Below, piece by piece: positions 1 through 64,000 of a stretch of DNA of 64,000 nucleotides. The stretch comes from Candidatus Campbellbacteria bacterium RIFOXYC2_FULL_35_25 (GTDB taxonomy: Bacteria; Patescibacteriota; Minisyncoccia; Phycocordibacterales; UBA12079): assembly GCA_001774495.1 (NCBI GenBank), contig MFAE01000006.1:5356-69355 (forward strand), read 5' to 3'. How positions within the stretch are numbered: position 1 is the stretch's first letter; every line of letters begins with the position of its first letter. Below the pieces are notes generated by a model that saw only the letters and a list, made by a program, of their open reading frames with translations, had not been told where the DNA came from and made no database searches. Both the position numbers and the translations under genes were made by a program.

Positions 1-421
1 CCAAAATATCAACTGGAATAATAACATGTAAAAAAACTACCCACCAAAACTCTATATCTTCTGGAACAAATTTTTTATACTTATCTATCTTTTTTTGAGA
101 AACAAATTTAACAAGAACCGGCTTCCCAAAACGACGGGCAATCCAAAAAGCAACGATGGAACCTAAAACCCAACCAACAATAAGATAAACAGTTGTTAGA
201 AATGGCCCAAAGAAAACAGCTACGAAAGGAACTATGGGTAAAACGGTCAGAGGGGCAAAAACAGTAGCTAGGAAAATTAAAAGAATAAAAGCTGAGATAC
301 TAAGCAAAGAATTATCTACGATATAATTCCCTAAGAATTCAATAGGGGCTTGCCAAAACAAAGAAATGGCTATTAGAATAAGAAAAATAAAAAAAATTAT
401 GTAATTATAATAATTTTTCAT
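1..421 (-). CDS. TVP38/TMEM64 (DedA-like) family membrane protein, N-terminal part; gene continues beyond the window start
   Basis: Own minus-strand translation from ATG at 421-419: MKNYYNYIIFFIFLILIAISLF...VYLIVGWVLGSIVAFWIARRFGKPVLVKFV. Hydrophobic helices plus a G..LGs...f..aR..Gr pattern typical of the family. Not in the ORF track because the 3' part lies outside the window. Confidence 0.5.
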   Translation of the reverse strand, partial: MKNYYNYIIFFIFLILIAISLFWQAPIEFLGNYIVDNSLLSISAFILLIFLATVFAPLTVLPIVPFVAVFFGPFLTTVYLIVGWVLGSIVAFWIARRFGKPVLVKFVSQKKIDKYKKFVPEDIEFWWVVFLHVIIPVDIL

Positions 422-428
422 TTTTTAA

Positions 429-1436
429 TTAAGAGACTGGATTTATTATGGTTCCTTTTTTAAAAGCCTCTATATTCTTTATGGTAGTCTTGAAGATTCT
501 TTCAATCGCTTCTTGGGTATTAAAGGCATTGTGAGGTGTAATGATTACTTGGGGGTGGTCAATAAGATACTGATTGGCTAGAACTATTTTCAATTCTTCT
601 GGGTTAGCATGTTCTTCAAACAGCAATGCCGTTTCATCACCCATAGACCCCTCTTCCTCTAGGACGTCTAGTCCAGCTCCAGCAATAGATTCTTTTTTAA
701 GAGCTTCAACCAAGGCCATTGTTTCAATAACTTCACCCCTTGAAGTGTTTATTATGTAAGCACCTTTTTTAATTTTTGAAATATTTTCTAAATTAATCAA
801 GTGATGAGTATGGGGGTTATAAGGAACATGTAAAGAAATGACGTCTGACTTTTCTAACAATTCATCAAAGTCAGCATATTCGAAACCAGCTTTCTTGGCA
901 AAATCTTCATCTCGATGGATATCAAAAACAAGAACATTCATATCAAAACCTTTTGCCATTCTAATCATATGACGACCAATATTTCCTCCTCCAACAACAC
1001 CCATAGTTTTACCCATAAGATCAAAACCTCTCAACCCATCCTGAGAAAATTTACCTTCTTTCAAAACTCTATCATAAGCGGGATAAATCTTCCTAGAGAT
1101 AGCCAACAACAAAGCCATAGCAAATTCTGCTACCGTATTTTCGCCGTAAGTCGGAACGTTCGAAACTTTTATACCCCTTTTTTGTGCTTCTTCTAAATTG
1201 ATATGGTCAAAGCCAGTTGATCGAGCAGCAATAAATTTTAAGTTAGGAAATCTTTCCATTTCTTCTGCTCCTACATGAGAATTAACGAAGATAGATAAAA
1301 TTTCTGCTTCTGCATCCCGATAATCAGAATTTTCTTGGATAGAACCTTTCAAAAAAGTTATATTATTTTCTCCCTCTAAACTTTTTGAAAAAAACTCTCT
1401 TTCCCACTCGTCTTGATAAAAATATAAGATTTTCAT
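429..1436 (-). CDS. D-isomer-specific 2-hydroxyacid dehydrogenase (glycerate dehydrogenase / hydroxypyruvate reductase or D-lactate dehydrogenase type)
   Basis: 335 aa. NAD-binding GVVGGGNIGRHM motif (GxGxxG) and a catalytic-domain layout typical of the D-2-hydroxyacid dehydrogenase family. 7-nt gap to the downstream gene. Confidence 0.8.
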   Translation of the reverse strand: MKILYFYQDEWEREFFSKSLEGENNITFLKGSIQENSDYRDAEAEILSIFVNSHVGAEEMERFPNLKFIAARSTGFDHINLEEAQKRGIKVSNVPTYGENTVAEFAMALLLAISRKIYPAYDRVLKEGKFSQDGLRGFDLMGKTMGVVGGGNIGRHMIRMAKGFDMNVLVFDIHRDEDFAKKAGFEYADFDELLEKSDVISLHVPYNPHTHHLINLENISKIKKGAYIINTSRGEVIETMALVEALKKESIAGAGLDVLEEEGSMGDETALLFEEHANPEELKIVLANQYLIDHPQVIITPHNAFNTQEAIERIFKTTIKNIEAFKKGTIINPVS

Positions 1437-1564
1437 AATTCAAACTTAAATAATTTTATTTTAATAATTTATTCTCCATATTATAGCATTAAAAAAACAA
1501 AAACCGCCCTCTCATTCACTAAGTTGGGGGCAGTTTTTGTACATATTTAAAGGAAAAGTTGTAG

Positions 1565-2803
1565 TTATTTTTCCATTTCCTTCTCTATTTCAAGGAGTCT
1601 CTCATACTTCACCCTTCTGACTTCCTGTGAAGGTGAGCCTGCTTTTAGCCCGTAAGCCCCTACTCCTACAGCAAGATCTGCAATAAAAGTATCCATTGTC
1701 TCGCCAGAACGATGGGAACAAATTATTTTCCAACCAGCTCCTCGAGCCAATTTAACAGCTTTATACACTTCGCTCAATGTTCCAATTTGATTTGGTTTAA
1801 TTATGACGGCATTGGCTCTTTTGTTCCTAGTAGAATCAAGGATTGACTCAGTATTAGTGGTGGTTAAATCATCCCCCACAATTAAAACATCTTCCATGAT
1901 TCCTTTCCTTAAGGCTTTTGCATCCCAATTTTTTACTTCCCTTGTTATATTCTCGAAAGAGGGTAAATCTGATTCATCAAACGGATCCTCAATACTCCCG
2001 ATGGGAAAGTTTTCAACTAAATTTTTATAGATATTTAAGAACTGTCCTGATGAATATTCCTCCCCTAAAACACTGTAGACTCCGTCTTTGTATAATTCGG
2101 AAGCGGCAACATCATTTGCAATAACCATATCACTATCCATTAAATTAGATAACAATTCGAACGGTTCTTCGATGGTTTTCATTTCTGGAGAAAATCCCCC
2201 CTCGTCCCCCATTTCTACTTTGCCATATTTCTCTTTTATCGCTTCTCCTAATTTTTTAAGGAAGACTAGTGATTTTCCGTACGACTCTTTAACAGTTTCT
2301 CCCCCAGAGATAACAATATATTCTTGAAAAGGTAATCTAAACTTAGCGTGTACCCCTCCGTTTAAGACATTCATAAACAAGTTAGGTTGTGAAGGCTCCA
2401 CCCTAACCCCTGAAATTTCATTTATATATTGCCAAAGAGGTTTGTTCTCTAGTTTTGCTTTTAATTTTGTTGTGGCGATGCTTACCCCCAAAATTGCATT
2501 AGCTCCGAGATTAGATTTATTTTCTGTTCCGTCTAATTCCAAAAGTAATTCATCAATATTTAATGGCTCGACATCCAAACCCATAATTGCTGGACCGATT
2601 ATTTCATTTACATTTTTAATTGCGGTTTGGACACCTTTTCCATCCTCATCCCTCTTCTCTAGGGCCTCCCGAGAACCAGCACTGGCTCCAGAAGGAACAG
2701 AGGCACTCATAAACACATCCTCGGAACCAATTTCAACTTCAATAGTTGGGTTGCCTCGTGAGTCTTTTATTTCTTTTGCTTTACAAGATGTTATTTTGTT
2801 CAT
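1565..2803 (-). CDS. eno: enolase (phosphopyruvate hydratase)
   Basis: 412 aa. Enolase signature SHRSGETMDTFIADLAVG, overall length, and conserved Mg-binding region. Confidence 0.93.
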   Translation of the reverse strand: MNKITSCKAKEIKDSRGNPTIEVEIGSEDVFMSASVPSGASAGSREALEKRDEDGKGVQTAIKNVNEIIGPAIMGLDVEPLNIDELLLELDGTENKSNLGANAILGVSIATTKLKAKLENKPLWQYINEISGVRVEPSQPNLFMNVLNGGVHAKFRLPFQEYIVISGGETVKESYGKSLVFLKKLGEAIKEKYGKVEMGDEGGFSPEMKTIEEPFELLSNLMDSDMVIANDVAASELYKDGVYSVLGEEYSSGQFLNIYKNLVENFPIGSIEDPFDESDLPSFENITREVKNWDAKALRKGIMEDVLIVGDDLTTTNTESILDSTRNKRANAVIIKPNQIGTLSEVYKAVKLARGAGWKIICSHRSGETMDTFIADLAVGVGAYGLKAGSPSQEVRRVKYERLLEIEKEMEK

Positions 2804-2849
2804 AATTTCTTCAAATTATTCTATTGTTTCTGTATAAAATAATTTAAAA

Positions 2850-5231
2850 TTATTTCCTCTTTCTCTTTGCTTCTTCATTATTAACAGTCATCGTAGTCTT
2901 AATAACTGTGTCAGGAATAAGTGAGATTGAATCAATACCACAATCTACCAAGAACTTTACGAATTCAGGGTAATCGCTTGGAGCCTGCCCACAAATTCCA
3001 ACTTTTGTTTTTGTTTTTTTAGCTTTTTTCACCAATTCTTCCACTAAGATTTTTACAGCTTCATTATTTTCATTAGATAACCCGACTACTTCTAATGTTC
3101 CTGTTGAGTCTCTGTCTATTCCTAGTGTTAATTGAGTTAAATCATTTGAACCGATTGAGAAACCGTCGAAAATCTTAGCAAATTGTTCTGCCAAAATAAT
3201 GTTCGCCGGTATTTCGGCCATAACGTAAACTTCCAAACCATCTTTTCCTCTCACCAAACCATTTTTAGCCATAATTTCTAGAACCTTCTTTCCTTCATCA
3301 ACAGTTCGACAGAAAGGTACCATTACTTTTGTATTAGTTAATCCCATTTCTTTTCTAACCTTCACCAAAGCCTTACATTCCAATTCAAAAGCTGGCAAAA
3401 ACTCTGGAGAATAATAACGAGAAGCCCCTCTGTAACCAATCATCGGGTTTGATTCAACTGGCTCGTATCCGCGACCTCCGATCAAGTTTGCGTATTCATT
3501 GCTCTTAAAATCAGACAATCTCACAATAACCGGCTTAGGGTAGAAAGCAGCAGATATTCTGGCCACACCCTCCGCTAATTTATCAACAAAGAATTCAGCT
3601 TTATTTTTATAACCAATAGTTAATGCCTCTATCTTCTTTTTTGTTTTAGCATCTTGTTTGTTAAAATTGATTAAAGCTAGCGGGTGAGCTTTGATTGTAT
3701 TGTTTATAATAAACTCCAACCGAGCTAAACCAACACCATCATTTGGAATAAATGAATTTGAAAAAGCCATCTCAGGGTCTCCTACATTCATCATTATCTT
3801 AGTCTTTGGTTTTTTTAATGTTCCAATATTTGTTCTGGTTGTTTCATAAGCCAAAAGACCTTCATAAACTTTTCCTGTCTCTCCTTCTGCGCAGTTAACA
3901 GTTACCTTTTGCCCTGATTTTATCTTTTTTGAACCAGTTTCTGTACCAACGATACAAGGAATTCCTAATTCTCTTGAAACAATTGCGGCATGACAAGTTC
4001 TTCCTCCTTTATCTGTAACAATAGCTGAAGCGATTTTCATGATTGGTTCCCAGTCAGGATCAGTCATAGAAGTAACAAGAACTTCTCCTTTCTTAAATTT
4101 CAAAATATCCTTCACGTCCATAATTTTGTTAACCACGCCTGAGCCAATCTTTTGCCCCACACTTTGTCCAGTAATAATTATCTCTCCAGTTTCTTTTAGT
4201 TTAAAATCTTCTATGAAGTTTTTGTCTCTTTGAGATTGTACTGTCTCTGGTCGAGCTTGAACAATGTAAAGCTTCTTATCTTGCCCGTCTAAAGCCCATT
4301 CCATATCCATAGGCCTATTATAGTGTTTTTCAATGATAACAGCCCATTCTGCTAACTTTTTTGCCTGTTCATCGGTAATAGATTGCTTAACTTGGTCGGC
4401 CAAACTAACTTTTATATTTTTAACTGGCTTGCTAGGGTTAGCCGTATAAATCATTTTAATGTCTTTCTTGTTTATAGTACGAGAAATTATAGATTTGGTT
4501 GGTTTAAAATAATAAAACTCATCAGGAGTAACGCTTCCCTGAACCATGTTTTCACCTAATCCATAGATTGAGTTTATTAAAACTGTATTTTCAAAACCTG
4601 ACTCGGTGTCAATTGAAAACATAACACCAGAAGAAGCCAGATCGGCGCGTACCATTTTTTGAACACCAACAGAAAGAGCAATATCAAAGTGATTAAAACC
4701 TTTATCTGTTCTATAAGAAATAGCTCTGTTCGTAAATAATGATGCTACACATTTTTTAACAGCAATCAATAATTCTTTTTCACCTTTAATGTTTAAATAG
4801 GTTTCCTGTTGTCCTGCAAAAGAAGCATCTGGTAAATCTTCGGCTGTTGCGGAAGAACGAACTGCCACATCCACATTTTTTACTTTGTACTGAGAAGACA
4901 ATTTCTCGTAAGCCCCTATTATTTCTTTTTTTAAATGCTCAGGGAATTCAGCTTCTACAATAACCTTTCTTACTTTAGCCCCTCGAGTCATCAAATCCTG
5001 AATATTGTGAGTATTTAAACCTTCGAGAATTTTTTTTATTTCATCCATGGCTCCACTTTCTTTCATAAAATCTCTATATGCGTAAGCGCTAGTGGCAAAA
5101 CCATTAGGAACATTAACACCGCTCTTTGTAAGCTTTTGATACATTTCTCCCAAGGACGCGTTCTTTCCTCCAACAAGCGGAACATCTTTGATTGTTAATT
5201 GTTCAAACCAATATATATTTTTTTGATTCAT
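2850..5231 (-). CDS. ppsA: phosphoenolpyruvate synthase (pyruvate, water dikinase)
   Basis: 793 aa. PEP-utilising phospho-histidine motif GGRTCHAAIVSRELGIPCIVG, N-terminal ATP-grasp-like domain, C-terminal PEP-binding TIM barrel. Confidence 0.9.
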   Translation of the reverse strand: MNQKNIYWFEQLTIKDVPLVGGKNASLGEMYQKLTKSGVNVPNGFATSAYAYRDFMKESGAMDEIKKILEGLNTHNIQDLMTRGAKVRKVIVEAEFPEHLKKEIIGAYEKLSSQYKVKNVDVAVRSSATAEDLPDASFAGQQETYLNIKGEKELLIAVKKCVASLFTNRAISYRTDKGFNHFDIALSVGVQKMVRADLASSGVMFSIDTESGFENTVLINSIYGLGENMVQGSVTPDEFYYFKPTKSIISRTINKKDIKMIYTANPSKPVKNIKVSLADQVKQSITDEQAKKLAEWAVIIEKHYNRPMDMEWALDGQDKKLYIVQARPETVQSQRDKNFIEDFKLKETGEIIITGQSVGQKIGSGVVNKIMDVKDILKFKKGEVLVTSMTDPDWEPIMKIASAIVTDKGGRTCHAAIVSRELGIPCIVGTETGSKKIKSGQKVTVNCAEGETGKVYEGLLAYETTRTNIGTLKKPKTKIMMNVGDPEMAFSNSFIPNDGVGLARLEFIINNTIKAHPLALINFNKQDAKTKKKIEALTIGYKNKAEFFVDKLAEGVARISAAFYPKPVIVRLSDFKSNEYANLIGGRGYEPVESNPMIGYRGASRYYSPEFLPAFELECKALVKVRKEMGLTNTKVMVPFCRTVDEGKKVLEIMAKNGLVRGKDGLEVYVMAEIPANIILAEQFAKIFDGFSIGSNDLTQLTLGIDRDSTGTLEVVGLSNENNEAVKILVEELVKKAKKTKTKVGICGQAPSDYPEFVKFLVDCGIDSISLIPDTVIKTTMTVNNEEAKRKRK

Positions 5232-5317
5232 ATACTCTTTAAAAATTATTCTTATAAGTCTATCTATTATACACTAAAATTAATTTTAGATTTACACCAA
5301 AAAGGGGAAAATCTGTC

Positions 5318-6655
5318 TTATTCTTCTTCCAAAATTGCTTCTTCAACCCCTTTAATTACTAAATAAAAATCTGCCACGTTTGACCCGGTTCTTTCTGTTT
5401 TTATATGTCCGCCAGACTGTTTAAAAAAATTATAGGCGTCATTGTTATCTAAAAAAAGCAAAGTGTCTAAGCCAATGTCTAGTGACTTATCGTATAAGCC
5501 CATATCCGCAATAGCCCCTGCCACATCACTATTATCCCAACCATCAGAAGCACAAGCAGCAACGACTGTATTATAAGGAATATGAGGCAGTGCTCCCAAA
5601 ACAAACTCTTGGTTCCTCCCCCCTTCTCCCTTTCCCAAAACTTTAACGGTTGTTTCTCCCCCCCAAAGATGACAACTTTTAGGAGAATACCCTACGGAAA
5701 CAAATTTTTGACCTAAGATTCTCGCTTCTCCCTCAAGTTTCGTGTCCTCAATGTATGTGTCATACCCCAATTCTTCAGCTCGCTTCTTCATTTCTTCAAG
5801 AGCTACTTGATTTGACCCTAAAAGAATATTAGTAATATTCTCAAAATATTTACCTTTTTTGGGAGTTTCAATCAAGTCTATTTTTAAATTATCCATTCCA
5901 TATTTTTTCAAAATATTAAGAGCATCCTTTTCTGTTGTTTTATCCATAACAGTTGGACCAGAAGCAATAACACTTAAATCATCCCCAGGAACATCAGACA
6001 AAAGAAAAGAAACAACAGTTGCTGGATAAACTAATTTTGCAAACTGACCTCCTTTTATCATAGAGGTGTGCTTTCTTACTGTATTTAATTCTGTAATGGT
6101 TGCCCCTTTGTTCATCAGCTGGTCTGAGATTTCTTTTTGCTCTTCCCAAGTCATTTTATAAGGCAAGCACATTAAAGAAGATCCTCCTCCCGAGATTAGT
6201 GTTATAACCAAATCATTTTTATCTGCTTGTTTTAATATATCAACAATTGATTTTGTCACAGCAACATTTATTCCTGACGGAAATGGGTGGGTTCCTTCTT
6301 CTGAAATCATATTTTTAAAATCACCTTTTTTCACATCAAGAACAACGCCACTGGTTATTTTATCCCCTAACAAATCTTCAAAAACAATAGCAGAATCCAC
6401 GGCACATTTTCCAATAGCGATAAAATAAATATTCTTATAATTATCAAGACAAATTTTGTGCTCAGCAAAACAAATACTATTATCTTTAATAGAGATCTTT
6501 GAACGGATAAGTCTATCGGTTAAAATTGACTCATAGCCAACTTCTAAAATACTAAGTGCGTCTTCTCTTAATTGTGAAGTTGCTAAATCATCAACGTTTT
6601 TTATTACCGGGATTTTATTTTCCATATACACTAAGTATAAATTATAAAGTAACAA
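5318..6655 (-). CDS. glycerate 2-kinase, MOFRL family
   Basis: 445 aa. MOFRL-family layout (DUF4147 N-domain, GGGSSLM glycine-rich segment) like Thermotoga-type glycerate 2-kinase. True start is probably the internal MENKIP. Confidence 0.7.
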   Translation of the reverse strand: MLLYNLYLVYMENKIPVIKNVDDLATSQLREDALSILEVGYESILTDRLIRSKISIKDNSICFAEHKICLDNYKNIYFIAIGKCAVDSAIVFEDLLGDKITSGVVLDVKKGDFKNMISEEGTHPFPSGINVAVTKSIVDILKQADKNDLVITLISGGGSSLMCLPYKMTWEEQKEISDQLMNKGATITELNTVRKHTSMIKGGQFAKLVYPATVVSFLLSDVPGDDLSVIASGPTVMDKTTEKDALNILKKYGMDNLKIDLIETPKKGKYFENITNILLGSNQVALEEMKKRAEELGYDTYIEDTKLEGEARILGQKFVSVGYSPKSCHLWGGETTVKVLGKGEGGRNQEFVLGALPHIPYNTVVAACASDGWDNSDVAGAIADMGLYDKSLDIGLDTLLFLDNNDAYNFFKQSGGHIKTERTGSNVADFYLVIKGVEEAILEEE

Positions 6656-6694
6656 GTAGAAAGTAGGTAGCGGATAATTTAAATTATAAAAAAT

Positions 6695-7660
6695 CTATAC
6701 ACTAAAGAAAAATAGATACGCTAAAAAAACCAAATAAAAAGTTGTCATGATGACCGCGTTTTTCTTTGACAAAGTATAATCACTAACAATAAAAATATTG
6801 ACTAATATAGTAGCCAAAAATAAACTAAGCATTATTTCTACTCCTCCAATAGCAACCGTTATCGTTTCACCAAAAAAAACAGTAGCTAGAAATAATGGTA
6901 AACCAAGACCAACAAAAATATTAAATATATTTGAACCAAAAATATGAGACATCGCATCATCATTATCTCCACTCTTTGCATTCAAAGCTACCATAACAGT
7001 ATCAGGGATTGATGTAGCAACGGCAATAACAGAAAAGCCAACTAAAATTGCAGGTATTCCTAATAAAGTAGAAACTATGATTGCATGTTCAGTTAAAAAA
7101 TAGGCAGCGATACCAATTAAAACCATACTTAGGATAGCTATCGTGATTTCTTTAGCAACAGAGAATACATCCATTACCATCCTAGGGTGATGCGTTTGAT
7201 ATTCTTTTGTTTGTTCAACTATTATATTTGTATACCAAATATAAGCAGCAATAAAAATAACGGCGATAGCGATACCCCAATCAGTTGAATATAAAACGGC
7301 CCCCAACAATGCTAATATCGCAATATTATAAAAAATAGCATCTCTCGCCACAACTTCACGACTAACCCGAAAAACAATAGGTGAGAAAAAAACAGCAACA
7401 CTTGGGATAATTAAAATATTAAACAAAACAGAACCCGCAATAATCCCCACACCAAAATCAAACAAATGAAAATAAGTTACAGAAAAAATAGCAATCATTA
7501 ATTCTGGGAAAGAGCCAGCAATAGCATCTAGTGTAGCCCCTTTAACTGCAGGAGAAAGATTAAAATAATAGCCTATCTCTGAAGAAGCTTTAGTAAAACG
7601 ACTTCCAGAAAGATAGATAACGATGCCACTTATTATTATGATTAAAATACTCGTAAACAT
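6695..7660 (-). CDS. CaCA-family Na+/Ca2+ exchanger-like membrane protein
   Basis: About 10 TM helices with two alpha-repeat motifs (GSNIFNIFVGLGLP and GS.LFNILII). The ORF track starts at GTG 7684; ATG at 7660 (MFTSILIII...) sits 8 nt after a TATACT box and is the more likely start. Confidence 0.7.
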   Translation of the reverse strand: MFTSILIIIISGIVIYLSGSRFTKASSEIGYYFNLSPAVKGATLDAIAGSFPELMIAIFSVTYFHLFDFGVGIIAGSVLFNILIIPSVAVFFSPIVFRVSREVVARDAIFYNIAILALLGAVLYSTDWGIAIAVIFIAAYIWYTNIIVEQTKEYQTHHPRMVMDVFSVAKEITIAILSMVLIGIAAYFLTEHAIIVSTLLGIPAILVGFSVIAVATSIPDTVMVALNAKSGDNDDAMSHIFGSNIFNIFVGLGLPLFLATVFFGETITVAIGGVEIMLSLFLATILVNIFIVSDYTLSKKNAVIMTTFYLVFLAYLFFFSV

Positions 7661-7675
7661 AAGGATAAGTATAAA

Positions 7676-7706
7676 CCCCCACACCTTTTTTTAAAAGGTG
7701 TGGGGG
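7676..7706. mobile_element. MITE-like element copy 1 (minimal): 13-14-bp terminal inverted repeats CCCCCACACCTTT/AAAGGTGTGGGGG, 3-5-nt centre, flanked by 4-bp direct repeat TAAA
   Basis: Read directly: taaa-CCCCCACACCTTTT-ttt-AAAAGGTGTGGGGG-taaa. The same inverted repeats and 4-bp duplications occur at 55585-55709 and 62294-62383. Confidence 0.6.
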
Positions 7707-7730
7707 TAAAGTAGCTAGTATCGAGAAACA

Positions 7731-7761
7731 AAAAACTGCCCCGCATGACAATGCGGGGCAG
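7731..7761 (-). terminator. intrinsic terminator hairpin (ctgccccgcat-gaca-atgcggggcag) followed by a T-run on the minus strand
   Basis: Perfect 11-bp GC-rich stem directly 3' of minus-strand gene 7780..8349, with an A/T-run on both sides. Confidence 0.7.
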
Positions 7762-7779
7762 TACATACAAGGGTGCTTG

Positions 7780-8349
7780 CTAAACCTCAGTAGCAATGAT
7801 ATTAGCCGCTTCTTCATCTGGTTTACCAAAAATCTCATCCATGGATTCGATTTCGGTATCTAATTGTTGCAGGATTCTTTCCATACAAGAACAAATTCCT
7901 GGCAAATCATCAATACCTTTCTTCTGGGCTCTGGAAAGACCCCCAATCAAGTTTTTTAAGAAACCCTCTATCTCCACTAAAAGACGAAACCTGAGGGAAC
8001 CATTCCCTGCGACCACGCCAGGTTTTTCATCCCGTAGTAAAGAGATAACCTTGATCACTTTGCCGAGAACCGCTGTTTCTTCGACATGATTAATGGGAAG
8101 ATAAGCACCTACTGTGGCCTTCCCCACCTCTCGGTTAAGAGGGCCTCCTCCCTCTGCATCAAGAATCTTAATAATTTTATTCCACAAACGAGCAACGGAG
8201 ATGTTGAGATTAATCAGGGTGTTCTTGAGATTCGCTTTCCTCGCTCGCAAGACATACTTCCTGAAAATACAGCAGACCGCGAAAAGAACAAGCGGCAAAA
8301 CAACAACGAAAAACCAAAAAACCCCTGGTAACGCCTTGACTGTAACCAT
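7780..8349 (-). CDS. hypothetical protein with N-terminal TM anchor (GC-enriched gene)
   Basis: 189 aa. AAAGGAGG ribosome-binding site 9 nt before the ATG, own terminator, N-terminal hydrophobic helix. No family recognised. Confidence 0.55.
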   Translation of the reverse strand: MVTVKALPGVFWFFVVVLPLVLFAVCCIFRKYVLRARKANLKNTLINLNISVARLWNKIIKILDAEGGGPLNREVGKATVGAYLPINHVEETAVLGKVIKVISLLRDEKPGVVAGNGSLRFRLLVEIEGFLKNLIGGLSRAQKKGIDDLPGICSCMERILQQLDTEIESMDEIFGKPDEEAANIIATEV

Positions 8350-8439
8350 TCTTGAGAACCTCCTTTAGGTAAAAGTAGTGGTTAGAAGACCAAAATTCTA
8401 TGTCGAGGGTATCAAAAAAGACCCAAAAACACAAGCAAA

Positions 8440-8474
8440 CCAAAAAGTTGGGTGTCCGACACCCAACTTTTTGG
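8440..8474 (-). terminator. intrinsic (bidirectional) terminator: ccaaaaagttgggtgtc-g-gacacccaactttttgg
   Basis: Perfect 17-bp palindrome flanked by A- and T-runs, 3' of the helicase gene on the minus strand. Confidence 0.7.
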
Positions 8475-8508
8475 TTTTTTAAATTTTCTACCAAATATCC
8501 ACTGCTCA

Positions 8509-10149
8509 CTACCAACTAACAAAAAGTCGAGCTAATCTTATCTCTTCATAACTAAAACCATCCCCCAAAATACTTTTAACTGGAGTGAGTTTCGTGTCGC
8601 CAGATTTTTTAAATGCTTTTTTAATTTTTTTTAATTTATCACTTGGAAAATCTTTCTCCAAATAGTTTAAATCTAACTTTTCATTCCCCTCAAGTAATTT
8701 TTCCAAATGGTTGATAATTGTGTTTTCAGTTAAATCTCTTTCTTTCGCAATATCCTCAATTGAAAGTTTTTTCTCAACTAGTAGTTGCGTTTCATCATAA
8801 GTTGAAAGGGTTATTTCTTTCCCTTTTTTTGCACTTCCTCCCACTGATTCCAAAAATTCTTTTTGCTTTTGTTTTTTTGTTTTCTCCACCATCTTTTGTA
8901 ATTTATCAACCGATTTTTTTGATAACTCCATCAATTCAGTATCCAAATTTAAAACATCTTTGTTTACCTGCAGAGCTATTGTATTCAAGCCCATCAAACG
9001 TAACCCATCAATTGATTTAACTCTTGAAAGAGCCACATACCCCATCCCCTCAACAAAAGACTTTGAAAGATCAATCTCTGCTGCATCCAAACTCATTCCC
9101 TGACTTTTATGCACAGTAATAGCCCACGCCAAACGCAACGGAATTTGTTTTAGCTCTGCTTTTATCTTCCCTTCGTCATCAATAATCCAACTTTCTCGGT
9201 CAACTTCAATTTTTCTTCCATCGTATGTTTTAACAATTGGTAACCCTCTTTCACTAAAATCAGCAACCGTACCCAAAGTTCCATTTACATATTTCTTAAT
9301 CGGGTTATTTTTTATAAACATAACCGCAGCCCCTTTTTTTAGTCTCAATTCCTCCTGAGCAAAACAGCTTTTTTTTAAAGTTTCTACTAATGCTTTTTTG
9401 CCCTTGGTTTCCATTTCAAAAATTCTTGCAGGACCATCTATTCCCTCCAATTCACCTTCATTTATTTTATCAATATCTATATTATGAGTATAAAGCTTGG
9501 TTGGAGTAATGTGACTTTTCAGTTCTTTTCTGTACCTAGTTCTTAGCGGAACCAAAACATTCTCTCCTGCATTATTTTGTCTGATACTATTTAAAATATC
9601 AACCAAAGTGTCACATTTATGCCTAAACTGTTCTTCCAGATAACAAACCTCTAGATTCATGTTTTGCCACACTCCTGATTTATTTATAAAACTAGACTCG
9701 CCTCCGCCTCTAGTAATAGGAGGTAACTGGAAGAAATCGCCCGACAGAATTACCTGCATTCCCCCAAAGGGTAACTCATTTTGTTTGAATCCTCGGCAAA
9801 CTCTATCAATCAAATCAAGACGATAGTGGTGAAGCATTGAAACTTCATCAATAATTAATACTTTGGTATTCTCAAATCTTTTTGCTAAATACTGTTTTTG
9901 CAAAAGTGAATCCATTTCCCATTCATCCAAATCGTCTTTTATTCCGATTCCTGCCCAAGAGTGAATGGTCACGCCGTTCATATGAGTAGCGGCAATCCCA
10001 GTTGAGGCAGTTACCCCGATTCCAACCCCATTTTCTTTTAAAAAATCGATATAAGTATTTAAGAGATGGGTTTTTCCACTTCCGGCTGGCCCTGTTAAAT
10101 AAACATTGCGCCCCATTTTTAAAATTTCCAAAGCCTCAGATTGTTTCAT
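8509..10149 (-). CDS. PIF1/RecD-like ATP-dependent DNA helicase (AAA_30 / UvrD_C_2 type)
   Basis: 546 aa. Walker A GPAGSGKTHLL, Walker B LIIDEVSM, C-terminal RecD/Pif1-like SH3 and 2B domains. Confidence 0.75.
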   Translation of the reverse strand: MKQSEALEILKMGRNVYLTGPAGSGKTHLLNTYIDFLKENGVGIGVTASTGIAATHMNGVTIHSWAGIGIKDDLDEWEMDSLLQKQYLAKRFENTKVLIIDEVSMLHHYRLDLIDRVCRGFKQNELPFGGMQVILSGDFFQLPPITRGGGESSFINKSGVWQNMNLEVCYLEEQFRHKCDTLVDILNSIRQNNAGENVLVPLRTRYRKELKSHITPTKLYTHNIDIDKINEGELEGIDGPARIFEMETKGKKALVETLKKSCFAQEELRLKKGAAVMFIKNNPIKKYVNGTLGTVADFSERGLPIVKTYDGRKIEVDRESWIIDDEGKIKAELKQIPLRLAWAITVHKSQGMSLDAAEIDLSKSFVEGMGYVALSRVKSIDGLRLMGLNTIALQVNKDVLNLDTELMELSKKSVDKLQKMVEKTKKQKQKEFLESVGGSAKKGKEITLSTYDETQLLVEKKLSIEDIAKERDLTENTIINHLEKLLEGNEKLDLNYLEKDFPSDKLKKIKKAFKKSGDTKLTPVKSILGDGFSYEEIRLARLFVSW

Positions 10150-10280
10150 TACATAAGAATAACGAATTATGAATCACGAATCAAGGAAACAAAAAGATTC
10201 TGTACCTTTATAATTTCTATGTTTTGACAAGTAACAAGAAACCCCAGGCAACCAAATGCCTGGGGGTGTCAAAATAGAAG

Positions 10281-10538
10281 CTAACGTGCTTTCAATACCT
10301 CAGAAAAGCCAGCTATTTTGGACTTGTCGTGGATGAGGGAAAGAAAATACTGAGTTTTGTGCTTCCGACTTTTCATGTGACACAGAACGTAGTCATCTTG
10401 AACTCTTGTAGTAATAGAAAAGTGGAGATGTAGTTTTTCCAAGGCGGTATTTTTTGAGGCTACTCCAGTGACAACCCCTATAACTTTAGGAGTGACCGAC
10501 CCTTCCTTTTTAAACCTCCTCCTAACAAAAAAATCCAT
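10281..10538 (-). CDS. small hypothetical protein (GC-enriched); start corrected to internal MDFF...
   Basis: ATG at 10538 is preceded by AAGGAGAAAAGC. The gene follows the R1 element and its terminator, and has its own terminator at 10238-10268 (ccccaggca...tgcctgggg). The ORF track gives 10281..10592. Confidence 0.5.
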   Translation of the reverse strand: MDFFVRRRFKKEGSVTPKVIGVVTGVASKNTALEKLHLHFSITTRVQDDYVLCHMKSRKHKTQYFLSLIHDKSKIAGFSEVLKAR

Positions 10539-10653
10539 GCTTTTCTCCTTATAGCTAAAGTTACATTTACTCTTCAAACATCCTAGCAACAAGATATCAA
10601 AAGCAAGGGCTTAGGTCAAACGCTAACCAAAAAAACATAACTTTTTGGCAAAA

Positions 10654-10685
10654 ACAAAAAAATCCGCTTTGCGGATTTTTTTTGT
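10654..10685 (-). terminator. intrinsic bidirectional terminator (aaaaaaatccgc-ttt-gcggattttttt)
   Basis: Stem atccgc/gcggat extended by A-run/T-run pairing, about 25 nt 3' of the R1 element on the minus strand. Confidence 0.65.
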
Positions 10686-10708
10686 TTTCTTGATTAGTTG
10701 AATAAGTT

Positions 10709-10815
10709 AAAATTTTGATACAGTTCGAGGAAGTGAAAAAAAATTATTTGAGGCGTATTTATAATACGGTGAAAATAATTTTTTTAAAACTGACGAAGAA
10801 CTGTGCAAAATTTGG
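10709..10815 (-). ncRNA. R1: candidate structured RNA (novel family, paralog of R2 and R3) starting 2 nt after the cupin stop codon
   Basis: Three nested helices: outer aaattttg/caaaattt, second acagttc/gaactgt, central hairpin cgtat-tataa-atacg. Conserved cores CGTATT.TAATACGCCTC and GCTTCCTCGAACTGTATC are shared with R2 and R3, with compensatory substitutions. Confidence 0.6.
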
Positions 10816-10817
10816 AC

Positions 10818-11216
10818 TTATTCTGTAGTTGTTCCATCAAAATGTTCATCATCAGCCTCAGCCTCTTCTTTTGTTGTATGGATAACTCCGTTTCTGTGAT
10901 GAGCTGGGGAATAGATAGTGTAAAGTTTCATATCTTCAGTTTCAGAAGTATTGATAACATTATGGTCTGTCCCGGCTGGAATTAGGATAGCAAAACCATC
11001 TTCAACAGCAGTTTCAACTCCATCTAAAATTACTTTTCCTTCCCCTGAATCTACTCTGAAAAATTGGTCAGTATCTTCATGAACCTCCATCCCAATTTCT
11101 TCCATTGGTTTCAGACTCATAAGAACTAGTTGGCTGTACTTCCCGGTGTAAAGAACTTCTCTAAAATTTGAGTTCTCTTTAGTTAACTTCTCTATGTTTT
11201 TTATAAATCCATGCAT
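10818..11216 (-). CDS. cupin-domain protein
   Basis: 132 aa, single cupin_2-like beta-barrel (G.DHNVINTSE...LYTIYSPAHH). Confidence 0.6.
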   Translation of the reverse strand: MHGFIKNIEKLTKENSNFREVLYTGKYSQLVLMSLKPMEEIGMEVHEDTDQFFRVDSGEGKVILDGVETAVEDGFAILIPAGTDHNVINTSETEDMKLYTIYSPAHHRNGVIHTTKEEAEADDEHFDGTTTE

Positions 11217-11232
11217 AATATTTTTAAATTAA

Positions 11233-11523
11233 TTAGTAATTTTCTATAATTATATCATAATGTTCTTTGTTATTTTTTCCAAATAACTCCAAACTTTTTT
11301 TATCACTTTTTTCCTTCATTTCAAATGACATTTCATTCCAATTATCCCAAATTCTTATCAATTCATTTTTGGTTGGTTCTTCATGAATAAGCTCAATCCC
11401 AGTCTCGGCTCTCCATAAATGAATTGGATCATTTAACAAACTATTAGCTACATCTTTAGGATACTTTTCTAAAATTTCTTTTTTTGAATAAGGAAGTTTA
11501 TACATTAACCTTAATAATAACAA
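11233..11523 (-). CDS. hypothetical protein
   Basis: 96 aa ORF between the R2 terminator and the cupin gene. No recognisable domain. Confidence 0.4.
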   Translation of the reverse strand: MLLLRLMYKLPYSKKEILEKYPKDVANSLLNDPIHLWRAETGIELIHEEPTKNELIRIWDNWNEMSFEMKEKSDKKSLELFGKNNKEHYDIIIENY

Positions 11524-11535
11524 AGAAATTTTAGT

Positions 11536-11570
11536 AAAAAAAGGATTTTGCTTCGCAAAATCCTTTTTTT
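11536..11570 (-). terminator. intrinsic bidirectional terminator (aaaaaaaggattttgc-ttc-gcaaaatcctttttttt)
   Basis: Perfect 9-bp stem with A- and T-runs, 3' of R2 on the minus strand. Confidence 0.7.
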
Positions 11571-11598
11571 ACTACATATGTTATTGTTTCTAAATAAT

Positions 11599-11707
11599 TT
11601 CAAATTTAGATACAGTTCGAGGAAGCAAGGGAAAATTTTTCGAGCCTTATTTCCTATAAGGTGAGAATAATTTTTCTGAAGATGACAAAGAAACTCGCCA
11701 ATTTTGA
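11599..11707 (-). ncRNA. R2: candidate structured RNA (paralog of R1/R3) starting 10 nt after the secA stop codon
   Basis: Same architecture as R1. The central hairpin ccttat-aggaa-ataagg has a G-C to U-A compensatory change relative to R1, and the 3' core CTTCCTCGAACTGTATC is shared. Confidence 0.6.
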
Positions 11708-11716
11708 AGTTATTTA

Positions 11717-14248
11717 TTATTTTCCACAGCACTTTTTGTATTTTTTGCCACTACCACAAGAACACAAATCATTCCTCCCCAGTTTCTCTCCCTGATTTAC
11801 AATTGGTTTTTGAACCTGCCCTTCTCCTTCTGACCCTGCTTTTTCGGTAATACTCTTTGCTTGTTCATGGATGGCTTGTAGTTGTTGCTGTTCTCTAACA
11901 AAAGCTCCAGCTCCCATACTTGGAATAAAGTGTAAAATCTTTTCATTGATTACCCACTGCATTTCCTTAAACATATTCAATCCTTCTCTTTTATATTCAA
12001 CAAGAGGGTCTCTTTGCCCATAGGCACGTAAATTAACTGATGAACGCAAATAATCCATTACTTCTAAGTGTTCTACCCAAAGCATATCAATAGTTTGCAA
12101 CATCAGTCTTCTCATAACATCAAAAAATTCGATGTCACCCAACAAACCCCTTTTTTCTTTAATAATTAACCCCAGACTTTCCCGAGTACCAAAAAGTTCC
12201 ACAGCTTCTTCGGATGAAGTGCTGTAAACTTCTTCAATAATTCCTTCCAAAATATCTTCTATTTCTTTATCTGTGCCAAACAAAATTTTTCTTCTTCTTT
12301 CGTAAACAATTTTTCTTTGGTAATTTAAAATATCATCATATTGCAAAACATGTTTTCTGGAATCAAAATTAAACCCTTCAATTTTTTCTTGGGCTGATTC
12401 AAGGGAGCGGGTTATCATTTTATTCTGGATAGCCTCATCTTCAGGGATTCCCAATTTGCCCATAAGATTTTTAACCATATCAGAAGCAAACACTCTCATA
12501 AGAGTATCTTCTAGGGAAACAAAAAATTGTGTTTCTCCTGGGTCTCCCTGCCTTCCAGAACGACCTCTCAACTGATTATCTATTCTTCGAGATTCATGTC
12601 TTTCTGTCCCCATAACAAACAATCCGCCCAAACTCTTAACTTCTTTATATTTTTCTGGGGTCATTGGAATACCGCCAAGTTTAATATCAACTCCTCGTCC
12701 GGCCATGTTTGTAGCAACGGTTACTCTACCTTTTTCCCCCGCTTGAGCAATAATTTCACCTTCATTTTCGTGATTTTTTGCATTTAATAATTCGTGTTTT
12801 ATTCCCTCCGCTTTTAAATACTGTGAGAGTAATTCATTTTTATCAATAGAAACTGTTCCAATCAAAACTGGCTGACCTGTTTTATTTAATTCTTTTACTT
12901 TTTTTGCTAGGGCTTTAAATTTTCCTGTCTCTGTTTGAAAAATTAAATCGTCCTGATCTTTTCTTTGAATATCTTGGTGGGTAGGAATAACCACTGTCTC
13001 CAAACCATAAACTTTGTAAAACTCTTCTGAAGAAGAGTGCGCTGTTCCTGTCATTCCTGACAATTTTTTGTAAAGACGAAAATAATTTTGGAAAGTAATA
13101 GAAGCATAAGTTCGTGATTCTTTCTGAACTTTTAATCCCTCTTTAGCTTCTATCGCTTGGTGTAAACCTTCTGACCACCTTCTCCCTGGTTGTAAACGAC
13201 CAGTAAATTCATCAACAATAATTATTTCTCCTTCTTTAACAACATACTCCTTGTTTGCATTAAAAAGCGCCTTGGCTCTAACCGCTGTTTCAAGATGGTG
13301 AACAAATTTGATTCCCTTTTCAGTATAAATATTTTCTATGCCTAATATTTTTTCTGCCTTTTCTACCCCAGCGTCTGTCAGTGTCACTGCTTTAAATTTT
13401 TCTTCTACCTCAAAATCTGTATCCCTAATCATTTTAGTCGCAATTTTCGCAAACTGTGCATACAAATCTTCTGAATCTGTAGTGGGTGTTGAAATGATCA
13501 AAGGGGTTCTCGCTTCATCAATAAGAATAGAGTCTATCTCATCTACAATAGCAAAGTTGTATTCTCTCTGACGAATTTGTTCTTTTCTGTATTCAATATT
13601 ATCTCTCAAATAATCGAAACCAAACTCGTTGTTTGTTCCATAAGTTATATCAGCTCCATAAGCCTCCTTTCTTGTGCAAGGGCGAAGAAACTCATCAACA
13701 ATTTTATAAGAACCTTCTTCATCTCTTTCTTTATCTAGTTCTGTGTGAGTTGAGTCATAAAGATATGATTGTTCACTGTTTATAATTCCGATACTCAAAC
13801 CAAGAGCTGAATAAACTTGTCCCATCCAAACAGCATCTCTTCGTGAAAGATAATCGTTAACAGTAACGACGTGCACTCCTTTTCCTTCTAAAGCATTCAA
13901 ATAAACGGGCAATGTCGCAACCAAAGTTTTTCCTTCTCCTGTTCTCATTTCGGCAATTTTTCCTTGATGTAAAATAATTCCCCCAAAAAGTTGAACATCG
14001 TAGTGTCTTTCTCCTAAATTTCGTTTAGATGTTTCTCTTACAAGAGCAAAAGCTTCTGGCAACAACTCATCTAGGGTCTCCCCCTCTTTCAACCTGTCTC
14101 TATATTCTTTTGTTTTATTTTTTAAAGCTTCTTCAGATAAATTCAAAAAACTATCCTCCCAAGAATTAATTTTTTCCACTAAAGGCTGAAGATCTTTCTG
14201 AGCCTTTTTATTTTCATCCCCACTTAATATTTTCTTTAAAAAATTCAT
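11717..14248 (-). CDS. secA: preprotein translocase ATPase SecA
   Basis: 843 aa. DEAD-like motor motifs (GEGKTLVATLPVYLNAL), preprotein cross-linking domain, C-terminal zinc-binding CSCGSGKKYKKCCGK. Confidence 0.93.
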   Translation of the reverse strand: MNFLKKILSGDENKKAQKDLQPLVEKINSWEDSFLNLSEEALKNKTKEYRDRLKEGETLDELLPEAFALVRETSKRNLGERHYDVQLFGGIILHQGKIAEMRTGEGKTLVATLPVYLNALEGKGVHVVTVNDYLSRRDAVWMGQVYSALGLSIGIINSEQSYLYDSTHTELDKERDEEGSYKIVDEFLRPCTRKEAYGADITYGTNNEFGFDYLRDNIEYRKEQIRQREYNFAIVDEIDSILIDEARTPLIISTPTTDSEDLYAQFAKIATKMIRDTDFEVEEKFKAVTLTDAGVEKAEKILGIENIYTEKGIKFVHHLETAVRAKALFNANKEYVVKEGEIIIVDEFTGRLQPGRRWSEGLHQAIEAKEGLKVQKESRTYASITFQNYFRLYKKLSGMTGTAHSSSEEFYKVYGLETVVIPTHQDIQRKDQDDLIFQTETGKFKALAKKVKELNKTGQPVLIGTVSIDKNELLSQYLKAEGIKHELLNAKNHENEGEIIAQAGEKGRVTVATNMAGRGVDIKLGGIPMTPEKYKEVKSLGGLFVMGTERHESRRIDNQLRGRSGRQGDPGETQFFVSLEDTLMRVFASDMVKNLMGKLGIPEDEAIQNKMITRSLESAQEKIEGFNFDSRKHVLQYDDILNYQRKIVYERRRKILFGTDKEIEDILEGIIEEVYSTSSEEAVELFGTRESLGLIIKEKRGLLGDIEFFDVMRRLMLQTIDMLWVEHLEVMDYLRSSVNLRAYGQRDPLVEYKREGLNMFKEMQWVINEKILHFIPSMGAGAFVREQQQLQAIHEQAKSITEKAGSEGEGQVQKPIVNQGEKLGRNDLCSCGSGKKYKKCCGK

Positions 14249-14374
14249 GATTTGCTTATATTAACACAAACGAGGTTCCAAATAAACAGAAGCTTGATTT
14301 TATTATCAAAATTGATTATAAATAACAACAGAAATCGGTAGTTAAATCTAAACCATTACAAAAAGGGGCGAAAA

Positions 14375-14542
14375 ATGGAAGGGACGGATTGTTTGTGTAA
14401 CATGGGGAAGATTTATGCCGGGGACTTCAAACCCAAAGTTCCTCTTGCGGAACAGTTTCAAATCTTCAAATGTGCTCAGCACTGTGGAAAAATGTTTTTC
14501 CTCCGGAACGGGCAATTCGTTGAAATGGCCCAACCACACTGA
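14375..14542 (+). CDS. small Cys-rich protein (55 aa; CxC...CxxxC), GC-enriched, not in the ORF track
   Basis: Own translation: MEGTDCLCNMGKIYAGDFKPKVPLAEQFQIFKCAQHCGKMFFLRNGQFVEMAQPH. Purine-rich ribosome-binding site aaaaggggcgaaaa before the ATG, and a perfect terminator 35 nt downstream. Confidence 0.45.
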   Translation: MEGTDCLCNMGKIYAGDFKPKVPLAEQFQIFKCAQHCGKMFFLRNGQFVEMAQPH

Positions 14543-14576
14543 AGTCTAAGCAGCAACAGACCACACAAAAGAGCAA

Positions 14577-14610
14577 AGGGTTCCGGAGCGCTAGCTCCGA
14601 AACCTTTTTT
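14577..14610 (+). terminator. intrinsic terminator (ggttccggagc-gcta-gctccgaaacc + tttttt)
   Basis: Palindromic GC-rich stem followed by a T-run, directly after the small Cys-rich ORF. Confidence 0.7.
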
Positions 14611-14627
14611 ACTTCCCATACTTTGTG

Positions 14628-15402
14628 TGCTATGTGCTAAGCTAAGCTTAGCACATTTTATTTTATTCAAAATCAATTACCAAATCTCTTTCTTCTTCAT
14701 CTTCTCCAAAGTCTTTAGTTCCACTTTTGTTATTAAATTCCTTATATTCTTGGTTATTATCAAACTGACCTTTAATAATTTCATAACTTAATAAATTCCC
14801 CCAACGACTCTCGCCAACATAATCCTGAAAACTTGACCATGGGTATTTTTCTTCTTTATTCTTCCATTCTTTTATACCTCTAGGATTTCTATGAATATAA
14901 GCAGATAGATAAAGTAATTGTTCGTTAGATTCAATATGAACTACCTTAAAGGTTCCTTGAAATAAATGCCCTGTTTTTGCATATTTTTTATTATGATATT
15001 TGGTAAAGGATGTACCGATTCGGTGCATATACTGAGAGATTCCACCCTCTTTTGTCTCCCTAAGAGTTAAATGAAAATGATTAGGCATTAAGCAAAAATT
15101 GATCAATTCAACATATCTGTTTTTTATAACTAAATCTAGCTGATCTTTTTTAAAATAAAAAAAATTTCTTTTTACAAAAAAACTAACTGAACGAGAAATA
15201 TTTAAAAAACTAAAGGTAGACTGAAAATAAATAATTAAAAATAAAAAACGAACATAATCACGAATGTCTAAAAAAATATTTTGTTTATTATTCCCCCTAT
15301 TATAAACGTGGTAATATTCACCCACAGAAATTTCTACTTTTCTCATAAGTATTATAATACACAAAAACCTTAAAATGTGCAAAGCTAAGCTTAGCACATT
15401 TT
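14628..15402 (-). mobile_element. IS200/IS605-family (RAYT-like) element: Y1 HUH transposase gene flanked by identical subterminal hairpins
   Basis: Left hairpin atgtgctaagc-taa-gcttagcacat at 14636-14660 and right hairpin aatgtgcaaagc-taa-gcttagcacatt at 15374-15400, in the same orientation either side of the tnpA ORF. No TnpB gene. Confidence 0.65.
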
Positions 15403-15418
15403 GCACTTTTAGTTCCAA
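14663..15418 (-). CDS. tnpA: IS200/IS605-type Y1 (HUH) transposase TnpA / REP-associated tyrosine transposase-like
   Basis: YHVYNRGNNKQNIF, HUH motif MPNHFHLTL, catalytic Tyr region QLLYLSAYIHRNP. The likely real start is internal MRKVEIS (about 15346); the upstream extension overlaps the right hairpin and the murB stop. Confidence 0.7.
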   Translation of the reverse strand: MELKVQNVLSLALHILRFLCIIILMRKVEISVGEYYHVYNRGNNKQNIFLDIRDYVRFLFLIIYFQSTFSFLNISRSVSFFVKRNFFYFKKDQLDLVIKNRYVELINFCLMPNHFHLTLRETKEGGISQYMHRIGTSFTKYHNKKYAKTGHLFQGTFKVVHIESNEQLLYLSAYIHRNPRGIKEWKNKEEKYPWSSFQDYVGESRWGNLLSYEIIKGQFDNNQEYKEFNNKSGTKDFGEDEEERDLVIDFE

Positions 15419-16479
15419 AACACAACCTCTGGTTCAATATCCAATCCTGTTTTTTCTTTTACCTCTTCGGTAATTTTTTGAGCAAGATTTTTAATTTCTG
15501 TGGAAGTTGCTTCTCCGTAATTTACTAAAACCAAAGACTGTTTTTCGTGTGACCCAACACACCCTTCTCGAACCCCCTTTAAACCCAAACCTTTATCTAG
15601 AATATAAGCTAATGCAATTCTAAAATTTTCAGCATTTTCCGAAGTCTCTTTACCATTATCTATTCTCAAAAAATTCTGATCGCATGAATAATATTGTAAA
15701 TCAGGAAAAAGGTTTTTTAAATCTTCTAATTGTTTTTTATTAACTACAGGATTTTTAAAAAATGAACCTGCTGTCCCAGTTTTTTTCAAATCAGGAAATT
15801 TATTTTTTCTAATCTCTACTATAATATTTCTCAAACCTTGAAGGGACACTTCTTTAATACCTCTTTCCAAAATAAGCCTTTCCACATCTTTGTAGCCAAA
15901 CTGTAAGACTCCTTCTTTTTTTAAGCTAAAACCAACCCTAACAACTACTAAATTTTCTCCTGATTCTTTTTTAAAAATACTGTCTTTATATCCAAATTCA
16001 CAATTCTCTTTTGGTATTTTTTTTATTTCATTTGTCTTTATATCAAAAACTTCAACCCAATCAACAACATCTTGAACTCTACCGCCATAAGCTTCAATAT
16101 TTTGAACAACGCTTGCCCCCACTGTTCCAGGAACAAGCGAAAGATTTTCTAAGCCATAGAGGCCCTTCTCGACACATTTTTCAACCAGCTCATCCCAAAT
16201 TTCCCCTGCCCCAGCGGAAACCTGAACAGTATTCGTATTTAACTCTTCAAATTCAATTCCCTTCATTTCGATCTTTATTATCAGACCATAAACTCCTTCA
16301 TCGGAAATTAACAGATTGGAACCACAGCCGAGTACAAAAACAGGCAGTGAGTTTTGTGTAGCAAAATTCACTGCCTGTTTTAAACCTTCAATATTTTTAA
16401 CCACAACAAAATACTTAGCCAAACCACCTGTTTTAAAAGTACAAAAATCAGCCAATGAAATGTTTTGTTGCATTTGCAT
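15409..16479 (-). CDS. murB: UDP-N-acetylenolpyruvoylglucosamine reductase (MurB)
   Basis: 356 aa. FAD-binding PCMH-type N-domain (FKTGGLAKYF...LGCGSNLLISDEG) and MurB C-domain. Confidence 0.7.
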   Translation of the reverse strand: MQMQQNISLADFCTFKTGGLAKYFVVVKNIEGLKQAVNFATQNSLPVFVLGCGSNLLISDEGVYGLIIKIEMKGIEFEELNTNTVQVSAGAGEIWDELVEKCVEKGLYGLENLSLVPGTVGASVVQNIEAYGGRVQDVVDWVEVFDIKTNEIKKIPKENCEFGYKDSIFKKESGENLVVVRVGFSLKKEGVLQFGYKDVERLILERGIKEVSLQGLRNIIVEIRKNKFPDLKKTGTAGSFFKNPVVNKKQLEDLKNLFPDLQYYSCDQNFLRIDNGKETSENAENFRIALAYILDKGLGLKGVREGCVGSHEKQSLVLVNYGEATSTEIKNLAQKITEEVKEKTGLDIEPEVVFWN

Positions 16480-16480
16480 T

Positions 16481-17677
16481 TTATATTTGATTATACGAAT
16501 AATCTTTTCTCAACAAAGTCATAATAACTGAAGCAAGAGCTCCCAACAAGAAGACCCATTGCAGAGGCAAAAAGGACGCCATTATAATAATAATCACTCC
16601 CGAAAGAGCTTTCCCTAAATGAACTGCCATTTCATGCAAAACAGTAAACTCATCAACATAATGCCTCTTGCTGGCAACAATATCATAAAACATAGTGTCG
16701 AAAGAAGTCCTCGCAAAAATTTTCATAACATTATGGTAAACTCCCACAACAAATATATGAAAAGCTGTTAAGACAAATATTTTGATAACCCAACCAAGTG
16801 AATAAAGAAGTGTCCCCATCTTTAGAGCTCTTTTTTTCTCTCGGTTACCACCTCGGTCAAGTTTCCCCCCCAAAATAAATTGCAAAACCATAGTTCCAAG
16901 AATAATCAAAGCAGATACATAACCTACTTCAAAATAATTTCCACCAAGAAGCTGAAACATAAATATAGGCCATACGACTAGACCCACCATTGCCTCAGCT
17001 CCGTCTGCCATAAAAGCAAAAAAGCCAGACCTATTTTTTACCGACAAAAGTTCCTGCCAAGACTCACGATACCCCCAATCAAACCTTTCTTTTGTTTTAG
17101 GTATCTTCAGAAAAAACAGCCCGGCAAGTAGGTAAAGAACAACTCCAATGGCAAACACCACATCAAAACCATACTTAAGAATAATAAAACCAGAAAGAAT
17201 CGGGAGTAACCCTGCTAACAAATTTCTCGTTATATCAAAAAAACTCAATTGCTTTGCCCGATCGCCATCATTAGAAAATTTAGCAAAATCAGTGTGATAA
17301 GGAACCCAATGGAAAATTCTAAACAAAACCAAAACAATCACAAGGACAGGAGTTAGATAAAAATAATTTCCTTTATCTACAAAATAAATAATGACATACC
17401 ACAAAGCTCCAAGAAGAAGACTCACTCTCAGAGCATTTCTGAAACCAAATTTATTCAAAAACATCGCACCAAAAGAGACAGTAAGAGCATACAAAAAAGA
17501 GGTTATACCAAAGAAAAAAACAACCCACCTGACATCACCATCAAATAAATCAAACAAAAACAGAGGGACGAAGATTCCCAAAAAACCTGAGGCTATCATC
17601 AAAACAGCCTGAGCCCCATACAAAGAAAGAAACCCTTCTTTAAATTTTTCGTCAAAATAACCTTTTAAAAAATTCAT
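16481..17677 (-). CDS. MFS-type transporter (putative)
   Basis: 398 aa, about 12 predicted TM helices with 6+6 topology and a central cytoplasmic loop. Confidence 0.5.
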   Translation of the reverse strand: MNFLKGYFDEKFKEGFLSLYGAQAVLMIASGFLGIFVPLFLFDLFDGDVRWVVFFFGITSFLYALTVSFGAMFLNKFGFRNALRVSLLLGALWYVIIYFVDKGNYFYLTPVLVIVLVLFRIFHWVPYHTDFAKFSNDGDRAKQLSFFDITRNLLAGLLPILSGFIILKYGFDVVFAIGVVLYLLAGLFFLKIPKTKERFDWGYRESWQELLSVKNRSGFFAFMADGAEAMVGLVVWPIFMFQLLGGNYFEVGYVSALIILGTMVLQFILGGKLDRGGNREKKRALKMGTLLYSLGWVIKIFVLTAFHIFVVGVYHNVMKIFARTSFDTMFYDIVASKRHYVDEFTVLHEMAVHLGKALSGVIIIIMASFLPLQWVFLLGALASVIMTLLRKDYSYNQI

Positions 17678-17686
17678 ATATTATTT

Positions 17687-19864
17687 CTAAGGATTTCGAC
17701 CAGCCTTAATTTCACTTATGTAATACTCCCCTTGTTCCTTAAACTCGGGATTAGTTTCTATAATACCCTGGAGGACTTCAATGGACTTTGTTCTTTGTCC
17801 TGCCTCAAGATACGCAGCAGAAAGAGACATTTTTGTCTGAGTATCCTCTGGATTTTTTTCTACATATAATTCCAATATATCGATAACCTTTTTGCTTTGC
17901 CCAGTCTCATAATAAGCCTTTAACAATCTATCGTCAGCAACCAAAGTAGAACCATATTCAGGAACCAACAAATCTTCAACCAATTGGTCTTCTCCGGCGT
18001 AAACAGCGGTAGATGCATAAGCCAATCTTATTTCACTAAAACTTGTGTCTAACTCAAAAGCGGTTTTTAAAACTGAGAGGGCTTTTTCGTAATCTTTTTG
18101 AACAAGATGAATAGTTCCGATTGCAAGCAAGATGGATTGTTTATTTGGAGAAGACTCAAGAGCTTTCTCTAAATGAACAAGGGCTTCTTCATAAGAGCCA
18201 CTACTGGCAAGAAAATCTCCCATAATAACTTCTAAACGAGTATTTTCTGGATCGGCTTCTATTTGTTTTGTCATTTCACCGTAAACAAAATCAAAAACTT
18301 TTTGTTTAGTGGCATCATCTGACTGATCAGAAGTCATAACTGATTTCAACGATTGAGTTAATTGTTCTCTGATTTCTTGGTTAGCAAATGTGTCATAAGA
18401 AAGAGCCTTTTGGAAAAGTTCTATGTTTTTTGATAATCCCTCTGGATGATTAATGATAGATTGAAGTAAATTAGTGTTAGCCAAAATAGGTTTTGCATTA
18501 AAAAAGTAAATTGAAAACAAAGCCACTATTATTACAGCCGGCACTAAAACAAAATTTGTTGTGTCTTTAATTTTAAGACTTTCCGTCTTTTCCTTTCCAT
18601 TTAAACTATGTATGAAGCCCAGGATAGCAAAGAAGAAGATAAAGCTGATTAAGTTATCAAAGACGAAGAAATTATGGATAAAATACCCTACTAGTAAACC
18701 GATTATTACTGCTTTGTCAGCAACAGAAAAGTCAGAATTTTTATCCTTGATTAGGTAGTAAATGATCACCCAAAATAAAGCCAAGTAACTTAACAAACCA
18801 AGAATCCCTCCAGCAATTAACCAATCAAAGAACACATTGTGGGTTCTATCAAACCACTGCTCTTGATTGAACATTCTTGGATTGTAATTTTTATTGAAAA
18901 CATAATTAAAATTTTCTTGTCCCCAACCTAGCAAAGGTTTTTCTTTAAAGCCTTCCCACGCCATATTCCAAACCATAAAACGAGACTTTGTGGTTGTTTC
19001 TTGCAAAGAAATATCCGCAAATCTTTTTAAAACTGGGCTATTCTGAACAAAATTGCTCTCTTTAAAACCCAAAAATAAACCGATTAACAAAATGGTTCCG
19101 GCCAGGCCACCAAGGCATATTCTTTTAAGAATAATCTTTTCTTTTTCAAAAATAGCAACAAATAAAGCTGTTACAAACAGTCCTCCAACAAGACCGAGCA
19201 AGGCCCCTCTGGTCGCAGTATTGTAAAGAGTAATTACTTGCAAAATAATCACCAAACCATAAATCCATTTTACGAAACTTTGTTTTTTTACTTTCAATAA
19301 CAAAAACAGGGTTAGGAAAATATGAATAAGCATATAAATCGCCAAATAGGAGGAATTGCCAAAGGTTGCATCCAATCTTGTGCTTCCTTGATGAATTTCA
19401 AATTTACCCGCTAACTGCATAAAACCATAAAAACTCATCAAAATGCTGGCTCCAATAGATACATTAAAAAATCTGTACCAAATTTCTTTTTTCATTAAAG
19501 AACTAGTAACAACAAAAAAACCAAACAAGTGCAAGAGAGTAACCCACCCTTCCATCCTCTCAAAGTTACTCCAAATACTTTTTAATGGGTTAACGCCAAC
19601 GATATCAGCTAAACCGATAACTGCCACAAAAACAGCTGACAATACAAGGACTAAAGAATTTTTGGGTCTATATTTAGCATTCAACAAAGCCAGAATTGCC
19701 CACAAACCAACCATTATCTCGACAAGAATTCTAAATGTAAAAGCTTTTCCTGTGATAAAAGGAAAAAATGTATTATTAAAAACAATAAAAGGAATAAAAG
19801 GTACTAAAAAGATAGCCCCGTAAATTATATACCTAAGTATATTCTCGATTTCTTTTGAATTCAT
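17687..19864 (-). CDS. O-antigen ligase/polymerase-like (Wzy_C) membrane protein fused to C-terminal TPR repeats
   Basis: 725 aa. N-terminal polytopic membrane domain with a Wzy_C-like loop, C-terminal 250 aa of TPR-like repeats (...ALSYDTFANQ..., ...KALSVLKTAFELD...). Confidence 0.65.
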   Translation of the reverse strand: MNSKEIENILRYIIYGAIFLVPFIPFIVFNNTFFPFITGKAFTFRILVEIMVGLWAILALLNAKYRPKNSLVLVLSAVFVAVIGLADIVGVNPLKSIWSNFERMEGWVTLLHLFGFFVVTSSLMKKEIWYRFFNVSIGASILMSFYGFMQLAGKFEIHQGSTRLDATFGNSSYLAIYMLIHIFLTLFLLLKVKKQSFVKWIYGLVIILQVITLYNTATRGALLGLVGGLFVTALFVAIFEKEKIILKRICLGGLAGTILLIGLFLGFKESNFVQNSPVLKRFADISLQETTTKSRFMVWNMAWEGFKEKPLLGWGQENFNYVFNKNYNPRMFNQEQWFDRTHNVFFDWLIAGGILGLLSYLALFWVIIYYLIKDKNSDFSVADKAVIIGLLVGYFIHNFFVFDNLISFIFFFAILGFIHSLNGKEKTESLKIKDTTNFVLVPAVIIVALFSIYFFNAKPILANTNLLQSIINHPEGLSKNIELFQKALSYDTFANQEIREQLTQSLKSVMTSDQSDDATKQKVFDFVYGEMTKQIEADPENTRLEVIMGDFLASSGSYEEALVHLEKALESSPNKQSILLAIGTIHLVQKDYEKALSVLKTAFELDTSFSEIRLAYASTAVYAGEDQLVEDLLVPEYGSTLVADDRLLKAYYETGQSKKVIDILELYVEKNPEDTQTKMSLSAAYLEAGQRTKSIEVLQGIIETNPEFKEQGEYYISEIKAGRNP

Positions 19865-20004
19865 CGCATTAGAAATAATTAGTTTTTAACAGTCACAAAA
19901 CCCGTCAAATTAAAAAATTTCTAACGGGGTTCATATAAAGATAATCATATCATATAATAATTAGCAGAACAAAAAAACAAATGATATTATAAAATATAAC
20001 TTAA

Positions 20005-21273
20005 ATGAAACAGCTAATAGAAAAATCAAAAGATAAAACATACAAATTTCTCCGCTGGACCGAAAAATGGACTAAAACTGATATGGTTTACCTCGCTAAA
20101 GGAGGCTTTTGGCTTACTTCGAGTCAGATGATAACCTCTATTCTTGGGCTTATTCTGACAATAATTCTTGCAAATAAATTACCAAAAGAAGTATACGGGA
20201 CATATAAATATGTTCTATCGTTTTTAGGCATCATTGCTCTCCCTTCAATATCAGGGATGGGTTCAGCCATCGCTCAGTCAGTAGCGAAAGGAAAGGAGGG
20301 TTCTTTCATACCGGCAATAAAAACAAAAATAAAATGGGGAACATTAAGCACAGTACTAAGTTTCATCTTCGCAATATACTATTACACCAACGATAATTAC
20401 ATACTTGCCTCTTCCTTTGCTTTATTAGGAATCTTTACCCCCTTCATGGAATCATTTGGATTATATTCAAATTTCCTACACGGGAAAAAAATGTTTGGAA
20501 ATATGAGTAGATATGATGTTTATTCATATTTAATTTCTGTCAGTATAGTTGGAATCACAACTTTTTTTTCCAATAGCGTATTAATTCTGCTCATGTCCTA
20601 TTTTGGATCGTGGACATTAGTCAGATTTATCTTTCTGCAAATAACAATAAAAAAATTCCAACCAAACAAAGAAAAAGATGAAAAAATGGTAAATTATGGG
20701 TGGCATCTAAGCGGAATGCGTGTCGTAGATACAATCTCTTCAAGCTTAGATAAAATTCTCTTATGGCATTTTCTAGGCCCAATACAGGTAGCCACTTATA
20801 GTTTAGCCATCTCGATTCCAACCCATCTCATCGACTTCACAAAGATATTTAACCGCCTAGCATTCCCAAAATTGGCTGAGCAGGAAGAAAGTTCTTTAAA
20901 AAAAATCCTGTTCCCTAAAATACTTAAATTATTTCTGATCACATTAGTATCTTTTATCTTATATATATTAATTGCTCCACTACTATATAAAATTTTCTTC
21001 CCACAATACAAGGAAGCTATTTTCTATTCCCAAATATTTGGAATAGCCATATTAACCCAACCACTAACCCTCATTGCCACTTCATTTACCGCTCAAGCAA
21101 AAACAAAAAAATTATACTGGGTCAATACATTATCTCCTATCTTCTATATAATATTATGTTTGTTGTTAATCCCAACACTAGGTATAATAGGAGCAATTAT
21201 GGCATTTTTAGGCTTAAAAATATTTAAATCGGTTTTATTAATTTATTTTTTTGTAAAAACTAGTGAAAAATAA
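20005..21273 (+). CDS. Wzx-like oligosaccharide flippase (polysaccharide biosynthesis protein, MOP superfamily)
   Basis: 422 aa, 12 TM helices, Wzx-type N-terminus (DMVYLAKGGFWLTSSQ). Confidence 0.6.
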   Translation: MKQLIEKSKDKTYKFLRWTEKWTKTDMVYLAKGGFWLTSSQMITSILGLILTIILANKLPKEVYGTYKYVLSFLGIIALPSISGMGSAIAQSVAKGKEGSFIPAIKTKIKWGTLSTVLSFIFAIYYYTNDNYILASSFALLGIFTPFMESFGLYSNFLHGKKMFGNMSRYDVYSYLISVSIVGITTFFSNSVLILLMSYFGSWTLVRFIFLQITIKKFQPNKEKDEKMVNYGWHLSGMRVVDTISSSLDKILLWHFLGPIQVATYSLAISIPTHLIDFTKIFNRLAFPKLAEQEESSLKKILFPKILKLFLITLVSFILYILIAPLLYKIFFPQYKEAIFYSQIFGIAILTQPLTLIATSFTAQAKTKKLYWVNTLSPIFYIILCLLLIPTLGIIGAIMAFLGLKIFKSVLLIYFFVKTSEK

Positions 21274-22141
21274 AAATTTTAAAATAGACTTTCTGGGAGT
21301 AGGAACAATAAGGGGGGGAACAACATGGGTACATGAATGCTTAAAAGAGCACCCACAAGTCTGTGTTCCCACACCAAAAGAAACACATTTTTTTAACGAT
21401 TCATATAAATACCAAAAGGGGTTAACTTATTATTCTTCATTTTTTAAGTCCAAAAAATGTAAAGTGAGGGGAGAAATAAATCCCGGCTACTTAAACAACC
21501 CAATGATAGCTGAAAAAATAAAGAAAAATTTTCCAAATATAAAAATATTAATATTTCTTAGAAATCCAATCGAAAGAGCTTGGTCTCATTTTTTAAAACA
21601 CAAAAACAAGGGGTGCAATCAAATAGAAAAATTCGAAGAAATATTAAAAAAAGAAAATATTTACATAAATACTGGTTTTTATTACAAAAATATAAAAAAA
21701 TATATCGAATTATTTGGGAAAGAAAAAGTATTAATACTAATTTACGAAGACCTAGAAAAAAATCCTGAGAAATTTATTGAAAGTATTTATTCTTTTATAG
21801 GAGTTGATAAAACTTTTAAACCGAAGGTACTGAGTAGAAAAGTAAATTATTTAGGTTATAGTAATGCTTATCTCCCAAAATTAAATAAAATACTAATCAG
21901 GCCATCTAAATTGCTGCCTAAAAAATTATTAAAACTTCTTAAAAAAAGTCGTCTTATTGAAAAAATTTTCTTAAACATAAGAAAAATTATGTTTAGATTA
22001 AACACCTCAAAAAACCATCCTTACAACAAAAAAACGGAAGAAATTCCTTCAAAACTAAGAAAAGAAATGAAAGAAATATACAAGGAAGATATCCAAAATA
22101 TAGAAAAATTAATGAAAAGAAATCTAAATTTTTGGAAATAA
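21263..22141 (+). CDS. sulfotransferase-family protein (PAPS-dependent carbohydrate sulfotransferase-like)
   Basis: 292 aa. 5'-PSB-like motif LGVGTIRGGTTW near the N-terminus and a 3'-PB-like region (RNPIERAWSHF). Overlaps the flippase gene by 11 nt, suggesting an operon. Confidence 0.6.
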   Translation: MKNKNFKIDFLGVGTIRGGTTWVHECLKEHPQVCVPTPKETHFFNDSYKYQKGLTYYSSFFKSKKCKVRGEINPGYLNNPMIAEKIKKNFPNIKILIFLRNPIERAWSHFLKHKNKGCNQIEKFEEILKKENIYINTGFYYKNIKKYIELFGKEKVLILIYEDLEKNPEKFIESIYSFIGVDKTFKPKVLSRKVNYLGYSNAYLPKLNKILIRPSKLLPKKLLKLLKKSRLIEKIFLNIRKIMFRLNTSKNHPYNKKTEEIPSKLRKEMKEIYKEDIQNIEKLMKRNLNFWK

Positions 22142-22144
22142 AAC

Positions 22145-23062
22145 TTACTCCTTTTCAGCAATAAACCAGATATAATTTACTCGACCAGTTAAAACAACTA
22201 GCCTACTTAAGCTAACGCCTACTATTTTTTTAATAAAACTATTTTTTGCGTATCTTCTTTTTGATTGATTATTCTCATCAAAAACTACTTTGGATGAAAT
22301 ACTTTCTTGTTTCTTTTTATCTAAAAGGCCTAACCTAAAAAGGGACTCTCTAATAGGTAAATTATTTTGATTAAAATCCCTTTTTCCTGTGGCAACTATT
22401 TTAAAACCTCCCTTTTTTAAGAGTTCCCTCAATGTATTTTTATTAAAATAATAAAGGTGTTCTTTATAAATTAACTTATTTTTATAATTAGATTTTTTTA
22501 TAGAATATGAATTAATATCAGGAGTTTCTATAATTAAACGACCTTCTTTTGGCAAAGAATCAAACACTTCTTTGATTGCTGCCAGAGGATCATTGAGATG
22601 TTCGATTAAATGGAACATTGTTACTACTTTTATATTATTTCTGGAAACAATTTCTTTTAAACCATCTTCAATAGTTTTTTGGTAAACAATTAAGTTATTT
22701 TTTGTATAAAATTCAGACGCTTCACTATTTGGCTCTATCCCTATAATATTTTCATACTCAGCATCAGACAGTGTTTTTAAAAATAATCCCCGGCCAGTAC
22801 CGATATCGCATAAATTTTTCAAATCAACATATTTTGAAAAAAGATTAACCCTATCCTTCATATCCAAGATTTTGGCATGAATTTTTTCATCATTCAGGTC
22901 AATTTTTTTTATACCTTGATTTTCATAATGTTTTATATCAACATCAAAATTTGCTCTCCAAACCAAACCGCATTCCAAGCACTCCCTCATCAAGAGATTG
23001 CTCATCAATTTTTCTGTCGAATCTTTATGGCACAAAATACACTTTTGAGGGGAAGTTTTCAT
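22145..23062 (-). CDS. class I SAM-dependent methyltransferase with N-terminal zinc ribbon
   Basis: CxxC...CxxC (CILCHK...CLECGLVW) followed by a Methyltransf_11/23 fold (DIGTGRGLF). Confidence 0.6.
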   Translation of the reverse strand: MKTSPQKCILCHKDSTEKLMSNLLMRECLECGLVWRANFDVDIKHYENQGIKKIDLNDEKIHAKILDMKDRVNLFSKYVDLKNLCDIGTGRGLFLKTLSDAEYENIIGIEPNSEASEFYTKNNLIVYQKTIEDGLKEIVSRNNIKVVTMFHLIEHLNDPLAAIKEVFDSLPKEGRLIIETPDINSYSIKKSNYKNKLIYKEHLYYFNKNTLRELLKKGGFKIVATGKRDFNQNNLPIRESLFRLGLLDKKKQESISSKVVFDENNQSKRRYAKNSFIKKIVGVSLSRLVVLTGRVNYIWFIAEKE

Positions 23063-23065
23063 TTT

Positions 23066-24040
23066 TTATTTTTCTAAAGAAAAAAGTACATCACCTTTTG
23101 ACATTTTTTGATGAATATCAAGTTTCGACTTAACTCCATTAACATCCAAACGATAAATAGTATAGCCTAGAGAGTTCATAAACTTAAAAACATCAAGTCT
23201 CGTTTCGTTGTTATTGACTTCACAAACAATATTTAATATTTTTTTTCTTTTCAATAAATTTTCCATACCTTTCAGCGCGTCAAGTTCATATCCCTCGATA
23301 TCTATTTTCATAAAATCAACTCTGTCTATATTGTTTTCAACGGCAAAATCATCTATCTTTAGTACATCAATCTTTTGTAATAGTTTTTTGTCATTAAATT
23401 TATCTTTATCAAATTTGAGATCTCCAAATTTATAAAACTTAAATTCAATAAAACTATGCCCCCCATTATTCAAGGGGTGCAGATATAGAGTTAACTTCTC
23501 GTTTTTGTTTCCTACTCCTTTATTTATGGCGAAAATATTTAAAAAAATATTTTCGTTTACATTTTTAACTAAAAAATTGAAATTGTTTTTTTCTGGTTCA
23601 AAAGCGAAAATTTTTCCCTCCTTCCCGACCAATGGCGACAATAGTATCGAAAAATATCCAACATTAGACCCAATGTCAAAAAAAGTATCTCCTTTTTTAA
23701 TGTTGTTTAAAAAAAAATTAGAAATATTAATTTCATAAAGTTTGTGAGAATAAATGTTCCTCTGATTCACTCTTGATAAATCAACATCAATCACCCCTCC
23801 TGTTTTTAATCTCTTTTTAACCCAATTTTCTTCGTAATCATCTCGAAACATTACGCACATCATTTGCTTCAAAAATTCATAAAACCAAAAATAATATCTT
23901 CCTCCTAATTTAAAAGATATATTGCAGAAAAAAACTACTACTTTTCTTTTTTTGTTTTTATCCAAAAAAGAGAAGAGGAACCCTAAGCAACCTCCCGCTA
24001 TTTGAATTATTCTTTTTAAAAAATTTTTCACTCTTTTCAT
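23066..24040 (-). CDS. FkbM-family methyltransferase
   Basis: FFDIGSNVGYFSILL...IFAFEPEKNNF motif typical of Methyltransf_21 (FkbM). Confidence 0.7.
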   Translation of the reverse strand: MKRVKNFLKRIIQIAGGCLGFLFSFLDKNKKRKVVVFFCNISFKLGGRYYFWFYEFLKQMMCVMFRDDYEENWVKKRLKTGGVIDVDLSRVNQRNIYSHKLYEINISNFFLNNIKKGDTFFDIGSNVGYFSILLSPLVGKEGKIFAFEPEKNNFNFLVKNVNENIFLNIFAINKGVGNKNEKLTLYLHPLNNGGHSFIEFKFYKFGDLKFDKDKFNDKKLLQKIDVLKIDDFAVENNIDRVDFMKIDIEGYELDALKGMENLLKRKKILNIVCEVNNNETRLDVFKFMNSLGYTIYRLDVNGVKSKLDIHQKMSKGDVLFSLEK

Positions 24041-25179
24041 TTTTTACTTACTAAGAATCTAAACAAATTATCAAATTCTTTAATAACCATACTAACACTA
24101 ATTTCGTTCGTTTGCCTCAAAGCCTCTTTCTTATCATAAGCCCTAGCATTCATCACATATAATTCTGGTTTCTCTCGATTGTCGATACAAACAACCCTGT
24201 GGATATCACTAATAGGAGGCTGTTCTCTTTCATCAATTGGACCAGTGATATCTATTGTAGCTACCCCGAAAGCTTCAGCAATATAAATTGGGCCAGTATC
24301 CACGCTAATAAAAATATTCATTTTTGAAATTAAAACTTTTAATTCATCTATATTAAACGCATCTAGTGTATTAAAAATTTGAGTATCTTTACTTAAGAAA
24401 CTAATCATTTCTTTTACCTCAACTTCATCCCTCTTCCCTCCAATAACAATGATTTTAGCATCATATTTTTTATAAATATAATCAGCCAATTCGGCGAACT
24501 TATCTGCCCCCCATTTTTTTATTTTATTTCCAGCAGAAGGAGATATTCCGATAACCAAATCATTTTTATTTATATTATTATTTCCAAAATAATTATTTAC
24601 TTTTTTATTTGCTTCATCAGAAAAATATAAATATTTTTTAGTATCAGTAACGAAAATATCAATAGGCTCTAATAGTTTTAAATACTCTCTGGGGGCATAA
24701 CTTCCCATTTTATGAGACATTGTAATAACCAGTTTTCTTAAAATTTTATATTCCCATACTTCATAAGGGGAATATCCGTTTTCTATAAAAGGAACAACTA
24801 TTGTTTTAACATTAGCTAAATATAAAATAGCCAAACTAACAAAATCAGGAGCTGTCACACAAGCAAAATCTACATTTTCTTTTTTTACTTCTTTAACAAC
24901 TCTTAAAAAATTATTGAATACAATATACTTGTTTACATCGCTGTTCCCTTCTAGAATATCCTTATTAATTTTATTCCCTACTACGATTACTTCACAATCT
25001 GGGTATTTCCCCTTCACCGCCCTAAACATTGGGGTGGTGCAAACCATATCCCCCAATTTAGCCATCTGAACAACTAAAACTTTTCTAGATTTATCTACTT
25101 TTTTATTCGCCTTACCTTTGTAGATAGAAAAAAATAAACAGAACAAAAGTAATATTATTTTTTTTATTTTAAAAATCAT
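24037..25179 (-). CDS. glycosyltransferase family 9 (heptosyltransferase-like)
   Basis: KVLVVQMAKLGDMVCTTPMFRAVK N-terminal GT9 motif, two-domain GT-B. Confidence 0.7.
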   Translation of the reverse strand: MIFKIKKIILLLFCLFFSIYKGKANKKVDKSRKVLVVQMAKLGDMVCTTPMFRAVKGKYPDCEVIVVGNKINKDILEGNSDVNKYIVFNNFLRVVKEVKKENVDFACVTAPDFVSLAILYLANVKTIVVPFIENGYSPYEVWEYKILRKLVITMSHKMGSYAPREYLKLLEPIDIFVTDTKKYLYFSDEANKKVNNYFGNNNINKNDLVIGISPSAGNKIKKWGADKFAELADYIYKKYDAKIIVIGGKRDEVEVKEMISFLSKDTQIFNTLDAFNIDELKVLISKMNIFISVDTGPIYIAEAFGVATIDITGPIDEREQPPISDIHRVVCIDNREKPELYVMNARAYDKKEALRQTNEISVSMVIKEFDNLFRFLVSKK

Positions 25180-25181
25180 TT

Positions 25182-26258
25182 TTATTTTATAAAATCAATC
25201 ACCTGCTCAGATCTTTCCCTCCATGTATAATTTTGAACATCAAAAAAAGATTGCTCTGATATTTTAACACCTAACTCATTATTATTTAAAATTCGACTAA
25301 TACCCTCAGCCAATTTTTTTGAATTATCAGGCTCAACCAAGACTGCATTACCTTCATTAAGAATCTCTCTGATAGACGGCAAATCTGATGCTACAATAGG
25401 AGTTTTTCCTGCCATATATTCAAACATCTTTAAAGGAGACGTGTAGTACTTAGAAATATCCTCTTTGGCTGTGTTGGGCAACACAACAACATCGGCTGAT
25501 TTTATCCAAAATGGCATTTCTTCATGTGGGCGGGAACCTACTAATAAAATATTCTTATATCTTATATTTTTATTTTTAAAATCCTCGACATGATGTTCTT
25601 TTCCTCCCACAAAAACTATCATGGAATTATCGCTCAGGTATTGGGACGATTCAGCCAAAGTTTGAACACCCTTCCATTCGTACAAGAGGCCAATATAAAC
25701 AATGATTTTTTTACCCAACGGTAAATTGAGTTTTTTTCTAGCCTCCTCTTTAGAAATTTCAATATCAAATTTTTTAATATTTACTCCGTCAGGGGAAACA
25801 AAAACATTATTTGTGTTCTGTATGACTTCAGCGAATTTACTTTTTATATATTTTGTTAAAACAATGACTTTATCACTCTTTTCTAAAATATATTTATACC
25901 AAAATGATTTTTTAGAATTGAAATCATGCGCCTCGTAGATAAACTTTAATGGCAACCTAAAAAATAATTTATTATAAAAAATAAGAAAAAATAAAAGCTT
26001 TTCTTCTCGACAATAGATATGAGTAAATTTGTTTTTTTTAATAAAAAATAGATATTTCAAGGACAACAAAAAACTTCGCGAAGATCCTTCTATATTTTTA
26101 ATATTCAAACGAGAGTCTTCTTTTATTTTTATATCTTTTCCGCCTAAAACAAAATTTTCTTTTAAAATACTTTGAAATTCCTGAGACATCTGAATAATTT
26201 GCAGTCTATTCGTCTGGTATGAGGGGAAACTTATTGATGTAGCATATAATAATTTCAT
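25182..26258 (-). CDS. glycosyltransferase family 4 (GT-B)
   Basis: C-terminal Glycos_transf_1-like region (E..G..PIVASD...I). Confidence 0.65.
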   Translation of the reverse strand: MKLLYATSISFPSYQTNRLQIIQMSQEFQSILKENFVLGGKDIKIKEDSRLNIKNIEGSSRSFLLSLKYLFFIKKNKFTHIYCREEKLLFFLIFYNKLFFRLPLKFIYEAHDFNSKKSFWYKYILEKSDKVIVLTKYIKSKFAEVIQNTNNVFVSPDGVNIKKFDIEISKEEARKKLNLPLGKKIIVYIGLLYEWKGVQTLAESSQYLSDNSMIVFVGGKEHHVEDFKNKNIRYKNILLVGSRPHEEMPFWIKSADVVVLPNTAKEDISKYYTSPLKMFEYMAGKTPIVASDLPSIREILNEGNAVLVEPDNSKKLAEGISRILNNNELGVKISEQSFFDVQNYTWRERSEQVIDFIK

Positions 26259-26261
26259 TGT

Positions 26262-27431
26262 TTATTCTAAATCTAATGCTTTTAAATATTGATTTAATAT
26301 TTTTTTTGAATCAAAATCTTCTCCCCTCATTAAACTAAGTCCTGAATATTTTTCTCTCAAACCCTTATCACTTAATAATTTTTGTACCGCTTCTGAAGTT
26401 TCTTTTACCCCGCCCATAGGAACTAGTATTCCATATTTTCCGTATTCGATACCTTCATCCATACGATACAATAGGTCTGTATCCGGAGCAATCATTTCTC
26501 TAGGCCCCGAACTGCAATCTGTGGCTACAACAGGAACCCCACAAACCATTGCTTCCTGAAGTGAATTAGAAAAACCCTCCCAAATTGAGGTAGTAACAAA
26601 GACATCAGCCTTTGTCATAAAAGAATACGAATTTTCAGAAAAACCAAAAAAATCAACATCTTCTCTTACCCCTAATTCTTTGGCAAGCTCTTCCATTTTC
26701 TTTTGTTCACGACCGATACCAACAAATAAAATACGGGATGGTACATTTTTTCGAACTTCTTTAAAAGCCTTCATTAAAGTGGGAATGTCTTTTTGCACCC
26801 TCAACCTACCGACAAATAAAATTACTGGTAAATCTTTATTATCCAACCAAATATGCCCCGTTTTTTCCTTTCCCATTCTCTTTATCTCCTCAACTGATTT
26901 TGGGTTATGAATTACTTTTATTTTATCTTTTGGGATTTTAAAAACTTTTGAAATATCATCGGCCACCCCAAAAGAATTTGCTATAAAAATATCAGAATAC
27001 TTATATATCCTTTTTGTTATAAAAGGAATTAAAAAACCTTGTTTGAAACCTTTGTATTGAGAAAATAATATTGAGAACATATTTCCCATTCGAAAAACTA
27101 CTTTTGTTTCGACTCTTGCTATCTTTTTTGAAACTAGTGAAATAATATGGGTAAACTCATCAGTAGCGATTAAAATATCTGGTTTATTTTTTTTAAGATA
27201 AGAAATCATCTTAGGAATGCTAAAAATTATTCTCCCAACATTTAAATCAATAATGTTTATCCCCTCCTTAACTTGTTCTTTATATTGCCCAACTGGTTTT
27301 ATAACTGGCATATCAACCTTAAACCCTAAATCGGCGAAACCATTGGCCAAATTAACCAGATTTCTCTCGCCCCCTCCGGCTCGAAATGACGACAGAAATA
27401 TTGCTATTTTTTTATTTTTTTTATCTTCCAT
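26262..27431 (-). CDS. glycosyltransferase family 4 (GT-B)
   Basis: GT4 N-domain (KIAIFLSSFRAGGGERN) and C-domain EGFSNSLQEAMVCGVPVVATD. Confidence 0.75.
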   Translation of the reverse strand: MEDKKNKKIAIFLSSFRAGGGERNLVNLANGFADLGFKVDMPVIKPVGQYKEQVKEGINIIDLNVGRIIFSIPKMISYLKKNKPDILIATDEFTHIISLVSKKIARVETKVVFRMGNMFSILFSQYKGFKQGFLIPFITKRIYKYSDIFIANSFGVADDISKVFKIPKDKIKVIHNPKSVEEIKRMGKEKTGHIWLDNKDLPVILFVGRLRVQKDIPTLMKAFKEVRKNVPSRILFVGIGREQKKMEELAKELGVREDVDFFGFSENSYSFMTKADVFVTTSIWEGFSNSLQEAMVCGVPVVATDCSSGPREMIAPDTDLLYRMDEGIEYGKYGILVPMGGVKETSEAVQKLLSDKGLREKYSGLSLMRGEDFDSKKILNQYLKALDLE

Positions 27432-27435
27432 CTTT

Positions 27436-28497
27436 TTATAATTCTTTTTTTATATAATCAAAGATTATCTCTTTGGGGACAATCTCAAAGCACTTATTTT
27501 CTCCTCTATTATTTTTAACAATATGATCTAATCCTGAATAAATGCCATCTTCGGATTCTCTTAATTTATATAGTATCGTTGCATTTTTATTATAGTAAGG
27601 CAACCAGTTTAAAGTTCCATTATTAGCGATAACCAAAGATTTTTTGTTTATGAAAGAAGCAAGGTGGGTTACCCCTGTATCAACACCAATAAAACAGATT
27701 GAGTTATTGATGAGATTAAGAAGGCAATTAGGATTTAACCCGCTGACAATTTTAACTCTTGAATCTTTTAAAAAATAATTTTCGATCTCCCTCGTGTAAT
27801 CTTTGTCTGAATTTCCTGCAGTTAACAGTATCTCAGTATTTTCATCTAAATCTAAAATATTTTCCAAAACCCAAATGATGTCTTTATTATTTATACTTCT
27901 TTTTCTAACAGAGCCAAATGGATGAAACACTAAATATTTCTTATCTTTGACACCAAATTTTTCTAGACAATCCAAATTGGGTAAATACCGAAGACTAGGA
28001 ACATTTTTTTTTAAACTAAATCCAATCTCCTGCAATAAATTCTTCATTACATCCAAATAAAAAATCGTTGTGTCGAATTTAAAAAATTTATCATAAAAAA
28101 AATTAAATTTACTTAAATCTTTAAACCCAACCAAAAAACTTCTTGGCATCAAAGAAATAATTCTGGCTAAAATTTTCACCCTAAGCGGAATTGAACCAGC
28201 GGTAGGAGGAACGACAACGTAGTTAGAGTCAAATAAAAACTTTACTAAAGGGACACCTAAATTACTTTTATTTGCCTCAACAACATTAAGATAATTATAA
28301 GAAATAATCATTTCTTTAAAAAAAGACTTATTTCTAGGAACAACTATATATAAATTAAGTTTGGGATTAGAAAGATGGACATTTTCCATAAAAAAAATAG
28401 TCATAAGAAAATCACCAATTGATCCGTTTTGAAAAAAAAATAAATTTTTTATAGACTGAAAATTATTCATGGTGGATCTTCTTGTTTTTGGCCTCAA
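27436..28497 (-). CDS. glycosyltransferase family 9 (heptosyltransferase-like)
   Basis: FQNGSIGDFLMT N-terminal GT9 motif, GT-B fold. Confidence 0.6.
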   Translation of the reverse strand: MRPKTRRSTMNNFQSIKNLFFFQNGSIGDFLMTIFFMENVHLSNPKLNLYIVVPRNKSFFKEMIISYNYLNVVEANKSNLGVPLVKFLFDSNYVVVPPTAGSIPLRVKILARIISLMPRSFLVGFKDLSKFNFFYDKFFKFDTTIFYLDVMKNLLQEIGFSLKKNVPSLRYLPNLDCLEKFGVKDKKYLVFHPFGSVRKRSINNKDIIWVLENILDLDENTEILLTAGNSDKDYTREIENYFLKDSRVKIVSGLNPNCLLNLINNSICFIGVDTGVTHLASFINKKSLVIANNGTLNWLPYYNKNATILYKLRESEDGIYSGLDHIVKNNRGENKCFEIVPKEIIFDYIKKEL

Positions 28498-29119
28498 ATA
28501 AAATCATAAAAGAAAACATTCCCGGCCAAATTTTATCCAAAGAAATAAAACGCCCCAAAGGAAATAGACCCACATCATTAAAATATTTTTTAAACAAATT
28601 GTTTAACTCCCTTCTAGAAAAGTGATTAATATGAGTTGGGTCGTGCAAAGGGGTAGCTTTTTTCTTCCCAAAAAATAACCTGATTCTGTTCTTTAAACTA
28701 AAAGCATTCGGAACAGAACCCAATAAAGCACCTTCGGGTTTTAATATAAACGAAATTTTTTGAATTATTTTTTCAGGATAATATAAATGTTCCAAAATCT
28801 CACCAGCAACAACTATGTCAAAACTATTTTCTAAAAAACCCCAGTCTTCATATAGATTTAAATGTTTTGTTTCTATATTTAATTGAGATTTTGCCTTCTC
28901 TAAAGACTCCTCATCAACATCAACCCCTAAAACGCTATTACCCGCGCAATAAGTTTTGGTTAATTCACCATCACGACACCCAATATCTAAAATTCTTTTC
29001 CCTTTTCCGATCCTTTCTCTTAAAAAAGAGCCTCTTTCATCACCAAAAAGTGTTTTCCCTCTCCTCCCCCCATCTCTATGGTGCTCTGTATAAATTTTTT
29101 TTAAAGAATCATTATTCAT
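28463..29119 (-). CDS. class I SAM-dependent methyltransferase
   Basis: ILDIGCRDGELT (motif I) and DIVVAGEILEHL (motif II/III). Confidence 0.7.
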   Translation of the reverse strand: MNNDSLKKIYTEHHRDGGRRGKTLFGDERGSFLRERIGKGKRILDIGCRDGELTKTYCAGNSVLGVDVDEESLEKAKSQLNIETKHLNLYEDWGFLENSFDIVVAGEILEHLYYPEKIIQKISFILKPEGALLGSVPNAFSLKNRIRLFFGKKKATPLHDPTHINHFSRRELNNLFKKYFNDVGLFPLGRFISLDKIWPGMFSFMILFEAKNKKIHHE

Positions 29120-30176
29120 ATATACTTTTTATTTTTTTAATTAAGTTTCCAATACTATGATTACCAGCAACGGTGTTCCTTAATTCAATACCTAAAGATT
29201 TTCTGCCTTTATCTCCAAGATCAAACATTTCTTTTATTTTATCACATAAAATAACAAAATCATTTTTAGGAAACATTAAACGTTCCTTGAAACCACCCAA
29301 AACCTCCAGAAAAGCTTCGTTGCAATTTAAGATAGGAATTCCGCAGGCCATTGATTCCAAAACTGTCTTGTCTAAACTTCCTGTGTGACTTGTATTAACA
29401 AACAAATCGGACTCCTTTAGATACTTTGGTATCTCGCTATTTGAAACGGGCCCAACAAAAATAATATTATTTTCTAAATTCTTTTGACGCACCATTAATT
29501 TTAATGAATCAAAATACTTTTCCTGTTCAGACAAAACAACACCCCCGATAATCCTAAGCTTTATATTTATTCCACCGCTAACAAGCTTTTCGATTGCCTT
29601 TATCAAAGTTTCATAATCTTTCACAGGAGAAATCCTGCCAACAGTTACGACACTAAAAATAGTAGGTTTTATTATATTCAAACCTGGTTTGAAAATTTCT
29701 AGATTAATTCCTTGTCCAACGACTTTCTTTTTTTTACTATCTATACGAAAGCCGCTTTCTGTGGAAGTAAAAACATGATTGGTGATTTTTTCTGCTATTC
29801 TCAAGCTAAAAGGAACAGACCCGTGAGCATACCATAAACCAACTTTTTTACCCCACAATCGCCAAAATAGACCTCCTAGGAGCACATAAACTTGGTTCAT
29901 ATGTACAAAAACTTGCTCATAACCGGCTCTTTCTTGCCAAATGTATTTATAAAAATTTAAAATGTATTTTAGTTTAGAAACACCCCTCTCTTTCCCAAGA
30001 GAAAGGACCTTCACATTTTCAGGCAAATCATGTTTTCCTTCATAAAGACAGATAACTGTTACCTTTTCATAGTTTTTAGCGAACTCCAAAATCCACCCAT
30101 GGAAGAAACCAAGGACGTCATCATTTTTGTCTACTTTTTGTGTGAGTATTAGTAATTTCATTATTACTTTTTCCAA
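29112..30176 (-). CDS. glycosyltransferase family 4
   Basis: GT4 C-domain (LDKTVLESMACGIPIL). The ORF track starts at TTG 30176 and an ATG lies at 30161. By my reading the frame stays open upstream into the AbrB-like mini-ORF (see finding). Confidence 0.7.
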   Translation of the reverse strand: MEKVIMKLLILTQKVDKNDDVLGFFHGWILEFAKNYEKVTVICLYEGKHDLPENVKVLSLGKERGVSKLKYILNFYKYIWQERAGYEQVFVHMNQVYVLLGGLFWRLWGKKVGLWYAHGSVPFSLRIAEKITNHVFTSTESGFRIDSKKKKVVGQGINLEIFKPGLNIIKPTIFSVVTVGRISPVKDYETLIKAIEKLVSGGINIKLRIIGGVVLSEQEKYFDSLKLMVRQKNLENNIIFVGPVSNSEIPKYLKESDLFVNTSHTGSLDKTVLESMACGIPILNCNEAFLEVLGGFKERLMFPKNDFVILCDKIKEMFDLGDKGRKSLGIELRNTVAGNHSIGNLIKKIKSIYE

Positions 30177-30344
30177 TCTTTAATTACTATTTTTTTATTT
30201 TTTTTATCTACATTAACAACAAGTTTCTGTGATTTTATCCAACCCAAATCTCTGATCCCTTCAATAGGCAAGGTAACAAAGTATGTAGGACCATTTTTTG
30301 CTAATTTTCGAATATTTCTATCTTCTAGTTTTCTTCTTGCCATA
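30177..30344 (-). CDS. AbrB/MazE/SpoVT-like swapped-hairpin DNA-binding domain mini-ORF (56 aa), apparently lacking its own stop codon
   Basis: Own translation from ATG 30344: MARRKLEDRNIRKLAKNGPTYFVTLPIEGIRDLGWIKSQKLVVNVDKKNKKIVIK. Matches the V.LP.E.R.LG.K.GD.V.V..D...IVI. pattern of the SpoVT_AbrB domain. In frame with the GT4 ORF downstream. Confidence 0.45.
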
Positions 30345-30358
30345 ATAAGTAAATTTTA

Positions 30359-30394
30359 ACTGTATAATTAACTGTACAGTTAATTATACAGTTA
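30359..30394. promoter_or_regulatory. perfect 36-bp palindrome AACTGTATAATTAACTGTACAGTTAATTATACAGTT (candidate operator overlapping divergent TATAAT boxes)
   Basis: Sequence equals its own reverse complement. Lies 14 nt upstream of the AbrB-like ORF and 140 nt upstream of the plus-strand HAD gene. Carries a TATAAT hexamer on both strands. Confidence 0.6.
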
Positions 30395-30533
30395 ATTCTA
30401 GTTAAAACAATTTTTTCATGCTACTATTTTGAGTATTGGTATTGTATATAAGATATTCACATAATATACAATATTTCGTTATTAATAGTTCGAAATTTCG
30501 TATAAAAACGAGTTATGTGTAATTTATTTTTTC

Positions 30534-31139
30534 ATGATTAAAATTATTATTTTTGACTTTGACGGAGTTATTCTTGACAATTACGAGCTTCACTACTCGT
30601 TTATTCAAAAACAGATAACTAACATAACAAGGGAAGAACATAGGAGGTTGTTTGATGGAAACATTAATGTTGAGCGAGAAAAACTATCTCATAGAAATAC
30701 TGGGTACGATATAAAAAAACATTTTAGTGACGCTAAGCTTGAAACTGTTATTGATTCTGAGGTAAAAGTAATTCTGAAATCTCTATCGGAAAAATACATG
30801 CTAGGGATTATTACCTCCGCAAGAGAATACGGGGTAAAAGGTTGTCTTGAATATAATCGATTAAGTAAATATTTTTCATTTATTTATGGGTATGAAACCG
30901 GCACATTAAAGAAAGATAAATTTAAAAAAGTTTTTGCGGAGCATGCTGTCTCTCCAAATAAATGTATCTTTGTTGCAGATACAGTTGGAGACATATTGGA
31001 AGCTCGTGAAGTGGGAGTTGAAACAATTGCAGTTGATTTTGGATATCACAACAAGGAGCGTCTTAGCAAAGTTAATCCCTTGGCAATAGCTTCTAATTTT
31101 AGCGAAGTATCTCAAATCGTCAGCAAAATAAGGGTATAA
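30534..31139 (+). CDS. HAD-superfamily hydrolase (subfamily IA-like phosphatase)
   Basis: Motif I IIIFDFDGVILDN, motif II ITSA, motif IV VADTVGDI...EVG. Confidence 0.8.
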   Translation: MIKIIIFDFDGVILDNYELHYSFIQKQITNITREEHRRLFDGNINVEREKLSHRNTGYDIKKHFSDAKLETVIDSEVKVILKSLSEKYMLGIITSAREYGVKGCLEYNRLSKYFSFIYGYETGTLKKDKFKKVFAEHAVSPNKCIFVADTVGDILEAREVGVETIAVDFGYHNKERLSKVNPLAIASNFSEVSQIVSKIRV

Positions 31140-31260
31140 AAAAATAAACTACACATAACAGCGTGTATGAGGCTACGGTTTTTTACAAAAGCCTTCGCCC
31201 AAATTACTTCGTAACTTCTCATACATACAAACGTTAGGCGGAATAAATTAATTTACTATT

Positions 31261-31710
31261 ATGGAAATAACAAAACATTTTACAGCTACTACCTACATCG
31301 TATATGAAAAGATGGTGCTTTTACATTTCCACAAAAAACTTAACCTGTGGTTAGCTATTGGCGGGCACATCGATGACAACGAATTACCAGAGGAAACCGC
31401 ACTACGCGAAATAGTTGAAGAAGCTGGTTTAGTTGCGACTCTATATAATCCAGATAAACAACTCGGGGTTAGTGATATTAAACAATTATTTCGCCCAATG
31501 CACATCTTGCTTGAAGATATTACGGAAACACATAAACATATTGATTTTATTTACTATGCAACATCTCAATCTAATGTTTTGAACCCACAAGAGGGCGAAA
31601 CCGACGACCTTAAGTGGTTTACAGCAGATGAAATTGAAAAACTTGATGCCCCAGAAAATGTAAAAGCAATTTCTTTAACAGCCATTAATCTGCTAGGCAC
31701 CTCAAGTTAA
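31261..31710 (+). CDS. NUDIX hydrolase
   Basis: Nudix box GGHIDDNELPEETALREIVEEAGL (Gx5Ex7REUxEExGU). Confidence 0.8.
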   Translation: MEITKHFTATTYIVYEKMVLLHFHKKLNLWLAIGGHIDDNELPEETALREIVEEAGLVATLYNPDKQLGVSDIKQLFRPMHILLEDITETHKHIDFIYYATSQSNVLNPQEGETDDLKWFTADEIEKLDAPENVKAISLTAINLLGTSS

Positions 31711-31775
31711 TTTGCATCTCTCAACACCGGGTATCAGAATATTTTTTTCAAAATATATAGGGTCACTACAAAATA

Positions 31776-32912
31776 TTAAACAAAACACCTCTCCCAATCC
31801 TCTTTGATTAATTGCAAATAATCTTGTTTGTTTTTTATAATTCTACTATCAATATCTTCCATAGCTTTTAGAGTCATTGTTTTCAGCTTTGCTTTGTTAT
31901 TTAAAATTTCTTCTAACTTTTTAATAAAACATTTTTTGTTTCCTACTTTACAAATTTCGACACTCCCTTCTTTTAAGACATCCCCCACCAAACCAACATC
32001 GGTGGTTAAAACAGGACAACCAGAAGCGGCCGCCTCAATAAGCGTCATTCCGTATCCTTCAAAATTTGAAGTATTTAAAAACAAATCAGCAGTTTTATAA
32101 TAAGAAACTAAATTGTCTTGCCACCCAGCAAAGACAATCGAAGCTGATAGCTTATAGCTTAGAGCTGATAGCTCAAGACTTTTTCTTAACGAACCGTCGC
32201 CGACAATCACTAGCCCGACTTTTGGATATTCTTTGATAATTTCTTTCATTACATCCATAGCCAAAGGAATATTTTTCTCCTTTTCCAGGCGTGAAGCCAT
32301 CAGAATAATAAATTCAAATTTAGAATATTTTTTATGTAAGTCTATTTTGGGCTGTGTATTTTTTATCTTTTCTAAATCAACAAAAATAGGTAATATTGAA
32401 ATTTTTTCTGCTTTTTTAATCTGCCACTTACTAATAGAATTTTTAATCCTTTCACTAACAACACGAACTCCATCAGCCTGCATTATTAAAAGAGTCGCCA
32501 ACTGACCCCTGCTTTTATTTAAAACGGACGCCATTTGGAACTTCATACTCAAAAAATCTGCGTGAACCTGCAAGTGTAATTTTGCTTTTTTTGTTTTAGC
32601 GATAAACCAACCAACCAAGCCTGTTTCAAACGGATCTTGAGTTGTCACCAGCCACTTATCTCTATTTAAATTACTTCCGATTATCTTTCTCCCGATTCTG
32701 ATTGCGTCAAAAATATACATAAATTTATTTATAGAATTCGTCGAATAAACTTGAGTCCGATTCCCAATAATCCTTCTTTCGAAACCAGTTTTTTTAGAAA
32801 AGACAATAATATGCAAGTCATCAACTAAATTTCCATATTCAACCATCCTCTGCCTCACCGCAGAATTTTCCTCAAAAATCTTTCTATCTGTTGAAATCAT
32901 TAAAACTTTCAT
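31776..32912 (-). CDS. glycosyltransferase family 4
   Basis: GT4 C-domain FEGYGMTLIEAAASGCPVLTTDVG. Confidence 0.75.
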   Translation of the reverse strand: MKVLMISTDRKIFEENSAVRQRMVEYGNLVDDLHIIVFSKKTGFERRIIGNRTQVYSTNSINKFMYIFDAIRIGRKIIGSNLNRDKWLVTTQDPFETGLVGWFIAKTKKAKLHLQVHADFLSMKFQMASVLNKSRGQLATLLIMQADGVRVVSERIKNSISKWQIKKAEKISILPIFVDLEKIKNTQPKIDLHKKYSKFEFIILMASRLEKEKNIPLAMDVMKEIIKEYPKVGLVIVGDGSLRKSLELSALSYKLSASIVFAGWQDNLVSYYKTADLFLNTSNFEGYGMTLIEAAASGCPVLTTDVGLVGDVLKEGSVEICKVGNKKCFIKKLEEILNNKAKLKTMTLKAMEDIDSRIIKNKQDYLQLIKEDWERCFV

Positions 32913-32921
32913 CTTTTTATT

Positions 32922-34019
32922 TTATATATTTTTTAAAAGCCCTGATATCTCGCCGAGCATTTTTTCTCTATTAAAGTTCTTTACTTCCTCTTGAGCGTTC
33001 ATAGCGAAATCTACTTTCATTTGATTATTCCCCAACAATCTTATTACAGCCTCTTTTAACTCGTCTTTGTCATCGTAAGAAACTAGCAAGCCATCTTTGT
33101 TATTTTCAATTATTTCTGGATTACCTCCAACATCTGTAGTTATAATAGGAGTACCAACCGACATCACTTCTAGCAACTGATGGGACAGCCCTTCATAACC
33201 AGTATTTAAAACAAACAAATCTGATGCTTTTATATACCTCAAGAGTCTATCTTGAGGCAAGCTTCCTAACAAAAAAACTTTTCCTACCAAACCAAAATTA
33301 TTTATTTTTTGTTCCAACTTTTCTTTATCAGGACCATCACCAGCAATAAATAATTTAATATTTGGCAAATCTTTCACGACTTCAATTAAAGTCTCAAAAC
33401 CCTTCCAGGGAACAAACCTTCCTACAGAAAAAATAATGTTTTCAATAAAACCAAATCCCTTTCTCAACGTCTCTTTTGATTCTTCCACCTCTTTAGGAGC
33501 AAAAGCATTGTAAACAACTTTTATTTTTCCTTCTTCTATACCCCACATCATTACAATCTTTTTCAGATAATTACTTGGGACCACAATCGTATCTGCCTTT
33601 TCCCCCACCCACCTTTCAATTTTTCTCCTTAGACTAGAAACCCAATCAACCTTCATATTTTGAAAATCTTCTGGGGTAACAAAACTAACCCCCTGTCCTT
33701 GTTGCTGTTGCTCCCAAGCGTAATCACCCACCATTTTCAAAACAAATTTTTTGCCAAGAATTTTCGCCACTAAAACTGAAGGTAACCCCACTGAAACAGG
33801 ATCCTGAGCATAAATTAAATCTACCTCTTTACCTTTTTTTAAAGTTTTTAAAAAATAAGCAAAATGTCTAATTATTTTAGGTAAATGTCGTACCTCACCA
33901 AAAGACAAAACTTCCACCTCAATTCCTTTTTTAGGCAATTCATCAAAAAGCAACTTGGAATAAGTCGCCGGCCCCCCAAAATCTGGTGGGTAAATCCCTG
34001 TACAGATAAGAATCTTCAT
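32922..34019 (-). CDS. glycosyltransferase family 4
   Basis: N-domain MKILICTGIYPPDFGGPATY and C-domain YEGLSHQLLEVMSVGTPIITTDVGG. Confidence 0.75.
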   Translation of the reverse strand: MKILICTGIYPPDFGGPATYSKLLFDELPKKGIEVEVLSFGEVRHLPKIIRHFAYFLKTLKKGKEVDLIYAQDPVSVGLPSVLVAKILGKKFVLKMVGDYAWEQQQQGQGVSFVTPEDFQNMKVDWVSSLRRKIERWVGEKADTIVVPSNYLKKIVMMWGIEEGKIKVVYNAFAPKEVEESKETLRKGFGFIENIIFSVGRFVPWKGFETLIEVVKDLPNIKLFIAGDGPDKEKLEQKINNFGLVGKVFLLGSLPQDRLLRYIKASDLFVLNTGYEGLSHQLLEVMSVGTPIITTDVGGNPEIIENNKDGLLVSYDDKDELKEAVIRLLGNNQMKVDFAMNAQEEVKNFNREKMLGEISGLLKNI

Positions 34020-34166
34020 TTCTTAAGAATAGCAATTTTAATGGGTAAAATAAAGCATAGGAGCCAATAGGTTTGTTCTCTTCCTATTTATTTTATATAA
34101 TAAAACAAGAAGTTGGAATCTACAAAAATGGTGTTTCCGAGAAAATCAAACTTGGAGGAGGAAACG

Positions 34167-34382
34167 ATGGAAAAATACCCATATAATGGGCATCCCATTG
34201 CTGTAAACACAACTGTCAGGAACCTCCTAAGCAAAAGTGTCGGGAAGGTTCAACCTCATTTCGGGGAATACAACCCTGCGCTTAGGCCTGAAGTCACCCT
34301 TGTCCCAGTTTTATGGGAAGGTGATGGAGCAAGACTCGGAATCTGTTCTGTACAAGTCAACAATCTTGAACAAATGACTTAA
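34167..34382 (+). CDS. small hypothetical protein (71 aa), GC-enriched
   Basis: GGAGGAGG ribosome-binding site 6 nt before ATG 34167 (MEKYPYNGHPIAVNTTV...). A perfect 12-bp terminator hairpin follows. The ORF track gives a longer 34113 start. Confidence 0.45.
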   Translation: MEKYPYNGHPIAVNTTVRNLLSKSVGKVQPHFGEYNPALRPEVTLVPVLWEGDGARLGICSVQVNNLEQMT

Positions 34383-34387
34383 CCTAA

Positions 34388-34425
34388 AAAAAGGCAGGAA
34401 CCCCTAGGGGTTCCTGCCTTTGCTA
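34388..34425 (+). terminator. intrinsic terminator (ggcaggaacccc-ta-ggggttcctgcc + ttt)
   Basis: Perfect 12-bp GC-rich palindrome followed by a T-run. Confidence 0.75.
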
Positions 34426-34485
34426 ATTTATACAGACACTAAAATCTCATTTCGCACTCAAGAACATTGTGATAAACTAAGAATT

Positions 34486-35046
34486 ATGAAAATAGTAATT
34501 GCGACACCATTATATCCCCCTGAAATTGCTGAATCAGCTATATACTCAAAAAAAATTTCTGAATTACTTACTAAGGAAGGAAATGAAACAACAGTTATAA
34601 CTTACACAAAAATCCCAGAAGAAATTGTTGGGGTAAAAATAATCTCTATAAATAAACAAATGCCTTTACCAATAAGACTTTTTGTTTATACAAAAAAATT
34701 ATTGAAATTAGCGCAAGAAAACGATATTATCTACGCACAAAATGGAGCTTCTGTTGAGTTACCAGTGGCTATTGTAGTTCTCTTAACCAGTAAACCATTG
34801 GTCATTAATACAATTGATGAAAAAGCGGATGAACAAACCCGCGAAAATACCTTATTAAGATACATCCAAAAATTCGCCTTTAACAAAGCAGATAAAATAA
34901 TATGGGAAAAACCTTTATCAAAACCAGAAATTCTTCCTTTCCAAGAAAATCCTAAAAATGAAACAAGGGAATATGAAATGTCATGGAAAAAACATACCAA
35001 ATCACTTATGGAAATATTCAAAAATGCAAAAAACAAAACAAAATAA
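34486..35046 (+). CDS. stand-alone GT-B N-terminal-domain-like protein (GT4 N-domain only)
   Basis: MKIVIATPLYPPEIAESAIYSKKISELL parallels the N-termini of the neighbouring GT4s (MKILICTGIYPPDFGGPATYSKLL). It ends after about 185 aa with no C-terminal sugar-donor domain. Confidence 0.4.
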   Translation: MKIVIATPLYPPEIAESAIYSKKISELLTKEGNETTVITYTKIPEEIVGVKIISINKQMPLPIRLFVYTKKLLKLAQENDIIYAQNGASVELPVAIVVLLTSKPLVINTIDEKADEQTRENTLLRYIQKFAFNKADKIIWEKPLSKPEILPFQENPKNETREYEMSWKKHTKSLMEIFKNAKNKTK

Positions 35047-36118
35047 TTTTGAAAATGAACTTGAACAGATAACACCAATCATTAACCAGTTGGGGTTTTC
35101 TCTTGATACCTTTCAGCCACATATAAGCGGAGAAAAGAAACTTATGCGAGCAGTAACAACGGCCAGTGGCCAAAAGCTTATCCTTATTGGGCATCAAGAA
35201 AAAGGCAACAAAAAAGTTATTATAAAAATAACAAAGGATAAAAAAGGTGTGCATGAGATTGAGAAAGAGAGAATTTGCCGTGACGCTTTAAAAAACATTA
35301 TTTTTGCTTACAAAATATTTTTTTCACCAAAAGAAATTCTTTTCACAAAAATAGAAGGCTATACAATATCTATTCAAGAATATATAAATCAAGAGAGTAC
35401 TTTTTTAGAAAGACCTATCGAAAAACAGTTTTCTCTTGCATTAAAAGTTTTCAAGGCACAAGAAGGAGCCCACGCAACTACGTATAGACACAAAAAAATA
35501 ATTTCAAAAACATTTGGGTATGTAGATTCAGATTGGTATATAAAATCTTACCAAGAATTTAAAAACAATATTGGGGAAGCGTCGCCAGAAAATAAAAAGC
35601 TACAAGAAACCCTCCAAGACGGAGAAATGTCTTTGATAAAAAATAAGGAAATAATAGAACAATACTGTGGCTTTCTAACACACACAGATTTCGTTCCCCA
35701 TAATTTTAGAGTAGTTAATAACGATATATACCTACTAGATCACTCATCAATTAGATTCGGGAATAAGTACGAAGGATGGGCTCGTTTTCTTAATTTTATG
35801 ACATTACACAATCGCCCGCTAGAAGAAGCTCTACTTTTTTATATAAAAAATAACCGTACAAAAGAAGAACAAATATCATTAAAATTGATGCGTATCTATC
35901 GTCTTGGAGAAATAATCTGGTATTACACAAATCTTTTACAAAAAACATCGGGTGATTTACAAACCCTCACTAATGAAAGAATAAAATTTTGGGGAGCTGT
36001 TTTAGAATCAATTCTAAAAGACCAAACTATTTCTGAAGAGGCTGTAAATAAATACAAAGAATTGAGAGACTCTCTCCGTAGTGACGAAGAAAAACAAAGA
36101 CAAAAAAATTTACACTAA
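34958..36118 (+). CDS. APH/choline-kinase-like phosphotransferase (protein-kinase-like fold)
   Basis: Brenner-type catalytic motif FLTHTDFVPHNFRV and LLDHSSIRFGNKYEGWARF (DxD/DFG-like). The real start is probably an internal Met (about 35024), which reduces overlap with the previous gene. Confidence 0.55.
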   Translation: MKQGNMKCHGKNIPNHLWKYSKMQKTKQNNFENELEQITPIINQLGFSLDTFQPHISGEKKLMRAVTTASGQKLILIGHQEKGNKKVIIKITKDKKGVHEIEKERICRDALKNIIFAYKIFFSPKEILFTKIEGYTISIQEYINQESTFLERPIEKQFSLALKVFKAQEGAHATTYRHKKIISKTFGYVDSDWYIKSYQEFKNNIGEASPENKKLQETLQDGEMSLIKNKEIIEQYCGFLTHTDFVPHNFRVVNNDIYLLDHSSIRFGNKYEGWARFLNFMTLHNRPLEEALLFYIKNNRTKEEQISLKLMRIYRLGEIIWYYTNLLQKTSGDLQTLTNERIKFWGAVLESILKDQTISEEAVNKYKELRDSLRSDEEKQRQKNLH

Positions 36119-36660
36119 TCTAAATTATTCATTTGCCCAACCAATTTTTCATACTCATCGACGAGTGGATGCTTCCATGTTTCCTTAAAAACTTTAAGCA
36201 TTTCGTTTTGAAACCAAAGGGTCTTATCTCTACCACGGTTAAAATTATCCCAAGTTTTTTTACCCTGCAAAGAATATGCATTTAATAAACTTTTTGCATT
36301 ATGAATCTTGTCTGATATTGAAACAGCTTTTACATTCTCTGAAGAAATTCTTATTGAATGAATATATGCCTCTTTTCTTTCTTCCCACTCGAGTGATTTA
36401 TCTTCCGAAACAACTTTTATAATTTCAATGGTTTCATTACCTAATTCTTTTACTAATTCGTGTTCAGAAAAATCAGAATCTTCCAAAACATCATGGCACA
36501 ATGCGGCCGCTACAACAAAATCAGAAAAATTATATTTTACTAACTCCAAAGCAACTATAAATGGATGAACAATGTAGGGAGAATTATCACTTTTACGAAC
36601 CTGTTCTTTGTGAACATTAACGGCTATTCTTGTTGCTTTTTCAATCAAACTTAATTCCAT
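36115..36660 (-). CDS. HD-domain phosphohydrolase (RelA/SpoT-type HD, possible small alarmone hydrolase)
   Basis: H...HD motif: VHPFIVA...ALCHDVLEDSDF. Confidence 0.5.
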   Translation of the reverse strand: MELSLIEKATRIAVNVHKEQVRKSDNSPYIVHPFIVALELVKYNFSDFVVAAALCHDVLEDSDFSEHELVKELGNETIEIIKVVSEDKSLEWEERKEAYIHSIRISSENVKAVSISDKIHNAKSLLNAYSLQGKKTWDNFNRGRDKTLWFQNEMLKVFKETWKHPLVDEYEKLVGQMNNLD

Positions 36661-36669
36661 AATATTATT

Positions 36670-37884
36670 TTAAATAAATCTACCAAAAACTTTTTCTCGC
36701 ATTTCTTTGGCAATTACATCCCAATTAAACTTCACAAAAACCATATCCCTCGCCCTCTCTACTATCTCTTTTGTTTTTCCCGGATTTGCGAGCACATCTT
36801 TGACCGCCTCAGCAATTTGCTCAGAATTATCTTTATCTACCACCCAGCCAGTTGGTTCTTTATCAGGGTTATGTTTTTTATCAAACAAAAATTCTGCGAT
36901 TCCACCTTCTCGAGTTGAAATGACAGGAAGCCTTGCCGCCATTGCTGATAAAAATGAATTACCTAGCCCTTCTGAACGAGAGGGTCCTACAAAAATATCT
37001 GCAATGGTTGTGTTTCTATATTTAGGGACATCTTCTCTATCAAGTTTTCCTATAAATTTAACTCTGTTACCCAATTTCTTTTCTTCCACTAAATCTTTAA
37101 GCATCTTTTCGTCAGGACCTCCCCCAATCAATACAAAATGAACATTGTCGGGTAAAAGAAGCAAGGCACGAATTACATCGTCATGACCTTTTTGATATAC
37201 CAGACGAGCTGCATTCATTAAATATATATCACCAGGGTTTTTACCCAACTGTTTTTTAATTTCTTCAACTTCTTCTTGCAAATAGTCAGGGTTCATGTTT
37301 TTAGGGTTAGCCCCATTAAAAATCTTTACTATATCGCCCTTATACCCACGACGAGCGGGCCATTCACCTAAATAACTTGAAATTACTTGAATAACAGAAG
37401 CCTTTCGAAAACCATAATCTAGAAGAGGTGTAAAAGGTCTAATAAACCATCTTTCAAAAACCTTTTCATAAGGGTCCCCGTCTTGAAGAGTTAGAATATG
37501 AGGAATAGAAACACCCCAAAAATGTAACAAAACAACAGGCCATAACATATAGGTCATCATTGCCCAGATAGCATCAAATTTATATTGTTTGTGTAACTTT
37601 TTTGCCTTCAAAGCTGCTAAAGCAGGGAATAGAATTTTTGAAAGATAGACGGAGCCAAAACCAACTCTGTGTATATTAACGTTACCAATCTTTTCATTTT
37701 TTGGAAGAGATTTATCTGATAAGAGAGTCACCATATGAAACTCAATATCGCTTGAATCAATACGATCGGTTATCTCTTTTATTGCTCCTTCGGCACCGCT
37801 AACATTATTAGGATAATACGCAAGGGAAAATATGAGTATTTTTTTCATAACTCTAATTATCACAAAAAACGAGTTATAATACAA
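36670..37884 (-). CDS. glycosyltransferase family 4
   Basis: GT4 C-domain SRSEGLGNSFLSAMAARLPVISTREGG. Confidence 0.75.
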   Translation of the reverse strand: MYYNSFFVIIRVMKKILIFSLAYYPNNVSGAEGAIKEITDRIDSSDIEFHMVTLLSDKSLPKNEKIGNVNIHRVGFGSVYLSKILFPALAALKAKKLHKQYKFDAIWAMMTYMLWPVVLLHFWGVSIPHILTLQDGDPYEKVFERWFIRPFTPLLDYGFRKASVIQVISSYLGEWPARRGYKGDIVKIFNGANPKNMNPDYLQEEVEEIKKQLGKNPGDIYLMNAARLVYQKGHDDVIRALLLLPDNVHFVLIGGGPDEKMLKDLVEEKKLGNRVKFIGKLDREDVPKYRNTTIADIFVGPSRSEGLGNSFLSAMAARLPVISTREGGIAEFLFDKKHNPDKEPTGWVVDKDNSEQIAEAVKDVLANPGKTKEIVERARDMVFVKFNWDVIAKEMREKVFGRFI

Positions 37885-37948
37885 TAATAAAATTAAAAAA
37901 GGGTAGCTCTCAACGAGCTACCCTTTTGCGAAATCAACAAGAGAATGC

Positions 37949-38521
37949 TTATTTCACAGGCTCCCAATCAAAAATTGTAGCGAAACCCGTCTCTTCCTCA
38001 TATACCAACGTTTGGCAAAGAGGAATATCAACCTTCAACTGAACGGAAAAGACATGGAAGCTATACTCCGTCACCAAATCTGGATAAGTTGGGCTTTTTT
38101 TTACCCGACAAAAACCTTTTCCTTGGCTCAAAGTATCTGCTCCCCCACACATAAGTGCGACAGGAAATTCTTCTTTGAGGGCTCTCAGTGCTGCAACCTT
38201 AGGGTCCTCATCAGTCTTGACCATCTCGCCAATGGAAGCATCGAGTTTCCTCTCGCGGATTCTTCCATCCTTAAGAATCTGCATTTTTTCAACAAGAACC
38301 ATAGACTGATCCTTACTAAAAACAAACATTGCCACAACAGTGACGCAACGTTTAAGGAATCCTTTTTCCTCAATAAGATAGAAATCACCGCGGTTGATAC
38401 ACCGGCACATTTCCTCCAATGTGTTTGCCTCTCCCTGCCCATAAAGAGGAACCGGGAGGAGGCATGTGTTAAGTAATTCCTTTAGCCCCTTTTCTGTAAT
38501 CTGGGTGATCTGCTCTTTCAA
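37949..38521 (-). CDS. hypothetical protein (GC-enriched), weak Nudix-like segment
   Basis: 190 aa. GEMVKTDEDPKVAALRALKEEF resembles a degenerate Nudix box, otherwise unrecognised. Confidence 0.35.
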   Translation of the reverse strand: MKEQITQITEKGLKELLNTCLLPVPLYGQGEANTLEEMCRCINRGDFYLIEEKGFLKRCVTVVAMFVFSKDQSMVLVEKMQILKDGRIRERKLDASIGEMVKTDEDPKVAALRALKEEFPVALMCGGADTLSQGKGFCRVKKSPTYPDLVTEYSFHVFSVQLKVDIPLCQTLVYEEETGFATIFDWEPVK

Positions 38522-38655
38522 AATATCCCCTCCATTTTATTTGATATCGATCTTCTTTTTTATCTAAAAACAATCTTAATTCTGCTAAGAATTATACAAT
38601 ACATAAATAAAAAAGCAAGACCTACAGTTTTGCCGGTCTTGCTCTTTTATTGTAA

Positions 38656-39537
38656 TTATTTGTTTTCTTTCTTAACTTCTTCTATATAATCTTTTAGGTT
38701 TCTTTTTTGTTCCCAACCAAGATCTTCTATTTTTGTAGTATCGACGACAGAATGCGGGCGGGTGGTTTTTGTTGCTTCTAACATTTCTATTTCTCCACCA
38801 AACATATTAGCCACATCTGTAAGAGAAAATTCTTCTTTGGCACTGATTCCAAAACCGTCCCCTTCTCCTTTTTCTCCAACTAAAATAATCCCATCTACAG
38901 TATCGTCTACATTGGTAAATGTTCTTGTTTGAGTTCCGGGAGCACGAACCTTGTAAGAAACCTTGTCTAAATAATTTTTTTTAAAAATTTCAATTACTGT
39001 CCCATACTCATCACTTCTTTCCCTGGGACCATAAACATTATAAAAATAAGTGATTGCGCAAGAAAGACCAAACCACCTTCCGTAATTCATTACCAATTCA
39101 CTATTAATGGCTTTCATCCAAGTATAGGGGGCAAGGTCACGCCCAACGACACCATCGCCTCTATCACCAACCGATTTGGTTGAAGACCCGGCATAAACAA
39201 GTTTGCATTTCTTTTTTCTCCAAAATTCTAAAACTCCAAAAGTTCCAGCAATATTCAAATCCCAAACAATTTCAGGTTCATTTAAGCTAGCTGCGACACG
39301 GGAATATTCTCCTAAATGATAAATTATATCAGGGGTTTCTGTAATATGTTTTTCTATATCTTTGGTGTGCCCTTCTCGATATTCTACTCCTTCAACATGA
39401 TTATCTTTTGACCCAGTAAAATAATTATCAAGGGAAATGACTTTATGGCCTTCTCTCACAAGTCTTTCACAAAGATGAGAACCAATGAAACCAGCTCCTC
39501 CTGTAACTAATATTAATTTTTGTTTATCATTTTCCAT
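38656..39537 (-). CDS. NAD-dependent epimerase/dehydratase (SDR family, UDP-sugar epimerase/decarboxylase-like)
   Basis: GGAGFIGSHLCERL Rossmann motif, YxxxK (YAGSSTKSV...) region. 293 aa. Confidence 0.8.
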   Translation of the reverse strand: MENDKQKLILVTGGAGFIGSHLCERLVREGHKVISLDNYFTGSKDNHVEGVEYREGHTKDIEKHITETPDIIYHLGEYSRVAASLNEPEIVWDLNIAGTFGVLEFWRKKKCKLVYAGSSTKSVGDRGDGVVGRDLAPYTWMKAINSELVMNYGRWFGLSCAITYFYNVYGPRERSDEYGTVIEIFKKNYLDKVSYKVRAPGTQTRTFTNVDDTVDGIILVGEKGEGDGFGISAKEEFSLTDVANMFGGEIEMLEATKTTRPHSVVDTTKIEDLGWEQKRNLKDYIEEVKKENK

Positions 39538-39617
39538 ATAAATTAAGTAAAAAGTTTGTAATGTTATAAAGTTCGCAAAGTCTTTTTAATGAACCTTAGA
39601 AACTTTCTAACTACTTT

Positions 39618-41120
39618 TTAGTCTATTATTTTAAAGTCATCAGCACTTAACGTTTCTTCTTCAAGACTAATTTCTTCAGTCATTTTTCTTGAAAAGAGAA
39701 TTCCAACGACTGAAATCAGTATAAGTCCCATAAGTAAAAAAGTCCACTTATTAAATAAATTCAAACCATCTACAGCACCGCCAACAAAAGCTATCTGACT
39801 CTTATTAAAATCTTCAATTTGTGAGTACTCGGTACCCACAATTTCTTTCTTTACTGGTTCACTTTCTGCAGAAACTTCAGGTATCCCCAAAATACCGTTT
39901 CCCTCGGCCCTACTTGTGGGGTTAGCCTCCAAGTTGGCTTTACTTGGGGGTTTAACTCCCAAGTTATTTTTTATTAAAGGATTGGCGACAATTTTCCCAT
40001 ACTGGAAAACGGTTTCTCCGTTTGGATATAATAGGAAAGTTTGATTTATATCAGGGAAATTTAATCCTGTTATTTTTGAAGGTAATATCATTTTTTTATT
40101 AGCCAAAATAATTGTGTCTTTTGGCAAAGTAAAATAATTATTTTCAGACTTAATCATCCACCAAGATAAATTTAACTCGTAGTTAGAATTATTTTGTAAC
40201 TCTAAAAATCCCTTTTCATTGTCTATATTAGAAATAATAATATCAGCGGGCAATGCTTTCACCACGATTCTATCACTAGCAGAATATTTTCCAGAAGAAA
40301 TATTCAAAACCACAACGTATTCGCCAGGATATTGATAATTATGCAAAACATTTTCCCCTTCCTTTGTGTCTCCATCACCAAAACTCCAAACGTAGCGAGC
40401 ATTTTGTAATGGTTCTTTTTCTAAACCAACAGCCAATGCTTCAAAAACAGAGCTGGCCCCCACGATTACATTTTTATCATTTCCAATATCAACAAGAATT
40501 CTTTTTTTCATTAAATCTTCTGTCTCTACCACAAGAGACATTTCACCAGAAACGGTTGCTGCTTCTACCAAAGAGGCTTCTTCATTAAGACTATTTGGCT
40601 GACCGAGAGTCGGACTAACACTTAACCAACTACTACCAACTAACTGAAGAGAATTTCCATCACCATTGGCCCCCATTTCTTTATTGTAAGTAGCAGAGTC
40701 AACCTCAGCTTCATTGATAAGACTTAACGTATCTGTGGTATTACCCAAACTCATAACTGTATCAATAACTGTCCCATTAAAACTTGGGTGTTCACTTCGA
40801 AATAACTCTGCATCACCAGAAAGAATTGCAAAACTACCTGCCCCGATAATTAAAGAGCCCTGCCCACCATTCTTTGGTGGCTCATTTAAATTATGACTAC
40901 TCCCGTCATTAAATTTCCAACCAGTTAGATCAACATCTTCATTTCCATTATTCCAAATTTCAATCCATTCTCTGCCGTCATCTGACCCCTCTATGTCATA
41001 CATTATTTCATTGATAACAATCTGAGCATTCGCAATATTCCCCCAAAATAAAACAAAAACAAAGATAAAACTAAATTTAATCTTTGCTTTCATTTTATTT
41101 CTTTCCAAAATTCTCGTCAT
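39618..41120 (-). CDS. lamin-tail-domain (LTD) surface protein with signal peptide and C-terminal TM anchor
   Basis: Signal peptide MKAKIKFSFIFVFVLFWGNIANA. LTD signature VINEIMYDIEGSDDGREWIEIWNNGNEDVDLTGWKF and a second LTD-like copy. C-terminal hydrophobic anchor. Confidence 0.7.
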   Translation of the reverse strand: MTRILERNKMKAKIKFSFIFVFVLFWGNIANAQIVINEIMYDIEGSDDGREWIEIWNNGNEDVDLTGWKFNDGSSHNLNEPPKNGGQGSLIIGAGSFAILSGDAELFRSEHPSFNGTVIDTVMSLGNTTDTLSLINEAEVDSATYNKEMGANGDGNSLQLVGSSWLSVSPTLGQPNSLNEEASLVEAATVSGEMSLVVETEDLMKKRILVDIGNDKNVIVGASSVFEALAVGLEKEPLQNARYVWSFGDGDTKEGENVLHNYQYPGEYVVVLNISSGKYSASDRIVVKALPADIIISNIDNEKGFLELQNNSNYELNLSWWMIKSENNYFTLPKDTIILANKKMILPSKITGLNFPDINQTFLLYPNGETVFQYGKIVANPLIKNNLGVKPPSKANLEANPTSRAEGNGILGIPEVSAESEPVKKEIVGTEYSQIEDFNKSQIAFVGGAVDGLNLFNKWTFLLMGLILISVVGILFSRKMTEEISLEEETLSADDFKIID

Positions 41121-41156
41121 AACTCAAAAATTCAAAGTCTCTTCTACAAGAAGAAT

Positions 41157-42953
41157 TTAACTTCCCAAAATCTCTCTCAAAATTTTTTCAGGAACTTCTC
41201 TTAATTCCTCTTCCTTTTTGGGAATAGAGGCTTTTTTGTCTTCCTCAGCCTCTTTTAAAGCTTTTTTTAAAGTTTCTTTTAATTTCTCTTTATTCGACTT
41301 TTCGATGTCTTTATTTAAAGTGTCTTGCTTCTCCAATATCTTTTTCTTCTCTCCTACGTCTTCTCCCTTAGTCCTTGAAATACTATCCATTGCACCACTC
41401 AAGGCCTCTTTAAGTGAATTTTTTCCCTCTAATACCGGCCTTTTGGCAGAAGATGGGGTTGTAGGTGTCATTGGTGTTGGTGTTACCTTTGCGGTTGTCG
41501 GCATCGCTTTTGTCGCTGTGGTAGTAGTAGTGGTAGTAGTTGTTGTTGGCGCTTTATTTGCCGAATACTTCTGGCTGTTTCCTTCAAACCTTTTTTGAGG
41601 GGCACCTTCACTAGGCTTCGCTCCCTCTTTCTCGTTAGAAACAACCTTCTTAACCTTGAATGATTTTTCGTGCCAATCTTTTATTTCTTTCTCTACTTCA
41701 GTCTTAGGCCGAGTAAAACGATTTCTAGAAGCAGCAACAATCTCATCCCGAAAAGAGATGCCTTGTTTCTTTATTGGAGGAAGTGTTCTTGCTGAAAAAG
41801 GAGTAGAGCCAACTCCGTCAATCATTAACTTTAAATAGATTTGAGCGAAACCAAGATTAACAATATCATCCATAAGAAAAACTGGCGAAAATTCTTTTTC
41901 AAATATTTCAGCATCAAATGACCCTACTCGGAAAACAATCATAGTCCCGACGTTTCCAAAAACAGCAAAACGAACCACCTCAGGCATTTGCTCAATATAT
42001 TGGTGAGCCATTGTTAAATTTAGTTTATATTTTCTAGCCTGAGATAAAATATCAGCGAAGGAATCATTGGCGAGGTTCTGAAACTCATCTATGTGTAAAT
42101 AAAAATTGGGGTGTTGGGCTAACTCACCCGGAGATAAATCGGCTCTACTCATTGCCGCTAAAAATATTTTTGTTGTCATCATAGAGCCGAGTAAATTTGC
42201 ATTTGACTCCCCAATTTGACCAATGGATAGATTTATCAAAAGGATTTTTCTAGTATCCATAACATTCCTAAAATCAAAAGAAGATTTAACTTGTCCTACA
42301 ATATTTCTGATAATTGAATTTGATGTAAACTGCCCTACTTTATTCAAAACAGCCGAATATGCATCTTTTCTGTATCTATCATCCCAAGCTGCATATTCTT
42401 TTTCCCAAAAGGCTTTAACCGAGGGGTCAGTAACATAGCTGACGACCTCTTTTTGGAAGTCATTATCAGTAAACATCCTTGGCATAGATAACATTGTAGA
42501 ATTTGGGTACTCCAAAAGAGCCAAAATTGTATTGCTGGTGATGTGTTCCATCCTGTCAGAAAAAGTTTCTTCTCCCCAAATCTTTTTAAAGGAAGATAAA
42601 AGACCTTGGGCAACTAGGTGCCTTTTTTCAGGGTCAACATTTTCCATAACGTTGAAAGCAATAGGATGTTCTGTATCAAAAGGAGCAAAATAAATAACAT
42701 CATCTATTCTATTTTCTGGAACGTAATCTAAAAACTTATCTATGGAACCTCCGTGTGGGTCAATAAAGGCAATCCCATTACCATCCAAAATATCCTGCGC
42801 TGCCATATTTTCTAGGAGAGTAGATTTTCCCATTCCTGTCTTTCCTATAACATAAACGTGGCGGGCTCTGTCTAATGCTTTTATTCCAAAAGGAGTTTTT
42901 TTGTTACGAAAATCAGTTTCCGCAAAATATGTAATTTTGTTAAGATCTTCCAT
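41157..42953 (-). CDS. type IV secretion coupling-protein-like ATPase (TraG/TraD/VirD4-like, T4SS-DNA_transf type) with Thr/Pro-rich C-terminal tail
   Basis: Walker A GKTGMGKST, IDPHGG, Walker B HIDEFQNL. C-terminal low-complexity APTTTTTTTTTTATK...TPTPMTPTTPS and a KE-rich tail. Confidence 0.6.
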   Translation of the reverse strand: MEDLNKITYFAETDFRNKKTPFGIKALDRARHVYVIGKTGMGKSTLLENMAAQDILDGNGIAFIDPHGGSIDKFLDYVPENRIDDVIYFAPFDTEHPIAFNVMENVDPEKRHLVAQGLLSSFKKIWGEETFSDRMEHITSNTILALLEYPNSTMLSMPRMFTDNDFQKEVVSYVTDPSVKAFWEKEYAAWDDRYRKDAYSAVLNKVGQFTSNSIIRNIVGQVKSSFDFRNVMDTRKILLINLSIGQIGESNANLLGSMMTTKIFLAAMSRADLSPGELAQHPNFYLHIDEFQNLANDSFADILSQARKYKLNLTMAHQYIEQMPEVVRFAVFGNVGTMIVFRVGSFDAEIFEKEFSPVFLMDDIVNLGFAQIYLKLMIDGVGSTPFSARTLPPIKKQGISFRDEIVAASRNRFTRPKTEVEKEIKDWHEKSFKVKKVVSNEKEGAKPSEGAPQKRFEGNSQKYSANKAPTTTTTTTTTTATKAMPTTAKVTPTPMTPTTPSSAKRPVLEGKNSLKEALSGAMDSISRTKGEDVGEKKKILEKQDTLNKDIEKSNKEKLKETLKKALKEAEEDKKASIPKKEEELREVPEKILREILGS

Positions 42954-43067
42954 ACCTATTAGTATAAAGTTAAAAGGAGAAAGTTAAAAGGGGGAAAATT
43001 GAATTAAAAAATAAACAAAAAACAAACACTCCTGTGTTTGTTTTTTGTTTTCTCTCTTCTTAATTTT

Positions 43068-46000
43068 CTACTGGTTGTAAACATCACAAAAGACTTTCCT
43101 GGTCATAGGGCCAAAGACTCCGTAACCGGTAGTTGCTTCTGTTCCTGAACAAACAACATCATATTTACACTGGTATCTTTGAACAGCTTTGATAGTTAAA
43201 TTTCCGTAATAGCCCGAGTTTATCCCTTTGGGATAAATCTTCTTGTCTAGGGATAAAATTTCTTGTAACTTTTTGACTTGTTCATTTTCCATACCGTAGG
43301 AGAGGGTGGCATTAAAGTATTGTGAGCAAGTCAAACCATCAATTAGTTTTGTTCCTACTGGGTTAACGATTGGGGTTTGGTCTGTTGTGGAAGTAGCAAT
43401 ACTAAAACTAATATTAGCGTCTGTAGTATTAGTATTCCCGACTGTATCTCTGCACTTAATGTAATAATTATGATTACCGTTACTTAATCTACTAATTATA
43501 GCACTGTGAGTATCCCCACTGGCTGTCATTGTTCCTGTCATTGAATCGTAGGCAGTGTTAGCTACTGTGCTGTATTTACAAATGGCTGTTTCATTCGTTG
43601 TGACAGAAAGAATGGTTGAGGTTGTGCCTGCTGGTAATATGCCCGTTGGAATTAAAGAAGAAATAACAGGGGGAACGGTGTCAGTGATCCCTCCACCAAC
43701 AGTAGCTGTGTTTGAATAGGCGCCTAGATTACCCGCCATATCAAAAGCTTTCACAGAATAGGTGTAGTTTGTGTTGGGTATCAGAGCCGTGTCTGAATAA
43801 AAATTAGTTATGGTTGTTGTAAGGGAATTTGTTGGTGTACAAGAAGTCCCGGCACACCTGTATATGTGGTAACCAGCTACCCCTAGATCGTCAGTTGCTG
43901 AAACCCAAGTTAAATTGATTTGGGAAGAAGAAATTGAAGTTGCTTGTAATCTAGCAGGAGCCGATGGAGCGATGGTATCAACCCAAGCGGAATCGTACTC
44001 ATCATTATCTTCTGCAGAAGCACATCCAGGATCAATAGGATAATCTATTTTTCCATCAGAATCATTATCTATTCCATCGTTACATTGATAAATCCCACTT
44101 AGGGCGCAAGTCTGAGTTCCTGTTGTTATTGGTTTAGTTGCTGTGGTACCACAACTGTTAGCATCTGTGCAAGTTCTTGTCTGAGTTTGTGAGTTGTTGG
44201 AACAAACCCCCCAAGCACTCCAAGAGGAGCATGTCCAAGCTTCGATACAAACAGGGGGAGTATAAATACAAGATTGAGTCAAGACTGGTGAGCCTCCAAC
44301 ACACCCTGTTGGAGTTGAAGATATAATTGTTCTTGATTGTGTTCCATTAGATTGGCAAGTTCCGAAAGTAGAATAGGTGAAGTTAGTGCAGGTGACAGGT
44401 GAAGTAATTGTATATTTTTCCAACCAATTTTCTGCTGACCAACCGTCAGGAGCACTGTCGTAATTCACTTGCCACCACCAGTAACCATCACTAGATACAG
44501 GACCTCCAATAATTGTCCCTAACAAACCAACGGCTTGGGTACCTAAATAAGTTCCCGAAGGTGTAGCGCGGACGTTGAGAGTAGTGGTTGTTTTGGCACG
44601 ATCGTTAATAGCTAGTTTTGTGGAAGCTACCAAAGTAGCTGTGCAAGCTTGTGTTTGAGTAACGGACGGTTTGTTCGTAGTAGTGCCACAACTATTGACA
44701 TCGGTGCAAGCCCTGGTTTGGGTTCGGGAACTATTGTTGCAAGCGGACCAAGCACTCCAAACAGAACACGACCATGATTCGGTGCAAGTAGCAGATGAAG
44801 TGGTTAGGTATTTTTCTAAATATTGTTCCACTGACCAACCGTCAGGAGCATTGTCGTAATTCACTTGCCACCACCAGTAACCATCACTAGATACAGGACC
44901 TCCAATAATTGTCCCAAAAGCCCCTAGAACTTGAGAACCCAAGAGTGTTCCTGTTATTGAAGGAGTGGCACGGACATTAAGAGTGGTTGTTGTTTTAACG
45001 TTGTCATTGATAGCTAGTTTGGTGGAAACTGTTGGGGTAATTGTACAAGACTGAGTGGTCACTGGTGAGCCACCGGTACAACCTGTCGGGGAGGAAGTAA
45101 TAACGGTTCTTGTTTGAGTATTGTTGGATTGACAGGTATTCCAGCTTGAATAGGTGAAAGAGGTGCAGGTGGTAGGAGTTGGGGTTGGATTGATAGCAGA
45201 ACTAGATGGCATCCCGTCCCGTACTTCCCAATCATCAACTTGTCTAGAAAATGTACCTGTCTCTTCTGCATCAATAGATGGGGCAGCCACATAATAAACA
45301 TTATTAGGTGTCCAAACTCCGTCTGCATAATCGGCATCCAACTTTAAAGTACCATCGTACCAGAATTTACTAATCCCTGTAGAAAATTTAATATAGAATT
45401 CGTAATGATGCCATTTTCCGTCAGTCATATTAGGAGTGCCAATGTATTTACTCAACTCTATCATTGTCCCATTGCCTTTGGCAGAGTAATATATTGTACC
45501 ATCATTCATCATTGTGTAGTGAACATAACTTTGAACACCATTCCAATGAGGATAAAATAATTTGAAATTTTCAAAAGTATCGGTGCTTGTGAAATTTGGA
45601 TACCGCATCCAAAAAGACACGTGCATCTCATCTGATGGCCAAGGAGATGGGATATTATTCTTCCAAACAAGATGGGCCGAATTCACATTTCCAGAACTAA
45701 ATGAATATCCAGTTCCATTCCGGCCTACAGCATTAAGATTATAGTCTGGAGGAGAAAGCACAGACCAGTTTGGTCCATACACAATTAATCTACTGTCAAC
45801 CTCTTGGTCATCAAAATTTTCCTGAAAAAGAAGAGAGGAGCCAGAAACAGTAGCAGAAGTACAAGCTTGCGATCCAGTTGTGGTTGGTTTACTTGTGGTT
45901 GTACCACAACTATTGACATCGGTGCAAGCCCTGGTTTGGGTTTGGGAACTATTGTTGCAAGCGGACCAAGCACTCCAAACAGAACACGACCATGATTCGG

Positions 46001-47225
46001 TGCAAGTAGCAGATGAAGTGGTTAGGTATTTTTCTAAATATTGTTCCACTGACCAACCGTCAGGAGCATTGTCGTAATTCACTTGCCACCACCAGTAACC
46101 ATCACTAGATACAGGACCTCCAATAATTGTCCCAAAAGCCCCTAGAACTTGAGAACCCAAGAGTGTTCCTGTTATTGAAGGAGTGGCACGGACATTAAGA
46201 GTGGTGGTTGTTTTGACACGATCGTTAATAGCTAGTTTTGTGGAAACTGTCTGGGAAGTGGTGCAAGATTGGGTTTGGGTGGTGATTGGTTTACTGGTGG
46301 TGGTGCCACAAGAGTTGGCATCGGTGCAGGTTTTGGTTTGAGATTGGGAGTTATTGGTGCAAGTGGACCAAGCGCTCCAAGAGGTGCACGACCATGATTC
46401 GGTGCAGATGGTAGATGGAGGGGTAGTTGATATGGATGATGACATAAACGCAAATGGAGGAAGTCCATCCCAAACCTCATAATCATCAATCGCCCATCCT
46501 CCATGACCATCCGCAGAGTCACATGTCGCTTTCAAAGCAGGAGACCTGTCAAGTCCCGCGCCATTATAATGCCCGGTTATTATATTGTTCCTATCAGAAA
46601 CTATTTCATTATTAATAGCCATCACGAAATGACCATCGGGATTGCTATGGCTTGTTCCGGATGAAAGTTTCATATAAATCTCGACCTTCATCCAATCGCC
46701 ACGAGTATAACTGGCTCCAAACCAATCACTGCCTATTGGTGTCCCAGATCCTCCCTGCCACACCAACCCCACTCCCGTATCTGAAAAAGAGGTGAATGCT
46801 ATCTCCGTGTGTCCTAAACTTCCACCATCAAACCAAAGTTGTTTGGTGTTATAGTATGTATTTCCTACACAATTGGAATAATTTGCATCAAACTTCACCC
46901 AATATTTTATATATAACTCATCCGTTGCAGGAAAGGGCGATGAAGGAAATGCAATATTAAGATCACCACCACTATCATCTAAATTATGCGTGCTCCATGC
47001 TGCAAGGCCCGTATGCCCCGGCACATAAGTTACTATATGGTCAGGATTGCTCGGATGATTATACCAATATTCATACGCGTGGATATAGCCCAACGAATCA
47101 GTAAGGTTGTTTTCAAAATCCACTTTGCTGATTTGATTGGCGGCCTGGCTAACTTCTGTCTTGAATAGAAAAATTCCAACAATGAAAATAATAACTAAAG
47201 AATACCTGGTTATTTTTTTTGTCAT
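43068..47225 (-). CDS. giant secreted multidomain surface protein: ConA-like jelly-roll x2, thrombospondin-type-1-like Cys repeats x4-6, SH3b x3, FN3, C-terminal peptidoglycan-binding domain
   Basis: Signal peptide. Repeats CTESWSC.VWSAWSACNNSSQTQTRACTD.NSCG (WSxWS...RxRxC, TSP1-like), SH3b units (LNVRATPSITGTLLG...WWWQVNYD), FN3 (PSAPARLQATSISSSQINLTW), and a PG_binding_1-like segment (LSYGMENEQVKKLQEIL). Confidence 0.6.
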   Translation of the reverse strand: MTKKITRYSLVIIFIVGIFLFKTEVSQAANQISKVDFENNLTDSLGYIHAYEYWYNHPSNPDHIVTYVPGHTGLAAWSTHNLDDSGGDLNIAFPSSPFPATDELYIKYWVKFDANYSNCVGNTYYNTKQLWFDGGSLGHTEIAFTSFSDTGVGLVWQGGSGTPIGSDWFGASYTRGDWMKVEIYMKLSSGTSHSNPDGHFVMAINNEIVSDRNNIITGHYNGAGLDRSPALKATCDSADGHGGWAIDDYEVWDGLPPFAFMSSSISTTPPSTICTESWSCTSWSAWSTCTNNSQSQTKTCTDANSCGTTTSKPITTQTQSCTTSQTVSTKLAINDRVKTTTTLNVRATPSITGTLLGSQVLGAFGTIIGGPVSSDGYWWWQVNYDNAPDGWSVEQYLEKYLTTSSATCTESWSCSVWSAWSACNNSSQTQTRACTDVNSCGTTTSKPTTTGSQACTSATVSGSSLLFQENFDDQEVDSRLIVYGPNWSVLSPPDYNLNAVGRNGTGYSFSSGNVNSAHLVWKNNIPSPWPSDEMHVSFWMRYPNFTSTDTFENFKLFYPHWNGVQSYVHYTMMNDGTIYYSAKGNGTMIELSKYIGTPNMTDGKWHHYEFYIKFSTGISKFWYDGTLKLDADYADGVWTPNNVYYVAAPSIDAEETGTFSRQVDDWEVRDGMPSSSAINPTPTPTTCTSFTYSSWNTCQSNNTQTRTVITSSPTGCTGGSPVTTQSCTITPTVSTKLAINDNVKTTTTLNVRATPSITGTLLGSQVLGAFGTIIGGPVSSDGYWWWQVNYDNAPDGWSVEQYLEKYLTTSSATCTESWSCSVWSAWSACNNSSRTQTRACTDVNSCGTTTNKPSVTQTQACTATLVASTKLAINDRAKTTTTLNVRATPSGTYLGTQAVGLLGTIIGGPVSSDGYWWWQVNYDSAPDGWSAENWLEKYTITSPVTCTNFTYSTFGTCQSNGTQSRTIISSTPTGCVGGSPVLTQSCIYTPPVCIEAWTCSSWSAWGVCSNNSQTQTRTCTDANSCGTTATKPITTGTQTCALSGIYQCNDGIDNDSDGKIDYPIDPGCASAEDNDEYDSAWVDTIAPSAPARLQATSISSSQINLTWVSATDDLGVAGYHIYRCAGTSCTPTNSLTTTITNFYSDTALIPNTNYTYSVKAFDMAGNLGAYSNTATVGGGITDTVPPVISSLIPTGILPAGTTSTILSVTTNETAICKYSTVANTAYDSMTGTMTASGDTHSAIISRLSNGNHNYYIKCRDTVGNTNTTDANISFSIATSTTDQTPIVNPVGTKLIDGLTCSQYFNATLSYGMENEQVKKLQEILSLDKKIYPKGINSGYYGNLTIKAVQRYQCKYDVVCSGTEATTGYGVFGPMTRKVFCDVYNQ
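44440..46270. repeat. intragenic tandem duplication: about 1.2-kb period, about 315 bp near-identical (44687-45000 vs 45893-46206), plus a diverged third copy
   Basis: ORF-track frames 44671..44859 and 45880..46077 translate to identical 62-aa peptides 1209 nt apart. Direct reading shows only a few mismatches across about 315 bp. Confidence 0.8.
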
Positions 47226-47472
47226 ATTTTATTTCCCTTTTTTAAATAGCTCTATGCTAAACAAGAGTGTATTCAAAAAATTTATAGTTTTTAAATGTTC
47301 ACACTATTAATAGTATTAATGATATCACTTCCTTCCAAATTAGTGGGGGGGTTATCCACAATACAAAATTGGGTCGGCCTAACAAGCAAAAAACTCTTTT
47401 GTTTCAAAAACGTTTATATCCTCTCTTTTAAATTATAAAAGGGAATGACTTACAAAAATAAATAAGTTTAAT

Positions 47473-48675
47473 TTATTCTCTTTTTAGCGCTCCACTAGTA
47501 TATTTATTAGAAGCTGACCACAACATCCAACTAGTTAAACCGGCATCATAAGTCGCTTGGATCTGAGCCTTAACTTCTGGAACATCATAATTTCCTCCGT
47601 AATCAAAATCTTGTAACCACGGCCTTAGTTTTGAAGGGGTTGTGCTAGCATTTACCAATTTTTTCACACCCTCATCCATAACAAACTTTATTAATTCGTA
47701 AGGATGTTTGTTAGGGTCACTCCATCCGTTAAAATTAGGAGGGTAATGAGACGGGTAAACCATTGGCGCGACATAATCAAAATAACGAGCGGCATCTTCT
47801 AATATCTGACCAATATTTAAGTCGTCTGAATTTGTTGTTGTCATACCGAAGAGATCTGCCGATAAGATAACATCGGTATCTCTAAAATTTCTCCTCAGAT
47901 AAACAAAAAATTCTTTGAGAACATTTGATTTTCCTAAGTACGAATCAGCATTAATTTTTTCCTCACTAAAAGGATAATAAATATCTTTCATATTTCCATC
48001 AGAGGGGAACCTTATATAATCAAAATTGAGTTCATCAAAACCATACTCGTAAGACTGTTTTCCAATAGCAATAATATAATCCCAAACTTCTTTGGAACCA
48101 GCATCCAACCAACTAATACCCTTGCGGTCTCTCCAAATTCCACCATCGCTAGCCCTTTTTACAGCTAAATCAGGCCTAATCTTGGTCATGTGCAAGTCCT
48201 GAAAAACAGGAATTCTTCCAATAACATAAATATGTTTATCATGTAGATCTTTTATTAAACCTTTTATATCTTGAATTTTACACTCTCCTTCGCTTAAATT
48301 AGCGACGGAATCCTTTAAAAAAGGGTCATCAACATCAAAGGCAATTTTTCCAGTTTCATCTTTTATATTTAGAACAATCGCGTTTAATTCTGTGGTGTCA
48401 ATTAAATTTATTAAATTATCTCTTAGGCTCGGGGTACTCGCCACACAAGCTGTCATATAAATTGCTTTTAAAGACTTTGGGATTTCAACATGAGTAGCAA
48501 CAAAAACCTCTTCTACGGGGAGCTCTACTCCAACTTCTTCTGGAGCTGCATTGTATTTTACAGAAAAGAATTCAGGGAAACTTGAGTAAGAGAAAAATGA
48601 GAGGGCAACAAAAAAAACCCCTGCGAAGAGAGGCTTAGTAGAAAATCGATTCTTTTGTTCTTTTTCTTTTACCAT
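47473..48675 (-). CDS. glycoside-hydrolase-like TIM-barrel protein (GH114/GHL10/DUF4015-like), secreted or membrane-anchored
   Basis: N-terminal hydrophobic anchor, (beta/alpha)8-like core with NAIVLNIKDETGKIAFD and FDELNFDYIRFPSDGN. Family call is tentative. Confidence 0.45.
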   Translation of the reverse strand: MVKEKEQKNRFSTKPLFAGVFFVALSFFSYSSFPEFFSVKYNAAPEEVGVELPVEEVFVATHVEIPKSLKAIYMTACVASTPSLRDNLINLIDTTELNAIVLNIKDETGKIAFDVDDPFLKDSVANLSEGECKIQDIKGLIKDLHDKHIYVIGRIPVFQDLHMTKIRPDLAVKRASDGGIWRDRKGISWLDAGSKEVWDYIIAIGKQSYEYGFDELNFDYIRFPSDGNMKDIYYPFSEEKINADSYLGKSNVLKEFFVYLRRNFRDTDVILSADLFGMTTTNSDDLNIGQILEDAARYFDYVAPMVYPSHYPPNFNGWSDPNKHPYELIKFVMDEGVKKLVNASTTPSKLRPWLQDFDYGGNYDVPEVKAQIQATYDAGLTSWMLWSASNKYTSGALKRE

Positions 48676-48689
48676 TTTTATTCTTTGTT

Positions 48690-48760
48690 TTCAAAATCCT
48701 CAACAGTTTCTTGGTTTCTTTGTTCTTTCGTTTCTATGTTTCTATGTTCTTTTGTTTCTT
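48690..48760 (-). repeat. seven tandem 8-mers (AAC-N-A-W-R-A: aacaaaag aacataga aacataga aacgaaag aacaaaga aaccaaga) about 20 nt upstream of the GH-like gene start
   Basis: Read directly on the minus strand upstream of ATG 48675. Confidence 0.5.
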
Positions 48761-48770
48761 TGTCTCCCAG

Positions 48771-48977
48771 TTATTCATTTTGTTTAAAACTAGAGCTCTC
48801 GCTATTCCCTTTAGTTTTTTTTATATCCTTAAATATTTTTTTCAAATATAAAGCCCTAACAACAATCAGAAAACCAAGAAAAACCAAGATGCCTGTCTCC
48901 CACATACTAGGTAACCCTAAATAAGGGGTCAGCATAACCAGAAAACCGGTTGTTAAAACTATATTCATGATACTCAC
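48771..48977 (-). CDS. small 2-TM membrane protein (hypothetical)
   Basis: 68 aa, two hydrophobic helices, charged C-terminus. Confidence 0.4.
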   Translation of the reverse strand: MSIMNIVLTTGFLVMLTPYLGLPSMWETGILVFLGFLIVVRALYLKKIFKDIKKTKGNSESSSFKQNE

Positions 48978-49019
48978 TATTATAGTAAAAAATTACTAAA
49001 AACAAAAGCCCTGAAAACT

Positions 49020-50450
49020 TTACTTTCTCATAAACAAAGCTTCTGGTATTTTATTTTCTCTTATCGCCTCCTGAATTTTTTCTGCGGTTTGAGGCATAAA
49101 AGGAATCAGTAAAGCTGATATCTCCCATAAACCTTTCAGTAAATACTCGACATCTTTTTTTGCCTTTTCTTCGTCTATTTTAATTGTTTTAAAAGGCTGA
49201 GTATCTTGAACAAATGAATCTAACGCACCAATTTTCTTCCAAATAAAATCCGTTGCGTTGTCTAACCTATACCCATCGATGCTATCCCTGTATTCTTTAT
49301 TGTTCTCGTTATTTAAGACGGTGTCATTATCTAGCAAACTGGTAGTCACGCCATAAGAAACACTCATTTTTAGAACACGGCTAACTAAATTACCTAAACC
49401 ATTGGCTAAATTTGCGTTGTAACTTTCTAAAAATCTTTCTTGCGTATAATCCCCATCTTCAACTGATGAAACTTCTCTCGTAAGATAATATCGAAGGGCG
49501 TCTGTTCCATATTCATTAACGATATCAAGAGGGTTAGATACATTGCCGATACTTTTACTCATTTTTTGTCCATTAGAAGTAATATGACCATGAATAACTA
49601 TTTGTTTCGAAGGAGGTAAATTTGCAGACATTAACATTGCCTGCCACATCGCGGACTGGGCTCTTAGATTATCTTTTCCAGCAAATTGCAATGCCGGCCA
49701 CCAACTTCTAAAAGTATCCATATCATTAGGCCAACCAACAACTGAGACATAATTTGTCAAAGCATCAAACCAAACATACATTACATGGTTCTCATCTCCT
49801 GGGACAGGAACGCCCCACGGCATTTTTTCTTTTAATCTAGAAATGGAGAAGTCATTCAGGCCCCTCTCAACAAAAGCTTTTATCTCATTAAATCTTGATT
49901 CCGGGACAACAAAACTTGAGTTTGATTTATACAATTCCAAAAGTTTATCTTTATAATTAGACCATCGAAAAAAATAATTTTCTTCCTCTATCACTTCTAT
50001 CTCCTGTCCAAGGTGGTCAGGACATTCACCTTTTATTAATTCTGAATCGGTTTTTTCCAACTCACAACCAACACAATATTTTGACTTATAATTCTTTTTA
50101 TAAATATCACCATTCGCCTCACAAACTTTCCAAAACTCTTGTGCAGCTTTCATGTGGTCCTCGTCTGTAGTTCTAACAAAATTAGTATAACTTATATTCA
50201 ATTCTTTTATTTGTTCTTTAAATGACTCTACATGACCGTTGGTATATTCTTTGGTATCTTTCCCTTCCTCTAAAGATTTTTTATATACCTTCATCCCATG
50301 TTCATCTGAACCGGTGTTAAAAAATACCTCGTGACCTTGAAGCCTTTTATACCGAGCGAGGGAATCAGCCCTAACATATTCAAGGGCATGCCCAATGTGA
50401 AGAGGAGCATTGGTATATGGCAAGGTTGTCGTGATATAAAACTTTTTCAT
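49020..50450 (-). CDS. metG: methionyl-tRNA synthetase (short form)
   Basis: HIGH motif PLHIGHALEY, KMSKS motif QKMSKSIGN, CxxC zinc knuckle (CVGC...). 476 aa. Confidence 0.85.
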   Translation of the reverse strand: MKKFYITTTLPYTNAPLHIGHALEYVRADSLARYKRLQGHEVFFNTGSDEHGMKVYKKSLEEGKDTKEYTNGHVESFKEQIKELNISYTNFVRTTDEDHMKAAQEFWKVCEANGDIYKKNYKSKYCVGCELEKTDSELIKGECPDHLGQEIEVIEEENYFFRWSNYKDKLLELYKSNSSFVVPESRFNEIKAFVERGLNDFSISRLKEKMPWGVPVPGDENHVMYVWFDALTNYVSVVGWPNDMDTFRSWWPALQFAGKDNLRAQSAMWQAMLMSANLPPSKQIVIHGHITSNGQKMSKSIGNVSNPLDIVNEYGTDALRYYLTREVSSVEDGDYTQERFLESYNANLANGLGNLVSRVLKMSVSYGVTTSLLDNDTVLNNENNKEYRDSIDGYRLDNATDFIWKKIGALDSFVQDTQPFKTIKIDEEKAKKDVEYLLKGLWEISALLIPFMPQTAEKIQEAIRENKIPEALFMRK

Positions 50451-51505
50451 TAGACTTTTTCTTCTAGAAATTTTTTCTTATCTTTTTCGACGTCACTAAT
50501 AAATTCCATAAGAGCCGCCGCTAAAGGAACTGACAAAATTATTCCTAAAAATCCAGCCAGCTTAGCTCCAATAATAAGAGCTAAAATGACCAAAAGAGGA
50601 GGGACGCCAACAACCTTCTTTACAACAAGTGGATAAATCAAATGATTTTCAAACTGTTGAATAATTATGTAAAAACCAGCAATAATCAAACCTTGAGTAG
50701 TTCCTCCGTCTGTGACTGCAATTAAAATAGCTGGGATAGCCGCAATAATAGGACCAAATAAAGGGATTAATTCCAAAACCGCAGCCAATACCGCTAACAA
50801 AAAAGCATATTTAACCCCAAAAATAGTTAGCCCCAAAAAAACAAGGACCCCGATAATAACCGCGAGAAGGAGTTGCCCCTGCATCCAAAGACCTATCTTA
50901 TTTTGAGACCTTTTCCAGAGATCAGCTATATATTTTTCGTGTTTTACTGGTGTGATTATTTCTAAAAACATAGCAATACCATCTTTCTGAACAGCCAAAT
51001 AAAAAGAGAGGACGATGATTAATATAAAGTTAAACACACCTCCAAAAATCCTACTTACTACTTGGAATAAACCACCAGTAGCATTACTTATATTATTTCT
51101 GAGTTCCAAAATAATATCACTAACAGAAAATCCCTTTGACAGTTCATTGACGCCAGATACCCCGTCAACAGGATTCCATAAATTTAAAGAGTTAAGGTAT
51201 TGAGGAAATGTCGAAGAAAGGTTTGAAGCTTCGTCTAAAAGTGGTGGCAAGAGAAGTAAAAGAGAACCAACAACTACAATAATAAGAGCGGCATATATAA
51301 AGATAACAGAAATTAACCTCGGTATTTTACGGTTAGTAAACCACTTGGTTAATGGCTCAATCGCAGAAGCAATAACAACCGCTGTCAGAATAACGAGAAT
51401 CAAATCTCGCAAAATATACAAAGAAACAAAAAGTAACAAAAAAAGTATTATCTTTATAATTGTCCCTGATGTTATGTTTATAGATATATTTTTATCATTT
51501 AACAT
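50450..51505 (-). CDS. AI-2E family transporter (PerM/YhhT-like)
   Basis: 8 TM helices, LELIPLFGPIIAAIPAILIAV signature region. Confidence 0.75.
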   Translation of the reverse strand: MLNDKNISINITSGTIIKIILFLLLFVSLYILRDLILVILTAVVIASAIEPLTKWFTNRKIPRLISVIFIYAALIIVVVGSLLLLLPPLLDEASNLSSTFPQYLNSLNLWNPVDGVSGVNELSKGFSVSDIILELRNNISNATGGLFQVVSRIFGGVFNFILIIVLSFYLAVQKDGIAMFLEIITPVKHEKYIADLWKRSQNKIGLWMQGQLLLAVIIGVLVFLGLTIFGVKYAFLLAVLAAVLELIPLFGPIIAAIPAILIAVTDGGTTQGLIIAGFYIIIQQFENHLIYPLVVKKVVGVPPLLVILALIIGAKLAGFLGIILSVPLAAALMEFISDVEKDKKKFLEEKV

Positions 51506-51541
51506 AATAACAGTATAAATGAGCGAGTATTAAGTAGCAAG
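51506..51541 (-). promoter_or_regulatory. paralogous promoter, empty site: CTTGCTA-17 nt-TATACT-6 nt-ATG, no MITE insertion
   Basis: Minus strand reads ccTTGCTActtaatactcgctcatt-TATACT-gttatt-ATG. The same promoter, with a MITE inserted at TTTA|TACT, occurs before the 6695..7660 and recO genes. Confidence 0.5.
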
Positions 51542-51549
51542 GCACAAAA

Positions 51550-52950
51550 TTAATTTAATTTTTCCTTCAGATAATCTACTAAATTATCAATGTTTATTCT
51601 CTCTTGTTGCATTGTATCTCTGTCACGAACAGTTACTGCCTTATCCTCAAGAGAGTCAAAGTCAAAGGTGACACAATAAGGTGTCCCTATTTCGTCCTGG
51701 CGACGGTACCTCTTCCCTATTGATTGAGTGTCGTCATACTGAGAAACAAAATGTTCATTTAACTTTCCAAAAAGTTCTAATGTTGGTTTTGAAAGTTCTT
51801 CTTTTTTAGAAAGAGGTAACACGGCAACTTTTACTGGAGCAATTTTTTTAGGAAATCTAAGAACAACCCTTTCATCATCCTCACCAATTTTCTCTTCTTC
51901 ATAAGCCGCTACCAAAGCTAAAAGCAAACTCCTTTCTACCCCAAAAGTTGGCTCTAAAATATGAGGTGTAAATCTCTCATTTTTATCTTGATCAAAATAC
52001 TCCAACTTTTCGTTTGAAAATTCACTGTGTTTAGTTAAATCGAAATCTCCCCTGTGAGCTAAGCCATATAATTCCTTAAAACCAAAAGGAAATTTATACT
52101 CAATATCGACTGTCTTTTTTGAGTAATGGGAAAGCTTTTCTTTCGGATGTTCCAGTCTTCTTAAATCTTCTTTTTTTGCTCCTAATTCCATTGCAAATTC
52201 TTCTTGTTTTACAATCCAATCATCAAACAGGATTCCCCAATCAGCCTCTGGATGAATTAAATATTCAATTTCCATCTGTTCAAATTCTCTTAATCTAAAT
52301 ATAAAATTACCGGCAACAATTTCGTTTCGAAAAGCTTTGCCAATTTGAGCAATCCCAAAAGGAATTTTTATTCTTGTAGAGTCGACAATATTCTTAAACT
52401 CAACAAAAATAGCCCCAGCTGTTTCTGGTCTTAAATAAATATCGCCTTCTATCCCATTCATCTGAGTCTTAAACATCATATTGAAGTCCTTTACTTCAGT
52501 CCAATTACTTTTTTTACAATTAGGACATTTAATTTTTTCATCCTGAATAACCTTTGTCATTTCTTCGTTTTTCCCTTCTAAGTCCTTTCCTGTGGCATCT
52601 TCAACTAAATGGTCTGCCCTAAATCTTTTTTTACATTCTTTGCAATCCACCATAGCATCCCCAAAACCTTCCGTATGACCAGAGGCTTCCCACAACTTAG
52701 GGTGAAGTAATATAGGACCATCCACTCCGACAACATCAGGTCTGGTCGAAACAAATTTTTTCCACCAAAGTTGTTTAATATTATTTTTCAACTCCACGCC
52801 CAAAGGACCGTAAGAGTATGTCCCCGACAAGCCGCCGTAAATTTCAGACCCAGGGTAAACAAACCCCCTTCTTTTAGCCAAAGAAACTATTTTTTCCATC
52901 TTATCTAAAACGGGCTCCTCTTTTTTAGGTTTTTCTTCGTTAGTTTTCAT
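51550..52950 (-). CDS. glyQS: glycyl-tRNA synthetase (alpha2 dimeric type)
   Basis: Class II motifs, N-terminal YPGSEIYGGLSGTYSYGPLG, anticodon-binding C-domain. 466 aa. Confidence 0.85.
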   Translation of the reverse strand: MKTNEEKPKKEEPVLDKMEKIVSLAKRRGFVYPGSEIYGGLSGTYSYGPLGVELKNNIKQLWWKKFVSTRPDVVGVDGPILLHPKLWEASGHTEGFGDAMVDCKECKKRFRADHLVEDATGKDLEGKNEEMTKVIQDEKIKCPNCKKSNWTEVKDFNMMFKTQMNGIEGDIYLRPETAGAIFVEFKNIVDSTRIKIPFGIAQIGKAFRNEIVAGNFIFRLREFEQMEIEYLIHPEADWGILFDDWIVKQEEFAMELGAKKEDLRRLEHPKEKLSHYSKKTVDIEYKFPFGFKELYGLAHRGDFDLTKHSEFSNEKLEYFDQDKNERFTPHILEPTFGVERSLLLALVAAYEEEKIGEDDERVVLRFPKKIAPVKVAVLPLSKKEELSKPTLELFGKLNEHFVSQYDDTQSIGKRYRRQDEIGTPYCVTFDFDSLEDKAVTVRDRDTMQQERINIDNLVDYLKEKLN

Positions 52951-52977
52951 TTTTAAAAAATTTATAAAGTAGATAAA

Positions 52978-54918
52978 TTACCTAACAAATTCATGCCCAT
53001 AACCTGCTCCGGGGTCTGTACTTAATCGAGTAGAAGCACCGGCTTTTGTATTACTCAAAGAATCACCAGTAAATTTGTCAGTACCAGTAATAGTAACATC
53101 CCCAGTTAGGAGGGGTACTAGAGTAAGGTGCGTCAAACTTGGCAAAAAAGCAATCTGGAAAGATATTTCTTTCCTATTATTAACAATACCAACGCCTGGT
53201 TTTATGTCTCCAACATCCCAAATAACTTCACCGCCAACAGGATTGTATGTTATTTTTTCTGAATTAGGAGAAACAACTCCCATCCAACGAACATAAGTGG
53301 GAAGTGAAGAAACAACTCTAACACCACCAGCCTCATTCGTTGTATTGGTGACAGCCCAAGTCACTGTATAGGTTGTTTCTGTCTCAACTTCCGGAGGAAT
53401 TGGACCACTGTTAACAAAGGGGCCAGAATAATATGTGGCATTGGGGGTTACCCTTAGGTCAGTAGAAAATCTAAGGATCTTAGAAACGGAAGAATTTATC
53501 TCTTCCTGCGTCCCCACTTCCGAAATACGGTTTCCTTTTGCGCTAATGGTTAAACGAGCTTCTGGATTCACTAAGTTACCTCTCTCGGAAACATCTAGGG
53601 GTTTAAAAGAAAAACTAAAACGACCGTTCGCTCCGGGGAGGATTTCTGACAATTCACCGTTGGTACTTTTGTTCCAAATAATAGTATTATCGACGGAACG
53701 ATAATATCCCTTGCCGGGAGAAACAGTATTTTTGTCTAAAATCCCCCCTTCCAATTTTATGTTAATTTCACCACCAATAATACTAGTGGAGGAATTATTA
53801 GCCCAGATTACGTCTACTCTTACCGTACCGTTACCGCTCAATGAATATTCTTGGGAGAGAGCCCCATTTACAGCAATATCAACACCAATAAATGGTTTTT
53901 CTATAGAAATAGTTTTAATCAAAGAAGCAAACAAAGCACCGATTTCTTTCTCATCTTTTCGGTCTTGGTTCCCTGCACTAAACCGAAAAACCCTTTCTTC
54001 TTCATTCTGCCCCGAAACAATACCTTTTATTTTAACAACACTCTTATCAGCAGAACCCCCTTCCATTTTCCATATATTATCCCCGTAAGTCGGTTTTGGC
54101 TCCGAAGAGATAAACTTGAAACCAAAAGGATATTCTACCACTAATAAAAGACTTTCTACTGATCTCTCAGAATCGGAAACCACACTAACAGAAAAATCCA
54201 TTTCCTGCCCAGAAATAACCCTCTCCATGGGACTAATGATTAAGTCAATTGGTGAAGAACTTATGTTTATACTATACTTCCTTTCTTTAAAGAAAATAGC
54301 GTTGGAATCTGCAATACGATATTCTAGACTTATAAGGATGTCTTTGTCGCTATTTCTCTCCCCATACAAAACAGACCTAACTTCCTTTCTGATACTTCTC
54401 CCAGAAGGAACCACCCCTAAGGAAACCCTCTCACTTCTCAAGGCTTTCCCAGGCTCGCTAGCGGAATAGGTTCCTTCTGGGTATTTAATCACCAAATCTG
54501 CGACTTCTAAATTTATTGGGTTGTTGTTGGTAACCGTAATTTTCAGAGAAAATTCACCCCCACTTTCCATAGAAGATGGACCAATAACAGATATATCAAC
54601 ATTCTCCGTAGAAACCTTATTATTTCCCAGCCAAACCATCAAAAAAACAAACCCGACAGACAGCATCAAAAAAATAACAGCTATGAATAATATCTTTTCT
54701 GAAAAATTTTTAGTTTTAGGTTTTCTTCTTTCAAAAAAACCGTCTTCCTCTTCCTCTTGTCGAGAATCATTCCAGCCAGATTTTATGTCATATTTTCTGC
54801 GAGAAAAAGATGCTCTGTCTTTAGAAAAACGGGTATTCCGGGAATAGAGCCCCGCTTTAACCCCCTCAATCCTATCACTTTTTTTACTATCATCAGTCAT
54901 ACAGTAAAAGTATAACAA
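52978..54918 (-). CDS. hypothetical membrane-anchored protein with large beta-rich extracytoplasmic domain
   Basis: 646 aa, single N-proximal TM (ILFIAVIFLMLSVGFVFLMVWLG). No recognised domain. Confidence 0.4.
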   Translation of the reverse strand: MLYFYCMTDDSKKSDRIEGVKAGLYSRNTRFSKDRASFSRRKYDIKSGWNDSRQEEEEDGFFERRKPKTKNFSEKILFIAVIFLMLSVGFVFLMVWLGNNKVSTENVDISVIGPSSMESGGEFSLKITVTNNNPINLEVADLVIKYPEGTYSASEPGKALRSERVSLGVVPSGRSIRKEVRSVLYGERNSDKDILISLEYRIADSNAIFFKERKYSINISSSPIDLIISPMERVISGQEMDFSVSVVSDSERSVESLLLVVEYPFGFKFISSEPKPTYGDNIWKMEGGSADKSVVKIKGIVSGQNEEERVFRFSAGNQDRKDEKEIGALFASLIKTISIEKPFIGVDIAVNGALSQEYSLSGNGTVRVDVIWANNSSTSIIGGEINIKLEGGILDKNTVSPGKGYYRSVDNTIIWNKSTNGELSEILPGANGRFSFSFKPLDVSERGNLVNPEARLTISAKGNRISEVGTQEEINSSVSKILRFSTDLRVTPNATYYSGPFVNSGPIPPEVETETTYTVTWAVTNTTNEAGGVRVVSSLPTYVRWMGVVSPNSEKITYNPVGGEVIWDVGDIKPGVGIVNNRKEISFQIAFLPSLTHLTLVPLLTGDVTITGTDKFTGDSLSNTKAGASTRLSTDPGAGYGHEFVR

Positions 54919-54956
54919 TAAAAAAATAATTTTCCAATCAACCCTATGCCCATAAA

Positions 54957-55577
54957 CTACAAATGCATTTCTTCAAAAATCTCTCCTATCATCTTTTGGG
55001 CTTCTTTTTTTACAGTCTCCATTTTTAAAATTAATTTATTACTTAATTCCCTTGAACTCAAAAAATCAGAAAAAAGTTCTTTACTCACATTTTTGTCAAA
55101 GTATCCTAAATTATTTAATATTTTAATATTCGTTATTAACCCTAGGTTCTCTAATTCTTTTTTACTCAAATCTCGTTCTTTCAAAAAATTTACGGTATCT
55201 GAAACAATATCAAAAAGTTCCTCATTTTTTTCTTCACCGTGGATAAGCTTTCTGAGCAAAGAAAATATACTCAAAATAAAATCAAATCTTTTATTTTCCC
55301 TTATCCCTTGCCCAGAGAATATAAAAAACAAATTTTCTATTGGGGAGACATTTGTTATTCTCCAAATGTCTTTTCCTCTGACCAAAGAAATATCAGAAAT
55401 AGAAAAATCCTGTAAACCATAGCGATTTTTCGAACTTATTTTTCGAACACCCTGGGCCGTTGCGTTAATAAGACCGAGCTCTCTTGTGAAAAGATAGAAA
55501 AACTTATTCGATTCGCCAGTGTCAAAACTATTTAAAACAATACCTTGGGTGGTGTAGATGTTATGCATAATATCCAA
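54957..55577 (-). CDS. recO: DNA repair protein RecO (short)
   Basis: N-terminal OB-fold region TQGIVLNSFDTGESNKFFYLFTRELGLINATAQGVRK matches the RecO N-domain. ATG 55568 is the likely start; the ORF track uses TTG 55577. Confidence 0.6.
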   Translation of the reverse strand: MDIMHNIYTTQGIVLNSFDTGESNKFFYLFTRELGLINATAQGVRKISSKNRYGLQDFSISDISLVRGKDIWRITNVSPIENLFFIFSGQGIRENKRFDFILSIFSLLRKLIHGEEKNEELFDIVSDTVNFLKERDLSKKELENLGLITNIKILNNLGYFDKNVSKELFSDFLSSRELSNKLILKMETVKKEAQKMIGEIFEEMHL

Positions 55578-55584
55578 GTATAAA

Positions 55585-55709
55585 CCCCCACACCTTTCAT
55601 TGCAAAAACATGCATATGTTTTATTTTAGACATTTTTATAATGAAAGATATGGGCTGATAAACCCCCGCTCACTTTGTGAGCTCACACCTTTGAATAAAG
55701 GTGTGGGGG
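55585..55709. mobile_element. MITE-like element copy 2 (125 bp): TIRs CCCCCACACCTTT / AAAGGTGTGGGGG, flanking 4-bp direct repeat TAAA, inserted between the -35 spacer and -10 box of the recO promoter
   Basis: Read directly. The interior carries degenerate extra copies of the arm (aaacccccgctcac, gagctcacaccttt) and small hairpins. Confidence 0.6.
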
Positions 55710-55743
55710 TAAAGTAGCGAGTATCAAGTAACAAGATAAAATT

Positions 55744-56079
55744 TTATTTAACAAATAATGATTTTATTTTTAAAATAATACAAGACAACAAATACCAAAA
55801 AAGTATAAAAATAAATAAAGATATTATTATCATTAAAATAATAAAAATTGGTTCTGGTAAAAAATCGATTTCTTCAAAGAATTCTGATGCAACCATTACA
55901 ATGGTAAACGGCTCTATACTAGGAGATAAAATTTTTTGTATAGAATTGGACGGAATACATCCTTCCGTACATAATACTGCATTTGCAGAATAAAAAGCTG
56001 CTCCTATATTTATTACTGCGATAATAACGGCTAATATTATTTTTGCTTTAGTTGGTTTAAAAAAATTTTTCCAATTCAT
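55744..56079 (-). CDS. small membrane protein (hypothetical)
   Basis: 111 aa, 3 hydrophobic helices. Confidence 0.4.
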   Translation of the reverse strand: MNWKNFFKPTKAKIILAVIIAVINIGAAFYSANAVLCTEGCIPSNSIQKILSPSIEPFTIVMVASEFFEEIDFLPEPIFIILMIIISLFIFILFWYLLSCIILKIKSLFVK

Positions 56080-56185
56080 AATTTAATCATATCATCAAAA
56101 ATAAGTCTTGCAAAAAAAATACCCTACTGCTATTCTAATCTTAGAAAGGTAACTTTTTCAATTCTCCACAAAAAGGAGGCTCAAA

Positions 56186-56371
56186 ATGGGCAAAAAATTT
56201 TGGATACTAACGTCTTTGGGCGGATTGTTGGGATTGGGACTTCTTTGCTTGGGCTTTGAAGTAACATCGAAGATTTTACTTTACATTGGAGGTCTCATTT
56301 TTTGCGGGTCATTCTTGCTCTTGGTACTGAGCCCCATTATTATAGAGTGCAGAAAAGGTAATGGGACCTAA
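56186..56371 (+). CDS. small 2-TM membrane protein (hypothetical), with ribosome-binding site and terminator
   Basis: AAAAAGGAGG 8 nt before the ATG. The terminator ccagggaggttctcctccctgg + ttttc follows at 56380-56416. Confidence 0.5.
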   Translation: MGKKFWILTSLGGLLGLGLLCLGFEVTSKILLYIGGLIFCGSFLLLVLSPIIIECRKGNGT

Positions 56372-56436
56372 GCCATAAAAATGCCCAGGGAGGTTCTCCT
56401 CCCTGGGCATTTTCTCTTATTGTCGACGAAGATTCT

Positions 56437-59400
56437 TTATTTATTAAGTTTCAATTTAAAAACTAAATCATCGATTTTTATTATTTCTGCGTCAGTTCTG
56501 CACAACTCCGCGTTTGTTCCGCATTTGATTTCTTCTATTCCAGCTACTTTTTTCAAATCTACTTCAAATTTTTTAATAAGATCTTCCCCCTCTTTGTTTG
56601 TCTCAACTTCTAATTCAACCAAATCACTTGGAACAAGATTTTCTTGCTTCCTTAATTTCTGAATATTTCTTAGCAACTCTCGATAACGTCCTTCTCCTTT
56701 TAATTCCGGGGTGATTGTTGCATCTAATTCTACTTTTTCTTCATCGTGTTCCCCAAAAACGACCATTTTCACATTTACCTCATCTTTAATTACTTCAACC
56801 ATCTGTTCATCCATAACTGTCGCTTGTGGACTGTAGGCAGTAAGACTTTGTAGTGGTTGTCTCACCTTAATTCCAAGTTCTGCCCTTGCCTCCAAAGCCA
56901 AAGAAACGATCTCTTTAACTTTTTTCATGCTTTCCAAAATAGCTTCATCGATGTTTACTTCTTTGGTCCAACTCTCGAGGTGCACACTTTCCAAGCCATC
57001 ATTACCTTTAACTTTCTGATAAATTTCTTCCGCCAAGAACGGCATAAAAGGAGCAATAACTTTTGAAAACTCTCTCAAAACAAATTGTGTTGTTGCCAAA
57101 GCATAATCTCGGTCCTTGTCATTACCCCCCTTAAATCTATCTCGAGACCTTCTAATATACCAGGTCGACAATTCCTCAACAAAATCCATAATTGGTCGAG
57201 AAGCCCTGTCTAATTCATAATTATTTAACCCTATGGAAACTTCTTTAATCAATTGATTTAATTTAGTTAATATCCATTTATCCAAAATGTTTTCACTGTC
57301 TTGCGGGTTAACTTTTGTTTTGGAATCTTCCTTGTACAACTCATAAAAAGAATAAACATTCTTAACTTTCAAAATAATTTTCTTCAAAATCTCATCTACT
57401 CCCTTTTCTGAAAAGTTTAAATCTTCTCCCCGAACAATCGGAGAACTAATCATATAATAACGCATCGCATCAGCTCCATATTTATCAAGGATGTATGAGA
57501 TATCAGGATAATTTTTTAAACTTTTTGACATCTTCTTTCCATCTTCCGCCAACACCATGCCGTTCACAATTACATTCTTATAAGAAGTTTTCCCAAACAT
57601 AGCTGTCGCCAATACTATAGACGTATAAAACCAGCCACGAGTTTGATCGGTTCCTTCGGCGATAAAATCTGCAGGAAAACCAATTCCTTTTTCAGGGTTA
57701 AACTTGTCTAAGTTTTCAAAAGGATAATGATTAGAAGCATAAGGCATCGCCCCCGACTCAAACCAACAATCAAAAACCTCTGCGATTCTTTTCATTTTTC
57801 CACCACACTCGCAATCAAATTCAACCTTATCAATATAAGGCATATGTAAATCTGTTTCATAATTTTTATTATGAGGTAATGGGGCAAAATCCAATTCACG
57901 AATTTCAGCATTTCCAAAAAGATTTTCTTCCTCTTTAAAAGCAACTGTTTTCTCGGCATTTAACCCTTTTGCTACGGAAAGCAAAAACCAAGCAGGATAT
58001 TCGTGAGTAACAATTAAGATATTCTTATCTGAATACTTTTTATCTATGTCGTAAATAAAATCTCCCACTCTATTTTTTGTCTCATTAAGACTTTCTCCGT
58101 TAGAAGTAGCCTGTGTAAATTTCCCCAGTAAAGAGCCGGCAAAACTTCTATACTCATCTACATTTTTACCCTCGAGATCACCTACTTGGGCTTCGATAAT
58201 TCTTTCATCAAAAATAATATCGGTTTTTTTAATTCCGATTCCTTCGGAGATTATTTCAGCGGTTTCTTTTGTTCTAACAAAAGGTGAAGAAATGATTACA
58301 TCTATTTTTTTCTTCTTTAGTTCCTCTAGAGCTTCTTTTACTTGCTCTTTTCCTACTTCTGTTAAATGATGAGGATTCGTTGCTTTTGAACTACAAACAT
58401 TCAAGGTATTATTTTCTGCCTCACCGTGGCGAATCACAAAGTAATTATTTGTTCCTTTTGTCTCTTTTCTTAATTCATCAATCGAACCAATTATTTTTAT
58501 CTTTCCACAACCATTATCTTGAGAATTTGTGTTTTGTGTTTCGTGTTTCGTTTGGTTTTTGTGTTCTACACTTTGTATTTTCCTAGTTTGGCAACGCCAA
58601 ACTGGTAACGGAGCTCCCCAAAAACGAGTTCTGGAAATTGCCCAGTCACGAGCTCCTTCAAGCCACTTACCAAACCTTCCGTCTCGAATATTTTCTGGCA
58701 CCCAATTAACTTCTTGATTAGCTTTAATCATTTCATCCTTAATTCCTGTTACTTTTAGAAACCAAGAAGAGGTCGCGTAGTTAAGAAGTGGGGTGTGACA
58801 TCTCCAGCAATGAGGATAAGAGTGTTCAATTTTTTCTTTTGAAAACAACACGCTACCCCCCTCTCTATTAGCCAAAAGTTTTATCATCTCAATATCAGTT
58901 GCCATGTGGTCATCCTTAGGCTTTACGTACAAACCAGCTAACCCATCCCCCACTTCTGATTTAAATTTTCCATCAATTGAAACATGCTGAACAAAAGGTA
59001 AGCTTTCTTTTTTACCCAACTCCATATCATCAGAACCAAAAGCAGGAGCAATATGAACAATCCCTGTTCCATCTTCGGTAGTTACAAAATCAGCTCCGTA
59101 AATTTTCCAACCATTTTTGTGATTTTCCAAACTTTTGTCTTTTGAATAATAATCAAAAAGTGGTTTGTAAGATTTTCCAATTAATTCTGAACCCTTAGTT
59201 ATCTCATTAACATTTTTTACAAGATGACCTAAAAAATCAAACATGTCTTCGTCTTCTCTTGGAGTTATCGGTGTTTTTTTATTTTCAAAAATTTCTTTAG
59301 CAACCCAATAATATTCTTTTTTAAAATTACTTTCGTAAGTTTCTCCTGGCTCAATTTTTTTTACTTCGTTTGTATTTTCAATTTTTAAATAATCAATATT

Positions 59401-60120
59401 TGGGTGAACTGCCAAAGCGACGTTTCCAGGCAAAGTCCACGGAGTAGTTGTCCAAGCCAAAACAAAAGTTCCGGGCTCGTCTGCTAATTCAAACTTAACT
59501 GTCGCTGACAAATCTTTGATATCTTTATACCCCTGATTAACTTCAAAGTTTGAAAGGGTTGTTTCACACCGAGGGCACAAATGCATTGCTTTGTGTCCTT
59601 CGTAAATTAAATTTTTGTCATAGATAGTTTTAAAAATATGCCAGATAGACTCAGAGTAAGAAGTGTCCATTGTCTGGTAACTAGCATTCATATCCACCCA
59701 TCTACCTGTTCGTGGAATAATCTTTTTCCAATCAACATCATAACGAAGCACACTATTCTTGGCCGCTTCATTAAATTTTTCTACTCCATAATCATAGATG
59801 TCCTGTTTGTTTTTGAAACCTAGTTCATCTTCAATTAAATTTTCAATCGGCAAACCATGACAATCCCAGCCCCAACGACGAGAAACTTTTTTACCAAGCA
59901 TTGTTTGATAACGAGGAATGATATCTTTCATGGTTCCTGCCAAAATATGACCATAATGAGGTAAACCAGTAGCAAAAGGAGGTCCATCATAAAAAACAAA
60001 AGAGCCGTTGGGAGATTCCTTCTCGGTAGATTTTTCAAAAATTTTATTATCCTGCCAAAATTTCAGAACTTCTTCTTCACTTTTAGCAGTCTCGGATTTA
60101 TTATTATTTTTATCTTCCAT
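56437..60120 (-). CDS. ileS: isoleucyl-tRNA synthetase carrying an inserted histidine-phosphatase (PGAM-like) domain
   Basis: HIGH (PHYGHIL) and KMSKS (KMSKSLKNYPD) motifs, editing domain (WTTTPWTLPGN). About 250 extra residues (aa ~513-768) containing RHGEAENN...SSPFVRTKETAEII...IVTHEYPAWF lie between WRCQ and CECGG. Confidence 0.85.
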   Translation of the reverse strand: MEDKNNNKSETAKSEEEVLKFWQDNKIFEKSTEKESPNGSFVFYDGPPFATGLPHYGHILAGTMKDIIPRYQTMLGKKVSRRWGWDCHGLPIENLIEDELGFKNKQDIYDYGVEKFNEAAKNSVLRYDVDWKKIIPRTGRWVDMNASYQTMDTSYSESIWHIFKTIYDKNLIYEGHKAMHLCPRCETTLSNFEVNQGYKDIKDLSATVKFELADEPGTFVLAWTTTPWTLPGNVALAVHPNIDYLKIENTNEVKKIEPGETYESNFKKEYYWVAKEIFENKKTPITPREDEDMFDFLGHLVKNVNEITKGSELIGKSYKPLFDYYSKDKSLENHKNGWKIYGADFVTTEDGTGIVHIAPAFGSDDMELGKKESLPFVQHVSIDGKFKSEVGDGLAGLYVKPKDDHMATDIEMIKLLANREGGSVLFSKEKIEHSYPHCWRCHTPLLNYATSSWFLKVTGIKDEMIKANQEVNWVPENIRDGRFGKWLEGARDWAISRTRFWGAPLPVWRCQTRKIQSVEHKNQTKHETQNTNSQDNGCGKIKIIGSIDELRKETKGTNNYFVIRHGEAENNTLNVCSSKATNPHHLTEVGKEQVKEALEELKKKKIDVIISSPFVRTKETAEIISEGIGIKKTDIIFDERIIEAQVGDLEGKNVDEYRSFAGSLLGKFTQATSNGESLNETKNRVGDFIYDIDKKYSDKNILIVTHEYPAWFLLSVAKGLNAEKTVAFKEEENLFGNAEIRELDFAPLPHNKNYETDLHMPYIDKVEFDCECGGKMKRIAEVFDCWFESGAMPYASNHYPFENLDKFNPEKGIGFPADFIAEGTDQTRGWFYTSIVLATAMFGKTSYKNVIVNGMVLAEDGKKMSKSLKNYPDISYILDKYGADAMRYYMISSPIVRGEDLNFSEKGVDEILKKIILKVKNVYSFYELYKEDSKTKVNPQDSENILDKWILTKLNQLIKEVSIGLNNYELDRASRPIMDFVEELSTWYIRRSRDRFKGGNDKDRDYALATTQFVLREFSKVIAPFMPFLAEEIYQKVKGNDGLESVHLESWTKEVNIDEAILESMKKVKEIVSLALEARAELGIKVRQPLQSLTAYSPQATVMDEQMVEVIKDEVNVKMVVFGEHDEEKVELDATITPELKGEGRYRELLRNIQKLRKQENLVPSDLVELEVETNKEGEDLIKKFEVDLKKVAGIEEIKCGTNAELCRTDAEIIKIDDLVFKLKLNK

Positions 60121-60259
60121 ATTTTAAACTCTTTATATTGATAATTTTTCTAAAAACTTTAGCCAAAGGCTAATCAGCCTCCGGCTGAAAAAACTACCAA
60201 CTAAAAACTTAGTTTTAATATTACATCAAACACCCAGCTTGAGCAATTTAAAAAGATAT

Positions 60260-61624
60260 TTAAACAACAAAACCAAACAAAGGGCTTTTTCTATCAATGA
60301 CCTGATACTTAAAGCCTAATTTATCTAATCTTTTTAGTAACAGATTAAAATTTTCTTTTCTCGCCAATTCAACTCCAACCAAAGCTGGGCCGGACTCTTT
60401 ATTATTTTTCTTAAAATATTCAAACAAAACAATATCATCCCCAGGGCCCAAGGTTCTCTCGATAAATGTTTTCAAAACCCCAGCTCTTTGAGGGAACTCA
60501 ACTATAAAGTAATGCTTTAGTCCTTGATATTCCAAACTTCTCTCGATAATCTCAGGGTATCTACTAATATCATTGTTACCACCGCTTACAATACACACGA
60601 CAGTCTTCCCTTGTATCTTTTCGGCTAATTGCTCAATTGCAGATAAAGCTAAAGCCCCAGCAGGTTCCGTAACAATTCCATTATTTTGATAAAGCAAAAT
60701 CATTTCCTGACAAACCCTTCCTTCGGGAACTAGCAAAACTTTGTCTACGATTTTTTTACAAATTTCAAATCCTAATTTCCCAACAGTTTTAACGGCAGTC
60801 CCGTCTATAAACTTATCAATCTTATCTAAGGTAACTACCTCTCCTTTTTTTAATGATTGAAACATAGAAGGAACTCCCTCTGATTCTACCCCGATTAATT
60901 TAATCTTTGGGTATTTTGATTTCACATAGGTACCCAAACCAGAAATTAACCCTCCTCCCCCAATGGGAACAAAAATATAATCAGGGCTTTCTTCTAGTTG
61001 TTCTAAAATTTCTACGCCCACAGTCCCTTGCCCGGCGATAACCAACTCATCATTAAAAGGATGAATAAAAACCTTGTTTTTATTATCACTAAAATTCTTT
61101 GCTTTATGGCAAGCCTCATCAAATGTATCTCCAACAAGCACTATAGAAACCCATTTACCGCCGAACCTCCTCGCTCTTTCAATTTTTTGTTTAGGCGTAT
61201 TCTGTGGCATAAAAATATACCCTTTTATTTTTAACTTACTACAAGCGAAAGCAAAACCTTGAGCATGGTTCCCCGCGCTGCCACAAACAACCCCTCTTCT
61301 TTTTTCTTCAGGAGTTAACAGGGATATTTTATTGTAGGCACCCCTAAGTTTGTAAGATCTAACTGATTGCAAATCTTCTCTTTTTAAATAAACTTTTGCT
61401 TTATATTGCTTTGATAGCCTCTCGTTAAGCTGAAGGGGTGTTTTGATAACTATATCTTTTAGCCGGCCATAGGCTTCTTCTATTAATTTGGGAGTAATTT
61501 GTGATTTCATATATTTATTATTTATGAGCAATACAAGAGATTTCAACCAAAACATCCTTTGGAAGTCTCGCAACTTCAATAGTTGCTCGAGCGGGATATG
61601 GCTGTTGGGCAAATTTTTCTGCAT
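60260..61624 (-). CDS. ilvA: threonine ammonia-lyase (threonine dehydratase) with C-terminal regulatory domain
   Basis: PLP-lysine motif SYKLRGAYNK, glycine-rich PLP-phosphate loop GGGGLISG, C-terminal ACT-like domain. The real start is probably internal MKSQITP (about 61510), which avoids overlap with ridA. Confidence 0.8.
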   Translation of the reverse strand: MQKNLPNSHIPLEQLLKLRDFQRMFWLKSLVLLINNKYMKSQITPKLIEEAYGRLKDIVIKTPLQLNERLSKQYKAKVYLKREDLQSVRSYKLRGAYNKISLLTPEEKRRGVVCGSAGNHAQGFAFACSKLKIKGYIFMPQNTPKQKIERARRFGGKWVSIVLVGDTFDEACHKAKNFSDNKNKVFIHPFNDELVIAGQGTVGVEILEQLEESPDYIFVPIGGGGLISGLGTYVKSKYPKIKLIGVESEGVPSMFQSLKKGEVVTLDKIDKFIDGTAVKTVGKLGFEICKKIVDKVLLVPEGRVCQEMILLYQNNGIVTEPAGALALSAIEQLAEKIQGKTVVCIVSGGNNDISRYPEIIERSLEYQGLKHYFIVEFPQRAGVLKTFIERTLGPGDDIVLFEYFKKNNKESGPALVGVELARKENFNLLLKRLDKLGFKYQVIDRKSPLFGFVV

Positions 61625-61898
61625 AAATTTTATTCATCTCAACAAAATTATTCATATCAGAGAGATAAACTTCTGTTTTAACAACCTGAGACAAACTGGA
61701 ACCAGCCTCAGACAAAACAATCTTCAAATTTTCAATAACTCTTTCCGTTTGTTCTTTTATATTTTCACCCGCAATTTCACCAGTAGCAGGATCTACGGAA
61801 ATTTGCCCAGAACAAAAAATAAAATTATCAACTTCAATTGCTTGAGAATAAGGGCCAACGACTTGAGGGGCTTTGTTTGTTTTTATTTCTTTAATCAT
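61518..61898 (-). CDS. ridA: RidA/YjgF-family reactive-intermediate (enamine/imine) deaminase
   Basis: 126 aa, KTNKAPQVVGPYSQAIEV...CSGQISVDPATGE...ARATIEVARLP. Canonical RidA, including the Arg in ARATIEV. Confidence 0.85.
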   Translation of the reverse strand: MIKEIKTNKAPQVVGPYSQAIEVDNFIFCSGQISVDPATGEIAGENIKEQTERVIENLKIVLSEAGSSLSQVVKTEVYLSDMNNFVEMNKIYAEKFAQQPYPARATIEVARLPKDVLVEISCIAHK

Positions 61899-61937
61899 AA
61901 TGTTCTAATAGTATCAAATTTCTAAATCTAACAAAAG

Positions 61938-61970
61938 TATTAAAAAAGCCGGCAGGGGGTACCTGCCGGC
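61938..61970 (-). terminator. intrinsic bidirectional terminator (aaagccggcaggg-ggtacc-cctgccggcttt)
   Basis: Perfect GC-rich palindrome with flanking A/T runs, 3' of tRNA-Gln on the minus strand. Confidence 0.7.
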
Positions 61971-62025
61971 TTTCAAGAGTCTAGGACTAAAACCTAGAAA
62001 ATTATGCAAACTCTTGAAATAAGGT

Positions 62026-62099
62026 TGGCTGGGGGGCAGGGATTCGAACCCCGACAAGCAGACCCAGAATCTGCGGTCCTACCATTAGACAAACCCCCA
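62026..62099 (-). tRNA. tRNA-Gln (anticodon CUG), CCA encoded
   Basis: Hand fold of the reverse complement: acceptor TGGGGGT/CCCCCCA (7:66 U-C mismatch), D-arm GTCT-AATGGTA-GGAC, anticodon arm GCAGA-TTCTGGG-TCTGC, T-arm CGGGG-TTCGAAT-CCCTG, discriminator G, CCA. Confidence 0.75.
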
Positions 62100-62112
62100 G
62101 CAAAATTAAAAA

Positions 62113-62240
62113 TGTGAAGAGAGATGAGGAAGAAAATCGGCGGCAGTGTCCTCACACACGCATTCGCCAACATCTCGCAAGTTTTAGCTTCCCAAAGAAG
62201 CCTGCTCTGGGCAATACTTGTAAAATGTATCTCTCTTCAC
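62113..62240 (-). ncRNA. structured leader / candidate small RNA co-transcribed upstream of tRNA-Gln
   Basis: 12-bp long-range stem GTGAAGAGAGAT...ATCTCTCTTCAC encloses a GC-rich core, between a sigma70-like promoter and the tRNA. Confidence 0.35.
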
Positions 62241-62261
62241 AAAAAAGAGCAAATTTACATC

Positions 62262-62292
62262 ATTATACTACCTAAATAAACTTTTACGTCAA
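62262..62292 (-). promoter_or_regulatory. sigma70-like promoter TTGACG-19 nt-TATAAT driving the leader + tRNA-Gln transcript
   Basis: Minus strand reads cTTGACGtaaaagtttatttaggtagTATAATgatg. The -35 box abuts the CAAG duplication of MITE copy 3. Confidence 0.5.
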
Positions 62293-62293
62293 G

Positions 62294-62383
62294 CTCCCAC
62301 ACCTTTCATAATATTATTAAATAATTTTACAAAAGAGATTTACCTATTTTTTCCAAAGAACGATATTATGAAAGGTGTGGGGG
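62294..62383. mobile_element. MITE-like element copy 3 (90 bp): TIRs CTCCCACACCTTT / AAAGGTGTGGGGG, AT-rich 51-nt core, 4-bp direct repeat CAAG
   Basis: Read directly: caag-CTCCCACACCTTT-...-AAAGGTGTGGGGG-caag. Confidence 0.6.
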
Positions 62384-62397
62384 CAAGCAAAAATAAA

Positions 62398-62427
62398 ATA
62401 CCCCGGCCTGAGGGCACGGGGTATTTT
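62398..62427 (-). terminator. intrinsic bidirectional terminator (taccccg-gcctgagggca-cggggta)
   Basis: 7-bp GC stem with T-runs on both strands, immediately 3' of the R3 element on the minus strand. Confidence 0.6.
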
Positions 62428-62553
62428 GGAATAAACCTAAAATTAGATGCGATTCGGTGAAGCGAGAGCAAAATGGAAGGAGGCGTATTACAATACGACG
62501 ACTGACATTTTGTGAATCGCGACGCCGAAGGGCGCTAATTTTGGGTTTATTCC
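62428..62553 (-). ncRNA. R3: GC-richer paralog of R1/R2, overlapping the stop codon of gene 62547..62981 and abutting a terminator
   Basis: Outer stem cccaaaattag/ctaattttagg (19 bp), second stem gcgattc/gaatcgc, central hairpin cgtatt-gta-atacg followed by CCTCC, and the conserved GCTTCACCGAATCGCATC 3' core. Confidence 0.6.
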
Positions 62554-62981
62554 TCAATTCGAGAAAAACTTAAAGTATTTCCATTAGGCAAATAACTCAA
62601 TTCAAGTCTCTCAATACCAACAAATATTATCGTGTAAGTAAATTCCTCTTCATTAGTTATATTGATTAACTTATAGCCATCAACAAACCAGTTTCCAGAA
62701 TCAATCGACTTTCCGTCGTAAATACTCTCGAATCCCCCATTCTCATTAAAAACAATTACACTTTTAGAATCTTCTTTACTTTCCCAGCGACCAACAAAAT
62801 CTTTTTTCAAATCATAATTATCTTGATAATTATTTTCTTCGATAGCGATTGATTCATCGATAGCTTTTAATTCTTCATTAACAACTTCTTCGTTGGGAAG
62901 GTTTGGGAGAGTGTTTTTATAAAACCAACTTCCAACAGCGACCACAACTAAGATCAAAATAACATAAAATAAATTTTTCAT
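62547..62981 (-). CDS. hypothetical secreted/lipoprotein-like protein
   Basis: 144 aa, N-terminal signal/anchor MKNLFYVILILVVVAVGSWFY. Confidence 0.4.
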   Translation of the reverse strand: MKNLFYVILILVVVAVGSWFYKNTLPNLPNEEVVNEELKAIDESIAIEENNYQDNYDLKKDFVGRWESKEDSKSVIVFNENGGFESIYDGKSIDSGNWFVDGYKLINITNEEEFTYTIIFVGIERLELSYLPNGNTLSFSRIEE

Positions 62982-63007
62982 ATAATAAATTAATTAAAAA
63001 ATAAAAA

Positions 63008-63092
63008 GAAGGAGGGAGGGGGTCGAACCCACCATAGATGTTTTACGGCAAGGCCGGTCATCTATTTAAGCAACCATTAATGCTTCTCCTTC
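63008..63092 (-). tRNA. tRNA-like element, non-canonical (85 nt): perfect acceptor stem, D-arm and T-arm, but the anticodon/variable region is replaced by a 7-bp hairpin with an 18-nt loop
   Basis: Reverse complement folds with acceptor GAAGGAG/CTCCTTC (or shifted by one with a 7:66 mismatch), D-arm GCA-TTAATGGT-TGC, T-arm GTGGG-TTCGACC-CCCTC (G53, C61 present). No 5/7/5 anticodon arm could be built. Confidence 0.3.
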
Positions 63093-63156
63093 TTTACTAA
63101 CAATTTTATATTACATCAAAAAATTGACTTGGGCAATTCAATAAAACATGGATTAT

Positions 63157-63930
63157 TTAAAAACTTTCCTCAACCAAGCTCTTGGTTTCTGGGTCAATAT
63201 ATTTGATTTTATTTTCGTGTTTCTTTAAATCTATATGAGCCTCACAATAAAAAGAATCTTTTCCCCATTTCATAATAAACAAATGGTTTTTTTCGCCTAC
63301 TTCAAATGAAAATTTTCCATCAAAGGCGGGGTAGTTGTTTCTAAAACGACTCAACTTTAGTAACCTCTGAACAATCTTTCTTTTTAAATTTTTTTCAATT
63401 TCTTTTTTTGTATAATTATGTCTCATAATTTCACGACCCGTCTTTGTCTTATAAAGTCTTTTTAAATCATTACCCCCAGCCAATAGGCCGACATAAAAAA
63501 TCTGAGGGATCCCAGGCATAAAATATTGAATTATTCTTGCGTTTATATAGTCATCATGCTTTTTGTTAACAGCACAATAAAAACTACTATTAATTTGATT
63601 TATGTTCGTATTTCCAAATCCAAAACCTGACGCAATTTTGGCAGAAGAATTATCGAAAGAAAAAACTTTTTCTTTAATATCCTCTATTTCTTTTTCTGAC
63701 AAAAATCCTTCCACGTCTGAGATATCAATACCATCATGAGTATCCAAGACGGTCATGGCGTTTGTAGGTCTAACCTTTACCCATTCCTCTAAACGACGAC
63801 TACTTTGCGAAAAAATTGTGTGTAAGACAACTAGAGGCAGAGCAAAATCATAAACATAATCAACGCCTTTTATCTGAGACAATTTTATTTGGGAAATATA
63901 TTTAGAGTGAACTTCTGGTAAAACTTGCAT
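63157..63930 (-). CDS. GH13-family sugar-phosphorylase-like protein (sucrose/glucosylglycerate phosphorylase type), C-terminal part; probably truncated by the window edge
   Basis: VLDTHDGIDI and FMPGIPQIFYVGLLAGGND resemble conserved regions IV and following of GH13_18 phosphorylases. Confidence 0.45.
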   Translation of the reverse strand: MQVLPEVHSKYISQIKLSQIKGVDYVYDFALPLVVLHTIFSQSSRRLEEWVKVRPTNAMTVLDTHDGIDISDVEGFLSEKEIEDIKEKVFSFDNSSAKIASGFGFGNTNINQINSSFYCAVNKKHDDYINARIIQYFMPGIPQIFYVGLLAGGNDLKRLYKTKTGREIMRHNYTKKEIEKNLKRKIVQRLLKLSRFRNNYPAFDGKFSFEVGEKNHLFIMKWGKDSFYCEAHIDLKKHENKIKYIDPETKSLVEESF

Positions 63931-64000
63931 TCCGTTACTGTGAGACGTCTTTGCTAGCCATTTTATAAAATTGTAGGTCTCTTCTATAAAAAAACCATTT

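What the first reader, a model, noticed from the sequence alone, without database searches (positions are those of the whole stretch)
7661..7735. Two MITE copies sit at the identical position (TTTA|TACT, between spacer and -10 box) of paralogous promoters; a third paralogous promoter at 51506-51541 is an empty site
Minus-strand upstream regions, each ending 6-8 nt before the ATG:
- CaCA gene: ttgtttctcgatactagctacTTTA-[MITE]-TTTATACTtatcctt-ATG
- recO: cttgttacttgatactcgctacTTTA-[MITE]-TTTATACTtggatatt-ATG
- AI-2E transporter: cttgctacttaatactcgctcaTTTATACTgttatt-ATG, with no insertion, giving TTGCTA-17-TATACT.

Either the element has strong target preference for this promoter motif, or a promoter-plus-element cassette has been copied in front of unrelated genes. 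Both insertions separate the -35 and -10 elements by more than 40 nt, so they must change expression unless the element supplies its own -35. In copy 2, TTGCAA lies 17 nt upstream of TATACT inside the element's right end.
Basis: partly seen in the sequence, partly recalled or inferred. Interest (0 to 1): 0.7.

Follow-up and report, generated by a model that had tools for sequence, protein, structure and literature searches.

The report
Small mobile palindrome inside leaderless promoters
A tiny hairpin-forming mobile DNA element has landed at exactly the same spot, just upstream of the -10 box, in two look-alike promoters of an uncultured groundwater bacterium (Candidatus Campbellbacteria); it brings a replacement -35 box with it, as some known bacterial mini-transposons do, but this family has not been described in this group of bacteria.

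Summary
On the minus strand, the promoters of the CaCA antiporter gene (ATG 7660) and recO (ATG 55568) both read ...GCTAC-TTTA-[CCCCCACACCTTT...AAAGGTGTGGGGG]-TTTA-TACT. The AI-2E transporter promoter (51540..51512) is the uninterrupted form, TTGCTA-17-TATACT.

The inserts are 31 nt and 125 nt. The 125-nt insert is a tandem of two elements, 47 and 74 nt. A third copy of 90 nt, flanked by CTTG/CTTG, lies upstream of tRNA-Gln.

Mobility is supported directly. The closest relative found (RecO 88% identical) has the same recO promoter without the insert and with a single TTTA.

Target preference explains the data better than copying of a cassette:
- The elements differ in length and interior sequence.
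- Double insertions recur at the same TTTA.
- A relative with 60% protein identity has four elements in 14 kb, three of them next to (CT)ACTTTA. One sits in its orthologous CaCA promoter.

Each promoter-embedded copy places a -35-like hexamer 16-17 nt from the intact -10: TTGCAA, TTTAAA, and TTTACA in the relative.

The "paralogous promoters" belong to a lineage-wide family of promoters built from 7-nt repeats that sit directly before the start codon. No matching transposase was found. Verdict: a new MITE-like family of a known kind, of moderate interest.

The parts
7676..7706 (-). Element copy 1. A 31-nt perfect palindrome, CCCCCACACCTTTT-AAA-AAAAGGTGTGGGGG, with 14-bp arms. Its loop and left arm give TTTAAA 16 nt upstream of the -10 box.
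   Evidence: Folded as DNA, dG is -15.7 kcal/mol with z = -5.3. The consensus scan marks it as promoter-like (TTTAAA-16-TATACT) and also as terminator-like.
7707..7710 (-). Left TTTA copy of the target-site duplication at the CaCA promoter.
   Evidence: The empty paralogue and the empty recO orthologue each have a single TTTA.
7668..7675 (-). Right TTTA copy (7675..7672), overlapping the -10 box TATACT (7673..7668). The ATG of the CaCA gene follows at 7660, 7 nt after the box.
7711..7731 (-). Displaced upstream half of the 7-nt-repeat promoter, TTGTTTC TCGATAC TAGCTAC. It carries the original -35 TTGTTT, now 52 nt from the -10.
55663..55709 (-). Element copy 2a. A 47-nt palindrome with a nested 16-nt palindrome (AGCTCACAAAGTGAGC) inserted in its right arm.
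55659..55662 (-). Internal TTTA between the two tandem elements.
   Evidence: L206 has the same layout at 6138-6141.
55585..55658 (-). Element copy 2b, 74 nt. The left end is degenerate (AGCCCATATCTTT) and the right end is perfect (AAAGGTGTGGGGG). It contains TTGCAA (55605..55600) 17 nt upstream of the -10.
55710..55734 (-). Upstream half of the recO promoter, TTGTTAC TTGATAC TCGCTAC, plus the left TTTA (55713..55710).
   Evidence: It is conserved next to an empty site in L203.
55577..55584 (-). Right TTTA (55584..55581), overlapping the -10 box TATACT (55582..55577). The ATG of recO is at 55568.
51512..51540 (-). Uninterrupted promoter of the same family before the AI-2E transporter gene: TTGCTA-17-TATACT, with a single TTTA at 51519..51516 and the ATG at 51505.
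   Evidence: The promoter is conserved in front of AI-2E orthologues in L204 and L205.
62294..62383 (-). Element copy 3, 90 nt: CCCCCACACCTTTCA...TGAAAGGTGTGGGAG. It lies between a terminator and the -35 (cTTGACG) of the tRNA-Gln promoter and is flanked by CTTG (62387..62384) and CTTG (62293..62290).
   Evidence: It is homologous to the 89-nt elements in L206.

Best explanation
The insert is a member of a small, non-coding, mobile palindromic element family (MITE-like). Its ends are 13-14-nt inverted repeats, CCCCCACACCTTT(T), and it makes a 4-bp target duplication, usually TTTA.

The host is Candidatus Campbellbacteria (Patescibacteria/CPR). In it the element prefers the TTTA that overlaps the start of the -10 box in promoters reading ...CTAC-TTTA-TACT. 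These promoters are built from four 7-nt units (TTGNTAC x4, giving TTGNTA-17-TATACT) and sit 6-8 nt before the ATG, so the mRNAs are probably leaderless.

The duplication regenerates the -10 box. The insertion pushes the old -35 box 35 or 129 nt away. The element's right arm (13-14 nt) plus TT then becomes a new 16-17-nt spacer, and the hexamer just inside it (loop or interior) serves as a new -35. The result would be a hybrid promoter that keeps the gene expressed.

Shown:
- the anatomy and the duplication
- an empty orthologous site
- recurrence at the same motif in two genomes
- consensus -35/-10 geometry

Inferred:
- the transposition chemistry, probably a DDE-type enzyme because the flanking repeat varies with the site
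- the use of the hybrid promoter
- leaderless transcription
For: **Structure.** The ends are perfect inverted repeats and the elements fold as strong hairpins.

**Flanking direct repeats.**
- Window: TTTA/TTTA twice and CTTG/CTTG once.
- L204: TTTA/TTTA.
- L206: TTTA/TTTA, TTTA/TCTA and TTTA/TTAA.

**Empty orthologous site.** L203 reads aattttatcTTGTTACTTAATACCTACTACTTTATACTagatgttATG. The window has the same flank plus 125 nt plus a second TTTA. The element is also absent at recO in L204, L205, L210 and L211.

**Independent insertions rather than a copied cassette.**
- The elements are 31 nt versus 47+74 nt, with unrelated interiors.
- L206 carries an 89+73-nt tandem and a 32-nt hairpin at the same motif, before its two CaCA genes.
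- The 89-90-nt form is conserved at its ends and diverged inside between genomes.

**Site preference.** Random TTTA choice among 174 intergenic sites has probability of about 2-3e-4.

**Replacement -35 boxes.**

**Intact promoter form.**

**Other checks.**
- No Rfam family matches the region.
- The same ends occur in other CPR lineages: Nomurabacteria L025, Uhrbacteria L030 and Doudnabacteria L110.
Against: - No transposase gene with these ends was found in the 75 kb of this genome that was examined, nor in the related loci.
- A 31-nt element whose two ends are 3-5 nt apart is awkward for a classical two-end synaptic complex. The short forms may be deletion products, or may move by another chemistry.
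- The orthologous CaCA promoter in L206 is also filled, and the whole 82-nt upstream region is 90% identical although the proteins are 60% identical. This could mean an old, selected feature rather than a second insertion.
- All 19 public contigs from this population are identical here, so there is no within-population polymorphism.
- The empty site rests on one 943-nt, low-coverage contig that begins with adapter sequence.
- No transcription data exist.
Confidence: 0.65

Rival explanations
1. A promoter-plus-hairpin cassette, not the hairpin alone, has been copied or gene-converted in front of unrelated genes. On this view the shared position reflects common descent of the cassette rather than independent insertion.
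For: - A 38-nt stretch spanning flank and element end is 92% identical between the two sites (D18).
- The window and L206 CaCA upstream regions are 90% identical over 82 nt, more than the coding regions.
- Near-identical promoter modules precede non-orthologous genes in several relatives. recO carries three different promoter families in different genomes, so promoter modules do turn over.
Against: - The two inserts differ in length and interior sequence.
- L203 has the same recO promoter without the element and with one TTTA.
- The promoter family is common without the element: AI-2E in three genomes, plus leaderless RuvC-, Pth- and RuvA-like genes in metagenomes.
- The element occurs without the promoter: copy 3, L204, L206 element d, L025 and L110.
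Confidence: 0.12
2. The palindrome is a resident regulatory site kept by selection, not a recent transposon insertion. It could be an operator, an insulating terminator, or a supercoiling-sensitive cruciform between the -35 and -10 boxes.
For: - The CaCA promoter is filled in two genomes whose proteins are only 60% identical. The arms differ by a compensated change, C>A on one arm and G>T on the other, so pairing stays perfect.
- Copy 1 passes a simple terminator scan.
- The loop supplies a -35-like hexamer at the right distance.
Against: - The recO site is empty in the 88% relative, and the CaCA site is empty in L207.
- The flanking duplications vary with the site.
- The same palindrome lies inside an ORF (L025), in a 23S rRNA helix loop (L030), and upstream of a tRNA promoter. 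These contexts do not fit one operator function.
- A paired change in both arms is also what a transposon subfamily would show; L204 has the same CCCACACACC variant.
Confidence: 0.1
3. The hairpins are moved as single-stranded DNA by a tyrosine (HUH/Y1) transposase of the IS200/RAYT type, like REP sequences or IS200/IS605-derived palindromic elements. They would not be moved by a cut-and-paste DDE transposase.
For: - Two Y1_Tnp genes lie within 75 kb of this small genome.
- Minimal copies are single perfect hairpins of 30-32 nt.
- Most copies lie directly 3' of TTTA.
- The three copies with an asymmetric interior share one orientation relative to the downstream gene.
Against: - Each Y1 gene is flanked by its own, different hairpin: ATGTGCTAAGCTTAGC..GCACAT, and GTTGGGTGTCCGACACCCAAC.
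- Elements with the same end sequences are flanked by different tetranucleotide repeats: CTTG/CTTG for copy 3 versus TTTA/TTTA for L206 element a. This fits a duplication made at the target, not a fixed cleavage site carried by the element.
Confidence: 0.13

Closest known systems
Correia elements (CREE) of Neisseria
   Same: - Small non-coding elements with terminal inverted repeats and a short target duplication.
- Mostly found immediately upstream of genes.
- They carry sigma-70-like promoter elements that drive neighbouring genes (review PMC10969869, read).
   Different: From my own knowledge, Correia elements are about 100-155 bp, have about 26-bp inverted repeats, duplicate TA and carry an IHF site. 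Here the ends are 13-14 nt, the duplication is 4 bp (mostly TTTA), minimal copies are only 31-32 nt, and the host is a CPR bacterium. There is no sequence relationship.
Hybrid promoters made by insertion sequences (outward -35 in the element end plus a resident -10)
   Same: The geometry is the same. The element supplies a -35 hexamer 16-17 nt from a -10 box in the flank.
   Different: Here the insertion splits an existing promoter and replaces its -35. It does not activate a silent gene. The element is also non-autonomous. The comparison rests on my own knowledge of IS1, IS2 and IS10-type examples.
Rickettsia palindromic elements (RPE) and other intragenic MITEs
   Same: Palindromic repeats that tolerate unusual contexts. 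One copy here lies in frame inside an ORF (L025) and one lies in a 23S rRNA helix loop (L030). RPE in-frame insertions are described in PMC10969869.
   Different: RPEs are about 150 bp and encode a conserved peptide. The in-frame case here could not be shown to be an insertion, because the closest homologue (67% identical) has a linker of similar length.
REP sequences with RAYT transposases, and IS200/IS605-derived palindromic elements
   Same: Short GC-rich hairpins dispersed between genes, in a genome that encodes Y1 transposases.
   Different: - Flanking 4-bp duplications are present.
- No conserved GTAG head adjoins the stem.
- The Y1 genes are flanked by other hairpins.

Membership tests
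MITE (non-autonomous DNA transposon of prokaryotes) | Small size and no coding capacity | tested here: met
   Copies are 31, 47, 74 and 90 nt in the window and 30-98 nt elsewhere.
MITE (non-autonomous DNA transposon of prokaryotes) | Terminal inverted repeats | tested here: met
   The ends are CCCCCACACCTTT / AAAGGTGTGGGGG. They are perfect in copies 1 and 2, and copy 3 has one mismatch.
MITE (non-autonomous DNA transposon of prokaryotes) | Target-site duplication, with a single copy at empty sites | tested here: met
   Flanks are TTTA/TTTA twice and CTTG/CTTG once in the window. The empty L203 orthologue and the AI-2E paralogue each have a single TTTA. The duplication is imperfect in some L206 and L025 copies and absent in L030.
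MITE (non-autonomous DNA transposon of prokaryotes) | Several copies at non-homologous loci | tested here: met
   There are 3 loci (4 elements) in 75 kb of this genome and 4 elements in 14 kb of L206. Single copies occur in L204, L025, L030 and L110. Whole-genome copy number is not known.
MITE (non-autonomous DNA transposon of prokaryotes) | Presence/absence difference at an orthologous site in related genomes | tested here: met
   The recO site is filled in the window genome and empty in L203 (88% RecO). It is also empty in L204, L205, L210 and L211.
MITE (non-autonomous DNA transposon of prokaryotes) | A full-length insertion sequence with the same ends and a transposase | tested here: inconclusive
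   No DDE transposase turned up among 47 window ORFs scanned with Pfam. No end pairs more than 400 nt apart were found in any locus. Only about 75 kb of the genome could be read.
Correia element family (Neisseria) | TA duplication, about 26-bp inverted repeats, 100-155 bp, IHF site | tested here: not met
   The duplication, ends, sizes and host all differ. This is a functional analogue only.
REP / RAYT system | Hairpin with a conserved GTAG head, a RAYT gene flanked by its own REPs, and no target duplication | tested here: not met
   The Y1_Tnp genes are flanked by different hairpins. The CTAC next to the TTTA belongs to the promoter, because it is present at empty sites. Flanking duplications are present.
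IS200/IS605-derived palindromic element | Insertion 3' of a fixed tetranucleotide, an element-borne right cleavage site, and no duplication that varies with the site | tested here: not met
   Elements with the same ends are flanked by CTTG/CTTG (window copy 3) or TTTA/TTTA (L206 element a).
Sigma-70-type promoter (the flanking motif) | -35 and -10 hexamers 16-18 nt apart, and a mapped transcription start | tested here: inconclusive
   The consensus geometry is met: TTGCTA-17-TATACT at the empty site, and hybrid versions at the filled sites. Transcription starts cannot be tested with these tools.
Intrinsic terminator | GC-rich hairpin followed by a U-tract at the end of a transcription unit | tested here: inconclusive
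   Copy 1 passes the simple scan. However, its T-run is interrupted (TTATACTTAT), and a better terminator already lies 29 nt upstream at 7762..7735.

The most novel reading that the evidence does not exclude
The element may be a promoter-seeking module spread across CPR bacteria. On this reading it recognises the -10-proximal CTAC-TTTA-TACT junction of a lineage-specific 7-nt-repeat leaderless promoter. It cuts off the ancestral -35 and repeat array, and it installs a hairpin (insulator or terminator, possibly a supercoiling-sensitive cruciform) together with its own -35. It would then be retained by selection, which would explain the perfect, compensated palindrome at the CaCA promoter in genomes only 60% identical at protein level.

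A linked possibility concerns the promoters themselves. Tandem 7-nt repeats may act as self-assembling promoters, because 3 x 7 + 2 = 23 nt equals the -35 to -10 register. That would explain why near-identical promoter modules sit before unrelated genes, and why recO carries three different modules in different genomes.
Probability: 0.15. Interest if true: 0.7.

Novelty: new member of a known kind. Interest (0 to 1): 0.42.

Why it matters
Mobile elements and promoter architecture in Patescibacteria (CPR) are almost unstudied. Full-text searches found no paper on MITEs in this group. The largest MITE census used archaeal genomes from NCBI Assembly and bacterial RefSeq genomes, sought to exclude contaminated MAGs and SAGs, and does not mention Patescibacteria or the Candidate Phyla Radiation (PMC11602168).

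This case gives three things:
- A clean filled/empty pair.
- A precise preferred target, at the upstream edge of the -10 box.
- A simple way for the insertion to be tolerated in a genome with only about 9% intergenic DNA: the element rebuilds the promoter it splits.

It also draws attention to promoters in these organisms that are built from 7-nt repeats and are probably leaderless. That can be tested with existing groundwater metatranscriptomes. The general phenomenon, a MITE that supplies promoter parts, is already well known from Correia and other elements.

Tried and rejected
1. **Genome-contig scan.** The tool requires 14 specified bases, so I padded the 13-nt end with a gap and one base. 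Only L025, L030 and L110 (plus a partial match in L139) were real.
2. **Metagenome scan with the 25-nt promoter pattern.** It returned 63 loci, none from this population and none carrying the element.
   - About a third continue into TA[CAT]T. Several precede leaderless CPR-like genes.
   - Many others are long tandem 7-nt arrays that look unrelated to this lineage (their organisms were not identified) and match only because of the repeat period.
3. **Two viral-contig scans for paired ends.** No hits.
4. **Within-population polymorphism.** All 19 contigs encoding the identical RecO or CaCA protein are identical upstream.
5. **Extending the genome.** This added about 11.5 kb and no further copies. 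One look-up failed because the ORF start I gave was not the called start.
6. **In-frame insertion in L025.** Homologues have a variable linker of similar length, so an insertion is not demonstrated.
7. **Known RNA families.** Rfam finds only tRNA-Gln in the window.
8. **REP/RAYT and IS200/IS605 models.** Rejected on the flanking repeats and on the hairpins that flank the Y1 genes.
9. **Literature.** Searches for CPR MITEs or CPR leaderless promoters found nothing specific.

Full report
**Source and setting.** A RecO protein 100% identical to the window's is named by NCBI as coming from Candidatus Campbellbacteria bacterium RIFOXYC2_FULL_35_25, a CPR/Patescibacteria genome from groundwater. The window has about 34% G+C and nearly all genes are on the minus strand. 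Only about 9% of it is intergenic.

**The observation.** Read on the minus strand:

| Gene | Upstream sequence | Notes |
|---|---|---|
| CaCA | TTGTTTCTCGATACTAGCTAC-TTTA-[CCCCCACACCTTTTAAAAAAAGGTGTGGGGG]-TTTA·TACTtatcctt-ATG | insert 7706..7676, ATG 7660 |
| recO | TTGTTACTTGATACTCGCTAC-TTTA-[125 nt]-TTTA·TACTtggatatt-ATG | insert 55709..55585, ATG 55568 |
| AI-2E | TTGCTACTTAATACTCGCTCA-TTTA·TACTgttatt-ATG | 51540..51512, ATG 51505, no insert |

- The 25-nt promoter pattern has three exact matches and two further matches with 3 mismatches. Allowing up to 3 mismatches, 0.16 matches are expected by chance.
- The repeat finder reports a 38-nt, 92%-identical repeat covering the element end plus flank (D18).
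- The palindrome itself has zero expected matches.
- A third element lies between a terminator and the tRNA-Gln promoter. It is 90 nt long (62383..62294), one end reads GGGAG instead of GGGGG, and it is flanked by CTTG on both sides.

**Anatomy.**
- Copy 1 is a perfect 14-bp-arm hairpin. Folded as DNA, dG is -15.7 kcal/mol and no shuffle folds as well.
- The recO insert is composite.
  - The first part is a 47-nt palindrome with a small nested palindrome in one arm.
  - An internal TTTA follows.
  - The second part is a 74-nt element whose left end is degenerate (AGCCCATATCTTT) and whose right end is perfect.
- The same layout (complete element, TTTA, second element with a degenerate left end, TTTATACT) occurs before a CaCA paralogue in L206. 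Repeated insertion into the TTTA at this motif therefore happened in two genomes.

**Is it mobile?**
- All 19 public contigs that encode the identical RecO or CaCA protein have identical upstream regions, so the population itself is uninformative.
- The closest relative found is decisive. Its RecO is 88% identical (P0002, contig L203). The upstream sequence reads aattttatcTTGTTACTTAATACCTACTACTTTATACTagatgttATG. This is the same flank and the same promoter, with no element and one TTTA.
- Relatives at 54-60% identity also lack the element at recO. The recO insertion is therefore recent in the window lineage, and its boundaries are those of a 4-bp duplication.
- Caveat: L203 is a single 943-nt contig that begins with Illumina adapter sequence.

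**Relatives and the CaCA site.** L206 (GCA_030617535.1) is syntenic with the window around CaCA, and the proteins are 60% identical. It carries four elements in 14 kb:

| Element | Position | Size | Left/right flank | Context |
|---|---|---|---|---|
| a | 6049-6137 | 89 nt | TTTA/TTTA | before the CaCA paralogue; tandem with b |
| b | 6142-6214 | 73 nt | TTTA/TTTA | ends at TTTATACT before the CaCA paralogue |
| c | 8049-8080 | 32 nt | TTTA/TCTA | orthologous CaCA promoter |
| d | 9127-9215 | 89 nt | TTTA/TTAA | before the next gene |

- Element c reads cttgCTACTTTA[CCCACACACCTTTTACAAAAAAGGTGTGTGGG]TCTATACT.
- Its arms differ from the window copy by one change on each arm, and pairing is kept.
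- L207 (57% identical) has no element at CaCA and uses a different promoter family.
The CaCA site may still be either an old, retained insertion or a second hit on a hot spot.
- I favour the hot spot, because recO shows recent activity and because the arm variant CCCACACACC also occurs at another site in L204. This is inference.

**Target preference or cassette copy?** The reconstructed empty targets are:
- CTAC-TTTA-TACT four times (window CaCA, window recO, L206 a/b, L206 c)
- CAAC-TTTA-AAAC
- TTTG-TTTA-TGAA
- TTTG-CTTG-ACGT
- GGG-CTT(G/A)-TCGG

- With 174 intergenic TTTA tetramers in the window, two independent hits on the three homologous promoter positions would have probability of about 2-3e-4 if only TTTA mattered.
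- The inserts differ in length and interior.
- The promoter occurs widely without the element.
- The element occurs without the promoter.

Together this favours target preference for the -10-proximal TTTA. Selection probably adds to it, because so little neutral intergenic DNA is available. A copied promoter-plus-hairpin cassette is less likely.

**Effect on the promoter.**
- The empty site is a textbook TTGCTA-17-TATACT.
- Insertion moves the old -35 box 35 nt (CaCA) or 129 nt (recO) further away. The duplication regenerates TTTATACT.
- The consensus scan finds TTTAAA-16-TATACT across copy 1 and TTGCAA-17-TATACT across the end of copy 2.
- In L206, both promoter-embedded copies give TTTACA-17-TATACT.
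- In each case the new spacer is the element's right arm plus TT.
- Copy 3 sits upstream of an intact -35 and needs no replacement.
- These are consensus matches, not measured promoters.
- Many genes in the window have a -10-like box ending 5-9 nt before the start codon. This suggests leaderless mRNAs, but it is unproven.

**What the "paralogous promoters" are.**
- The motif is four 7-nt units: TTGTTAC TTGATAC TCGCTAC TTTATAC T. Three units plus two bases make 23 nt, the distance from the start of the -35 box to the start of the -10 box.
- The AI-2E promoter keeps this form in relatives with RecO only 58-60% identical to the window's.
- A metagenome scan for the pattern returned 55 distinct sites. 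Nineteen continue into TA[CAT]T, and several lie 6-9 nt before RuvC-, Pth- and RuvA-like genes. Many other hits are long tandem 7-nt arrays that look unrelated to this lineage; their organisms were not identified.
- Two further promoter families precede non-orthologous genes in different genomes:
  - TTTATAGACTTTCAACTTTACAAACTTTATACT
  - TTGATTCGTGATTCATAATTCGTTATTCT
- recO itself carries a different family in different genomes.
- Over 105 upstream regions, lag-7 self-similarity is raised: 0.363 against 0.332 in shuffles, z = 4.4.
- The three promoters are therefore members of a lineage-wide family. Direct copying among them is not shown.

- *Nomurabacteria MAG (L025).* A 32-nt hairpin flanked by CTTG/CTTA lies inside an ORF and in frame. 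Homologues have a variable linker of similar length, so an insertion is not demonstrated.
- *Uhrbacteria MAG (L030).* A 98-nt element lies in the loop of a 23S rRNA helix, between LSU model positions 583 and 584.
- *Doudnabacteria MAG (L110).* A 30-nt hairpin lies between genes.

**Mechanism of movement.**
- No DDE transposase is present among the 47 window ORFs scanned with Pfam.
- Two Y1 (IS200/RAYT-like) transposase genes occur within 75 kb, but each is flanked by its own, different hairpin.
- Elements with identical ends carry different flanking repeats: CTTG in the window and TTTA in L206. This fits a duplication made at the target better than an element-borne cleavage site.
- I therefore favour a cut-and-paste enzyme acting in trans, with a single-strand Y1 mechanism as a live alternative, especially for the 31-nt forms.

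**Comparison with known systems and verdict.**
- The closest functional analogues are Correia elements and other MITEs that carry sigma-70-like promoter parts, and hybrid promoters created by insertion sequences (PMC10969869).
- The element is not a member of those families. Its ends, duplication, size and host all differ.
- No paper on MITEs in CPR bacteria was found. The large MITE census drew on archaeal genomes from NCBI Assembly and bacterial RefSeq genomes, sought to exclude contaminated MAGs and SAGs, and does not mention Patescibacteria or the Candidate Phyla Radiation.
- I rate this as a new member of a known kind, of moderate interest.
- The more unusual side observations are the 7-nt-repeat, probably leaderless promoter families and the possibility that the palindrome has been co-opted.

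Noticed in passing
window 6634-6680, 10156-10186, 51512-51540 (minus strand); L204, L207, L209:16405-16445, L210, L211: Promoters built from tandem 7-nt units. At least three sequence families recur almost unchanged before non-orthologous genes in related genomes. recO carries a different family in different genomes. Lag-7 periodicity over 105 upstream regions gives z = 4.4. Three units plus 2 nt equal the -35 to -10 register.
   Followed up: partly
window-wide, for example ATGs at 7660, 51505, 55568, 56079, 54900, 42953, 10149: Many genes have a -10-like box ending 5-9 nt before the start codon and no Shine-Dalgarno sequence in between. This suggests widespread leaderless mRNAs in this organism.
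   Followed up: partly
window 14632-15399 (gene 15346..14663, minus strand): A Y1_Tnp (IS200/RAYT-like) transposase gene is flanked on both sides by direct copies of a roughly 29-nt hairpin, ATGTGCTAAGCTTAGCTT(T/A)GCACAT. A second, roughly 40%-identical Y1 gene just outside the window (L209:17433-18125) is flanked by a different hairpin, GTTGGGTGTCCGACACCCAAC.
   Followed up: partly
window 10700-10830 and 11590-11730 (minus strand): Two roughly 125-nt segments, 77% identical. One lies downstream of the cupin gene and the other downstream of secA. Each ends in a terminator-like hairpin. There is no significant Rfam match. They may be a duplicated small RNA or another repeat family.
   Followed up: partly
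L030:2612-2709: A 98-nt element with the same 13-nt ends sits in the loop of a 23S rRNA helix (between LSU model positions 583 and 584) in an Uhrbacteria MAG. No flanking duplication is present.
   Followed up: partly
L025:6814-6845: A 32-nt copy of the palindrome lies in frame inside a 434-aa ORF of a Nomurabacteria MAG, encoding ...SPHTFLQKGVGA.... The closest homologue (67% identical) has a linker of similar length, so it is unclear whether this is an insertion.
   Followed up: yes
L204:9470-9990: The 530-nt recO upstream region of this relative is packed with other inverted-repeat elements, for example GTAACCACTCACAC...GTGTGAGTGGTTAC and a long AT-rich palindrome. It also holds a 30-nt relative of the hairpin flanked by TTTA/TTTA.
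   Followed up: no
window 43068-47225 (minus strand): A 1385-aa ORF with internal DNA repeats of about 400 and 1218 nt spacing (repeat finder D1-D5). G+C is locally higher (0.39-0.43) than in the rest of the window.
   Followed up: no
window 60214-60259 and 63104-63149: Another pair of similar promoter-like sequences (TTGCTC/TTGCCC-17-TAATAT on the minus strand, 74% identical over 46 nt) before the threonine dehydratase gene and another gene.
   Followed up: no

What the first reader, a model, noticed from the sequence alone, without database searches (positions are those of the whole stretch)
10709..11707. Two paralogous ~110-nt structured RNA candidates (R1, R2) with compensatory base changes, each placed stop-codon-proximal and followed by an intrinsic terminator
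On the minus strand R1 (10815->10709) begins 2 nt after the cupin stop, and R2 (11707->11599) begins 10 nt after the secA stop. Each is followed about 25 nt later by a perfect bidirectional terminator.

They share conserved blocks: AAATTTTG, ...AGTTC/TTTC.., ..TTATT.TCACC, GCTTCCTCGAACTGTATC.AAATTT.

The central hairpin differs by a compensatory pair: R1 cgtat-tataa-atacg versus R2 cttat-aggaa-ataag (G-C becomes U-A). The terminal arms are inverted (aaattttg...caaaattt).

Protein coding is unlikely: the overlapping ORF 11511..11732 is not conserved in R1, and the substitutions preserve pairing rather than codons.

A third paralog, R3, is at 62428-62553. The architecture (gene stop, then a ~120-nt three-helix RNA, then a terminator) suggests a 3'-UTR-derived small RNA or a cis-acting 3' element. 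I cannot match it to a known RNA family.
Basis: seen in the sequence. Interest (0 to 1): 0.8.

Follow-up and report, generated by a model that had tools for sequence, protein, structure and literature searches.

The report
Palindromic repeat elements at gene ends
Three diverged copies of a ~125-base imperfect-palindrome repeat sit exactly at the stop codons of three unrelated genes in a Candidatus Campbellbacteria genome; they are most likely a small, lineage-restricted family of inserted (MITE/ERIC/REPIN-like) DNA that ends up in the 3' untranslated region, not a conserved regulatory RNA.

Summary
R1 (10700-10823), R2 (11591-11716) and R3 (62428-62553) are homologous (54-71% identity), lie in the same orientation, abut or contain the TAA stop of the upstream gene, and each precedes an intrinsic terminator.

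The interpretation needs correcting. Each copy is one long imperfect hairpin with terminal inverted repeats ((G)GAATAA...TTATTC(C)), not a three-helix RNA.

Four related Campbellbacteria lineages (cupin 77-92% amino-acid identity) have the same gene ends (…GAATAA/GAATAG/GAGTAA) followed directly by a terminator, with no element. A 97.6%-identical strain keeps R1 but lacks R2.

No further copy turned up in about 20 kb more of the source genome, in about 75 kb from related species, or in pattern scans of 185,579 species genomes, JGI metagenomes and viral contigs (apart from the R1 orthologue). Rfam has no match.

Pairing is preserved by double changes (11 of 36 pairs). The same is documented for mobile REPIN DNA, so this does not prove RNA function. 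R2's hairpin has largely decayed.

Best reading: an insertion-derived, non-autonomous palindromic repeat that targets or survives at AATAA stop contexts and is co-transcribed as 3' UTR. It is a new family of a known kind. Interest is modest.

The parts
10700..10823 (-). R1: 124-nt imperfect palindrome. The 5' terminal repeat GAATAAG contains the last codon (GAA) and the TAA stop of the cupin gene; the 3' terminal repeat is CTTATTC.
   Evidence: Sequence. Single long hairpin: -34 kcal/mol, z -11 on the sense strand; -47.3 kcal/mol on the antisense strand. nhmmer and CM hits. Present in the 97.6%-identical strain L052. Absent after cupin in L046, L048, L064-67 and L068.
11591..11716 (-). R2: 126-nt copy starting at the base after the secA stop (TAA|TAAATAAC...ATTATTTA). 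It is the most decayed hairpin.
   Evidence: Sequence. 71% identical to R1. Fold z -1.4 sense, -3.1 antisense. Lies within a 546-nt segment (11223-11768) that is replaced by unrelated sequence in strain L052. Absent after secA in L046, L048 and L068.
62428..62553 (-). R3: 126-nt copy and the best-preserved palindrome (19-nt terminal inverted repeats, perfect apart from one C/T position that pairs as G-U on the plus strand: GGAATAAACCYAAAATTAG; 43% GC). It contains the TAA stop (62547-62549) of the 144-aa ORF.
   Evidence: Sequence. Fold -45.7 kcal/mol sense, -67.5 kcal/mol antisense. 54-57% identical to R1 and R2. The CM scores the minus strand at 123 bits and the plus strand at 38.7 bits.
10818..11216 (-). 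Cupin_2 gene whose final GAA-TAA coincides with R1's 5' terminal repeat.
   Evidence: ORF list. Pfam Cupin_2. All homologues end ...TTE/...TSE, so GAATAA is native.
11717..14248 (-). secA gene, immediately upstream of R2.
   Evidence: ORF list. 100% identical to SecA of Candidatus Campbellbacteria bacterium RIFOXYC2_FULL_35_25.
62547..62981 (-). 144-aa hypothetical ORF whose stop lies in R3. Its C-terminus is RIEE*, against RK* in an 84%-identical homologue.
10656..10682 (.). Bidirectional intrinsic terminator 17 nt downstream of R1. It is native: an equivalent terminator follows cupin in relatives that lack the element.
11532..11574 (.). Bidirectional intrinsic terminator 16 nt downstream of R2.
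62395..62427 (.). Terminator hairpin (AAAATACCCCG...CGGGGTATTTT) directly abutting R3.

Best explanation
R1-R3 are members of a small, lineage-restricted family of non-autonomous, insertion-derived palindromic DNA repeats. They are MITE-like in the broad sense; the closest analogues are ERIC elements and REPINs.

Each copy is a ~125-bp imperfect palindrome with terminal inverted repeats. Each landed at an (A/G)AATAA stop-codon context, upstream of the gene's pre-existing intrinsic terminator.

Because they sit between stop codon and terminator, they are co-transcribed with the upstream gene and fold into a long 3'-UTR hairpin whose base includes the stop codon.

What is shown:
- homology of the copies;
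- palindromic structure with terminal inverted repeats;
- lack of coding capacity;
- empty orthologous sites in relatives;
- a narrow distribution.

What is inferred:
- Insertion, rather than loss in all the relatives.
- Co-transcription.
- Mostly neutral or selfish persistence. Stop-codon adjacency is explained by an AATAA-type target preference plus removal of gene-disrupting insertions.
- Any effect on mRNA stability or translation termination is a by-product of the ERIC kind.

The mobilising enzyme is unknown. No DDE transposase is present in the window. Two IS200-like Y1 (RAYT-like) transposase genes lie nearby, one in the window and one about 3 kb beyond its left end, but they are flanked by different palindromes.
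For: 1. **Copy number and repeat structure.** Three dispersed copies, 54-71% identical, have conserved terminal inverted repeats.
2. **Palindromic on both strands.** Each copy is a whole-length hairpin on either strand, as expected for palindromic DNA.
3. **Empty sites.** Cupin genes of relatives end ACWGAATAA, ACAGAATAG or ACTGAGTAA and run straight into a terminator. This holds for L067 (92% aa), L064-66 (89%), L068-71 (83%), and L046 and L048 (nucleotide identity 78% and 71%). The secA gene ends in L046, L048 and L068 also lack the element.
4. **Presence/absence within the species.** Strain L052 (97.6% nt identity) has R1 but no R2.
5. **No other copies found.** The CM finds none in about 20 kb more of the source genome or about 75 kb of related species. 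A block invariant in all three copies has no true match in 185,579 species-representative genomes or in viral contigs. In JGI metagenomes it matches only the R1 orthologue.
6. **Where the conservation lies.** Sequence conservation is concentrated in the termini and stems: 56% invariant against 36% in unpaired columns.
7. **A decay series.** R3 is a near-perfect palindrome at 43% GC. R1 is good at 27% GC. R2's hairpin is not better than shuffles.
8. **Stop adjacency has a simple explanation.** 21 of 50 genes end in AATAA. On the gene strand, 18 of 44 non-coding-compatible AATAA sites coincide with stops, so AATAA targeting gives p about 0.07 for three of three. Random intergenic insertion gives about 3e-4.
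9. **Published precedent.**
   - Prokaryotic MITEs are under 500 bp, AT-rich, intergenic, form stable stem-loops and lose their target duplications with age.
   - ERICs sit at the 3' ends of Yersinia genes (PMC10969869; PMC2229807).
   - Compensatory changes are common in REPIN hairpins (PMC3116915).
10. **Other palindromic repeats in the same genome.** It carries other palindromic repeat families and two Y1 transposase genes.
Against: - No clean target-site duplication could be established; the candidates are degenerate.
- No autonomous partner or transposase with matching ends was found.
- Only three independent copies were seen, because only about 84 kb of the genome could be read. Copy number genome-wide is unknown.
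- The copies are old and divergent (54-71% identity) yet two still keep strong hairpins with 11 double-compensated pairs. 0 of 500 shuffles reach this. Something, whether selection or arm-to-arm correction, maintains pairing.
- All three copies have the same orientation relative to the upstream gene, and asymmetric internal-loop blocks are conserved (..CGTC.. on the 5' arm, CTTCNNCGAA on the 3' arm).
- In R1 the 5' terminal repeat coincides with native gene sequence. A simple cut-and-paste model does not predict this.
Confidence: 0.65

Rival explanations
1. The elements are a functional cis-acting 3'-UTR element or a 3'-UTR-derived small RNA. On this view the hairpin is selected at the RNA level, for example as a barrier to 3' exonucleases or as a structure sensed by the ribosome. 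A terminating ribosome would melt the base of the stem because the stop codon lies inside it. That could alter mRNA decay or ribosome release, as proposed for ERIC in Yersinia.
For: - The position guarantees transcription within the mRNA, and the stop codon lies inside or abuts the basal stem in all three copies.
- All three share the same orientation relative to the gene.
- 11 of 36 consensus pairs show double changes, with 91.6% of cells paired against 82% in shuffles.
- Asymmetric internal-loop blocks are conserved.
- ERIC provides a precedent: it unmasks an RNase E site at 3' gene ends (PMC2229807; PMC10969869).
- MITE-derived sRNAs are known in Coxiella.
Against: - The element is absent from the same gene ends in every related species sampled, and after secA in a 97.6%-identical strain.
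- No homologue was found outside this species.
- R2's sense-strand fold is indistinguishable from shuffles.
- The antisense strand folds better than the mRNA strand in all three copies: -47 vs -34, -30.5 vs -20.8 and -67.5 vs -45.7 kcal/mol.
- Stems and termini are more conserved in sequence than loops.
- R1 differs between strains at about the same rate as its flanks: 2 indels in 131 nt against 97.6% flank identity.
- Orientation relative to the gene is confounded with replication direction, because almost all genes are on one strand.
Confidence: 0.17
2. The elements are single-strand-DNA hairpin elements mobilised in trans by a Y1/HUH transposase (REPIN/RAYT or IS200/IS605-like). Such elements insert without target duplication immediately 3' of a short specific sequence, here AATAA. 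They insert in one orientation relative to replication. Pairing between the element's 3' end (TTATTC) and the target would restore the symmetric palindrome.
For: - No clear target-site duplication is present.
- The native (A/G)AATAA pre-exists at the empty cupin and secA sites, and ORF144's 84% homologue also ends AAATAA. The element follows it or merges with it.
- All three copies share one orientation on one replichore (GC skew -0.2 throughout).
- One strand folds better, through G-T wobble pairs.
- Two Y1_Tnp genes flanked by palindromes lie within about 20 kb.
- The REPIN model proposes an asymmetric intermediate whose tail pairs with a complementary target, and reports compensatory changes in REPIN hairpins (PMC3116915).
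Against: - The palindromes flanking both Y1_Tnp genes (AAGTTGGGTGTCCGACACCCAACTT; ATGTGCTAAGCTTAGCACAT) are unrelated to R1-R3.
- The arms of R1-R3 are not made of a conserved short REP stem-loop with a GTAG or CGTC tag on both arms.
- The G-U strand asymmetry (11 against 3-4) is not significant.
- The strand that folds better is not the one exposed on the lagging-strand template, as inferred from the skew (this is inference).
Confidence: 0.13
3. The elements are integron-type attC-like recombination sites. These are imperfect palindromes of 57-141 nt at the 3' ends of gene cassettes; R2 and R1, 892 nt apart, would form an integrase-less cluster.
For: - Size, imperfect palindromy and a position directly after ORFs fit.
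- R2 and R1 bracket two small genes.
- Gene order around cupin differs between relatives.
- The bottom strand folds better.
Against: - The defining R'' (RYYYAAC) and R' (GTTRRRY) boxes are absent from all three copies on either strand. The only matches lie at the outer edge of R1, without a partner.
- No tyrosine recombinase is present in the window.
- The boundaries of the segment swapped in L052 do not coincide with the element's ends.
Confidence: 0.03

Closest known systems
ERIC / IRU (enterobacterial repetitive intergenic consensus, 127-bp imperfect palindromes)
   Same: - Almost the same length (about 125 nt).
- A whole-length imperfect palindrome with conserved termini.
- Located in transcribed intergenic or 3' regions and co-transcribed as a long hairpin.
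- No coding capacity.
- ERICs at the 3' ends of Yersinia genes affect mRNA decay in an orientation-dependent way (PMC2229807; PMC10969869).
   Different: - No sequence similarity.
- The host is a Patescibacteria/CPR bacterium, not an enterobacterium.
- The density seen is 3 copies in about 84 kb, and the family appears restricted to one species-level lineage.
- Two of the three copies contain the stop codon and the third abuts it.
- No functional data exist.
REPINs (REP doublets forming hairpins) mobilised by RAYT Y1 transposases
   Same: - Extragenic long hairpins made of inverted halves.
- Compensatory changes across the hairpin.
- No target duplication.
- A proposed target-pairing step (PMC3116915).
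- The genome encodes RAYT-like Y1_Tnp genes flanked by palindromes.
   Different: - R1-R3 are unrelated to the palindromes flanking the two Y1_Tnp genes seen.
- The arms are not built from a recognisable short REP stem-loop.
- Copy number is unknown.
Classical bacterial MITEs (Correia/NEMIS, RUP, and others)
   Same: - Under 500 bp, AT-rich and non-coding, with terminal inverted repeats.
- Intergenic, and forming stable stem-loops when transcribed (PMC10969869).
   Different: - No demonstrable target-site duplication.
- No parent insertion sequence with matching ends.
- Copies are much more divergent (54-71% identity) than in a recent burst.
Integron attC sites / Vibrio VCRs
   Same: Imperfect palindromes of similar length placed directly after ORFs, with strand-biased folding.
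   Different: The R''/R' core motifs are absent, there is no integrase in the window, and there is no cassette array.

Membership tests
Prokaryotic MITE (sensu lato) | Short (under 500 bp), non-coding, several dispersed copies in one genome | tested here: met
   Three copies of 124-126 nt at two loci about 51 kb apart. No conserved ORF.
Prokaryotic MITE (sensu lato) | Terminal inverted repeats | tested here: met
   GGAATAAACCYAAAATTAG appears at both ends of R3 (19 nt; one C/T difference that pairs as G-U on the plus strand). Weaker versions occur in R1 and R2.
Prokaryotic MITE (sensu lato) | Target-site duplication flanking the repeats | tested here: inconclusive
   Only degenerate candidates were found: GAAAATAA/GAAACAATAA at R2, AAAATA at R3, and CAACTA at R1, which conflicts with the conserved C-terminus. 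Duplications are known to fade with age (PMC10969869).
Prokaryotic MITE (sensu lato) | Presence/absence polymorphism at orthologous sites | tested here: met
   The sites after cupin and secA are empty in L046, L048, L064-67 and L068-71. R2 is absent in the 97.6%-identical strain L052, though as part of a larger segment replacement.
Prokaryotic MITE (sensu lato) | Related autonomous element or transposase with the same ends | tested here: not met
   No DDE transposase is present in the window. The terminal repeat occurs only in R3. Only about 10% of the genome could be examined.
REPIN/RAYT system | The element consists of two inverted copies of the REP that flanks a cognate RAYT gene | tested here: not met
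   The Y1_Tnp genes at window 14663-15418 and at L057 13638-14330 are flanked by other palindromes. The CM and nhmmer find no R-type sequence there.
REPIN/RAYT system | Long hairpin with compensatory changes, extragenic | tested here: met
   Literature criterion from PMC3116915.
Integron attC site | R'' RYYYAAC and R' GTTRRRY boxes at the two ends | tested here: not met
   A regex scan of both strands of all three copies finds no paired boxes.
Integron attC site | Associated integron integrase or attC array | tested here: not met
   No Phage_integrase-type protein is found among the window ORFs.
Rfam structured RNA families | Match at or above the gathering score to any of 4227 models | tested here: not met
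   Only tRNA-Gln passes in the window. In E-value mode the weak hits cluster on the terminator hairpins (a few extend into element sequence) and all are far below their gathering scores.
Conserved cis-regulatory 3'-UTR RNA | Retained at orthologous gene ends in related species | tested here: not met
Conserved cis-regulatory 3'-UTR RNA | A discrete transcript, or an effect on the mRNA | not testable with these tools
   No expression data are available.

The most novel reading that the evidence does not exclude
The hairpins may home to gene ends by a single-strand, base-pairing-guided mechanism. The element's 3' end (TTATTC) would pair with the stop context (GAATAA), possibly through a Y1/HUH enzyme, so that the stop codon becomes part of the stem. 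Once in place, the hairpins would act as ribosome-sensed 3'-UTR switches of mRNA stability or translation termination in an ultra-small CPR bacterium. That would make them a stop-codon-targeting mobile RNA/DNA element class.
Probability: 0.1. Interest if true: 0.6.

Novelty: new member of a known kind. Interest (0 to 1): 0.3.

Why it matters
Small palindromic repeats have hardly been described in Patescibacteria/CPR genomes, which are tiny and tightly packed; the one literature search run on this (MITE plus candidate phyla radiation) returned a single, unrelated paper. This window shows that one Campbellbacteria lineage tolerates at least four palindromic repeat families and carries two Y1 transposase genes nearby.

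The R family illustrates how inserted hairpins can end up embedded in stop codons. In one case (ORF144, RK* to RIEE*) the insertion may have rewritten a protein's C-terminus.

For genome scanning, this is a cautionary example. Compensatory substitutions among a few paralogous hairpins do not separate a structured RNA from mobile palindromic DNA.

If the elements turn out to modulate 3'-end stability, they would be an ERIC-like case in a very different phylum. Nothing here demonstrates that.

Tried and rejected
**Searches that found nothing useful**
1. Rfam in gathering mode and in permissive E-value mode: nothing on the elements.
2. Pattern scans using blocks invariant in all three copies.
   - Viral contigs: 10 chance hits with one pattern and 0 with another.
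   - 185,579 species genomes: 23 hits, all confined to the pattern itself and spread over unrelated phyla, so chance.
   - JGI metagenomes: 7 hits, of which one is real, the R1 orthologue in L052.
3. blastn of R3 against plasmid and phage collections: no match.
4. CM search of the window, its flanks and about 75 kb of related Campbellbacteria: no new copies.

**Readings considered and set aside**
5. Protein-coding reading: no frame is open in all three copies.
6. attC reading: the core motifs are absent.
7. TA-duplication (Tc1/IS630-like) reading: the reconstructed empty sites would lack the conserved stop codons, so it is disfavoured.
8. The CAACTA direct repeat around R1 as a target duplication: rejected, because it would require the element to recreate exactly the conserved TTE* C-terminus.
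9. Strand of function from G-U asymmetry: 11 on the antisense strand against 3-4 on the sense strand. This is not significant and may be partly inherited.
10. IHF-site match (WATCAANNNNTTR), checked by eye: present only in R1, so treated as chance.

**Technical dead ends**
11. Extending the window at its right end with the 257-aa ORF failed, because no identical protein is on record. It was done with the 144-aa ORF instead.
Full report
**What is there**

The window is 34% GC. Almost all its genes are on the minus strand, and GC skew is a uniform -0.2. Its SecA is 100% identical to that of Candidatus Campbellbacteria bacterium RIFOXYC2_FULL_35_25, a groundwater Patescibacteria MAG.

On the minus strand, the cupin gene (10818-11216) and secA (11717-14248) are each followed by a ~125-nt element. 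So is a 144-aa hypothetical ORF (62547-62981). I delimit the elements by their inverted termini:
- R1: 10700-10823
- R2: 11591-11716
- R3: 62428-62553

A profile of the three finds only these in the 64 kb, at E 2e-36 to 6e-32. Pairwise identity is 71% (R1/R2), 57% (R1/R3) and 54% (R2/R3).

Each element is followed by a bidirectional intrinsic terminator hairpin, at 10656-10682, 11532-11574 and 62395-62427.

**Anatomy**

Folding shows one long imperfect hairpin per copy, not three helices. The hairpin forms on both strands:

| Copy | Sense strand (kcal/mol, z) | Antisense strand (kcal/mol, z) |
|---|---|---|
| R1 | -34.0, z -11 | -47.3, z -9.6 |
| R2 | -20.8, z -1.4 | -30.5, z -3.1 |
| R3 | -45.7, z -6.8 | -67.5, z -12 |

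The termini are inverted repeats. In R3 they are GGAATAAACCYAAAATTAG at both ends, 19 nt, differing only at the C/T position, which pairs as G-U on the plus strand. R1 has GAATAAG...CTTATTC and R2 has TAAATAAC...ATTATTTA.

The TAA inside the 5' repeat is the stop codon of the cupin gene (R1) and of the 144-aa ORF (R3). R2 begins at the base after the secA stop.

The elements have polarity. The covariance model scores the minus strand at 123-144 bits and the plus strand at 29-52 bits. The reason is a set of conserved asymmetric internal-loop blocks..YGTC.. on the 5' arm and CTTCNNCGAA on the 3' arm.

No reading frame is open in all copies. Rfam has nothing at gathering threshold except tRNA-Gln. 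In permissive mode the weak hits cluster on the terminator hairpins, and all fall far below their gathering scores.

**Covariation**

On the consensus hairpin, 11 of 36 pairs keep pairing through changes on both sides. 91.6% of cells are paired, against 82% in shuffles, and 0 of 500 shuffles reach the observed values. Sliding the 3' partner destroys the signal.

So pairing really is maintained despite 54-71% identity. There are only three independent sequences, however. [quoted passage not shown] This evidence therefore does not separate RNA function from palindromic DNA.

Sequence conservation is higher in paired and terminal columns (56% invariant) than in unpaired columns (36%). That is the reverse of what structured RNAs usually show.

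Counts of G-U pairs favour the antisense strand (11 against 3-4), but not significantly.

**Relatives**

Contigs from the same population carry identical copies.

More distant relatives show empty sites:
- Cupin homologues at 92% (L067) and 89% (L064-66) amino-acid identity end ...ACWGAATAA and reach a terminator after 10-12 nt.
- L046 (GCA_000990765.1), L048 and L068-71 (RIFCSPLOWO2_02_FULL_35_11) also have stop then terminator after cupin. None has an element after secA.
- A strain 97.6% identical over the cupin region (L052) keeps R1, which differs by two homopolymer indels, about the divergence of its flanks. In that strain the 546-nt segment 11223-11768 is replaced by unrelated sequence. 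That segment holds the last 17 secA codons, R2, the terminator and a 96-aa ORF.
- An 84%-identical homologue of the 144-aa ORF ends CGA-AAA-TAA (RK*). The window reads CGA-ATT-GAG-GAA-TAA (RIEE*). The C-terminus therefore changes exactly at the R3 junction.

The terminators are thus native, and the elements lie between stop and terminator. The elements are not retained across species.

**Distribution**

Two look-ups added about 6 kb on the left and 9 kb on the right of the window. Together with about 75 kb from related species, these contain no further copy by CM search.

Exact-pattern scans used blocks invariant in all three copies:
- 185,579 species-representative genomes: only chance matches.
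- Viral contigs: only chance matches.
- JGI metagenome collection: only the R1 orthologue.
- Plasmid and phage records: nothing.

The family appears confined to one species-level lineage. The limit on this statement is that only exact patterns could be scanned.

**Why at stop codons?**

All cupin homologues end TTE* or TSE*. The GAATAA that forms R1's 5' terminal repeat is therefore native sequence. Likewise, AAATAA is the native end of secA and of the ORF144 homologue.

In the window, 21 of 50 genes end in AATAA. On the gene strand, 18 AATAA occurrences coincide with stops and 26 are intergenic.
- An element that prefers AATAA-type sites, and is purged when it disrupts genes, would land on stops about 40% of the time. 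Three of three then has p about 0.07.
- Random intergenic insertion would give about 3e-4.

I could not establish a target-site duplication; the candidates are degenerate or conflict with conserved C-termini. The coincidence between the element's terminus and native target sequence is better explained by target pairing, or by insertion immediately 3' of AATAA, than by a simple cut-and-paste event. This is inference.

**Mobilising enzyme**

Pfam scans of about 40 window ORFs found no DDE transposase or tyrosine recombinase.

There is one IS200-like Y1_Tnp gene in the window, at 14663-15418. It is flanked by AAAATGTGCTAAGCTTAGC... palindromes. A second Y1_Tnp gene lies about 3 kb beyond the left end, flanked by AAGTTGGGTGTCCGACACCCAACTT, and one more copy of that palindrome is at 8445-8469.

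These are RAYT/REP-like arrangements, but their palindromes are unrelated to R1-R3. A REPIN-type mechanism is therefore a rival, not the preferred reading. The attC reading fails the R''/R' motif test.

**Verdict**

The best-supported explanation (about 0.65) is a small, old, lineage-restricted family of insertion-derived palindromic repeats. Their closest analogues are ERIC elements and REPINs, within MITEs in the broad sense.

They sit at AATAA stop contexts upstream of native terminators and are necessarily co-transcribed as 3'-UTR hairpins.

A decay series fits ageing insertions better than a maintained RNA family: R3 is near-perfect at 43% GC, R1 is good at 27% GC, and R2 has largely lost its hairpin.

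An exapted ERIC-like role remains possible (about 0.17) but has no direct support. It would involve ribosomes terminating inside the basal stem and altering mRNA decay or ribosome release (PMC2229807; PMC10969869).

The finding is real and the family is undescribed, but it belongs to a known kind.

Noticed in passing
window 14663-15418 (-), with flanks 14632-14660 and 15371-15399: A 251-aa IS200-like Y1 transposase gene (Pfam Y1_Tnp, E 1.2e-9) is flanked on both sides by the palindrome AAAATGTGCTAAGCTTAGCTT(A/T)GCACAT. This is a RAYT/REP-like arrangement about 400 nt upstream of secA.
   Followed up: partly
window 8445-8469; L057 13636-13659 and 14354-14377 (about 3 kb beyond the left end of the window): A perfect 24-nt palindrome, AAGTTGGGTGTCCGACACCCAACTT, flanks a second 230-aa Y1_Tnp gene just outside the window. 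It recurs once in the window, between the Pif1-helicase gene and the next gene.
   Followed up: partly
window 7676-7706, 55585-55709, 62294-62383: Another repeat family: CCCCCACACCTTT / AAAGGTGTGGGGG occurs as three inverted pairs, against 0.05 matches expected by chance. One pair is a tight terminator-like hairpin. The other two have arms 99 and 64 nt apart, with about 19-nt inverted ends at 62294-62383, next to R3 and its terminator.
   Followed up: partly
window 14249-14630: A ~380-nt non-coding stretch, richer in GC than its surroundings, lies between the Y1_Tnp gene and secA. It has no Rfam match even at E 0.1, and its fold z-score is only -2.2. Its nature is unknown; it could be an ncRNA, a pseudogene or a long 5' UTR.
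   Followed up: partly
window 11223-11768 vs L052 1396-1917: Between strains that are 93-98% identical, a segment is swapped for unrelated sequence. In the window it holds the last ~17 codons of secA, R2, a terminator and a 96-aa ORF. In L052 it encodes a different SecA C-terminus and a 121-aa ORF. Gene order around cupin and Pif1 also differs among related Campbellbacteria.
   Followed up: partly
window 43068-47225 (-), repeats 44107-46424: A 1385-aa ORF with one fn3 domain contains several long internal direct repeats (98-300 nt, 65-93% identical). It is probably a repetitive surface protein.
   Followed up: no
window 20000-38000: A large cluster of glycosyltransferase, methyltransferase, sulfotransferase and polysaccharide-synthesis genes has lower GC (29-31%) than the rest of the window. 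It is probably a variable cell-surface glycan island.
   Followed up: no

What the first reader, a model, noticed from the sequence alone, without database searches (positions are those of the whole stretch)
30161..30394. AbrB/MazE-type swapped-hairpin mini-ORF behind a perfect 36-bp palindrome, apparently reading through in frame into a GT4 glycosyltransferase
A 56-codon ORF (ATG 30344) encodes a SpoVT/AbrB-like DNA-binding domain. 14 nt upstream lies a perfect 36-bp palindrome, AACTGTATAATTAACTGTACAGTTAATTATACAGTT, with a TATAAT hexamer on both strands. That is a textbook autoregulated operator, and it also faces the divergent HAD gene.

By my codon-by-codon reading there is no stop codon between this ORF and the GT4 gene: ...KKIVIKRLEKVIMKLL... 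continues into MEKVIMK... This would give either a transcription-factor-glycosyltransferase fusion or translational coupling without a stop.

The ORF track nevertheless starts the GT4 at TTG 30176. That disagrees with my reading. A single miscount in the T-runs at 30191-30206 would reconcile the two.
Basis: seen in the sequence. Interest (0 to 1): 0.65.

Follow-up and report, generated by a model that had tools for sequence, protein, structure and literature searches.

The report
Small AbrB-type repressor with phased operator

Summary
The palindrome and the small gene are real. The claimed in-frame read-through is a one-base reading slip.

- **Small gene:** 30343..30164 (-), 59 aa. It ends in TAA TAA TGA.
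- **GT4 gene:** starts at ATG 30161, 2 nt after that stop, in another frame. That frame has its own upstream stop at 30182-30180.
- **Fold:** SpoVT/AbrB swapped-hairpin, supported at family level. 63 of 82 relatives hit PF04014, a family profile hits the AbrB N-domain at E=0.002, and an AlphaFold model (pLDDT 88) superposes on SpoVT and AbrB at 1.6 A.
- **Palindrome:** 40 bp (30356-30395). It resolves into TTAA-CTGTATAA-TTAA-CTGTACAG-TTAA-TTATACAG-TTAA, three 8-bp boxes at a strict 12-bp phase. A TATAAT lies in the promoter-distal box.
- **Relatives:** they carry the same 12-bp/TTAA-N8 layout with lineage-specific box sequences. 20 of 37 upstream regions have it, against 0.6% of background windows.

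Best reading: a stand-alone autorepressor that is the first cistron of a tightly packed 9-gene glycosyl/methyltransferase operon, working much as MraZ does.

In close relatives, a nuclease or defence-like gene (NYN, GIY-YIG, RhuM-Fic) sits between the regulator and the GT4. The window has none there.

This is a new member of a known kind, of moderate interest.

The parts
30164..30343 (-). Stand-alone 59-aa SpoVT/AbrB-fold protein gene, stop included: MARRKLEDRNIRKLAKNGPTYFVTLPIEGIRDLGWIKSQKLVVNVDKKNKKIVIKDWKK. Residues 1-11 form a basic arm. Residues 12-57 form the beta-beta-alpha-beta-beta domain.
   Evidence: ORF and translation. An identical protein is on record as a hypothetical protein of Candidatus Campbellbacteria RIFOXYC2_FULL_35_25. 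Divergence from relatives is biased to third codon positions, e.g. 9/5/22 against L007. PF04014 support at family level. Profile hit to the AbrB N-domain, E=0.0022. AlphaFold model with pLDDT 88. Top 20 Foldseek matches in the PDB are all SpoVT/AbrB/MazE/VapB/Sso7c4-type.
30164..30166 (-). TAA stop of the small gene. It is followed in frame by TAA (30163-30161) and TGA (30160-30158).
30180..30182 (-). TAA stop in the GT4 reading frame, upstream of the TTG at 30176. It closes the GT4 frame against the small ORF.
   Evidence: Frame 2 translation reads ...KNSN*RLEKVIMKLL.
30356..30395 (.). Operator: a perfect 40-bp palindrome. In the gene's orientation it reads TTAA-CTGTATAA-TTAA-CTGTACAG-TTAA-TTATACAG-TTAA. 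Box 1 is 30391-30384, box 2 is 30379-30372, box 3 is 30367-30360. The TTAA spacers are at 30395-92, 30383-80, 30371-68 and 30359-56.
   Evidence: It is the only conserved block in the intergenic alignment of WIN, L007, L040, L001 and L038. The same 12-bp/TTAA-N8 layout, with other box sequences, occurs upstream of homologues.
30383..30388 (-). Candidate -10 hexamer TATAAT for the small gene and its operon. It lies in the inner half of box 1 plus the first base of the spacer.
   Evidence: Read from the sequence. Relatives keep a TATAAT or CATAAT in or next to the first box, with a TTGnnn 15-19 nt upstream. This is a consensus match only. The transcription start site has not been determined.
30405..30410 (-). 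Candidate -35 hexamer TTGTTT, 16 nt upstream of the TATAAT.
   Evidence: Read from the sequence. It is a weak match (3 of 6) and was not reported by the stricter scan.
29112..30161 (-). GT4 glycosyltransferase, second cistron. The true start is most likely ATG 30161 (MKLLILTQK...), 2 nt after the regulator's stop (TAA-ta-ATG), not TTG 30176.
   Evidence: PF00534 E=1e-23. Orthologues begin MKLLILTQK / MRLLVFTQ. Junction sequences.
22145..29119 (-). Remainder of the tightly packed operon. Gaps or overlaps are at most 4 nt, apart from two small overlaps. Order: methyltransferase, GT9, GT4, GT4, GT9, FkbM methyltransferase, methyltransferase.
   Evidence: ORF coordinates. Pfam assignments.
30534..31139 (+). 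Divergent HAD-family hydrolase gene, followed by a NUDIX gene at 31261-31710. The pair interrupts the GT cluster only in this window.
   Evidence: No such pair lies next to the regulator in the relatives whose flanks were examined, where a co-directional GT4 or radical-SAM gene sits upstream.

Best explanation
The small ORF is an independent gene for a 59-residue, single-domain SpoVT/AbrB-fold (swapped-hairpin) DNA-binding protein.

**Proposed mechanism**
- It binds, presumably as an array of dimers, to three 8-bp boxes held at a strict 12-bp phase by TTAA spacers at 30356-30395.
- The boxes overlap the likely -10 element and the start region of its own promoter.
- It therefore represses its own transcription and that of the eight tightly packed glycosyl- and methyltransferase genes downstream (30343 to 22145, minus strand).
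- The GT4 gene is translated separately from ATG 30161, 2 nt after the regulator's stop codon. This is ordinary stop-start coupling, not a fusion.

**Shown here**
- The separate reading frames.
- The fold assignment.
- The conservation and the layout of the boxes.
- The operon arrangement.

**Inferred**
- DNA binding by this protein.
- Repression.
- The position of the promoter.
- The idea that the conserved basic N-terminal arm reads the TTAA spacers while the variable beta1-beta2 hairpin reads the boxes.
For: **Frames**
- Three in-frame stops end the small ORF, and the GT4 lies in another frame.

**Real gene**
- Substitutions against relatives are biased to third codon positions, with 15-19 synonymous codon changes.
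- 393 representative clusters match at E<=1e-3. The 150 best listed are at most 360 aa, mostly near 60 aa.

**Fold**
- PF04014 matches 21 of 21 close homologues, best E=6.8e-7, and 63 of 82 wider relatives, best E=3e-11.
- The family profile hits the AbrB N-domain 1z0r at E=0.0022 over residues 11-57. Sso7c4-type proteins score about 0.01.
- The AlphaFold model has pLDDT 88 and beta-beta-alpha-beta-beta topology.
- It superposes on SpoVT and AbrB at rmsd 1.6 A over 47-49 columns, with Foldseek probability 0.94-0.98.

**Operator**
- The 40-bp perfect palindrome is unique in the window.
- It is the only conserved intergenic block among relatives whose flanks are unalignable. It is identical in L007 even though the coding sequences are about 80% identical in nucleotides (36 of 177 differ).
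- An exact 8-mer direct repeat at spacing 12 occurs upstream of 20 of 37 homologues. No spacing from 13 to 23 occurs at all, and spacings 7 and 11 occur in one locus each.
- The background rate is 17 of 2850 windows of 100 nt, binomial p about 5e-35.
- TTAA-N8-TTAA-N8-TTAA occurs upstream of 11 of 37 homologues, against 1 hit in 295 kb of other DNA, and only with an N8 spacer.
- Box sequences differ by lineage (CTGTACAG, ATACGTAT, TTACGTAA, CTCAGTAG, TCGGGTGA and others) while the frame stays fixed.

**Operon**
- All nine genes are co-directional with gaps of at most 4 nt or small overlaps. The 190-bp region holding the operator is the only space for a promoter.
- L011 (Kaiserbacteria) has the same regulator-to-GT4 junction, TAATG.

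**Precedent**
- MraZ is an AbrB-like first gene of an envelope operon that binds 3-4 phased boxes overlapping its own transcription start site (PMC12957436).
Against: - No binding, transcription start site or expression data exist.
- The window protein alone is below the Pfam gathering score (15.5 against 24.7 bits). It has no NCBIfam model.
- Foldseek E-values are not significant (0.5 or higher) because the domain is tiny.
- The -35 match is weak, and the stricter promoter scan did not call this promoter.
- In five close relatives, a NYN nuclease gene rather than the GT4 follows the regulator directly. The protein may therefore have evolved as the controller of that cargo gene rather than of the GT operon.
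- The 37 loci are not phylogenetically independent. By my count from the sequences, about 14 distinct box types are represented.
Confidence: 0.7

Rival explanations
1. The gene is an orphaned antitoxin-like or controller gene. On this view the AbrB-like gene and its operator belong to a two-gene cassette with a nuclease or toxin (NYN, GIY-YIG, RhuM-Fic). The window lineage has lost the nuclease, and the regulator remains as a remnant that happens to sit in front of the GT4.
For: - In L001, L007, L009, L040 and L041, a NYN (PF01936) gene starts within -4 to +2 nt of the regulator's stop.
- L008 has a GIY-YIG gene there, L042 has RhuM plus Fic (strong hits to PADLOC candidates PDC-S05 and PDC-S23), and L031 has a Cas4-like PD-(D/E)XK gene.
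- AbrB-fold antitoxins accompany about 24% of toxin-antitoxin-associated PIN-like domains (PMC5499597).
- The window's three closest relatives with readable context (80-81% identity) all carry the NYN gene.
Against: - The protein ends 2 residues after the AbrB domain. It therefore lacks the C-terminal toxin-binding tail of MazE and VapB.
- There is no constant partner. GT4, GlmS, ComEC, MBOAT and LRR genes also follow directly.
- Among the loci whose flanks could be read, NYN was seen with the regulator only inside this GT cluster (the L007 contig is too short to tell).
- NYN (PF01936) has no demonstrated toxin role (PMC5499597).
- The regulator has no PADLOC hit and no match in the phage or plasmid collections.
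- L011, a distant relative, has the same direct regulator-to-GT4 junction.
- Even if this account of its origin is true, the gene in the window would still act as an autorepressor of the GT operon.
Confidence: 0.2
2. The palindrome acts as a nucleic-acid hairpin rather than a protein-binding site: a terminator, a 5'-UTR stem that controls translation, or a cruciform or recombination site.
For: - As RNA it folds into an 18-bp stem, -22.1 kcal/mol, z=-5.9 against shuffles.
- The terminator-like scan flags it on both strands.
- In L038 the outer arms changed symmetrically.
Against: - It lies between divergently transcribed genes, so there is nothing to terminate.
- It has only 3 G-C pairs and no T-run. 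The window's real terminator-like hairpins have GC-rich cores flanked by A and T runs.
- In relatives the conserved property is 12-bp phased boxes, which are often direct repeats or self-symmetric boxes that cannot form one long hairpin: L008, L013, L023, L026.
- L001 and L040 break the global symmetry at 2-3 positions while keeping the boxes.
- No real Rfam family matches.
Confidence: 0.04
3. A regulator-glycosyltransferase fusion protein is made after all, by programmed -1 ribosomal frameshifting at G_AAA_AAG (30173-30167), just before the stop. The product would read ...KDWKK-VIMKLL...
For: - The GT4 frame is -1 relative to the small ORF and is open from 30179.
- The heptamer resembles the dnaX slippery site A_AAA_AAG. 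That comparison rests on my own knowledge.
Against: - The frame relation between the regulator and the next gene is not conserved: -1 in WIN, L001, L007 and L011, 0 in L041 and L031, +1 in L033.
- The A-run simply encodes the conserved C-terminal DWKK in a 34% GC genome.
- I saw no SD-like stimulator upstream and only a weak 6-bp A/U stem downstream (read).
- None of the 150 best representatives has fusion length.
Confidence: 0.02
4. The palindrome is the binding site of a different regulator, for example a LexA-type SOS box or a regulator of the HAD gene, and its position next to the AbrB-like gene is coincidental.
For: - CTGT...ACAG motifs recall the gamma-proteobacterial SOS box (my own knowledge).
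- The site also faces the HAD gene.
- The same 24-bp core occurs in unrelated GC-rich contigs L037 and L039 with no AbrB-like gene nearby.
Against: - The CTGT/ACAG spacings here are N0, N12 and N24, not N8 (read).
- The box sequence changes from lineage to lineage together with the adjacent AbrB-like gene, while the 12-bp frame and the position 12-30 nt before its ATG stay fixed.
- The HAD gene is absent from this position in relatives that keep the identical operator.
Confidence: 0.04

Closest known systems
MraZ, the AbrB-like first gene of the dcw cell-wall/division operon
   Same: It is an AbrB-type 'cradle' DNA-binding fold. It is the first cistron of a cell-envelope operon. It autoregulates through 3-4 short phased boxes upstream of its own gene, with the transcription start site inside a box (PMC12957436).
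   Different: MraZ is reported to assemble into octamer and nonamer rings and contacts one box per subunit, using residues as far apart as Lys13 and Arg86. From my own knowledge it is about 150 aa with two fused half-domains. Its boxes are GTG(G/T) direct repeats with 6-nt spacers, a 10-bp period. Here the protein is a 59-aa single half-domain that must dimerise. The boxes are 8 bp, partly dyad-symmetric, at a 12-bp period with TTAA spacers. The operon encodes glycosyl- and methyltransferases, not dcw genes.
AbrB / Abh / SpoVT N-terminal domains (Bacillus)
   Same: These are the best sequence and structure matches: 1z0r at E=0.0022 over residues 11-57, and rmsd 1.6 A to 2w1t and 9a4b. The beta-beta-alpha-beta-beta topology is the same.
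   Different: AbrB (94 aa) and SpoVT (about 178 aa) carry C-terminal multimerisation or GAF domains and bind many loosely defined sites (my own knowledge, plus chain lengths). This protein has no C-terminal domain. It has an extra conserved basic N-terminal arm, a beta1-beta2 hairpin 4 residues longer, and a sharply defined operator.
AbrB-fold type II antitoxins (MazE, PemI/Kis, VapB such as Caulobacter VapB1)
   Same: Same Pfam family (PF04014). Each is a small gene at the head of an operon, with a palindromic autoregulatory operator and a stop-start overlap with the next gene. Structural matches: 1ub4_C, 1mvf_D, 5l6l_E. Relatives are followed by a PIN-like NYN gene.
   Different: There is no C-terminal toxin-binding extension. 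No toxin gene is present in the window. The downstream partner is not constant across the family.
Archaeal and viral stand-alone AbrB-fold proteins (Sso7c4-type 2l66/5itj/5itm, C68 of pSSVx, C56 of pSSVi)
   Same: Same size class (46-60 aa chains) and a single AbrB half-domain with no extra domain. Profile hits are at E about 0.01-0.06, with TM 0.7 normalised by target length.
   Different: These are from Sulfolobus chromosomes and plasmid-viruses. The deposited entries call the 5itj/5itm proteins histone-like, which points to general DNA binding. The family here is bacterial (candidate phyla radiation and some Bacteroidota genomes from metagenomes) and is tied to a specific phased operator next to its own gene.
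Controller (C) proteins of restriction-modification systems (functional analogy only)
   Same: A tiny autoregulatory DNA-binding protein encoded just upstream of, and co-transcribed with, a nuclease gene. It binds adjacent symmetric boxes in its own promoter (my own knowledge). This parallels the relatives in which NYN, GIY-YIG or PD-(D/E)XK genes follow.
   Different: C proteins are helix-turn-helix proteins. No modification or restriction genes are present here. The analogy was not tested.

Membership tests
SpoVT/AbrB (MazE_antitoxin, PF04014) swapped-hairpin superfamily | Significant sequence-profile match to the domain | tested here: met
   The window protein alone is sub-threshold: E=0.017, 15.5 bits against a 24.7-bit cut-off. 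At family level, 21 of 21 close homologues match at E<=0.1, best 6.8e-7. 63 of 82 wider relatives match at E<=0.001, best 3e-11. The family profile hits the AbrB N-domain at E=0.0022 over the whole domain.
SpoVT/AbrB (MazE_antitoxin, PF04014) swapped-hairpin superfamily | beta1-beta2-alpha-beta3-beta4 half-barrel topology | tested here: met
   AlphaFold model with 82 sequences, pLDDT 88: E14-17, E20-23, H27-33, E41-46, E51-56. The top 20 PDB matches are all from this superfamily, rmsd 1.6-1.9 A to SpoVT, AbrB and MazE. Foldseek E-values are not significant (0.5 or higher) because the domain is short.
SpoVT/AbrB (MazE_antitoxin, PF04014) swapped-hairpin superfamily | Obligate homodimer forming the interleaved (swapped-hairpin) barrel | not testable with these tools
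   Only monomer prediction was available. This needs a multimer prediction or SEC-MALS/NMR.
SpoVT/AbrB (MazE_antitoxin, PF04014) swapped-hairpin superfamily | Binds DNA | not testable with these tools
   Indirect support only: phased boxes, specific to each lineage, lie next to the gene in 20 of 37 loci. EMSA or footprinting is needed.
Type II antitoxin (MazE/VapB type) | Cognate toxin gene immediately downstream | tested here: not met
   In the window the next gene is a GT4 glycosyltransferase. Five relatives have a NYN gene there, but others have GT4, GlmS, ComEC or MBOAT.
Type II antitoxin (MazE/VapB type) | C-terminal extension beyond the DNA-binding domain that neutralises the toxin | tested here: not met
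   The domain aligns to residues 11-57 of 59, and the last strand ends at residue 56. Of the 21 closest homologues, most end within 1-3 residues of the conserved DW, and a minority carry short Lys-rich tails.
Type II antitoxin (MazE/VapB type) | Palindromic operator overlapping its own promoter | tested here: inconclusive
   The operator-like boxes are present and conserved. Overlap with the promoter rests on a TATAAT consensus match only, with no transcription start site.
AbrB proper (transition-state regulator) | C-terminal multimerisation domain, giving a protein of about 94 aa | tested here: not met
   The protein is 59 aa. The closest homologues are 59-76 aa, and most listed representatives are near 60 aa.
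MraZ | [quoted passage not shown] | tested here: not met
   There is a single half-domain. The neighbours are GT4, GT9 and methyltransferase genes. The boxes are at a 12-bp period with TTAA spacers. The MraZ features are taken from PMC12957436.
Translational fusion or stop-less read-through into the GT4 | No in-frame stop between the two coding regions | tested here: not met
   TAA TAA TGA lie in the small ORF's frame. TAA 30182-30180 lies in the GT4 frame.
Intrinsic (rho-independent) terminator | GC-rich stem followed by a T-run at the 3' end of a gene | tested here: not met
   3 G-C pairs in 18, tails AATTTACTTA and TTCTAGTTAA, and a position between divergent gene starts.
LexA SOS box (gamma-proteobacterial type) | CTGT-N8-ACAG | tested here: not met
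   The spacings present are N0, N12 and N24 (sequence). The box sequence changes with the AbrB-like lineage. The consensus is from my own knowledge.

The most novel reading that the evidence does not exclude
This gene belongs to an undescribed family of roughly 60-residue stand-alone AbrB-fold repressors, found mostly in candidate-phyla-radiation bacteria and in some Bacteroidota.
- The family uses a modular operator layout, (TTAA-N8)x3-TTAA at a strict 12-bp phase.
- The near-invariant basic N-terminal arm (MARRK...) would read the constant TTAA spacers. The variable beta1-beta2 hairpin would read the lineage-specific 8-bp boxes.
- The gene plus operator would act as a portable, self-limiting promoter cassette. 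It heads envelope-glycosylation operons and repeatedly captures nuclease or defence cargo (NYN, GIY-YIG, RhuM-Fic, Cas4-like) directly behind it.
Probability: 0.3. Interest if true: 0.55.

Novelty: new member of a known kind. Interest (0 to 1): 0.35.

Why it matters
- **For the scan:** the striking claim, a transcription factor fused to a glycosyltransferase, comes from a one-base misreading and should be dropped.
- **What remains:** a clean, testable regulator-operator pair in a candidate-phyla-radiation bacterium. My three literature searches on AbrB in these bacteria and on swapped-hairpin operators found no paper describing such a regulator there.
- **Why it is tractable:** the protein is only 59 residues, and the operator has a fixed 12-bp frame with a variable 8-bp box. 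The family therefore offers natural specificity variants for studying how swapped-hairpin proteins read DNA.
- **Biological pointer:** it suggests how these organisms may control a large cell-surface glycosylation operon.
- **Side observation:** the variable gene slot directly behind the regulator hints at a hot spot for nuclease and defence genes.

Tried and rejected
- **In-frame read-through:** rejected by direct translation.
- **Programmed -1 frameshift at G_AAA_AAG:** considered. The frame relation is not conserved in relatives and no fusion-length relatives exist.
- **Terminator or RNA element:** the hairpin folds well. Its position, its composition, the absence of an Rfam match and the non-palindromic phased boxes in relatives all argue against it.
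- **LexA-type box:** the spacing does not fit.
- **PDB sequence search with the shallow alignments A1 and A2:** only noise, or E=0.099 to an 'addiction module antidote'. The deeper alignment A4 was needed.
- **First AlphaFold model with 21 sequences:** weak, pLDDT 65, and its Foldseek ranking was only suggestive.
- 62% probability. I treat this as a lead only.
- **NCBIfam and PADLOC:** no hit for the regulator.
- **Phage and plasmid collections:** no match.
- **Metagenome scan for the central 21-mer:** one true relative (L038) and two unrelated GC-rich contigs.
- **My first repeat-score statistic:** crude, because self-palindromic AT 8-mers inflate it. It was replaced by the spacing and TTAA-N8 tests.
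- **Literature searches for AbrB in Patescibacteria or the candidate phyla radiation:** nothing found.
Full report
**1. Observation**

The minus strand carries a small ORF from ATG 30343 to the TAA at 30166-30164. It encodes 59 residues: MARRKLEDRNIRKLAKNGPTYFVTLPIEGIRDLGWIKSQKLVVNVDKKNKKIVIKDWKK.

It extends to a perfect 40-bp palindrome at 30356-30395. TATAAT is present on both strands. The 9-mer TTAACTGTA occurs four times in the 64-kb window, all inside the palindrome. Chance expectation is 0.82, and no shuffle of 100 reaches 4.

The claim that no stop separates the small ORF from the GT4 gene is wrong.
- The small ORF's frame ends ...KDWKK and then reads TAA TAA TGA.
- The GT4 is in a different frame.
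The slip is not in the T-runs at 30191-30206.
- The GT4 most likely starts at ATG 30161, 2 nt after the stop (TAA-ta-ATG), because orthologues begin MKLLILTQK / MRLLVFTQ. TTG 30176 is only the first possible start in the open frame.

**2. The gene is real and has the AbrB fold**

An identical protein is deposited as a hypothetical protein of Candidatus Campbellbacteria bacterium RIFOXYC2_FULL_35_25. Twenty further clusters are 61-85% identical.

Differences from relatives concentrate at third codon positions, for example 9/5/22 against L007, with 15-19 synonymous codon changes. A profile search of 1.84 billion representative proteins finds 393 clusters at E<=1e-3. The 150 best listed are at most 360 aa and mostly near 60 aa, whereas a GT4 fusion would be about 410 aa.

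The evidence for the fold:
- The window protein alone is below Pfam's threshold for PF04014 (15.5 against 24.7 bits).
- All 21 close homologues match PF04014 at E<=0.1, best 6.8e-7.
- 63 of 82 wider relatives match it at E<=0.001, best 3e-11.
- An 82-sequence profile hits the AbrB N-domain (1z0r, E=0.0022) across residues 11-57. Sso7c4-type proteins, C56 and MazE follow.
- AlphaFold with that alignment gives pLDDT 88 and the beta-beta-alpha-beta-beta half-barrel.
- Its top 20 PDB matches are all SpoVT, AbrB, MazE, VapB or Sso7c4-type proteins, rmsd 1.6 A to SpoVT and AbrB. The E-values are not significant for so small a domain.

**3. The operator**

Read in the gene's direction, the palindrome is TTAA-CTGTATAA-TTAA-CTGTACAG-TTAA-TTATACAG-TTAA. 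That is three 8-bp boxes at a 12-bp phase, delimited by four TTAA spacers.

Among WIN, L007, L040, L001 and L038, this block is the only alignable part of the intergenic region. It is identical in L007 although the two coding sequences differ at 36 of 177 positions.

More distant homologues carry the same frame with different boxes:

| Loci | Box sequence |
|---|---|
| L008, L009 | ATACGTAT |
| L016 | CTCTATAA / TTATAGAG |
| L020, L021 | TTACGTAA |
| L031 | CTACTGAG / CTCAGTAG |
| L028 | TCACCCGA / TCGGGTGA |

The numbers:
- An exact 8-mer direct repeat at spacing 12 occurs in 20 of 37 upstream regions, and at spacing 24 in 6. No spacing from 13 to 23 occurs.
- The same feature occurs in 17 of 2850 background windows of 100 nt.
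- TTAA-N8-TTAA-N8-TTAA occurs upstream of 11 of 37 loci, against once in 295 kb elsewhere. It occurs only with an N8 spacer.

The conserved property is phased boxes, not one long hairpin. Several arrays are direct repeats or strings of self-symmetric boxes. This favours protein binding over an RNA or DNA hairpin.

**4. Context**

Downstream on the same strand, with gaps of at most 4 nt or small overlaps, lie GT4, a methyltransferase, GT9, GT4, GT4, GT9, an FkbM methyltransferase and another methyltransferase, ending at 22145. The 190-bp region holding the operator is the only room for this operon's promoter.

A TATAAT (30388-30383, minus strand) sits in box 1. A weak TTGTTT lies 16 nt upstream of it. 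Relatives have a TTGnnn 15-19 nt upstream of the same TATAAT. No Shine-Dalgarno sequence precedes the gene, which is normal for this genome: 4 of 45 genes have one.

The divergent HAD and NUDIX pair is peculiar to the window. In relatives a co-directional GT4 or radical-SAM gene lies upstream.

In close relatives an extra gene sits between the regulator and the orthologous GT4:
- NYN in L001, L009, L040 and L041. In L007 the contig ends after the NYN gene, so the GT4 is not seen.
- RhuM plus Fic in L042 (PADLOC candidates PDC-S05 and PDC-S23).
- GIY-YIG in L008, where the contig also ends before any GT4.
- Nothing in the window and in L011.

Distant family members head GlmS, ComEC, MBOAT, Cas4-like or LRR genes. 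The next gene usually begins within -4 to +3 nt of the stop, but its frame relation varies.

The regulator is more conserved (59-81% identity) than the neighbouring GT4 (36-56%).

**5. Mechanism**

*Shown:* a separate gene, the AbrB fold, a conserved operator with a 12-bp phase that varies with lineage, and the first position in a packed operon.

*Inferred:* dimers of the protein occupy the three boxes cooperatively. They cover the -10 element and the start site, and so repress transcription of the regulator and the eight transferase genes behind it. This is a simple negative-feedback set-point, since the protein has no ligand-binding domain. The GT4 is translated by ordinary stop-start coupling.

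MraZ is a direct precedent for an AbrB-like first cistron binding phased boxes across its own start site (PMC12957436).

The idea that the invariant basic arm reads TTAA while the variable hairpin reads the box is speculation. It rests on which parts vary.

**6. Rivals**

- **Orphan antitoxin or controller of a lost nuclease cassette (0.2).** It is supported by the NYN neighbours. It is weakened by the lack of a C-terminal tail, the absence of a constant partner, and the L011 junction.
- **Hairpin or terminator (0.04), another factor's site (0.04), frameshift fusion (0.02).** The reasons against these are given above and in the rival entries.

**7. Comparison and novelty**

It works like MraZ and like the operator-binding half of MazE/VapB antitoxins. 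It belongs to the SpoVT/AbrB superfamily. It is not AbrB proper, not MraZ and not a canonical antitoxin, because it fails their defining features (see the membership table). Its closest size-mates are the archaeal Sso7c4, C68 and C56 proteins.

I found no paper describing such regulators in candidate-phyla-radiation bacteria. I file it as a new member of a known kind. The strict TTAA-N8 operator layout and the cargo slot are the parts worth following up.

Noticed in passing
L001 5183-5704; L007 582-1106; L009 2372-2911; L040 4180-4713; L041 1324-1836; L008 1781-2023; L042 3156-4162: In close relatives, the position between the AbrB-like gene and the orthologous GT4 (empty in the window) holds a variable gene. 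It is a NYN nuclease in 5 loci, a GIY-YIG gene in 1, and a split RhuM+Fic pair in 1. The RhuM+Fic pair matches PADLOC defence candidates PDC-S05 and PDC-S23 at E=1e-53 to 1e-57. This looks like an insertion hot spot for nuclease or defence cargo.
   Followed up: partly
window 30440-30449 / 30464-30473: A second inverted repeat, TATTGTATAT-N14-ATATACAATA, overlaps the only promoter-like site called upstream of the HAD gene (TTGGTA-18-CATAAT, 30436-30465). It may be a separate operator for the HAD-NUDIX pair.
   Followed up: no
window 30534-31710: The HAD hydrolase and NUDIX genes lie on the opposite strand and split the glycosyltransferase cluster (GT4 genes at 31776-34019 and 22145-30161). In relatives, the GT4 beginning MK(V/I)LMISTDRK lies directly upstream of the regulator and is co-directional with it.
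   Followed up: partly
L037 2126-2147; L039 1021-1042: Two GC-rich (55%) metagenome contigs carry the same 24-bp palindrome core, TAATTAACTGTACAGTTAATTA. No AbrB-like gene is nearby. The neighbouring ORFs are unrelated.
   Followed up: partly
L038 2484-2624: This relative has a symmetric variant of the operator (AAATGTATAA-TTAA-CTGTACAG-TTAA-TTATACATTT). Its AbrB-like ORF stops early at codon 47. This is probably a frameshift, a pseudogene or an assembly error.
   Followed up: no
window, whole (45 large ORFs): Only 4 of 45 genes have a Shine-Dalgarno-like motif within 20 nt of the start. Translation initiation in this genome seems largely SD-independent.
   Followed up: partly
window 8437-8477, 11532-11574, 10650-10688, 7675-7707, 34390-34421: Other long perfect or near-perfect hairpins in the window have GC-rich cores flanked by A-runs and T-runs. 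They look like bidirectional intrinsic terminators, in contrast to the 30356-30395 palindrome.
   Followed up: no
window 30164-30343 vs 29112-30161, and the orthologues in L001, L009, L011, L040-L042: The 59-aa regulator is much more conserved between genomes (59-81% identity) than the adjacent GT4 enzyme (36-56%).
   Followed up: partly
P0164 (360 aa, 5 matched stretches), P0152 (179 aa), P0132 (142 aa), P0114 (137 aa, 2 stretches): A few representatives of the family are much longer than 60 aa or contain repeated matches. They may be tandem or fused versions of the domain. None was inspected.
   Followed up: no
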